Assembly (NCBI GenBank): GCA_002269645.1
Contig: NIVC01004776.1
Location: 1 to 35,243 of the forward strand
Direction of reading: 5' to 3'
Source of the DNA: Macrostomum lignano
Taxonomy: Eukaryota
Length of the DNA stretch: 35,243 nucleotides
The translations under genes and the position numbers were made by a program. Numbering within the stretch: the stretch's first letter is position 1; each line of letters starts with the position of its first letter. Shown here piece by piece: positions 1 to 35,243 of the stretch. The notes beneath the pieces were generated by a model. That model was not told the origin of the DNA and made no database searches. It was given only the letters and a program-made list of their open reading frames with translations.

Positions 1-1076
1 TGTGAGTATTTACAACTTTAGCTTTAGGCTTTGAAATAATAAAAGTAACAGGATAACAGTACTGCCGAATGCGATCATTCATTTTGTGAGAAAAAATGAT
101 TTTTTCCTATTCCACTGCGCAGTGTATGTTTTCCAGGGAATTGGCCTCCCAAAACATCACCCGATCTTTGACTTTTACTGTCCTGTTACTGCGAGTATAC
201 TATAGCGGTCCTTGCAGACGACTGTATACATGGCCCCTATGAGTCATGGCTCTTGTCACAATTTCTACTTAAAGTAGTCCGTGGTCACTTTCTGATAAGG
301 GTAAAATTTTGTATCATTTATTAGTTGAAACGCGTTTGATATTGATCTCTTCTGCTATTTACTCGTATTATTGCATAAAAAACTTAATAAAGTAATAAAA
401 TACATCGTACTTTGTACTGAGCTCATACATTTTGACCAATTTGGCTGTATCTCGATCAGCTCCTTTGCATCTCTTAACGCCATGATACACTGTACGAGCG
501 TAGTTATGCATACAACAGGCTCACAATTCTGAATAATCCAGAGTTTATAGCGATAAAGCAAATACTTGTGCAGAAAAAACAAATTCAACGCATCCAACGG
601 AAAGTTTTACGCTACAGTTCGCAGTGTCAATCAACTAAAACTCTGCCTTAAAAAGCTTGCAGGCTTGCATGCTTTGTTGCAGCGAGTGCAAGCGTGACTG
701 CCTAGGCATCGGACACGCTGTGTGGAGTTTAGATACGAAATAAAGATACGAGGTATATCGCTGTTTATGCTTAGGAAGCATAAATACTTTCAACTAATGT
801 AAGTGCGCGATAAATAAACTTTTAAGTTTTTCACTCTACGATATTGGCCACCTTGCTCTTAAAAGCAATCAGCATCACTCGTTAAAGAATTGACCAGCAT
901 TTCTCGAAAGGGGGTTCAATTGGCTAGTCAATTATACTAAACTTTAGATGCATCGAAGACATCAAGCAGTTAATATATGCATACAATCGTTTAGGTTGCC
1001 TGTTGAGAGCTTTATATGCGCCTATATAGACCACGAGCTACTAATGATAAAGTACATGACGCATTATAGTAACTAA

Positions 1077-1357
1077 TAATAATAATGATTACACCTGCCC
1101 GGGAAGATGTTCAACCGACAGCTCAGCTGCAGCTATTGCGCGGCACATCTAAAGGCTGCGTACGGCTGCTCAGTCCAAGGACTGGGGGGTCGCCACACAC
1201 CCTCAATAACCCCAGCTAATACTGGCACCCATTTTACAGCTGAGGTGAACTGCTTAAGTGTCTTGCTAAAGGATACAAATTTTCCTGTGGGACGGGAATC
1301 GAACTGCCGACCTTCAAGTCGTGAGTCCGACGCTCTAACCACAAGGCTACTATAGGC
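1077..1357 (-). mobile_element. tRNA-derived SINE with CORE-like central domain and (ATT)n tail
   Basis: Minus strand reads GCCTATAGTAGCCTTGTGGTTAGAGCGTCGGACTCACGACTTGAAGGTCGGCAGTTCGATTCCC: A-box-like TGTGGTTAGAGC (1332-1343) and B-box GTTCGATTCC (1295-1304). Plus 1228-1273 cccattttacagctgaggtgaactgcttaagtgtcttgctaaagga resembles the MIR/CORE consensus. (ATT)n tail at ~1077-1090. Direct repeat TAGTAACTAA at 1067-1076 and 1358-1367. Confidence 0.8.
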
Positions 1358-2718
1358 TAGTAACTAAGCTACTCTAAAGAAGCCTAAATTATCCATTTGT
1401 ACAATCCAGAAAAAAATTATGAAACTGCTTTAGGTTAAGTGAGATTAGTTTATTGAAAAAAACGTTTAAGAAGGCTCGTTGACACCGCCATTAAAAATGA
1501 GGCGAGTTTTTATAATGGTCTTGTACTAATAGTTAGTTACACGTAAGTAGTACCTGGAGTGGACGCGCCATTCTGTGGAAGCTCTGTGAGTTTAACTATG
1601 GCGATATCCACCAATAATATACAACGTACTACGGGCTAGCTGTAGATGATGCAGTGTGATGCTCAGCATTTTACCCAATAAGAAATAAAGTTATGCGAAG
1701 TCAATGAACACTTTTCCTGTGCGTTAACATTCACTAGCTTAGTGTAAATTACAATTGTTATTCAACTTTATTGACACATTTCGATAGAAAGAAAACGCAC
1801 ACAAGAATTTCACGAACAGTTTCGTAGAGTAAGTTGAATCCACGCGCATGTTTCAAATCGCATTAATAAAAATTAATAAAACTAGGTCATTTCTGATAGG
1901 CCGTTGACGTTACATATAGATTGAAAACACTAAGGTATGCTACTACAAATAGTTTAATACAGCTTGCGTTAATAGTAGAACTAAAAGTACGTCTTATATA
2001 TGTTATAGCATATTATATGTATATATTTCTAAAATATGAAAAATTTGGGATACAAAAATATTTTAATTAACATTGGCGCCTAGACAAACACAATATTAGT
2101 CAGCTAATGCGCTCGTAGTATGAAAAAATCAATTTGACCACTTATCACTAATGGAGGGAGGTTTCAGTCTTGACAATATAAAAAGACATATTTAGCTCTT
2201 AGGCTGTTTGCTACACTCAACAATAAAATGCAATCAGCGGTGCTTAATCGCTACATAATTATCATTTTATACATGCACTTTTATTTCTCTATTCCGATAA
2301 GCGGGCAAGAACGAAATAAAAATTTAATAAAATTTAAGCAGCATGCCTTTATTACTACTTTTTTTACTAACAGTAGTTTAGGCGCAAATATCAATAGTAA
2401 TTATCGGAGAACGGAAAAGGGGCACAGATATTTTAACCACATGTACCTATATACAAAACAGATTCGGTTGAGTGCAAGTACTTAATTTTACATTGTAGGC
2501 CTTTCGTGTTTAGAATACAACAAAATGTGCAATCAACTACAGAATTAATCACACAGACTGATAATTGACCAAAAAATATTTGGAGCAGAGGCAGAAACAC
2601 AAAATCTTCCCTAGAAGCAGGACTTGCTTATTCAATTCATTTCGAGAATCAACGCTTAATAGATTCTTCATAGGGCAGCTACAATTATATCTGAAGCAGC
2701 CCAGCAACTTAAATTATT

Positions 2719-3095
2719 TCTGATCCCTACAATCTGATCCCTACAATCTGATCCCTACAATCTGATCCCTACAATCTGATCCCTACAATCTGATCCCTAC
2801 AATCTGATCCCTACAATCTGATCCCTACAATCTGATCCCTACAATCTGATCCCTACAATCTGATCCCTACAATCTAATCCCTACAACCTTATCCCCCACA
2901 ATCTGATCCCTACAATCTAATTCTTACAATCTGATCCCTACAATAAATAATTCCTACAATCTGATCCCTACACTCTGATCCCTACACTCTGATCCCTACA
3001 ATTTAATTCCTACAATCTGATCCCTACACTCTGATCCCTACAATTTAATTCCTACAATCTGATCCCTACAATCCGATCCCTACAATCTGATCCCT
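2719..3095. repeat. 14-bp minisatellite (TCTGATCCCTACAA)n, ~27 copies
   Basis: Period 14 seen directly; near-perfect 5' half, variant units (AATTTAATTCCTAC, CACTCTGATCCCTA) in the 3' half. Confidence 0.97.
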
Positions 3096-3201
3096 GCCAA
3101 AAACCATACTAAGCATCTAGATGAAGTGAGGGCTATTATAGGCTCGCTGAAGCCAGAATGTCTACACTAAGGCCGATCAGATGAGTTAAAGCGCGCCGAG
3201 G

Positions 3202-5390
3202 TCACTTAAGCCGCTGGGTGAGATTAGCCAGAGCCAAACCGAAGGCTTGCACGGGCGAGAATGGCGCCTGAAAGTCCAGCGAGAATCTGGAGTCGGACGT
3301 TTTACCAAACTGCAACACCTGCTGGCCGTCCAATTCCAATTGGAAATTCTTCGCCGACTGCAGACTGACCCGGCCGTGAAAGTCCAACTGATAGACGTGA
3401 TTTGCTTCGTTCCAATTCGGCTCTTTGTTAGTCATAACAAAGACTCGCGGGCCGGGCGGAGCGGCCGACGCAGCGCCGGCGTTGCAATTCGCCAACTGGC
3501 CGGACGAGTCGCCGATTCGCCTTTGTCGAAGTCGACGCGTAGCCGTGGTTGCCGAAGCAGCCGGACGCGATGACGGAATCGAAGAGGTTGGCGGCTGAGC
3601 TGCGGCAGTGGCGGCAGCGGAGACAACCGCTGACGTGCCCGACGGTGTGCTCGGCGCCGACTGTCGCATCATCGACGGGCCGCCGGCGGAGGAAGCAAGG
3701 ACAGCGACGGCCGGAGAAATAGTTGCCTTGGCGGCCAAGGCAGCCGGCATTGACTGCTCGTCGGTTTCGTCTTCCGAGTCGATGTGCCGCAGGTCTGACA
3801 GGCTGCCACCGTTGCCGCCGCAGCCACGCGAGGTCAATGGCGGAGAATTGTCGCTGAACACTCGTCCGTGCCGTCTAGGATTCACCTGCGGCAATGACGG
3901 GCCGATGTCGGAAGCTGCCGATGCCGCAGACGGATTTGCCGCGGTCGCAGAGGCAGAGGCGAACGAAGCGGCGGCAGCAGGCGAGGAGCCGAGCTCAACC
4001 AGACGCAGAGTGAGCCGCCTCGGCTCCATGTGCAGAAAGGAGGTCCGATAATCCACAGAGCCGGCGTCCCTGGGCAGGCAGGAGCGCAAGCCAACGAACC
4101 CGAATCGAGTGCCCCAGAGATTGGCCGACACGCGCAGCAGGCCTGGGCCCGGAGGCGGCTGCTGCTGTTGCGACTGTCGATGAGCTTTGCCGGCTGCGAC
4201 AGCCGACGATGACAACAACGACGAAGGCGTCGACAATTGCTGACAACGCCGACGACGCCTCGATTTTGGCGAGGCGCAGCCAATGTCTACAGGGCCATCA
4301 TCTTCTTCCTCTTCGAATGCCTCGACGATTTCATTGTTAACATTTGAATCATTGCTCGCCTGCTGCTGCTGCTCCAGCAGCTCCCTGCCGGTGTCGCAGT
4401 CGCAGTCAACGTCCGGAAAGTCTAAATAATCGTCGGCGAATTCCGGATCGAGTATAAGAAAGTCCGGTCTCAGTTTGCCGCACCGACGAGCGACTAATAG
4501 GCGAACTAAACCGCCCAGGTACTCGAGCTGCAGTACGTAGCGAAGTCCGGCCTCGTCCTGCGGCCGGCCGCACCGGCTCAGTGTGCAGTGCAGTCGGGTT
4601 GGCGCCGGTCTCGAGCAGAACTCTCGAAGCCCGTCAACGCTCAGCGGAGGCAGCACCCCGCGCAGAGTGTGCAGCCAGGCCGATTCAACCAGGCGTCGAA
4701 GCGGCGCCGGCGCATTCAGAGCGGCGAACTGCCTCGGACAGGCCCGGGCGCACAGGTCCGTTAGGGGAGCAACCTGGGCGCTGACTCGAATAGTGTAGAG
4801 TCGCCTACCGGCTGACACGAATAATCGCCTGTCCGAATGCGCCCAGGCCAGGCCGAACTGCGGATAGGGTGGACGAAAATTCGGAGAAAAGCCCGGCGCT
4901 TGACAGTACCGCTCGGCTAGTTGTCTGCCAGCCCGGTCGAACACCAGCACCTTGAGCCGGCTGGTGGGATCATAGTAGGACCAACCGGCCGCCGCCAGCC
5001 ATTCCCCGCTGCAGCTCCACTGGATCCGCACGCCAACTAGACCGGTGAGAATGCACACTACCGGGTCCGTTGAGTCCGACATTGGCCCGCCGTCGTACAA
5101 TCGAATCCGGCCGTCCGACAGAGCCACGGCCAGGATGAAGCCGCGACAGTCGGCGTGTCGATCTTCTTCAGCTACTACCGGCGGCCGGGACTGCCGGTGT
5201 CCAGCCATTGCGGCGGTGGCGGCTCTGGCCACTGTATTGGCCGGATTGCCGCCCTGCAGGTGGAGCTGAAACTTCGGACAGTTCCATTCTAGGCCGGTGA
5301 CGGCCCCGCCGCAGGGGATGCGATGAAGCATGGGATGCTGGCCGGCGCTATTATAAGCCATGATCTCGCCTGCTGCGGTGCCCACAAATA
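3202..5390 (-). CDS. TULP4: Tubby-related protein 4, coding exon 3 of 3 (end of WD40 region, SOCS box, low-complexity linker, C-terminal tubby-like domain); model complement(join(3202..5390,8116..8512,9040..9204)), 916 aa
   Basis: C-terminus VMTNKEPNWNEANHVYQLDFHGRVSLQSAKNFQLELDGQQVLQFGK...DFQAPFSPVQAFGLALANLTQRLK matches the TULP4 end (ANVTQRLK); SOCS-like APLTDLCARAC; acceptor ttccacag at 5391-5398; phase-1 join gives VFVGTAAGEI; the three exons total 2751 nt, in frame. Confidence 0.93.
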
Positions 5391-5628
5391 CTGTGGAAGA
5401 TTAGGGGGTGGGGGCGAGTGCGGTAGCAGTGCTTCTTTGAAAGAAATCGAAAACCTATAAAAGTATACTAAAAGAACTAATAGTAAAATACTAATATTTG
5501 CTGGAACAAAGACCTACATACCAGACTAGAACTACAAAGACCCTACTCATCTAAAACTATTGCACAAAGACTTACACATACGAAATCTAAAAACTAGAAT
5601 TAAGAAGGTGAGCGCCATCATTTTTTAT

Positions 5629-5664
5629 GCGACATGTTTCGCCTCGCGTCAGGCATCTTCAGGC
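5629..5664 (-). ncRNA. Minimal type I hammerhead ribozyme motif in the 3' UTR of PLE-A
   Basis: Minus strand GC-CTGAAGA-TGCC-TGACGCGA-GGC-GAAAC-AT-GTC-GC: CUGANGA and GAAA cores, GCC/GGC stem II, palindromic ACATGT stem III, GUC cleavage triplet. PLE 3' repeats are known to carry such motifs. Confidence 0.82.
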
Positions 5665-5804
5665 TCTTAAAATTAGTAACGATTTATTTGTTCATTTATA
5701 TTTAACAATTAAGAGTAAGAACGGGTCGATAAAAGTCAGAAATGTATATAAATTAACAGTAGATTGTACAGTCCGACGGAGCGCTCACAGAGTTTCAATG
5801 AGGG

Positions 5805-5807
5805 GAG

Positions 5808-5863
<56 letters not shown>

Positions 5864-5878
5864 GTGAGTGAGAGTGAG
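5805..5878. repeat. (GA)n microsatellite grading into (GAGT)n, inside the PLE-A 3' UTR
   Basis: Seen directly. Confidence 0.97.
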
Positions 5879-7117
5879 ATGAGCACAAGTGTACACCTAG
5901 AATACTCTAAGGAGGGCACTGGCACCGTGATTGGCAAGTTGCTTATTTAGGATTGGTTTACGCGATTTTATATACAGGGCTTCAAGCACTTTTAGTCTGT
6001 ACTCATTTGAGCACGCATGGATGGTGGAAAAGTTATCTATTTGGCTGTCACAGCATTCTTTGCATATCATCAGGTGGTCGTGGACGGCCGACATCTTTTG
6101 CCTATGTTCTCTACTTCTCACGTACAGGTGTCGGGTAGTTTCACCTATGTAGGTGATACTCTGGTCGCCAGAGCATTGAAATTGGTAAACGACACCTGCC
6201 CGTAAGGAGCTGGGAACGCGGCATTTCAAATTCTTAACAAAACGACCGATTTTCTCGCAACGGAAAGTGACCATGAGCTTCACATTTAAATACTTATTAA
6301 ACGCTCTGATGAGGTTCTTTTTAAAATGAACAGAAGCAGGCCCATAGAAAGGAATGGAGATATGGGTGCAATCAATCCTCAGATCTTTCTGTTCTTCCTT
6401 ATTCTGTCTATTGTTAGGATTCGCGACTTTACCATCAATGAATTTCCTAATGTGGTAATCGAGGAACCGTTTCGGGTAGTTGTTTTTGGAAAAATAGGTG
6501 CTAATCAAGCAAATTTCTTCGTGGAAACTAGTCCAGGTGCTACAGATTTCGAAAGCCCGGTGGAGCATACCACGCAGCAGGCCCACTTTCCACTGGGTTG
6601 GGCAGAGAGCATTGAAGTTTAGCAGAAGACCAGTGTAGGTGGCTTTACGATAAACTTTGGTGGACACACAATCGTTTTCAACATTAATCTGAATGTCTAA
6701 AAAAGGTATAGATTTCCCACCTCCTTCAGCAGTGAACTTTATGTTGGGATGAGTGCTGTTCAAAATGTCTAAGAATTGGCTATAGTCAGTCCCTTTGTTG
6801 AAAACCAAAAGAGTGTCATCAACATATCTCTTATAGAATTTGGGGGCCGCATCACTCTTCATCCATTCCTCTTCCCAATGAGCCAGACAAAGATTGGCCA
6901 AGGTGGGGGCTAAAGGGCTCCCCATGGCACAGCCGTCAATCTGCCGGTAAAGCTTAGTTTGAAACATGAAGATTCCGTTAGTGGCAAAGATGAGGAGTTT
7001 GCGGAAAGTTTCTTTGTCCAAATCTGGTTTCGAATATTGGAACACAGTATCAGTGGCAAGGTTAATTTAAAGTTTACAAAAGTTCAAATCAACATAGATT
7101 ATAATAAATTCTTTCTT

Positions 7118-7153
7118 CCGACGCGTTTCGGTCCAACAATGACCATCTTCAGG
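7118..7153 (-). ncRNA. Minimal type I hammerhead ribozyme motif (PLE-B, minus arm)
   Basis: Minus strand CC-CTGAAGA-T-GGTC-ATTGTTG-GACC-GAAAC-GC-GTC-GG; GGTC/GACC stem II, palindromic ACGCGT stem III. Confidence 0.82.
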
Positions 7154-7790
7154 GTCTGGTGTATTTTTAACTCACACAACAACTTTATAAGTGAACAAAT
7201 GTTAACTGTACAGTCCAAAGGGCATGTCATGGGCAGAATTTTCCAAAAAATGTTAAGCATAGATTGCAAGTACATTGTTCAGACTAGTGCCTCTACTTAG
7301 AATACCTTGAGCAAATGGCCCGCACCACTATGGGAGAGCTGAATATTCAGATTAGGTTTTTGGTCTTTAATGTACATGGATTCAAGTATGTTGAGCCTAA
7401 AATCAGTTCTACACCGATCAATAATTTTAAACTGCTGAGTTTGCTCAATTTCGCAACAACTGTTGCAACAGAGCAGGTGGTCTTGGATAGCCGACCTTTT
7501 CAACCAATGCTCTCTGACTAAAAGAAACTAAAAGGCACCTGTACACCAGAGTCAGAGACTTGAATCCATGTACATTAAAGACCAAAAACCTAATCTGAAT
7601 ATTCAGCTCTCCCATAGTGGTGCGGGCCATTTGCTCAAGGTATTCTAAGTAGAGGCACTAGTCTGAACAATGTACTTGCAATCTATGCATAACATTTTTT
7701 GGAAAATTCTGCCCATGACATGCCCTTTGGACTGTACAGTTAACATTTGTTCACTTATAAAGTTGTTGTGTGAGTTAAAAATACACCAGA

Positions 7791-7827
7791 CCCTGAAGAT
7801 GGTCATTGTTGGACCGAAACGCGTCGG
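7791..7827 (+). ncRNA. Minimal type I hammerhead ribozyme motif (PLE-B, plus arm)
   Basis: Same sequence as 7118-7153 on the opposite strand: CTGAAGA 7793-7799, GAAA 7816-7819, GTC 7823-7825. Confidence 0.82.
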
Positions 7828-8115
7828 AAGAAAGAATTTATTATAATCTATGTTGATTTTAACTTTTGTATTTCTCTGCCTGCTAAAGCGTGCTACCTTA
7901 CCTCAATTTAAAGTTTAGTTAATTTAATTTAATTTAGTTAATTTAATTTAGTTTTTTAGGTGAAATCTAAAAACTACAGACTTACACATTACCAAATCTA
8001 AAACTACAAAGACTTACACATACCCAAATCTAAAAACTACATAGACCTACACAAATCCAAAACTACAAAGACTACAAAAACTAAAAATAGCAACAAAGAC
8101 TGATTCGCAGCTCAC

Positions 8116-8512
8116 CAGAGCAGTCGCCGGGTGACCAGCAGACAGCCGTAATCCGAGGCGGATTAGGCTCGGCATCGCCAAGTTCAACTAGAAACGACCA
8201 TAGCTGATGATCGGAGAAATTGCCGCACAATAGCAGGCCGTCCAAAGAGCCCATCAGAAAGTTGCTGCCGGAACGGGACCAGCGGAAGCAGACGCTGGCG
8301 CTAGGCCGGTCGTTAATTAGCTCCAGACTCCAGCGCTGGCCGTCTTCGGAGTTCAGCCAGACGTGCATAACCCCGGCCGAGCAGCCAGTTACTAAACGGC
8401 GCTGCACTTCGTTCCATTCGACAACGCAGATGCCGCTGTCTGGCGACGGCTCGCGGCCGTAGTCGTATAAATTGAAGTTTAGCCGCTCGTTAGCTTCGCA
8501 ATCTAGCGGCCA
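8116..8512 (-). CDS. TULP4: TULP4 coding exon 2 (WD40 repeats)
   Basis: WPLDCEANERLNFNLYDY...VVEWNEVQRRLVTG...VWLNSEDGQRWSLELINDR matches TULP4 RINFNL...VRWNEPYQKLATC...VWIQYEGRWSVELVNDR; acceptor AG at 8513-8514, donor GTGAGC at 8115. Confidence 0.9.
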
Positions 8513-8753
8513 CTGTAGTGTTCGGATGCGAATGCTTGTTTAAAATATTAACCCGTAGATACTTTAGTAACTATATAAGTCACACTCGCAATTCAAGCGG
8601 TGTAGAGCGTCTACTCTTTTTTTCAGTAGTTTGTCAGCGCAGCAATACTTAAATTTAATGTGGCAGGAAAATTTCCTGGTTTGTGGCCTCGCAGCATTTA
8701 GGGGTCCAGAATGAGCAGCAGGTATTTAACTTGATGTACACAAGTGAATGCAA

Positions 8754-8890
8754 GACCGACGAAACTCAGCCTAGGGGGCAGCCCCAATCTAGCTCAGTCA
8801 ATCAGAGAGCAGTAAGGAGAGAGATCGAAGTTAGACGGACGAAACCCAGCCTATGGGACAGGCCCAATTTAGCTCAGCCAATCAGAGAAC
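8754..8890. repeat. Degenerate tandem duplication, period 80 bp, in TULP4 intron 1
   Basis: gaccgacgaaactcagcctagggg...agctcagtcaatcagagagc and gacggacgaaacccagcctatggg...agctcagccaatcagagaac. Confidence 0.75.
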
Positions 8891-9039
8891 ACAAGTGGGC
8901 AAGAGGAAAACCAAGTTACTGTTTATCGGCCTGGATGGAGGCTGAGGTGCCATCCCTACAGGGTGAGGATGCTAATTTAATTTTCATTTTACTGCTCTAA
9001 CAATAATTTTGCTACTACAAAAAACAATCGAGTGCTCAC

Positions 9040-9204
9040 CATTTCTTTAGCGCAAGTTTTAGTCACACTGACAACTCCATTGGCATTGCCGCAGGCCAGC
9101 CAGCCATCCTCGGGCCTGTCCAGGTCCCAGTGCGGCATCCAAGACAGGTCGAGCAGCTCCGAGTCGCTTTGGTGCAATCTGGCCGTCTCCTCTAGAAGGT
9201 GCAT
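9040..9204 (-). CDS. TULP4: TULP4 coding exon 1
   Basis: MHLLEETARLHQSDSELLDLSW...EDGWLACGNANGVVSVT matches the TULP4 N-terminus (SDSNILCLSW...EEGWLATGNGRGVVGVT); donor GTGAGC at 9039, 55 codons, phase 0. Confidence 0.9.
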
Positions 9205-10472
9205 CCTTCCTCCCAGAGTATTTTTTTATTTTCTATTTAATATCTATACCTTCAGTTATAGAAACTAATTAGATAATAATCCAGGTATTATGTCCCACTT
9301 CAAGGCAAATGGATAAGAGAATTACAGTGTCCCAAGTCCGTCTGCCTTGGCTTTGGGGCATGCATGTATTAGAAGTAACATTTATTCACTAAATCCTTCA
9401 CAATAATGTATTTTATTGCTTTCGTACCTAACATTAAGCAATACATTCTGCATGAGACAAAAATCCTAAATAGGTAATACTTTAACAACCATTGAATTTG
9501 CCCCCCCCTCTAACTCATACATTACAAGATCAATTAATTTATAAAGGAAAAGTCACTTTTCATAGATATAGTCTGGTAGGTCTGTGCTTTAGGCATTTTA
9601 GCATGTAACAAAGCCTAAAGAAAAGCACTATATAATAATTATTTATAATATAACTTTGCCATATCTATAGCCAATGGTGTTAATGACCTCCTTTATTCTC
9701 TTCTATTCTGGTTTATTGTTTAGACAACATTCTGCTTTCACCCTCTGCAGAATTTGTATAAACATTTTGTTATGCACACTTTTGGACTAACCTCACTAAC
9801 TACATAAGAAATGCATGAAGAATGTATTGCAAACATTTTTATTGCTTATGTATAGCATTACTTTTAAGGACCTATTTGACAGCTATTTTATTAATGTTCA
9901 ATGTGACATTGCCAAAATATCCTTCTTAGCACTTGATTTATCTTAAACATTTTTTATGCAATGTGACAGGGATTATCTAAGTTGCTTTATATTATATAGG
10001 GTCTTAATTATGTTTACCTGTAAAATATAGTTGCTAATCTAAATTTGCAGTGCATATGTATTATATATTTACATTTATAAAATATTATATTTCTTTTTTG
10101 CTACTATATATCTATTGAATATTATGAGATATATCATCACAGAAAACAAAAACATGATTCAAGGTTACATTAAGAATGGCTAAAGGGGAATCAATTTTAG
10201 TCATAATATACACTATTATGCAAAAACATTTATTTAAGGTCTAGATGAAACAATTGCACCTTTTGTTAAAAGGTGTCCAAAACAAAAATTGCAAGAATGA
10301 TTTATTTAGTCCTAGAAATTGAAATGTTAATGAATTTCAGATGGCTAAGCATTTTTAGAAAACATACTTTTTGCCACATCTATATATCTTGTAGGCCTAT
10401 TTCTAATATTATCTATACATCACTGAAACCAAGACCTTAATTGACATCTAGCACATTCAGTGTTAGGCAATT

Positions 10473-12070
10473 ATGAGTAAAAGTAACAGTGCCATAATGC
10501 ACAAAGATGCTCACCTCATTGTCTGCCTCATCTGCATGCATAAAGGCAAGGAAATATGCCAGATAAATAAGCACATGCAGTCAGTCATCTCAGAGTTCAA
10601 GATGCATGGCTATAATACACAGGACGATTGGTTACCAAGTGCTCTGCGTACAAAGTACAGGATGCTGCTAGAGTACAAGAAAGGCAACTTTTTGTCTCTG
10701 CTGCCCAACTTTGACCACTCTAAGATTGGAGCCCAGCCTCCTCAAACACAAAGCCAAGCAGCTACTCAATGCAACTATATTGTGTGCCAAGCTGCTAGAG
10801 AAAGCTCTGCAAACTTTGGTTATCTAGCAGTTAATTGGCGACCACAAGGAAGGCCAAGTGCTAACAGTCAAAGTAGGTTTGGTTGCAAGCTGCCTAGTAC
10901 TGTGTCAAAAACTTGGTGCATACCAAGTCAGCATGAAACTCTATATGAAATGCCTGTCACAGCTAAATTGAGGAAAATCCCACGTCTCTACTCCTGCTAC
11001 AAGGGCACATAATGCAGGAAGCTTTTACATGAAGTGGAACCAGCTCAGAGTACATCGAAGCAACCATAGCAACTGAGCTATGGTGGGCATTCAGCAAGAT
11101 ATGGGCCTCAGCACACATACGATGCTGAAGCTGGCTCACTATATCAGAGCAGCATCAGGTTCAAAAACAGCTGCAGAATTGCACCTCCAACAAAAGCTAT
11201 CTGATATTCACCACTAGCTCAACAACTTTTTTGAACTATAACAGTTAGACTTCATCAACATGGAGCAAGGAATTATGGCACAAGTAAAATCATGTCTAGC
11301 TGTTATTTGTGTGCATATTCAGTTGCTTCTCCAGCATATTATTGAAGAAAGACAACTGAACCCATTGACCTATATGATCAAGGTTGGCATTGATGGAGGT
11401 GGTGGGTTCTTCAAGATCTGCCTGTCTGTGTTCGATTCTAGCTGGTATGTTGACTCCCCTGAGCCTTTACAGGCAGCCTGTAGCAACAACTCTTGCAGCA
11501 GTTGGCTAAAGCACTCCTGTGTTAAATTGATTCTTATTGTAGTCATTGCACTAGCCATTCAAGAAAATTACTGAAACCTGGAGTTGCTATGGAGGGCAGC
11601 TAGGCTGAGCAGTCTTAAAAGCAAATTTATTATCACTAGCAACTTGAAGCTGTGCAACATGCTAATAGGGCTCATGGCTCACAGTGCTACTTATCCTTGC
11701 TGCTAGTGTGATGCCTACAAGAATGAGCTGCTATAGAAGGGCGCAGATTGCACATTGAAGCTTCTCGAAGATATCCATGCAAACTTCTAGGCTTCTGGCT
11801 CCAAGCTTGCAGCTGCTAAAAACTTTGGAAATTTGGTATGTCCCTGTCTTCTAGAAAATTTCTTTGCCTACTAAAAATTATACCACTGCCCAAACTGCAC
11901 CTGCTAACTGGAATGGTAAATAGGCCCTACCATTTACTGTGGTATGCAATCAGTATAGTCAGAGTATGACAAATGGTTGCATCACTGCCACATTGCTAGG
12001 GAGGCAATTCATGGAAGCAGCTTTACTAGCAATAGCTGCAAAGTACTGCAGAATGTTGAGGTTCTAGCAT
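10473..12070 (+). pseudogene. Decayed DDE transposase of the Chapaev/Transib (RAG1-related) type
   Basis: Colinear motifs across stops and frameshifts: Cys-rich N-terminus (VCLICMHK, LPSALRTKYR, CNYIVCQAAR), KVGIDGGGGFFKICL, QENY*NL, SNLKLCNMLIGLMAHSATYPCC*CD, PLPKLHLLTGMVN, HGSSFTSNSCK. Their order matches the D...DxK...CxxC...LH..G...F.GN core recalled for this superfamily. Termini not found. Confidence 0.7.
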
Positions 12071-13307
12071 CAATGTACCCATTGTAGTGCTTGCCATATA
12101 TTGCCACACTGCACTGCTTCAGGCTTATTGTGTCTGGCTGATTTAGCAATGAACTGGCCTCCAATTTCTAGCAGAACATTGCAAATTTTAAGGGGCATTT
12201 ATGGACCTTGGGATTTTAGTGACCCCAATCAATTAATGACTGGAAGCCTATTTAGCAATGCAGTAAAAAACTATGCAATATATTTTAATAGGCCATTGAA
12301 TTGAAATTAAGAATTTTTGTATAAGGACTCAGGGAGGACAATATAATATAACATTAACAAGCTTTTTGTTACATAAAAAAATAATTGGCTATTTTTAGCT
12401 TTGCTTTTATTTTTCTATCTAGGCCAATATTTTTTCTATATTAAAATGATTGCTATAGCTATAAAAGCCCACTTGAAAAATAGATATATTTATTATAGAT
12501 AGGCCTATTTTAAAAATAATACCATAATAGATTAAAAAGGTCTCAAAATGTATTTCTATAGAGATTTTTGAAAAAATGGCCACCTTAGATTTTTACTATC
12601 AATGTCATTAATTAATAGATCATATTTTTTCTAGAAGGAATACTACAAGAATAAAAAAATCTATCAAGTAATTGCTGAGAAACAAACTATTTTTCTATTT
12701 TTTCATGCTGTTTTATACATCTTTATTCTTTTCCTTAGATAGGCCTATAGGCTATTTGTCATCTTTGCATTAACACTATATAGCATACTTTTATAAAATG
12801 CTAGACAATATAAGGCAAGTCGCAAGAAGCAGAGTTTATCATTTGCATAAATGAAGCATTCAATATTTCAATAAGATGACCATTGGCTAATGACATTAGT
12901 TTAAAAATATAATTTTATACTAGGGCCTATCATCATATAAAATTGGCAACCTATGCAGTAGATGCTCTAGCTGGTTTACTAAAAATTTACTAAGAGTTTC
13001 AGATATATAAAAATTACTGGCTAGAGATAGTAGTTTATGGAGAAGTCTATCTTTCGTGCCAATGCCAATATTAAATTGTATTTTTGTACCAATAATAGGT
13101 AGGCCTAATATTTATAGTGTAGGCCTATGCCTAGCTAGGGCGATGGGCCTAGCTAGGGGGCCTGCCTACCCTACTGTTTGTGCCAACTCAGCCCCAATGG
13201 CCCAACATTCAATGTTTTAAAGAAATCCTAGGCCTTACTTAAGTCGTTCTTGACAGAATGACAGTGACACCGTGACTTTGTTTTATATCCTACTCAATAC
13301 AAGATGA

Positions 13308-13468
13308 CAGTGGCGCAACCAGGGGGGGGGGGGGGTCGCCCCCCTTTAGGTGGAGACCAGAAAAAATCTAAGGGGACCAAGCGAATTTTCATTTAAAAAC
13401 AGAGCCCCCTCCCAGGTCTTTACCCTCCAGAATCCAACACCCTCAAAAAAATTCTGGTTGCGCTACTG
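13308..13468. mobile_element. 161-bp MITE-like element with 15-bp TIRs
   Basis: CAGTGGCGCAACCAG (13308-13322) and CTGGTTGCGCTACTG (13454-13468), 1 mismatch; internal G run; no convincing TSD. Confidence 0.7.
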
Positions 13469-14584
13469 TAAATCGACAATAGGCCTGATTTCATTTGAGC
13501 GATTTGCAACTCGCAGCTCATACTTTTGAAGTTTGAAATTTTAAATATTTGGTCGATAATAATAGGACTAAGATAGGCCTAGGTCAATCTCTGCTCCAAG
13601 CCGTGCAGAAAGGAATATTGGATGGACGTCATTATAGAGAAAAGTCTACAATTTTTATAATAGTATCAAAAAAATGAGAGTTGAATAAATGAATTAAGTG
13701 AATTCCTCTAATTAATTTTACGACTTTCAAATAGGGGAGCAAGGGAGCAAGCTTGCGGCATTGATATTATAATAGTTAAACAAAAATATTTTATAGTAAA
13801 CTCAAAAGCTTTTCTAAAGACAAACAGACAGGAACACATAAATTTTGTTTATATAATTAAAAATTTGCTGACATGACATGCCAATGGAAGTAGAATAATT
13901 CGCGAAAATTATTTTAAACTGCGACAGTTTTGTTGCAAAGCGCGCAATTTTCTACAAGGAACTAAACTTACTGTATTACTGCTAGTTTTTTGTCGCATTT
14001 AGGAAGTATAGTTTTAAGTTCGTTAGTATAAAATTTATCCAATCGAATTCTTTTTATGTTCTTGGCGTATTTTTTGTTACTTTGTTCGAAATACTATACA
14101 AAAAGACTGTCTTCTTTTTGAAAAGTATCAATACAAATGCGCTGATCTTTATGTAATTTATCCATGTATTTGCTTTTTCTTTACTGGAAAAAATGAAAAA
14201 ATGTCTATTTATCTCTTCAAAGAAAAACTGATAAGAACTGCTGAAAATAAAATACTTTGGTTTAACAAGTTGTTTAACATTAGCACCCGATCTAGATTTA
14301 AAAGTATTTCTACTTGTGGTTCCTGGATGATACATGTCTACTTTTCCAATGTTTTTATTTTCGTAGTGAATCCTGATAAATTTTATTTGATAAACCCGGA
14401 CTTGTCCAAACAGATTATATGACATGCATGTCTATTCACTTTTCACGCTTTTAACTTCAAAATTGACAAGTTGAAATTTTAATAGAATGCTTAGATTCAG
14501 CAGAATAGATCAGCATTTATATCGTTCATTCTGACTTATGGATGTGGGCCCAGTGAGAGCAAAATACTTTAGGTAAATTTTGCC

Positions 14585-14610
14585 TTAGTTAGTTAGTTAG
14601 TTAGTTAGTT
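14585..14610. repeat. (TTAG)n microsatellite inside a putative 5'-UTR intron (14573-14735) of SNAP-like copy 1
   Basis: Repeat seen directly; AG|GTAAAT donor at 14573 and pyrimidine-rich ttctttccAG acceptor ending 14735, 6 nt before the ATG. Confidence 0.7.
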
Positions 14611-14741
14611 TACTCCCTTTAGTTTAAATAGGCTTTTAGGTGTATTATACCAAAAAATGGCTGCAACTAGCACACATTTTAACAGTAAGCAGCTTTTACG
14701 AATATTTGCTTAGATTTTGATTTCATTCTTTCCAGTTTAAA

Positions 14742-15949
14742 ATGGATCTTAAAAAAATTAAAGAAAGATTTTCTGAACTGAAAGTCAAAGACCATTTGAA
14801 GCAACTGATTTTTGAGTCCGAATCGCCCTCAAAGTTTGTTAATGAAGCGAACCAACTGAAAATGGAAAAGCGATGGGCTGAAGCTGGCGACACGTTCATC
14901 AAAGCAGCTAAGGGCTTTCTTGGTCAGGCTAAATGCGAGTTCGATGCTTCCGACTGTCTGAGCAAAGCTGCCACCAGCTATCTGCTGCAGCAAGACCTTC
15001 GCTGTGCCATTCTCAGTCTGCAGGCGGCTGCGCGGCTGTACGCTGAGCTCGGCCAGTTCAGCATAGCGGCCGGACAGCACGAGAGAATTGCTGAGCTGGC
15101 TGAGAAACTCGAAGAGCTCAGAGTTCGTCAAGGCGGCGGCAACAGGGACCTGATGGACTGGGAGTCTGTGGAGGGCCAAGTCTCTGACGAACGAGCCAGC
15201 GAGATAAAAAACTTATGAAACTTTACCGAGAGAAACGTCCTCCTGAAAATAGATTTTATAAGGAAATTGGAAATCGTATGATAAAATTCTTCAAATTGGA
15301 CAACAGTTCAAAGACAGGAGGCAGCGATCTGCAGAATGACGATCTGCAGAATGACGATCTGCAAGCCAAGACGCTGCATTTCAAGACGCCCAACAACTAT
15401 CAGGCCACCCCCCGCACTGAAGAATTGCAGCCTGAAATGACAGGTGCGACTTCCGAAGCCACAGCTGTGACTGGGCAACAGCAACCGGTGCCCGGCACTA
15501 CCACACCGCTTCAACTGGCCCTGAATCACCTGGAGAAGGCGGCCGACTTCTTCGAGTCCGAGCAGAGCCCGGCCAGCGCCGCCGCCTGTAGCGACAAGCG
15601 AGCCCGCATCGAGGCGGACGGCGGACAACTCGACCGAGCCGCTGACGGCTTCCTCAAACTGGCCGACTGGGCGGCGAGCGACTCAATGCTGAGCAGCTGC
15701 GTCACAGACTATGCGTTCAAAGCCTGCCTGTGCGAGCTGGCAGCCGCTAGCCGATCCGACAGGCTTCAGTCTGGACTGCGGCACCTCGGCCGGAGCGACG
15801 AGGCCGACCTCGTCAAGGCTTTGGCTGGAGCTACGAGCGTTGCCGCCTTCGACGAAGCGCTGATCGCCTTCCAGAGATTCAACAACGTCGACGACTGGTG
15901 CGAGAGACGCCTGAAGGAGGTCAAAGGTCGCCTACCCCCTTCGACTTGA
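14742..15949 (+). CDS. Divergent alpha-SNAP (NSF attachment protein)-like gene, copy 1; split into ORFs 14742-15218 and 15215-15949 by a 1-nt shift at an A6 run; ~402 aa if restored
   Basis: EANQLKMEKRWAEAGDTF...DASDCLSKAA...AARLYAELGQFSIAAGQHERIAEL and ALNHLEKAADFFESEQSPASA...DSMLSSCVTDYAFKACLC...DEADLVKAL...FNNVDDW align with alpha-SNAP (AANMFKMAKNWSAAGNAF; YTDMGRFTIAAKHHISIAE; HYEQSADYYKGEES; DYFFKAALC; LDQW). Confidence 0.8.
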
Positions 15950-16342
15950 AATCTTGAAATCTTGTGTAGTGCAAACTGTAGTGTGCTGTCGGCAGGTGTT
16001 CTGGGGTTTATACTCTATTATAACTTTCTACCTATGTTCACTTTTTCTGTGATTTAATCGCATTCTTATTTTCTCTTCTCGACTCCCGTTTCGTACTATT
16101 TTTCACAGATCATTAATTGTTACGGATTTGTAAAACCAAACGGTGAATTTTGCAGGCAAAACATGTGCCCTTAAAAGGGCCGTTTTAGCGTATTTCAAAA
16201 ACGCAGATTTTTTTGCTGCTAAGTGACCTGCTCTGTGGTAAGTTATTCATCGTTGATTAAGATGTCCTAGTAACTTTGAAAAATATTTTGAACTACAATG
16301 GTCAAGTAGCATCTTTTACAGCTGTGCATTTTTCTTTTAATT

Positions 16343-17343
16343 GCTAGATTAGCAATCCAGCAACAGGCCTTCATAACCAACAGCTAGATTAGCAATCCAG
16401 CAACAGGCCTTCATAACCAACAGCTAGATTAGCAATCCTACAACAGGCCTCCAAAACCAACAGCTAGATTAGCAATCCAACAACAGGCCTTCATAACCAA
16501 CAGCTAGATTAGCAATCCAGAAACAGGCCTCCATAACCAACAGCTAGATTAGCAATCCAGAAACAGGCCTCCATAACCAACAGCTAGATTAGCGATCCAA
16601 CAACAGGCCTCCATAACCAACAGCTAGATTAGCAATCCAGCAACAGGCCTCCATAACCAACAGCTAGATTATCAATCCAACAACAGGCCTCCATAACCAA
16701 CAGCTAGATTAGCAATCCAACAACAGGCCTCCATAATCAACAGCTAGATTAGCAATCCAACAACAGGCCTCCATAACCAACAGCTAGATTAGCGATCCAA
16801 CAACAGGCCTCCATAATCAACAGCTAGATTAGCAATCCAACAACAGGCCTCCATAACCAACAGCTAGATTAGCAATCCAACAACAGGCCTCCATAACCAA
16901 CAGCTAGATTAGCAATCCAGCAACAGGCGTCCATAACCAACAGCTAGATTAACAATCCAGCAACAGGCCTCCATAACCAACAGCTAGATTATCAATCCAA
17001 CAACAGGCCTCCATAACCAACAGCTAGATTATCAATCCAGCAACAGGCCTTCATAACCAACAGCTAGATTAGCAATCCAGCAACAGGCCTTCATAACCAA
17101 CAGCTAGATTAGCAATCCTACAACAGGCCTCCAAAACCAACAGCTAGATTAGCAATCCAACAACAGGCCTCCATAACCAACAGCTAGATTAGCAATCCAA
17201 CAACAGGCCTCCATAACCAACAGCTAGATTAGCAATCCAGCAACAGGCGTCCATAACCAACAGCTAGATTAACAATCCAACAACAGGCCTCCATAACCAA
17301 CAGCTAGATTAGCAATCCAACAACAGGCCTCCAAAACCACAGC
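16343..17343. repeat. 40-bp minisatellite (CAGCTAGATTAGCAATCCAGCAACAGGCCTCCATAACCAA)n, ~25 copies
   Basis: Period 40 seen directly; variant blocks recur (TCATAA/TCATAA/CCAAAA units at ~16370-16460 and ~17050-17140). Confidence 0.97.
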
Positions 17344-17348
17344 CCCAC

Positions 17349-18287
17349 ATGTTCCTGTCTCGCAGGAGCCGCTGTCGCCAGCTGGTCCAAGAGGCCAATC
17401 GGCTGAAAGTGCAGAAGCGCTACCTGGATGCGGGGCACAAGTACTTCAGAGCCGCTCGGCTGTCAATGAAAAAGACAAGGAAGAAACAGAGAAGCTTCGA
17501 TGCCGCCCATCACCTTACCGACGCAGCAAATTGCTACGCAAAACGCCAACCAGCATGCGCAGTGCTTTGCCTGCAATCGTCCGCGGCAATTTACGCCGAG
17601 CTCGGCCAATTCAGCCTTGCTGCCGGACAGCACGAGAAAATTGCTGAGCTGGCCGAGAAACTGCCGTCGAACTGCCGATCGGCAGAGTTAGAAGTGGACG
17701 AACAACTCTGTGGTAAGTTGATGCAACTGAAAAGTGCGGCTCTCTCTGGCAAGCCAATTCCTTCTGGCAATTGGAAGCTGATGTGTCTGGGAAAACAGCA
17801 CCAAGAAGCTGGCGAGCTTTGGTTGAATCCTCGCGATCTGGCCCTGAATCACCTGGAGAAGGCGGCCGACTTCTTCGAGTCCGAGCAGAGCCCGGCCAGC
17901 GCCGCCGCCTGTCGCGACAAGCGAGCCCGCATCGAGGCGGACGGCGGACAACTCGACCGAGCCGCTGACGGCTTCCTCAAACTGGCCGACTGGGCGGCGA
18001 GCGACTCAATGCTGAGCAGCTGCGTCACAGACTATGCGTTCAAAGCCTGCCTGTGCGAGCTGGCAGCTGCTAGCCGATCCGACAGGCTTCAGTCTGGACT
18101 GCGGCACCTCGGCCGGAGCGACGAGGCCGACCTCGTCAAGGCTTTGGCTGGAGCTACGAGCGTTGCCGCCTTCGACGAAGCGCTGATCGCCTTCCAGAGA
18201 TTCAACAACGTCGACGACTGGTGCGAGAGACGCCTGAAGGAGGTCAAATTGCGGATTGGGCATTCAAAGAAGCATTCCTTGGTGTGA
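17349..18287 (+). CDS. Divergent alpha-SNAP-like gene, copy 2, 312 aa, intact ORF
   Basis: EANRLKVQKRYLDAGHKY...FDAAHHLTDAANCYAKRQP...IYAELGQFSLAAGQHEKIAEL matches alpha-SNAP; C-terminal half nearly identical to copy 1. Confidence 0.85.
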   Translation: MFLSRRSRCRQLVQEANRLKVQKRYLDAGHKYFRAARLSMKKTRKKQRSFDAAHHLTDAANCYAKRQPACAVLCLQSSAAIYAELGQFSLAAGQHEKIAELAEKLPSNCRSAELEVDEQLCGKLMQLKSAALSGKPIPSGNWKLMCLGKQHQEAGELWLNPRDLALNHLEKAADFFESEQSPASAAACRDKRARIEADGGQLDRAADGFLKLADWAASDSMLSSCVTDYAFKACLCELAAASRSDRLQSGLRHLGRSDEADLVKALAGATSVAAFDEALIAFQRFNNVDDWCERRLKEVKLRIGHSKKHSLV

Positions 18288-19105
18288 TTTGATGATGCGT
18301 TGCTGGGCAGCTTCTTTCTTCTTGTTATTTTTTTATTGCCAGTTTAAGAAGAAAACTTTGAAGCACACATTGTCTACTCATTATTATGAGTATGTAGTAG
18401 TATAGAGATCAGCTATAAAACTAAAACTTCTCGCTAAAACTGACTCAATAGCTAGGGGATGATTTTTACGGGGAAGAGTTGAGTCTTCTTCATAAGGAAA
18501 TTTATGGTCTAGTTTACGTTACTGGCTGTACGTTCTACTCGTACTTGGCTGACGGGCTGTAGTAATCTTATCAGTCGAATATTAATAAATAAACTTAAAT
18601 GTGTTGGCTCCTATTTTGAATCATATCATTGTAACAGTTTCATTAAAATATAATTGAAATCAATGCTACTTTCCCGTGTTTTTCCTGTTTCGTGTTTTCA
18701 GCATTCAAATCTGCTGTGTAAAATGCCTTATTGACTTTAATAGCTTGTACTGCAGCTTTTGTGCTTATTTAATTAGTGCTCTGACCCTTAAAGCGAGGTC
18801 AATAAAAACGAGGTCATCTGTATTTATACAGAACCGATGCTCATGGCTCCTGTTTGACGAGGATCGAATATCTTTATGAATTGTTCTAGTTATGAAAAGT
18901 CTAACAATATGAGCTGGCTTGCAGTGTTTCAGCTCTGTATTCACATGTGCACAGCAAACTGCTGCAGTACACGGATAATTCTCGGCGCATTTATGCCGCT
19001 GTTATCTTAGATATGGCGACTCTCATATTCCATCTTCTACTTGCCACCCCTCTGCAAATTTCATCTCTCTCTCTCCGCTCTACCCCTCGCCGACCTCACC
19101 CCACT

Positions 19106-19119
19106 GTTGCTAGGGCTAC
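19106..19119 (+). promoter_or_regulatory. Candidate RFX X-box upstream of TTLL4
   Basis: GTTGCTAGGGCTAC is close to the palindromic X-box GTTGCYATRGCAAC, ~415 bp before the ATG in a CT-rich upstream region. Confidence 0.4.
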
Positions 19120-19533
19120 GCAAGCAATCTTCTTCTCTTTTCTCTCTCTCTCCTCTCCTCCGCTCAGCTCTTTAACTCTGACTCTGTCGCTTTGCGCTGG
19201 AAACAACATTTTTATTTTCATTCCTAACTGCAACGACAACCCCAGCCGCCAGCACACCACCCCACCCTCCCCGCCTGTGCTCAGTGCGTTTTTGCTGGCT
19301 AAAGAGACGCAGCGGAGACAGGTTCAAGAGAGTTTTTCAACCCAACACATGCCGCTGTCTGCCAGACCCGCCGCCGCCGCTCACAGTTGGGGGCCCGGGC
19401 AATCATTTAACTGTTGAACTGGCCGCACTCTCGGGCACTTGAAATAAGCAGTTTCAGACCCCCACGCTGGGTTAATAAATTGGCAGCATGGTTTATTAAC
19501 AATTTGCCAAAGCACCGCAGCAGCAGTTGAGAA

Positions 19534-20833
19534 ATGCAGCAGCAGCAGCAGCAGCAGCTCAGGCACCTCGGCAGGCCCCGGGTGAGCACCAGCCTTCCAA
19601 TCACCAGTCTGGGCCTCGAGTCGCAGCCGAACCAACCGGCGGGGCAGCTCCCGGTGCCGCTGCCGCCGACGCCGCCGGCCGCTGCTCGCTACTTCAGCGT
19701 CATCGGCGGACCCCGCTCGGAGTTCCGAGCCAGCCTCCTGCAGCAGCAGCAGCGCCAGCAGCGCAGTCTCCGTCATCAGGCAGGCGGCGGTCGCTACCAG
19801 AACGGCACTGCCTACTCCAACCACTATCAGTTGGCAGCGGCGGCTGCTGCTGCAGCGGCCATTGCGGCCACTTCGGCCAACTCCTCAGCCAACGGCAAGC
19901 CGCATCATCACCACCACCAGCGTCGTCGGTCGTCAAAGTCGCGATCGCATACAGCTTCCGGCGGGCGGAAGCATCATCACCATCAGCAGCATCAGCAGCA
20001 GCAGTACCGGCCCAGGTTCCCCGTCAGCTCCATGGCCGTCCAGGACGATGCTGACAGATCGCCGAATTCGCCTTCATTGTCGCAGACGATGCCGGCTCAG
20101 CAGCAGGCGCAGCCGGAGCTGCCGCACGACGAGACGGAGGCCCGCCTGCTGCTCATCCGGGCGAAGCTCAATCAGCTCAGCGTCCAGCAGGAGCTGGCCG
20201 AGCAGGCCGAGGCGGAGCGGCAGCGTCGTCAACGCCAGCAGCCACGAAATCCAGCAACCTCAAAGACGACCGTCCGAGATCGACTCGTCCCGTCGCTGCG
20301 GCCGCCGGCGAAGCTGCAGCAGCGGCAGCAACAGCAGCGGCTCGAAGCCGCGCCGCCACAGTCTGGAAGTCGCAAAGCTGAGGAGGCGACAAGCGACGTT
20401 GACAGCAACGTCGTAGACGACGAAGATAACGATGGCGACGAAGAATGTGACGACGACGATGAGGAAATCGACGATGGCATTGACGACAACGGTGACAACG
20501 ATGGCAGCCTGTTGAACGGTCTTGAGGACGACCTTGAAGAGGACGACAACTCAACAATGAGCATTGACACTGGCGGAGGCTCCTCGCTGCTGGCCTCCAG
20601 GCGACCCAGCGCTGCCGCCGGGGCAGCCGCCGTGGCCGGTCCCCGCCAGCCGGCCGTCATCGCGTCGCTGTTCCCGAACGTGCCCCCGGTGCTGCGGTTC
20701 TCGGCAGAGTCCGACCCGCCGCCCGAGCCGCTACCCTGGGCGCAGCGGAGGCAGCTGAAATGGCGGATGAGCTCCATCACGCCCGTGGTTGTCAAGCGGG
20801 CCATAGCGAGGAGCGGATTTCGCGTTGCTAAAA
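19534..20833 (+). CDS. TTLL4: Tubulin glutamylase TTLL4-like, coding exon 1 of 5; model join(19534..20833,21983..22059,22139..22428,22861..23233,23476..24162), 908 aa
   Basis: Low-complexity Q/H/A/D-rich N-terminus, then SLFPNVPPVLRF...LKWRMSSITPVVVKRAIARSGFR, matching the TTLL4 core start; donor A|GTGAGT at 20834; exons total 2727 nt in frame. The start codon is the least certain part. Confidence 0.85.
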
Positions 20834-21982
20834 GTGAGTGGAGTCGAGTCGAGGACCTTTGGACAGCTGAAAGAGAAGGACGCTTACACTAGGAGTTGTT
20901 AGAAATTGGTGTTACAAAAACTAAGAACTGAAGCGGCCTTCTGCTTCAGGTGTCCATGCGAGGGGCACTGGGTTTCCTAAGGAAGTAACGGAACTCTTAA
21001 AAGTTTGACTGCACTTTTAAAACTCTGGCACTTACTGGGCTGTCTAATAGAGATAGTAGTGGTATTATATTAGCCTACACTTCAATAGTCTCCCTAGTTA
21101 CGAAATAGTTCTAGACCCGGCCTGCTCTTACTCAGGTTCAAGTCTGCATTAACAAAAGCCGGAGACGCAGGCGACTCAATAGTCAATGTGAAGTGTCTGG
21201 CATTGTCAATTCCATCTGCCTGAGAGCGAGAGAGGTATTGGCTAGATGGGGGCAGAGAGCTGGTTGCTTCTGCACAGGGGGCTTCTGTGAGCGCGCGATG
21301 AGAGATGCTTCGCTTAGCTGGCTGCTTGCTTGCTGCGAGCAATCAAAATCCTGTTGCGTTTCCATGGGTAAAAACTGATGAGCAGCCATTGCCTGGAACT
21401 ATAGGTTTAGAGACTTGTATTGCCATCTTAGATATACTCGTTAATCTCGCTTGTTTCCTAGATGAATTTTGCGTGCTATGAACTTCATGAGTCAAGAGTT
21501 AAGAGCTAGGTGTTGACTCAAGGAGTGAGTCAAATTCGTAAGAGTCAAACTCTACCCTTGAATCCTTGACTAGGAGTCGGGATTAAGGAGTGAAGCGTGC
21601 TCCTTCTATAGAACACTGAAAAATATAAACGCCTGAAGGTGAACTCCTAACTCCTAATTCAACGAGTATAGCACGATACAGACCTTTACGAGTTGAGCTC
21701 TCCTAAAGTACACCAGGGAGTCTGCCGCACTCGTTAAGGAAGCTTAGCGCACTGTGGTTCTGTGGCACTGTGGCACGCACTCATGCACACGCTCTCACAG
21801 AGTGTACAGCGGTCCTGACTTTCTACTCGTCAGGCATGTGCACTCTCTGTGCCTTGGGTGCGAATGGCACGACAACCCCCCAGTCAATTTTCGTGCACAA
21901 AGAGAATCCAGGTAAAACTTGTAAAAATTCCAAGCTTCAAAAACTACTCGAATTCATCCTGTGTTCCGCTGTCCTACTCCAG

Positions 21983-22059
21983 AGTCGCACGAATGGCTGG
22001 GCTACTTTGGCAAGCACATGAAACCTGAAGGCTTCAAGGGCGTTCGGGAATACCAGAAG
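21983..22059 (+). CDS. TTLL4: TTLL4 coding exon 2
   Basis: SHEWLGYFGKHMKPEGFKGVREYQK matches DWLGCWGHHMK..F..IREHQK; ctccAG acceptor, GTAATA donor, phases 1 and 0 fit. Confidence 0.92.
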
Positions 22060-22138
22060 GTAATACAACTTGCTACTTTGATTCACTAAGCCTGACTTTT
22101 GTAAGATGGAAAAACTGACTTTGTCTATTGCCGCTCAG

Positions 22139-22428
22139 GTGAACCATTTTCCGGGCAGTTTCACTATTGGCCGAAAAGACCGCCTGTGGCGCTGTTTGCA
22201 CCGGATGCAGTGCCAGTACGGTCGTCGCGAGTTCGATTTCTTTCCGTTAACATTCTGCCTGCCGGGCGACCTCAAGCAGCTCCGCAGGGCGTGGGACGAC
22301 GCAGGCGCCAAGCAGAAATGGATTGTGAAGCCCCCGGCCAGTGCCAGGGGTATCGGGATCCGAGTCGTCAACAAGTGGAAGCAGGTGCCGAAACGGCGGG
22401 CGGTTGTGGTTCAGACCTACCTGGCCAG
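22139..22428 (+). CDS. TTLL4: TTLL4 coding exon 3
   Basis: VNHFPGSFTIGRKDRLW...FFPLTFCLP...KWIVKPPASARGIGI; ctcAG acceptor, GTGAGC donor. Confidence 0.95.
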
Positions 22429-22860
22429 GTGAGCTATTGACGAGGCCGATTGATGAAGATATTGATCGGTACTTGAGCCATACAATCGACGGTAGTCTGT
22501 GGGATGACTAGCCATCCATCATCCATGAATGATCAATTACATTGGGATTTTAGCAGAAGCGTATCAGCCTCGCTGCAAAACTAAACTGCTACAGTTGATT
22601 AAAGATACTAAGGGAATCATGCTTGGCGGTAACCATTCTGAATGGTGATTGGTGAGTACGAGTAGCGCTGTGGTGACGGGTCTGACTCTCGCGTGAACGT
22701 CCTGGCCTGGCGCTCGTTCGTGCAGTTCACACTAATGAAAACCAACATCTACATAGAGAGTGTACATGCCTGCCGACTAGTCAGGGCCTCTAGACGCTCG
22801 GTTTGTCAACTTAACCCCACCTTGGATGACTCCCAAACTAACCGCTAATCTTCCAACCAG

Positions 22861-23233
22861 GCCCTACCTGATCAACGGAAGCAAATTCGACTTGCGCGTT
22901 TACGTCTACGTGACCAGCTTTGATCCGCTGCGAGTCTACGTTCACGAGCGCGGCCTGGTCCGCTTCGCCAGCGTGCCCTACAGCCGGTCAGGCAAGACCA
23001 TCGGCAACCGCTTCATGCACCTCACCAACTACAGCGTCAATAAGCGCAACATCAACTACAGTGCCAGCGGCGGCGAGGCCGAAGAAAGCGACGGCGAAGG
23101 TCACAAATGGAGCCTGCGAGCGTTGTGGGCCCACCTGAGACAGGCGGGCAAAGATCCCGAGGCCGTGTGGTCCAGCATCAAGGATCTGGTGGTGAAAACT
23201 ATCATTGGCGGGGAGTCGCACATCAACTCGCAG
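22861..23233 (+). CDS. TTLL4: TTLL4 coding exon 4
   Basis: PYLINGSKFDLRVYVYVTSFDPLR...GLVRFAS...FMHLTNYSVNK...GHKWSL; ccAG acceptor, GTTGGT donor. Confidence 0.95.
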
Positions 23234-23319
23234 GTTGGTGCCGTTTCGGCTGACTGGAATTTTATTTGCTTCTCTTACACGATCTCCTCTCGTCTCGTCC
23301 ACTCCTCTTCTGTATACCT

Positions 23320-23440
23320 ACTCCGAACCCACCCCGAACCCATCCTGATCCTACCCTGAACCTACCCCGACTCACCCCAAACTCACCCCGAATCCACCCC
23401 GAAATCCACTTTGAGTCCACTTTATCCACACCAAACCCAA
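23320..23440. repeat. Degenerate C-rich ~11-bp repeat (ACCCCGAACCC-like) in TTLL4 intron 4
   Basis: Seen directly; G-rich on the minus strand. Confidence 0.7.
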
Positions 23441-23475
23441 AGCCAAGCCTCACTTTCGGCTGCTCAAATCCGCAG

Positions 23476-24162
23476 GTGAAAGCCTTCTGCCGCCGTCGCT
23501 ACTGCGTCCACGAGCTGTTCGGCTTTGACATCCTGCTAGACGATCGCCTGAAGCCCTGGCTGCTCGAAGTGAACATATCGCCATCGTTGCACTCGAATTC
23601 ACTGCTAGACATCGAAGTTAAAAGCGCCGTCATTCGCGACTTCATGAACCTGGCCGGCTTCCAGCTCCCCGAGCCGGCCTCGGTGATGTCGACCGCGCCA
23701 GGCTCAGCTTCGGCTTCGGCAATGTCGACAATGGCAGATTCTACCAGCGAAGCGGCACCGTACGCTGACAGACGCTGCTGGCCGGAGAGGCCGCTGAGCT
23801 CGGACGAGCGCGCCAAAAAGCTGTGGTTCAGCCAGCGGCCGGACGACCGCAGCATTCTGGACACGCTGACGCCGGACGACGTTCGAGTTCTGGTAGAATC
23901 GATGGACGAATTCGCGCGGGCTGGCGAGTTCGGCCGGGTGTTCCCAGCCGGCGAGGAGGCCGTCACCAGGCGCTACCTCGGCTTCATGGAGCAGCCGCGC
24001 TACTACAATCTGCTGCTCATGCACCACCTGTCCCGCTATCGGGCCTGCGAATCGCAAGGCATCGACGCTCTGGCGGCGATGTGCCGACGAAAATTGCACC
24101 TGGAGTCGCCCACCGCGGATCCCGCGCACCAGTGGAGCGCGCCGTGTGGGAGACGGCATTAA
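23476..24162 (+). CDS. TTLL4: TTLL4 coding exon 5 (catalytic ELFGFD / LEVNISPSL motifs to stop)
   Basis: YCVHELFGFDILLDDRLKPWLLEVNISPSLHSNSLLDIEVK...NLAGFQLP...LTPDDVRVLVESMDEFARAGEFGRVFP; cgcAG acceptor; stop at 24162 (a further exon cannot be excluded). Confidence 0.9.
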   Translation: MKAFCRRRYCVHELFGFDILLDDRLKPWLLEVNISPSLHSNSLLDIEVKSAVIRDFMNLAGFQLPEPASVMSTAPGSASASAMSTMADSTSEAAPYADRRCWPERPLSSDERAKKLWFSQRPDDRSILDTLTPDDVRVLVESMDEFARAGEFGRVFPAGEEAVTRRYLGFMEQPRYYNLLLMHHLSRYRACESQGIDALAAMCRRKLHLESPTADPAHQWSAPCGRRH

Positions 24163-24966
24163 AGTGTAGAAAAGAGAGAAAGAGAGAGAGAATTGCATTT
24201 CAATTCCGTAGTAGCATGCAGCTATATTATAACAATATTAGAGATGGTGAAACGATTCCTTTATGGTGAGCACAATAAGGTACGGTCCGCAGCGTAGCAA
24301 CAATAGCTCAGCAGTTAGTCATGCATTACATTCCTGAATTTCGCCAATTTTGTTAGAGGCCGGTTGCAAGTTTCAGTCTTTTCGTAGCTAATATCTCACC
24401 TTCTGAGCTTCGGAATTTCAACTATAGCAAGAATGCGTTTCGTTTAAGATGCACTCGCAAGTTTGTCAAGTGAAAAGGTTGAGAGCGTATTACTGGAGAG
24501 TGGCAACGCTTAATTAAAGTACAATTGTGTTTTTATTATCGAATTTCACTAAGATTTGCTGTTTTGCACATCGCTGAATCCTGTACCTAGCTACATAGCA
24601 TTTCATGAAACAATAGCTAGATAACCTTGAGAGTGCGACTTGAGCGAAACAAAACTCTCGTTGAAAACGTTACAGTGACAAGAATAGCTATAAAGTCATT
24701 GCAAACAACTCAACTAGTGACTCTAGCGGCCCTGGGGCCGACTGTTGCGACTTTTTAACGACTCAAACGACTGTAATGCGACGTAGAGGTAGGTGACTGT
24801 TGAGTCTCGAGCGCATTGCGTGAGTTGCTGAACCGTAAAAAAGTCGTGAAAAGTCGTCCAAGTGTCGTTGTGTTATCGTTTGACTTTCTACTAACTCAAG
24901 TAGATTAAATACAGTTGTTATAAATGTGAAATGCGATTCAAATTCATGAAAGTAAAGATGCGCTTT

Positions 24967-25961
24967 AGACACAACTTAGTGACTCTGCAGCAACTCCAGC
25001 ACGCCTCTGACACGACTCAGTGACTCTGCAGCAACTCTAGCACGCCTCAGACACGACTCAGTGACTCTGCAGCAACTCTAGCACGCCTCAGACACAACTC
25101 AGTGACTCTGCAGCAACTCTAGCACGCCTCAGACACAACTCAGTGACTCTGCAGCAACTCTAGCACGCCTCAGACACAACTCAGTGACTCTGCAGCAACT
25201 CTAGCACGCCTCAGACACAACTCAGTGACTCTGCAGCAACTCTAGCACGCCTCAGACACAACTCAGTGACTCTGCAGCAACTCCAGCACGCCTCAGACAC
25301 AACTCAGTGACTCTGCAGCAACTCCAGCACGCCTCAGACACGACTCAGTGACTCTGCAGCAACTCTAGCACGCCTCAGACACAACTCAGTGACTCTGCAG
25401 CAACTCTAGCACGCCTCAGACACAACTCAGTGACTCTGCAGCAACTCCAGCACGCCTCAGACACAACTCAGTGACTCTGCAGCAACTCCAGCACGCCTCA
25501 GACACGACTCAGTGACTCTGCAGCAACTCCAGCACGCCTCAGACACAACTCAGTGACTCTGCAGCAACTCTAGCACGCCTCAGACACAACTCAGTGACTC
25601 TGCAGCAACTCCAGCACGCCTCAGACACAACTCAGTGACTCTGCAGCAACTCCAGCACGCCTCAGACACAACTCAGTGACTCTGCAGCAACTCCAGCACG
25701 CCTCAGACACGACTCAGTGACTCTGCAGCAACTCCAGCACGCCTCAGACACAACTCAGTGACTCTGCAGCAACTCTAGCACGCCTCAGACACAACTCAGT
25801 GACTCTGCAGCAACTCCAGCACGCCTCAGACACAACTCAGTGACTCTGCAGCAACTCCAGCACGCCTCAGACACGACTCAGTGACTCTGCCGCAACTCTA
25901 GCACGCCTCAGACACGACTTAGTGACTCTGCAGCAACTCTAGCACGCCTCAGACACGACTC
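24967..25961. repeat. 41-bp minisatellite (AGTGACTCTGCAGCAACTCYAGCACGCCTCAGACACRACTC)n, ~24 copies
   Basis: Period 41 seen directly. Confidence 0.97.
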
Positions 25962-27440
25962 TACGGCCCCAGAGTCATTGTAGAATCACCCAAAGCCTTT
26001 TCATAGTCGCAGACTAAAACGCCACAAATTAATTCTTAGGACGAATTTTTGGCGACTTGTATCGTGACATCTTGTCGTTTTAGAGTCGTCTTGAGTCACT
26101 TCTTTCCCATTTTACCTGTGTTACCTGTAAGGACTCTGAAACGATTCTGGGGTGACGCAAGTGACTCTGAGAAGACGCTTCTTGGCCTGAGTACCGTTTT
26201 TATCGGACTTATTTAGAATTCGAATGTACAGAATGGGAGAACGGGGCGACACAGAAGCACAATTGTCAGTGAGCAAACTTCTTAAATTTATACCTTTGTA
26301 TGGCACCGTGTCTTTAACGTATTGTGTCAGCGGTCCTGGTGTTTTTCAACTCCGGATCTTCTCTTTAAAATGGTATATTAAGACTACTGTTACCAGCAGT
26401 AGCATGCTGAGCATATTGTGCGCTGAATTGCCTGACTGATGCATCATACCTCTTTGCATTGTTGTGTTGTTGTGCTTTATTTCAAATTCAAGATTTTGTG
26501 TGTTCAAAGAGAATACCTAACTATACACATATAGCTATAGTCTGATCACATATTGTTATTTGTCTGACAGATTTCACTAATTTTCTTTTATACTGTGACA
26601 ATATTTGCCAAAAAATATAATATATACATACTGTTTTACCTGGTGTTTAACTTCAGTAACGAGTATATCGATGAATTTATTGATTCACAAAACTTTCTTA
26701 CTTATACGGTCGTCACAAATGAAGTGACCGAGATTTTATCAAACTAAAGACTTTTAGTGTTGTGGCACAGCTACTGCCGCAAATGAAGGCGACAGAACTG
26801 CAACTGTTTAAACAAATTAATTGTTTCAAACAACTTAATCTGTCTGTTAATCATCCAGTTCTAAGCCTTGTAAAAGATTTCTAATTTACAACACGAAATA
26901 TTCGAAATTATTATTTTGCAGAATGCAAACTCGAACAAACCATATTCAACTTGAGCGCACTCTCCATATCCCAGTTTCTGCCTAGACCGGTTCTAACCGG
27001 TACAGAGAAGGACGCTGAGAAGTTCGGTGAGTCACGTGAATCACGTGAATAATTGATGAACAGCCCCTCTAAGTCCAAAGGAAACAATCTGATGACAGAA
27101 GCAAATGAAACCGTCTTTTTGCAATATCCTTATTTCAAAAAAAGTCGAAGAAAAGCGAATAGGATTTGCCAAAAATGACAATAGATCTTGTTCACCTGAG
27201 TTGTAGCAATTTCCTTTGCATTTCGCACAAATTACGTCGTTGGCTTCTTATTGGCAAAGTGACTTTCTAAGTTACTTCTAGAAGAGAGACACCACAGGGA
27301 CTCCCACCTTACCTTTTTCAGGCGCTGCGTGCCTGCTGCGTTAATTAAAAGCAAATTAAATCATGTTATTAAAAGTACAAGTTACCTCTGTCTTCAGAGC
27401 GTACCGAACTTCTTTGTTCTGTTAATCATTAGAGATCTTT

Positions 27441-28712
27441 CAACAGACTCTTGCACAGTTGCACCAACAGACTCTTGCACAGTTGCACCAACAGACTCTT
27501 GCATGGTTGCACCAACAGACTCTTGCATGGTTGCACCAACAGACTCTTGCACAGTTGCATTAACAGACTCTTGCACAGTTGCACCAACAGACTCTTGCAC
27601 AGTTGCATTAACAGACTCTTGCACAGTTGCACCAACAGACTCTTGCACAGTTGCATTAACAGACTCTTGCACAGTTGCATTAACAGACTCTTGCACAGTT
27701 GCATTAACAGACTCTTGCACAGTTGCATTAACAGACTCTTGCACAGTTGCATTAACAGACTCTTGCAAAGTTGCATTAACAGACTCTTGCACAGTTGCAT
27801 TAACAGACTCTTGCACAGTTGCATTAACAGACTCTTGCATGGTTGCATTAACAGACTCTTGCACAGTTGCATTAACAGACTCTTGCACAGTTGCATTAAC
27901 AGACTCTTGCAAAGTTGCATTAACAGACTCTTGCACAGTTGCATTAACAGACTCTTGCACAGTTGCATTAACAGACTCTTGCACAGTTGCATTAACAGAC
28001 TCTTGCACAGTTGCATTAACAGACTCTTGCAAAGTTGCATTAACAGACTCTTGCACAGTTGCATTAACAGACTCTTGCACAGTTGCAACAACAGACTCTT
28101 GCACAGTTGCACCAACAGACTCTTGCACAGTTGCACCAACAGACTCTTGCACAGTTGCACCAACAGACTCTTGCACAGTTGCAACAACAGACTCTTGCAC
28201 AGTTGCAACAACAGACTCTTGCACAGTTGCAACAACAGACTCTTGCACAGTTGCACCAACAGACTCTTGCACAGTTGCATCAACAGACTTTTGCACAGTT
28301 GCATCAACAGACTCTTGCACAGTTGCACTAACAGACTCTTGCACAGTTGCAACAACAGACTCTTGCACAGTTGCACCAACAGACTCTTGCACAGTTGCAC
28401 CAACAGACTCTTGCACTGTTGCACCAACAGACTCTTGCACAGTTGCACCAACAGACTCTTGCACAGTTGCACCAACAGACTCTTGCACAGTTGCACCAAC
28501 AGACTCTTGCACAGTTGCACCAACAGACTCTTGCACTGTTGCACCAATAGACTCTTGCACAGTTGCATCAACAGACTCTTGCATGGTTGCACCAATAGAC
28601 TCTTGCACAGTTGCACCAACAGACTCTTGCACAGTTGCATCAACAGACTCTTGCATGGTTGCACCAATAGACTCTTGCACAGTTGCATCAACAGACTTGT
28701 ACGGTTGCACCA
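27441..28712. repeat. 24-bp minisatellite (AACAGACTCTTGCACAGTTGCA[CC/TT/AC/TC])n, ~53 copies
   Basis: Period 24 seen directly; accounts for the long repetitive ORFs in five frames. Confidence 0.97.
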
Positions 28713-30362
28713 CATTAACTTGTAAATTCTCAACATAGACAGCACATTACATAAATTTGTAACACTGTGTTTGAATGCAGAATTTAATGGAATATCAGCG
28801 AAACTACTTCTGTAATGCTTTTAAACTGGTCATTGAGAGACAGACAACTTTCTATTCAAAATAGTGCCTACATCATCAAAACCTTTTCCTGTCCTTAAAT
28901 GACCTAATGGACGGCCAAATTTCGTTTTCAAAGTGTTCCTGCAGTCGAAAGCGCAATGCTAATTTGATGCCCAATACTAGGCATAATATATTGCCCAGCT
29001 GTGACTACAGCTGTCTCGCCCTTTCGCCCTCTCCGGTCAGGACAAAGGTCCATGCAGCAGTCAACATCGCTCGTCGCGCAACCAGCCATCAGCTTCAAAG
29101 CGGGTAAGTCCACCCACCGCCAAGCAAAGTCCTTTCGCCTGTTTCTGCAGAAAGTTTTTTCTCCACCATACAGGCAGTCATAAAAAGCAACACGTCTAGG
29201 ATCTTTGTTGCTGCTTTCGGATTCGGACAAAAACATATCAGCTGGGCGTCGCTTTCATCTCGCCGCCGCCTCGTTTGAAAGCCATCTGAGGGGGAGAGAT
29301 GGACTTTTGACCCGAGGAAACTAGTGGAATAAGGTATCAGGGAGAAGGACGAGAATCCTTAAGACGTACCGTTCCCTAATATTCCAGAGTTTCAAGTATC
29401 CCTGCAAGTCCAGGTGCGCTGGCGACCTCAGACGACCCCGTCTGGGAGGCCGATTCCTTACCCGAAATTGCCCGTTTAATATGTTACCTTTGAAGGGCAA
29501 GGGAAAGTGAAGGTTCAACTCAAGGCTAACGCAGCCTTGAACTTGCTGACGTGGTGAAAGCAAATCCAACTTTGTTTCCGGCCTTGATTGCCCAGTTGCT
29601 AGAGTTATTAGCCAATGCACTAGTCTTGATGAAGCAGGCGTCAAGAGGCATGATTGCCCTACAGTACAAACTTGGTGAACTCACAAATTCAAAAAGCATT
29701 TAATAGGATTCGTTTATTGCATTTGACTATATAGACAAGTTAAGTATTTCCATATAGAGTTGTTCCGTCTCAGTCTGATGTCAAAACTTCTGGATACAAT
29801 TAACCTTTTCCCTCTAGCTCTCGGACTTCGCCGCCATTATTTCACCTTCTCTCATCAGGGGGTTTGTCTCATCTCATCAGTCAGGGCCGCTGAAGTCAGG
29901 AGTCAGTGGAATGGACAGAATCGCTTCAGCGCTGGTTGTGTCACAATATCGCGTTGAGAGCGTTGCACCGGGGTCTCCGCTGCCCATCCCATCCGTCTTT
30001 CTCGTCTCCTCACTTTCTCAACGCCTGTCTTTGTCGACAATTGTCTTTATTAATTTGTCACAGTTTGCCGTCATATCGGAGCGCGCTTTCGATTGTTCTC
30101 AAAGCAGGTCAAGACTGACGAGCTTTTTCTGTGATTAATAATTCTGAACTGGACGAACGGAAGGATTAAATGCTGTTCTCTGAGGGGACTGCGTCATTAA
30201 AAATTAATTACAGATTAATTAGGATGCCTAAGGGCCAGTTGAGTTTCTAAATTTACCTCAACTTTTCGGCTGTCTAACATTTCGCAGTCTGTATCTGCAA
30301 GCTAAATACTCTGAAATCTGGTTTTCGAAAAAGGTTCTTTATGTTCTTGATTGTCAAATCCA

Positions 30363-30702
30363 TCTGACTCGATTATGTCTGACCCAGCTTTGTCTGACTC
30401 AGCTTTGTCTGACTCAGCTTTGTCTGACTCAGCTTTGTCTGACCCAGCTTTGTCTGACCCAGCTTTGTCTGACTCAGTTTTGTCTGACCCAGCTTTGTCT
30501 GACCCAGCTTTTTCTGACCCAGATTTGTCTGACCCAGCTTTGTCTGACTCAGCTTTGTCTGACCCAACTTTGTCTGACCCAGTTTTGTCTGACCCAGCTT
30601 TGTCTGACCCAGCTTTGTCTGACCCAGCTTTGTCTGACCCAGCTTTGTCTGACCAGCTTTGTCTGACTCAGTTTTGTCTGACTCAGCTTTGTCTGACTCA
30701 GT
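30363..30702. repeat. 15-bp minisatellite (TCTGACYCAGCTTTG)n, ~23 copies
   Basis: Period 15 seen directly; one 1-nt deletion near 30655. Confidence 0.96.
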
Positions 30703-31464
30703 GGTCATCAAAACCACTTTTTCGAACTTCTGGGACCTAAAGTTATGTAGCTTAACACCTTTCATAAGCTTGACTTTCGTGGTCCGCACTTGCATCTTGC
30801 ACCGCATTGGTGCTTAGCAGTTGATTGAAATGTTATTCAGCTAATCGTTTTCTGTAGAATCGACATTGAAATGTTATTTCCATTCCAGAGGATAGATTAG
30901 GCTGGCTCGTATAATGATTAGTTGATAAGAATGGCGGAATTACGAGCAATAAGGGAAGTTCGGCTGCACCGAAAGCGAAGAGACATTCCGAGAACGCAGT
31001 CCCTGCAGGGAGCGAGATCCGGTTTTTATCGGGTATCTCATATCAGGTACTTCGGATAAAAGGGCCAACTCCTAAAAATGGAAGGATGGAGGACAGGATA
31101 ATTTCGATCTAAAGACTCAGTGGGCGGCGAGTTAACAGGTGGCCTAGAAATCGTTTATCTTGGTGCCTGGATGATCTGCTCCCAAACTGGAGTGGAAACC
31201 GGCTTCCCGACTCAGAGGAAGTCCAGCTGACTGGAATTCAGATCAAATAGAAAAACCGGTTCGGCCCTGTGTGCAATATCTTCTGCTTAATACTCGGCCA
31301 GTCTAAATATGGAATTTGAAGAACTGATATGATTAGAGCTGAGAAAACGATATTAATTAAGAAATTATAACATCTAAATCATAACTTGTAACAGAAGTTA
31401 AAGTTTGCTTCTAAATAGAGCCTTAGGTCTGCATCTAGGGCTGCATTTTTGGTTGTCAAGAAAT

Positions 31465-31660
31465 TTGTTTGTGCCGTTCGTTGCTAAGGACGCACTTTGT
31501 CTGTGCCGTTCGTTGCAAAGGACGCACTGTGTCTGTGCCGTTCGTTGCTAAGGACGCATTGTGTTTGTCCCGTTTGTTGCTAAGGAAAAATTGTGCCTGT
31601 GCCATCCGTTGCTAAGATCAGATTGCACCTGTGCTGTTTGTTTCTAAGGACACATTGTGC
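31465..31660. repeat. Degenerate 32-bp tandem repeat (GTCTGTGCCGTTCGTTGCTAAGGACGCACT..), ~6 copies
   Basis: gtgccgttcg at 31471, 31503 and 31535; later copies decay. Confidence 0.85.
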
Positions 31661-32686
31661 TGTCTACAAGTAGCTACGTACCTTTTAAAAGCAACAAGCT
31701 TAAGCAAGCAGTTCAAATCACCCATAGCAATTACAAAAAGCCGCTTTCTACAGAGCAGCGTCAATGTTTAGTCAGACAGAAATGTAATGACGCAAGCACC
31801 CGAAATGGTCGAGCTAAAATTAGCATTGCTGAGAAAGCGAGACAGACGGACAGTGAGAAGAAAATGACAGGTAAACAGGTTTCTCATGGAAAACAAAATC
31901 ACCGATCGTCCATCTGTTTTGGACAACAATTTTCATCAGCAAAAAATGTCAATAATAATACTGGAACAGATCGCGTTTTGATTGCTGCGTTCTAAATAAA
32001 AAAGAGAGCCGCCTCTAGTCCGAACGGAAGAGAAATGCGTAATTGCAACTGCTTGCTCTTATATACGAATAGATGATAAATAGGCAGCCATTTTATAGTT
32101 TGAGTCCATTTACTCAGATCTGCATCGCGCTGTCGTTGCTGCCTCGGGTAAAAAAAACTAGGGAGAAGTAGTGCGTGCTTGTTTTTTACTGCGTCGATGA
32201 GTAGCTATGAGCGGTTGGGATGCGAGAGTGCAGATGGATGCAGGGCGCGCTGTAATTATTGAGGGAAAACCTGCATCCACCCATGGGTATTAATGAGATG
32301 CTTTTTCTTTCTCAGTCAGGCTCTGCCAGAGGTAAAGGGTTAAATGTAATATTCAGGACGGTGCACGGTAGCCGGGCGTGATCGACAGGTAGACAGACCA
32401 ACGACCCCCAGTCGGTCACGGCATCTTTGCGTGATTTCATGCATGCCACTACATTCTGTCCGCTTTTTGTCCAATATTACCGAATAAGCAAAGTACAATA
32501 AACGGATTCACTATCATGCCAGACTCGCGTGATACTGTAATCCATGCTACCAGATCACCTGTGTTGAAAATTGCTAACTAAACTAAAAACCTGAACACGC
32601 AGCCAATGCGTGATAAAAATGGTTAAATAGGCGAGAGTAATAATGATTGGCAGGTAATCATTCCCCTTGGCTTGCTTACCTTTCTC

Positions 32687-32703
32687 GGGGGGGGGGGGGG
32701 GGG
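32687..32703. repeat. Poly-G run (G17)
   Basis: Seen directly. Confidence 0.9.
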
Positions 32704-33604
32704 TTGGTTGATTTCCCTTTCGGGTAAATGAAGCTCAGCAAAAATTGTACCCATCTTCTCCCCCTGACTTTCTCTCCCAGACTGTCAGCCAAACAGCACC
32801 CCAGAGCACCCTTGGATGAGTGCTTGAGCACTTGAATGAGTTGATGACTGGATCGTGCTACATTTTAACGCTGATCGGTTCAGCGTTGACCAAAGCCGTG
32901 TGCATTCGGCCTTGTTGACAGTGCGCCGTGGTTTTAGGGGATGAGATGTGAGGTGCCCGCGTTATTAATCATCCCCTAATGCAGAAGAGACAGAGAGGGA
33001 AATTCAAACCCTGGATAGATGTCCCGCCTCATGATGCAGCTCGTCTAGTTGCGAGTCATACAAACATTAAGCTGGGTAAGCTCCATCCGGACATATTGAA
33101 CTTTCTGCTCCATCATAACCAAGTTTGATATTAATAAATTACTGGTAATCTATCTAGACTGTAAAAAGGTCAAAAGCTACATGCAGTTTATTGAAAAATA
33201 TTATATTCCTTTCTTTGTTGCCGCCCCAGCGGGGGAGGGCGCAGATTGCTAGTAGCTATTCTAAGGGTTCAACAGAAGATCTTTAACACAGCGCAGCAGT
33301 TGAGAATCAAAAATTTTTATTAAAAAAAGAATTAATTTGATTTTATCCGCGCCAGATCAGGCAGAAGCTGGTCTTCCCGCATCCGACCCTGAGTCTCCTA
33401 AGCGTCAGTCCGTCTGCAAAGCCGAATTAGAAATAAGACTGAAGCGAGACGGGGGGGCGCTTCGGATTGGCTGATCGCGTCTCCCCTTCCTACTGCCGCT
33501 CTGTAGCAGATTATAAATACGGGAAAGTCCAGAATGCGCCGCACGCTAAACTATTGCAGCTTCTTCTTTGCGTTGATTTTTCAGTCTGGAAGCAGCAAGC
33601 CACG

Positions 33605-33616
33605 ATGCAACAACAA

Positions 33617-33649
<33 letters not shown>

Positions 33650-35243
33650 TATCCGACACTGGCCTCCGCAGCCGGAGTCGTGGCCGCCAATTTCCTGGCC
33701 GTGCCGGGAGTTCCCCGGTCCCAGTCGCGCCCGGACTCGATTCCAAACTCGCCGAGCCGGCCGGCGTGCGCTCGCTCGGCCCCGAAGGACCTCGGCTCCG
33801 GCAAGGCGGCGCGCTTCAACTGCGGCGGCTTCGTGGCCTCGTCCGAGTGCCTGGCCGAGGCTGAAGGCAGGGCGAAGCCGGCCTCGCTGCCAGATCGGGC
33901 GTCGCCTCTGGCTCGATTCCGCCGCAGCGGCAGCGGCGGCTCCTCTCAGAAGCAGCAAAGCGGCAGCCGGCTGAACTTCATCAAACGCTTCAAACGATTC
34001 AACAGCAACAAGAACGTCGAGGACTGGAGCTCGGAGACCTATCGCTCGGCCACCATCCTGGACGACGCCAATCGCCTCTACGAAGCTGTCGAAGCCGACG
34101 ACGCCGTTTCCGTGGCCGACATCCTCGGCCGGCGGCCAGTGCTGAAGAACTGCATCAACGATCTGCAGCTCAGCCCGCTGGACATGGCGCTGATCCGCGA
34201 CCGGCACCGAGTCGCTCAGCTGCTGTCCAGCCAGGACGCCGTCTGCAACCCTCGCCTCATTGGCGGCATGGAGAGACACCTGGTGGACATCGCGCACCGC
34301 CTGGCGGAGGAGATCGTGAGCACCTCGGCCAAGCTGCTTAGCCGGTCGTCGGCCAGCAGCCAGGACACTGAGGAGGAGCTGGACAGCCTCGATCAGACGC
34401 ACCGCTTGGCCCAGCAGCTGCTCACCGATCTTCGCCAGTCGCCGCCGACGCCACCTCCGGCCAGAGTCAGCTTGGAGGTGTCCGGCGCCGAGTCGCTCAA
34501 AGTGACGGTGGCTGCGCCGTCAAGTTGGGTAGCGCTGCGCTATCGCATCGACTGGTCTGAGTCACCCGAATTCTCCAGTTTGCTAGGCAGCCGCGAGGCC
34601 GAAGCTCGGACGCCTCGGTCGGCATTCCAAATCCAGCGGCTGGTGCCCGGCCGGCCAGTTTTTGTCCGAGTCGCCGCCTACTGTCACGCCGGCTGGGGCA
34701 CAGCACGCGTCTCCGAGCCTGCCTCGTTGGTGCCGTCGGCTTGGTGGCAGGCGCCGCGGATGCTCAGCGCCTCCGCCTACGCCGCCGGGTGACCAGGTGA
34801 CCAGCTTGCGGACCGGCTTCGCTGACGAGCTGGCGGCCTGGCTGCACAGCAAGCAGGAGCAGCAGTCGCCTCAGCGGCAGCGGCAACGACAGCAGAATCA
34901 GCAAGAGGGGTGCAGCATTGCAGAGTGCAGCAGGCCGCCAGGAGCAAGTCGCCTCTGCGCAAGAGAACCAGCCTGCACCGGCTGTTCTCCGGCGGCGGCA
35001 GCGGTAGCAGCAGCAGCGACGGCGGCAGTGGCAGCGGCGGCGGCAGGCAAGCGTCTCTGGCGGCTCTGGCTCCGGCAACGACTTGTCGCGGCGACATCGT
35101 CCGCCGACCAAAGACAGGCCTCTTCGTCACAGCCCTGCTGCACACTGCCGATCGGGTCCTGCTGCTCGATGACGCCCTGCCGCACGCCCAGGCCGAGACT
35201 GAGCTGAGCCCGCACGATGAACCTCACGGCCGACCTGGCCTGG
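33605..35243 (+). CDS. ANKFN1: Ankyrin repeat and fibronectin type III domain protein (ANKFN1 / wide awake-like), 3'-partial, with apparent frameshifts after 34789
   Basis: LYEAVEADDAVSV...LSPLDMALI (ankyrin); PPARVSLEVSGAESLKVT...RYRIDWSESPEFS...RVAAYCHAGWG...VPSAW (FN3) match ANKFN1. Homology resumes downstream (TSLHRLFS; KTGLFVTALLHTADRVLL; LTADLAW). ATG at 33605 follows a ttttcAG acceptor at 33584. Confidence 0.85.

Follow-up and report, generated by a model that had tools for sequence, protein, structure and literature searches.

The question raised by this locus is what becomes of alpha-SNAP when it is duplicated in an animal, where it is normally encoded by a single, slowly evolving and essential gene (PMC12019078). 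Contig NIVC01004776.1 of Macrostomum lignano (Mlig_3_7 assembly), the whole of which (35,243 nucleotides) is here called the window, contains two neighbouring coding regions of the SNAP family (PF14938) in tandem. An earlier note had described these as remodelled alpha-SNAPs with unrelated inserts in the same loop and without the tail that activates NSF. The best overall explanation, which we consider probable on the strength of the sequences, is that they are old tandem paralogues belonging to a remodelled SNAP-fold family, that copy 1 has been split and that the coupling to NSF has been lost or altered.

Identity and history of the tandem pair

Both copies are members of the SNAP superfamily (PF14938) by profile and by fold, which confirms that the tandem pair is real. 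All features are located on the forward (+) strand unless otherwise stated. Copy 1 consists of two open reading frames, one of 158 amino acids (14742–15218) that covers the N-terminal half of the SNAP fold plus 35 codons and ends with the TGA at 15216–15218, and one of 244 amino acids in the -1 frame (15215–15949) that covers the remainder of the insert and the C-terminal half of the fold. Copy 2 is a single uninterrupted reading frame of 312 amino acids (17349–18287) with the SNAP fold and the tail …LRIGHSKKHSLV, and it is intact in all four assembled loci. The PF14938 profile matched the two reading frames of copy 1 with E-values of 4e-14 (profile positions 35–126) and 2e-17 (profile positions 131–279), and copy 2 with an E-value of 5e-35; the corresponding bit scores were 53, 64 and 122, as compared to a cut-off of 25. 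Alpha-SNAP chains were the best solved relatives in a sequence search of the PDB (E 5e-19), and the AF2 model of copy 2 (pLDDT 88, pTM 0.86) retrieved alpha-SNAP in 20S complexes as the best Foldseek match (E 7e-9, TM 0.67–0.74), followed by Sec17, gamma-SNAP and HAP40. The Pfam profile, the PDB sequence search, the AF2 model and Foldseek are thus concordant on the SNAP fold.

The nearest relatives of the pair are other M. lignano paralogues (38–42% identity), and the identity to canonical alpha-SNAPs is 24–37%. With the identity of about 50–60% between flatworm and vertebrate alpha-SNAPs taken as the comparison value, the pair does not appear to be orthologous to the metazoan alpha-SNAP gene at the identity typical of orthologues. 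No canonical alpha-SNAP of M. lignano was identified for comparison in this analysis.

The intergenic gap is filled by 25 copies of a 40-bp tandem array (16343–17343, no strand), which stops 5 nt before the ATG of copy 2. Directly upstream of the start codon of copy 1, our reading of the sequence reveals an acceptor-like site (…gatttcattctttccag/tttaaaATG, 14717–14741), which is a candidate for a spliced-leader trans-splice acceptor or an acceptor in the 5' UTR. A like arrangement (ttttcag/ccATG) precedes the start of the paralog Mlig015185, and trans-splicing affects many M. lignano mRNAs (PMC5730564). The baseMean for the locus in whole-worm polyA+ RNA-seq was 69.

The two halves of the genes have had different histories. 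The protein identity between the copies is 56% in the N-terminal halves and 98% in the C-terminal halves. In the N-terminal halves, synonymous sites are saturated (pS 0.68) and pN (0.28) is well below pS, which suggests old duplicates under long-term constraint. A block of 88% identical DNA (15031–15109 in copy 1, 17582–17662 in copy 2) is of intermediate age (dS about 0.55), and 411 nt at the 3' end (15515–15925 and 17838–18248) are 99.5% identical, with 2 differences (dS about 0.01), as would be expected for a recent gene-conversion or recombination tract. The sequence comparison indicates that the two copies are old tandem duplicates whose 3' halves have recently been homogenised by gene conversion.

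The hairpin-loop segments and the frame of copy 1

The DNA similarity between the copies stops at 15109/17662 and resumes at 15515/17838, which places the inserts where they had been claimed to be. The SNAP-like N-terminal half of copy 1 runs up to …IAELAEKL at 15110. Canonical alpha-SNAPs have about 8 amino acids between …IAEIYE and AIAHYEQ…, with no extra residues in the aligned canonical sequences, and residues 104–162 of copy 2 align opposite just alpha-SNAP residues about 133–139. The extra segment corresponds to 58 amino acids in copy 2 (17664–17837; 174 nt, 58 codons, open and in frame) and to 404 nt without homology in copy 1 (15111–15514). The two segments are also mutually unrelated, as stated previously (Smith-Waterman scores against shuffles, p>0.1).

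The proposed in-frame insert of about 135 amino acids in copy 1 is not borne out by the sequence as assembled. The segment of 404 nt equals 134 codons plus 2 nt, and it holds a frame change: the TGA at 15216–15218 closes the upstream frame, and the C-terminal half is encoded in the -1 frame, the open part of which begins only at 15188. Because copy 1 is frame-broken, a contiguous protein with a 135-residue insert is unsupported. Each of the four assembled copies of the locus shows the same break. The GC content at the three codon positions has a coding-like pattern in the upstream frame at 15111–15215, is flat and AT-rich at 15188–15319, and is coding-like in the -1 frame at 15320–15514, where a 15-bp tandem repeat of 2.6 copies (15325–15363) encodes the DLQND repeats. 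Immediately ahead of the stop, and separated from the TGA at 15216 by the single codon TTA (15213–15215), lies the sequence A_AAA_AAC (15206–15212), a run of six A followed by C that is phased like a -1 slippery heptamer, which is identical in all four assembled loci. One extra base, or a -1 shift, at this site would fuse the two reading frames into one of about 402 codons. As assembled, copy 1 is split by a 1-nt break in the A-run, the most likely cause of which would be a recent A7-to-A6 deletion in a formerly continuous reading frame of this size, and a less likely cause an undercall in the assembly. With the break, copy 1 may already be a pseudogene.

If the run of six A were an undercalled run of seven, copy 1 would be intact and encode a protein of about 402 amino acids with the 135-residue insert. 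A single base added anywhere in 15188–15215 would join the two reading frames, and the N-terminal half of copy 1 has been shaped by purifying selection. Furthermore, single-base differences in homopolymers do occur at the locus, in that one assembled contig (L001) is short of a single C at both 15408 and 15558, and each loss breaks the frame. We nevertheless find this rather unlikely, since the run of six A was recovered in four of four independently assembled contigs, whereas the undercalls in L001 are confined to that contig, and since the tail of copy 1 lacks the penultimate leucine that is kept in every other family member.

Another consideration is whether the extra segments are wholly or partly introns at one site in the paralogs, in which case the mature loops would be about 18–27 amino acids long. 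Unrelated sequences of variable length at a common site in paralogs are a classic signature of introns, and the length of the copy 1 segment is not a multiple of three. There is a GTAAGT at 17713–17718 in the insert of copy 2, the sequence CAGA/GTT is found in both copies (15123 and 17686), and frame-restoring GT-AG choices are available, such as 15123–15481, which would yield a loop of 18 amino acids. The AT-rich stretch at 15188–15319 without codon periodicity could be an intron of about 130–145 nt with weak sites. Substitutions between contigs are concentrated in the insert of copy 2, which contains all four of those observed in this gene (2 synonymous, 2 non-synonymous), and a vertebrate alpha-SNAP gene model (P0094) diverges right after …VDIEK in the manner of an exon boundary.

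However, neither a clean GT-AG removal of the inserts nor an exon with an acidic tail, as had been envisaged as an alternative in the earlier note, was detected: a splice-site scan and our reading of the sequence revealed no GT-AG pair that cleanly excises either insert, and no downstream mini-exon with an acidic tail was found in the 0.4 kb that follow copy 1 or in the 1.25 kb that follow copy 2. The homology boundaries have no donor or acceptor. The candidate donors match at 5 of 9 positions and the acceptors lack pyrimidine tracts, whereas in the TTL gene nearby the introns start with good GTRAGT donors and end in CAG acceptors that are rich in pyrimidines. The candidate donors are all weak and no GT-AG pair gives a loop of less than 18 amino acids. 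The GTAAGT at 17713 is the only strong donor in the copy 2 insert, is not followed by an in-frame acceptor with a pyrimidine tract and, as we read the sequence, would still leave about 27 extra residues. The CAGA/GTT sites differ in phase. Both inserts are traversed by long open frames; in copy 1, 109 codons of the -1 frame are open upstream of the homology (estimated chance probability about 0.005–0.01), and the GC periodicity in the insert of copy 2 is coding-like. The RNA-seq-guided annotated coding sequences of Mlig015185 and Mlig019747 keep the inserts unspliced, the latter crossing 15215–15514, and in the cestode Hymenolepis diminuta, the canonical alpha-SNAP gene is not interrupted by an intron at the loop. 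We therefore consider introns unlikely and the extra segments to be, as far as can be judged from these features, coding.

Copy 2 most likely lacks introns and encodes a strongly basic SNAP-fold protein of 312 amino acids, in which the loop of 58 residues would be largely flexible. The AF2 model contains a helix of moderate confidence in the insert (residues 118–133) and a disordered stretch (residues 140–156) with pLDDT below 50. The protein is very basic overall (pI 9.1, net charge +11), as compared to a pI of about 5 for alpha-SNAP.

Contact residues, tails and the wider family

As previously noted, copy 2 lacks the N-terminal hydrophobic loop: its first residue aligns at about residue 41 of alpha-SNAP, and helix 1 and the hydrophobic loop are thus absent. 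The N-terminus of copy 1 is short and has only LIF at the aligned place. We examined the residues in alpha-SNAP that contact SNAREs and NSF, as listed in PMC11532144. All four basic SNARE-contact residues are replaced in the alignment of both copies (K122G, K163A, K203T and R239D); copy 1 is the same as copy 2 at these positions, as the C-terminal half is shared and the N-terminal half reads AAGQHE. Likewise, all eight acidic NSF-contact residues are replaced or deleted (D217A, E249G, E252 and E253 deleted, and D290–D293 changed to S-K-K-H), which suggests that canonical NSF docking is lost, as had been proposed.

The tails are as quoted in the earlier note and the acidic cluster is absent from both; at its position copy 2 reads HSKKHSLV and copy 1 reads GRLPPST, with copy 1 ending in …EVKGRLPPST. 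The claim that both copies also lack the penultimate leucine, a residue that stimulates the NSF ATPase (PMC12019078), holds for copy 1 (…LPPST) and fails for copy 2 (…K-H-S-L-V). The leucine is present in all other paralogs found, including Mlig015185 (…RLA) and the four genes of a second tandem locus, L007 (…VQLL, VQLQ, IPLT and IQLA). The idea that these proteins act as SNARE decoys is weakened because the four basic contact residues are G, A, T and D, although copy 2 is very basic overall. The other role proposed in the note, that of tissue-specific secretion regulators, is conjectural, the expression value being one for whole worms. The proteins would no longer work as canonical NSF adaptors and are probably scaffolds with a SNAP fold that sit at membranes or bind acidic partners, among which might still be SNARE bundles; their coupling to NSF would be altered or absent.

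The suggestion of a remodelled, neofunctionalised-looking family with a variable loop gains support from further paralogs in M. lignano, which also carry other inserts at this site. Mlig015185, a contiguous annotated coding sequence of 287 amino acids that ends in …RLA, has a third unrelated sequence of about 42 amino acids at the same hairpin loop. The L007 locus contains four tandem SNAP-domain reading frames, the three scanned of which (L007_1-3) match PF14938 with E-values from 1e-47 to 8e-55. Transmembrane helices are present in two of the four (19-residue Kyte-Doolittle means of 3.3 and 3.5), the N-terminus of one is rich in Cys, and the reading frame at 7814–8866 has an internal duplication of 40 amino acids that spans the hairpin loop. 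One further paralog appears in PMC12896417. In the one representative checked per subfamily, the acidic residues for NSF docking and R239 are lost throughout, while outside the window pair K122, K163 and K203 are kept only in part. When 1.84 billion representatives were searched exhaustively with HMMER, only M. lignano proteins stood above an E-value of 1e-27, followed by ordinary alpha-SNAPs of 25–37% identity; the family members are named "hypothetical" or "TPR_REGION" proteins in GenBank. We conclude that this is a fast-changing family of SNAP-fold genes, not previously described and so far found only in M. lignano.

The recent evolution of these genes shows no sign of purifying selection, to judge from the differences in the copy 2 insert and from the Mlig015185 homeologs, which differ at 12 codons, 10 of which are non-synonymous and 2 synonymous (omega about 1.7), with 5 of the 10 non-synonymous changes in the insert. 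It could be argued that the two copies are duplicates in decay that lack a function of their own and that the SNAP fold is a remnant, as is also hinted at by the frame break in copy 1, the loss of all known contact residues for SNAREs and NSF, the omega of about 1 or higher in the sister gene and the modest expression. We find this improbable, since copy 2 and at least five paralogs have full-length reading frames despite synonymous saturation between them, pN has long been well below pS, the model of copy 2 is confident (pLDDT 88), the penultimate leucine is kept across three subfamilies and transcripts of the genes are present in polyA+ RNA.

In GenBank, the pair is annotated as one chimeric protein of 249 amino acids (Mlig019747), the coding sequence of which opens with the copy 1 ATG at 15215 and closes with the tail of copy 2, and its "intron" of 2323 nt is exactly as long as the repeat period (15515 to 17838). 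A single product of this kind, made from a recombinant haplotype or by a 2323-nt splice, would accord with the identical model on four contigs (P0163, P0001), with the lack of a poly(A) signal from the copy 1 stop to the array and the AATAAA at 18584 after copy 2, and with unequal crossing-over between the 411-nt blocks, from which precisely such a product is expected. It is quite improbable, given the coincidence of intron length and repeat period, the lack of an AG/GT in the shared block at the required junction (15515–15589) and the loss of the whole N-terminal sheet from the product; moreover, the pipeline behind the model mapped de novo transcripts with BLAT (PMC5730564) and the later annotation reused the model. 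The joined coding sequence seems explicable only as an artefact or as an unassembled recombinant haplotype, and gene conversion of the 3' halves also explains the chimeric model. Finally, it is very improbable that programmed -1 ribosomal frameshifting or transcriptional slippage serves to decode copy 1, for although the heptamer A_AAA_AAC fits the canonical X_XXY_YYZ pattern, is correctly phased and lies one codon ahead of the zero-frame stop, with 245 open codons in the -1 frame that encode the remaining fold, no stable stimulatory structure was found downstream of it (MFE -8.9 kcal/mol, weaker than shuffles, z +1.16), and the heptamer arises automatically when an in-frame ATA AAA AAA undergoes an A7-to-A6 deletion.

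Returning to the explanation that we prefer, the remodelled SNAP-fold family appears to keep the alpha-SNAP architecture, with a twisted sheet of helical hairpins and a C-terminal helical bundle, and most members seem to keep the penultimate hydrophobic residue. Three modules would vary freely: the N-terminus, which may be absent, a transmembrane helix, Cys-rich, or mucin-like with a transmembrane helix behind the mucin-like part; the hairpin loop beyond …IAELAE, with unrelated inserts or a duplication; and the C-terminal tail, which is basic rather than acidic. One tentative hypothesis is that such a modular family, with membrane anchors in some members, a quickly changing, cassette-like loop in some and a charge-reversed tail, serves as compartment- or cell-type-specific regulators of SNARE complexes or of a new acidic partner. 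The anchors would then be a transmembrane helix, a Cys-rich stretch of the palmitoylation type, or a mucin-like ectodomain with a transmembrane helix, and the regulators would act outside the canonical docking on the NSF N-domain, with a tail that still has the penultimate leucine. The window pair would represent a soluble, loop-expanded branch, in which full-length copy 1 might need slippage at A_AAA_AAC.

Comparison with known SNAP-fold systems

If confirmed, an animal lineage with at least seven divergent, tandemly amplified SNAP-fold genes would show that the scaffold can be re-used, and would offer natural variants for asking which features of alpha-SNAP serve what. Should the genes be no more than duplicates that drift in a genome of recent polyploidy, the finding is an ordinary one. 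In either case, a wrong public gene model, the chimeric protein of 249 amino acids on four contigs, has been flagged, and the locus illustrates that gene conversion between tandem paralogs can mislead transcript-based annotation.

The closest known system is alpha-SNAP/Sec17 (PF14938), the adaptor between NSF/Sec18 and SNAREs, which has the same fold and order of helices and is the best match in both sequence and structure. The GE(D/E)SP-type loop is conserved along with the …DYxFKAxLC motif, as is the penultimate leucine in copy 2, whereas the identity is no more than 24–30%, the N-terminal helix and hydrophobic loop are missing from copy 2, the tail is basic and the contact residues are replaced or deleted. 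Extra alpha-SNAP copies in a tandemly repeated locus are also known from the resistance-type Rhg1 alpha-SNAPs in soybean (GmSNAP18 and relatives), where an altered interaction between alpha-SNAP and NSF changes vesicle trafficking (PMC13103430; PMC10665432). However, only a few residues set the soybean variants apart from the housekeeping protein, and their binding to SNAREs is retained, whereas the M. lignano proteins are about 25% identical overall, have loop inserts and have not been linked to defence.

The alpha-SNAP paralogs of protists (Leishmania, Giardia and trypanosomatids) provide another example in which an essential adaptor, otherwise single-copy, has undergone lineage-specific duplication and subfunctionalisation and the C-terminal leucine is kept (PMC12019078), but in these almost all of the canonical features of structure and contact are retained. 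One alpha-SNAP per species is the general rule in metazoans (PMC12019078), which makes an expansion in an animal unusual. Gamma-SNAP belongs to the same Pfam family and has the same fold, but is a weaker Foldseek match than alpha-SNAP (E 3e-4 versus 7e-9) and was not among the PDB sequence hits. HAP40 (F8A), which binds huntingtin, exemplifies the re-use of the SNAP fold for a partner other than SNAREs and NSF (Foldseek E 4e-4, TM 0.65–0.72), although it is a far weaker match than alpha-SNAP and the likeness stems here from structure, not sequence.

Fold, loop position and genomic setting of the pair

The tandem pair of SNAP-family coding sequences described in the earlier note was recovered, as PF14938 matches both open reading frames of copy 1 (ORF 1, 14742-15218, and ORF 2, 15215-15949) and the single 312-residue frame of copy 2 (17349-18287) well over threshold. 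The closest solved structures in a sequence search are alpha-SNAP chains (E 5e-19), and gamma-SNAP was not reached by sequence. For copy 2, AlphaFold2 gives a confident model (pLDDT 88, pTM 0.86), which aligns with alpha-SNAP in 20S complexes at a TM of 0.67-0.74, with Sec17, gamma-SNAP and HAP40 ranking lower.

The inserts lie at the hairpin loop where they had been placed, since nucleotide similarity between the copies ends at 15109/17662 and restarts at 15515/17838, and residues 104-162 of copy 2 are aligned opposite only about six residues of alpha-SNAP. The two segments (15111-15514 and 17664-17837) are indeed unrelated, and no homology was found between them, with the insert carried by a third paralogue or with the other sequences compared. 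The insert of copy 2 is predicted by AlphaFold2 to be mostly flexible, with one helix of moderate confidence.

The sole close database protein to the pair is BOX15_Mlig019747g4 of Macrostomum lignano (175 aa, on NIVC01000993), and the matches listed in word-indexed searches are exclusively M. lignano proteins. The locus is also present on three more contigs with 99.7-100% identity, which fits the redundancy and hidden polyploidy known for the Mlig_3_7 assembly (PMC5730564). Upstream, the pair is bordered by a Tub/WD40 gene on the minus strand, and downstream by a gene for a tubulin-tyrosine ligase (TTL; 19534-24166). A 40-bp tandem array (16343-17343; 25 copies, 95% matches), every unit of which has CAACAG motifs, stops 5 nt short of the copy 2 ATG. 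Two further arrays have units of 41 bp (24967-25961, 24 copies) and 24 bp (27440-28697, 52 copies); the latter is open in several frames and yields spurious low-complexity Pfam matches. Adjoining or inside the Tub-domain gene region is a minus-strand open reading frame (5900-7045) with a weak reverse-transcriptase match (RVT_1) slightly under the Pfam threshold, probably a retroelement remnant.

Coding status of the inserts and the reading frame of copy 1

We lean toward reading the inserts as coding sequence. The insert of copy 2 is in frame and open, with the same codon-position pattern as the flanking exons (GC1>GC2<GC3). In copy 1, the -1 frame has 109 open codons upstream of the region of homology, the AT-rich part included, for which we estimate a chance probability of ~0.005-0.01, and the whole segment was therefore seemingly coding until recently. 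In GenBank, the CDS guided by RNA-seq crosses 15215-15514 without splicing, and for the sister gene Mlig015185 a single contiguous 864-nt CDS is annotated, its insert included.

Part of the insert sequence may nevertheless be spliced out, as codon periodicity is absent in 15188-15319 and all four inter-contig substitutions in copy 2 fall within the insert. A perfect GTAAGT is located at 17713 inside this insert; by manual check its only in-frame acceptors are at 17805 and 17808, both purine-rich, whereas the TTL gene introns next door have CAG acceptors rich in pyrimidines, and a splice from 17713, if used, still leaves ~27 extra residues. For copy 1, a full enumeration gave 43 frame-restoring GT-AG pairs with weak donors (best 5/9), the shortest resulting loop being 18 aa. 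With weak donors and loops of at least 18 aa in copy 1 and purine-rich acceptors in copy 2, we consider clean splicing-out unlikely as a full explanation. A conserved intron position at the loop is likewise unsupported, since in the cestode Hymenolepis diminuta the canonical alpha-SNAP gene (L008) crosses it with a single exon. A vertebrate alpha-SNAP model (P0094) leaves the family right after …ELVDIEK and returns at …QVGTNAMD, as expected if a vertebrate NAPA exon boundary were located at the same loop.

The ~135-aa insert attributed to copy 1 could not be upheld as a continuous reading. The segment is 404 nt long, which is no multiple of three, and a TGA at 15216-15218 ends the upstream frame; the C-terminal half belongs to the -1 frame, and this frame opens only at 15188. 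This frame break is common to all four assembled copies of the locus. The two frames overlap by 28 nt, and the overlap holds a run of six A followed by C (15206-15212). In the context ATA AAA AAC TTA TGA, the heptamer A_AAA_AAC is in the exact -1 slippery phase, one codon (TTA) ahead of the ORF 1 stop, and the -1 frame beyond it encodes the remainder of the SNAP fold.

The simplest reading is that one A was lost from an in-frame ATA AAA AAA run, from which the slippery heptamer arises automatically. It is possible that the six-A run is an undercall in the assembly, since NIVC01000993 has a single C missing at both 15408 and 15558, each specific to this contig, but the run is agreed upon by four contigs. 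Programmed -1 frameshifting is unsupported because there is no stable RNA structure downstream of the heptamer (z +1.16). The two C losses, which are either assembly undercalls or real variants, each break the frame of ORF 2 and explain why the protein annotated on NIVC01000993 (P0001) has its start at Met 15437 and then continues in copy 2.

GenBank annotates BOX15_Mlig019747g1/g3, a chimeric protein of 249 aa, from the ATG at 15215 in copy 1 to the stop of copy 2 (15215-18287; on NIVC01004776.1 in Mlig_3_7 this is the Mlig019747 model, P0163). Its sole “intron” is 2323 nt long, equal to the repeat period, and AG|GT is absent where the junction must fall. We take the public CDS to be a chimera produced in mapping or assembly, or else to reflect a recombinant haplotype that was not assembled. 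The model was taken over by the later Mikado annotation. Both copies have an unannotated N-terminal half, in copy 2 over its whole length. An 837-aa UniParc model (P0002) joins copy 2 after …HSL to the TTL gene, for which a GT at 18281 would put the TGA in an intron; this is probably a predictor fusion from an older, indel-rich assembly. Copy 1, copy 2 and the TTL gene may be co-transcribed or joined by read-through, and no poly(A) signal was found after copy 1. In polyA+ whole-worm RNA-seq, the baseMean is 69 for the Mlig019747 model and 107 for Mlig015185g1. As for tissue expression, Mlig identifiers are absent from the supplements of three studies (PMC7336406, PMC5946080, PMC5816591) and the data are whole-worm counts only.

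A wider family in M. lignano and the history of the pair

When 1.84 billion representatives were searched exhaustively with HMMER, the close relatives were all from M. lignano, and nothing nearer than ordinary alpha-SNAPs was found outside this species. The earlier note had suggested looking for other inserts at this loop in further copies, and such inserts are present. Mlig015185 (287 aa, three loci) has a short N-terminus like that of copy 2, a basic tail (…RLA) and an unrelated insert of ~42 aa at the same loop. A 22-kb locus on NIVC01000090.1 (L007; 238241-260612, reversed) holds four SNAP-domain genes in tandem (1127-12372 of the locus). Their N-termini carry a mucin-like stretch and a transmembrane helix in gene 1, a Cys-rich sequence of the CCxxC type in gene 2, a transmembrane helix in gene 3 and a weak to moderate hydrophobic segment in gene 4. 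Within gene 3, 40 aa are also duplicated (RQ..EAGDLLASSQQVKEAIDAYLRAADFWSGEDSPASAA, twice), and the duplication spans the same loop. To our knowledge, SNAP-fold proteins with a membrane anchor have not been described. One more paralogue is found in PMC12896417. A canonical M. lignano alpha-SNAP was not recognized among the best 120 named matches to the H. diminuta protein, and its presence is assumed.

The N-terminal halves of copy 1 and copy 2 are 56% identical at the protein level, with saturated synonymous sites (pS 0.68, or 0.82 excluding the last 27 codons) and a pN of 0.28, which indicates an old duplication with purifying selection on both copies. The 27 codons preceding the insert have a dS of ~0.55 and the C-terminal block of 411 nt a dS of ~0.01. 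Conversion tracts thus form a mosaic along the pair, with the non-homologous inserts and tails as their boundaries. The four assembled loci are only 0-4 substitutions apart, which makes dN/dS on these genes powerless. Two Mlig015185 homeologues (L002, 6001-6864, and L006, 3001-3864) have identical 5' flanks (0 differences/1000 nt) and identical N-terminal halves; 12 codons differ, all from codon 121 on, with ten non-synonymous changes, five of them clustered in the insert, and two synonymous ones. Long-term comparisons show constraint, whereas the recent comparison of the homeologues shows no sign of it.

Contact residues, putative function and known systems

The penultimate leucine had been thought lost from both copies; it is lacking in copy 1 (…LPPST), whereas copy 2 keeps it (…HSLV). 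It is also present in all other members found (…RLA, …VQLL, …VQLQ, …IPLT, …IQLA), which leaves copy 1 as the sole exception. No hidden exon for an acidic tail was found within 0.4 kb downstream of copy 1 or 1.25 kb downstream of copy 2. Using a list of contact residues from PMC11532144, mapped by alignment of copy 2 to alpha-SNAP, we found that the basic contacts to the SNARE bundle, K122, K163, K203 and R239, are replaced by G, A, T and D. Eight acidic contacts to the NSF N-domain are also gone (D217 to A, E249 to G, E252/E253 deleted, and D290-293 to S-K-K-H). Canonical docking is thus unlikely, judging from the replaced and deleted residues.

One could imagine a simple decay of the family, but the penultimate leucine is kept in three subfamilies and one subfamily has real membrane anchors in place of the membrane-attachment loop, both of which argue against it. 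The kept leucine and the swapped anchors hint that the proteins still act at membranes. The protein of copy 2 is strongly basic (pI 9.1, net +11; canonical proteins have a pI of about 5), and its predicted charge could still allow binding to acidic surfaces, for example SNARE bundles or lipids.

The genes in the window are members of the SNAP superfamily that fall short of a working alpha-SNAP in most tests, and they are not its orthologues. Our confidence in the overall reading is moderate, the main caveats being the putative transcript structure and function and the broken frame of copy 1 as assembled. Three known cases come nearest: the soybean Rhg1 repeat with its altered alpha-SNAPs, the protist paralogues of alpha-SNAP, and HAP40, in which the SNAP fold has been re-used. 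In none of the three are inserts at the loop, exchanged membrane anchors and a tail of reversed charge found together, as in M. lignano.
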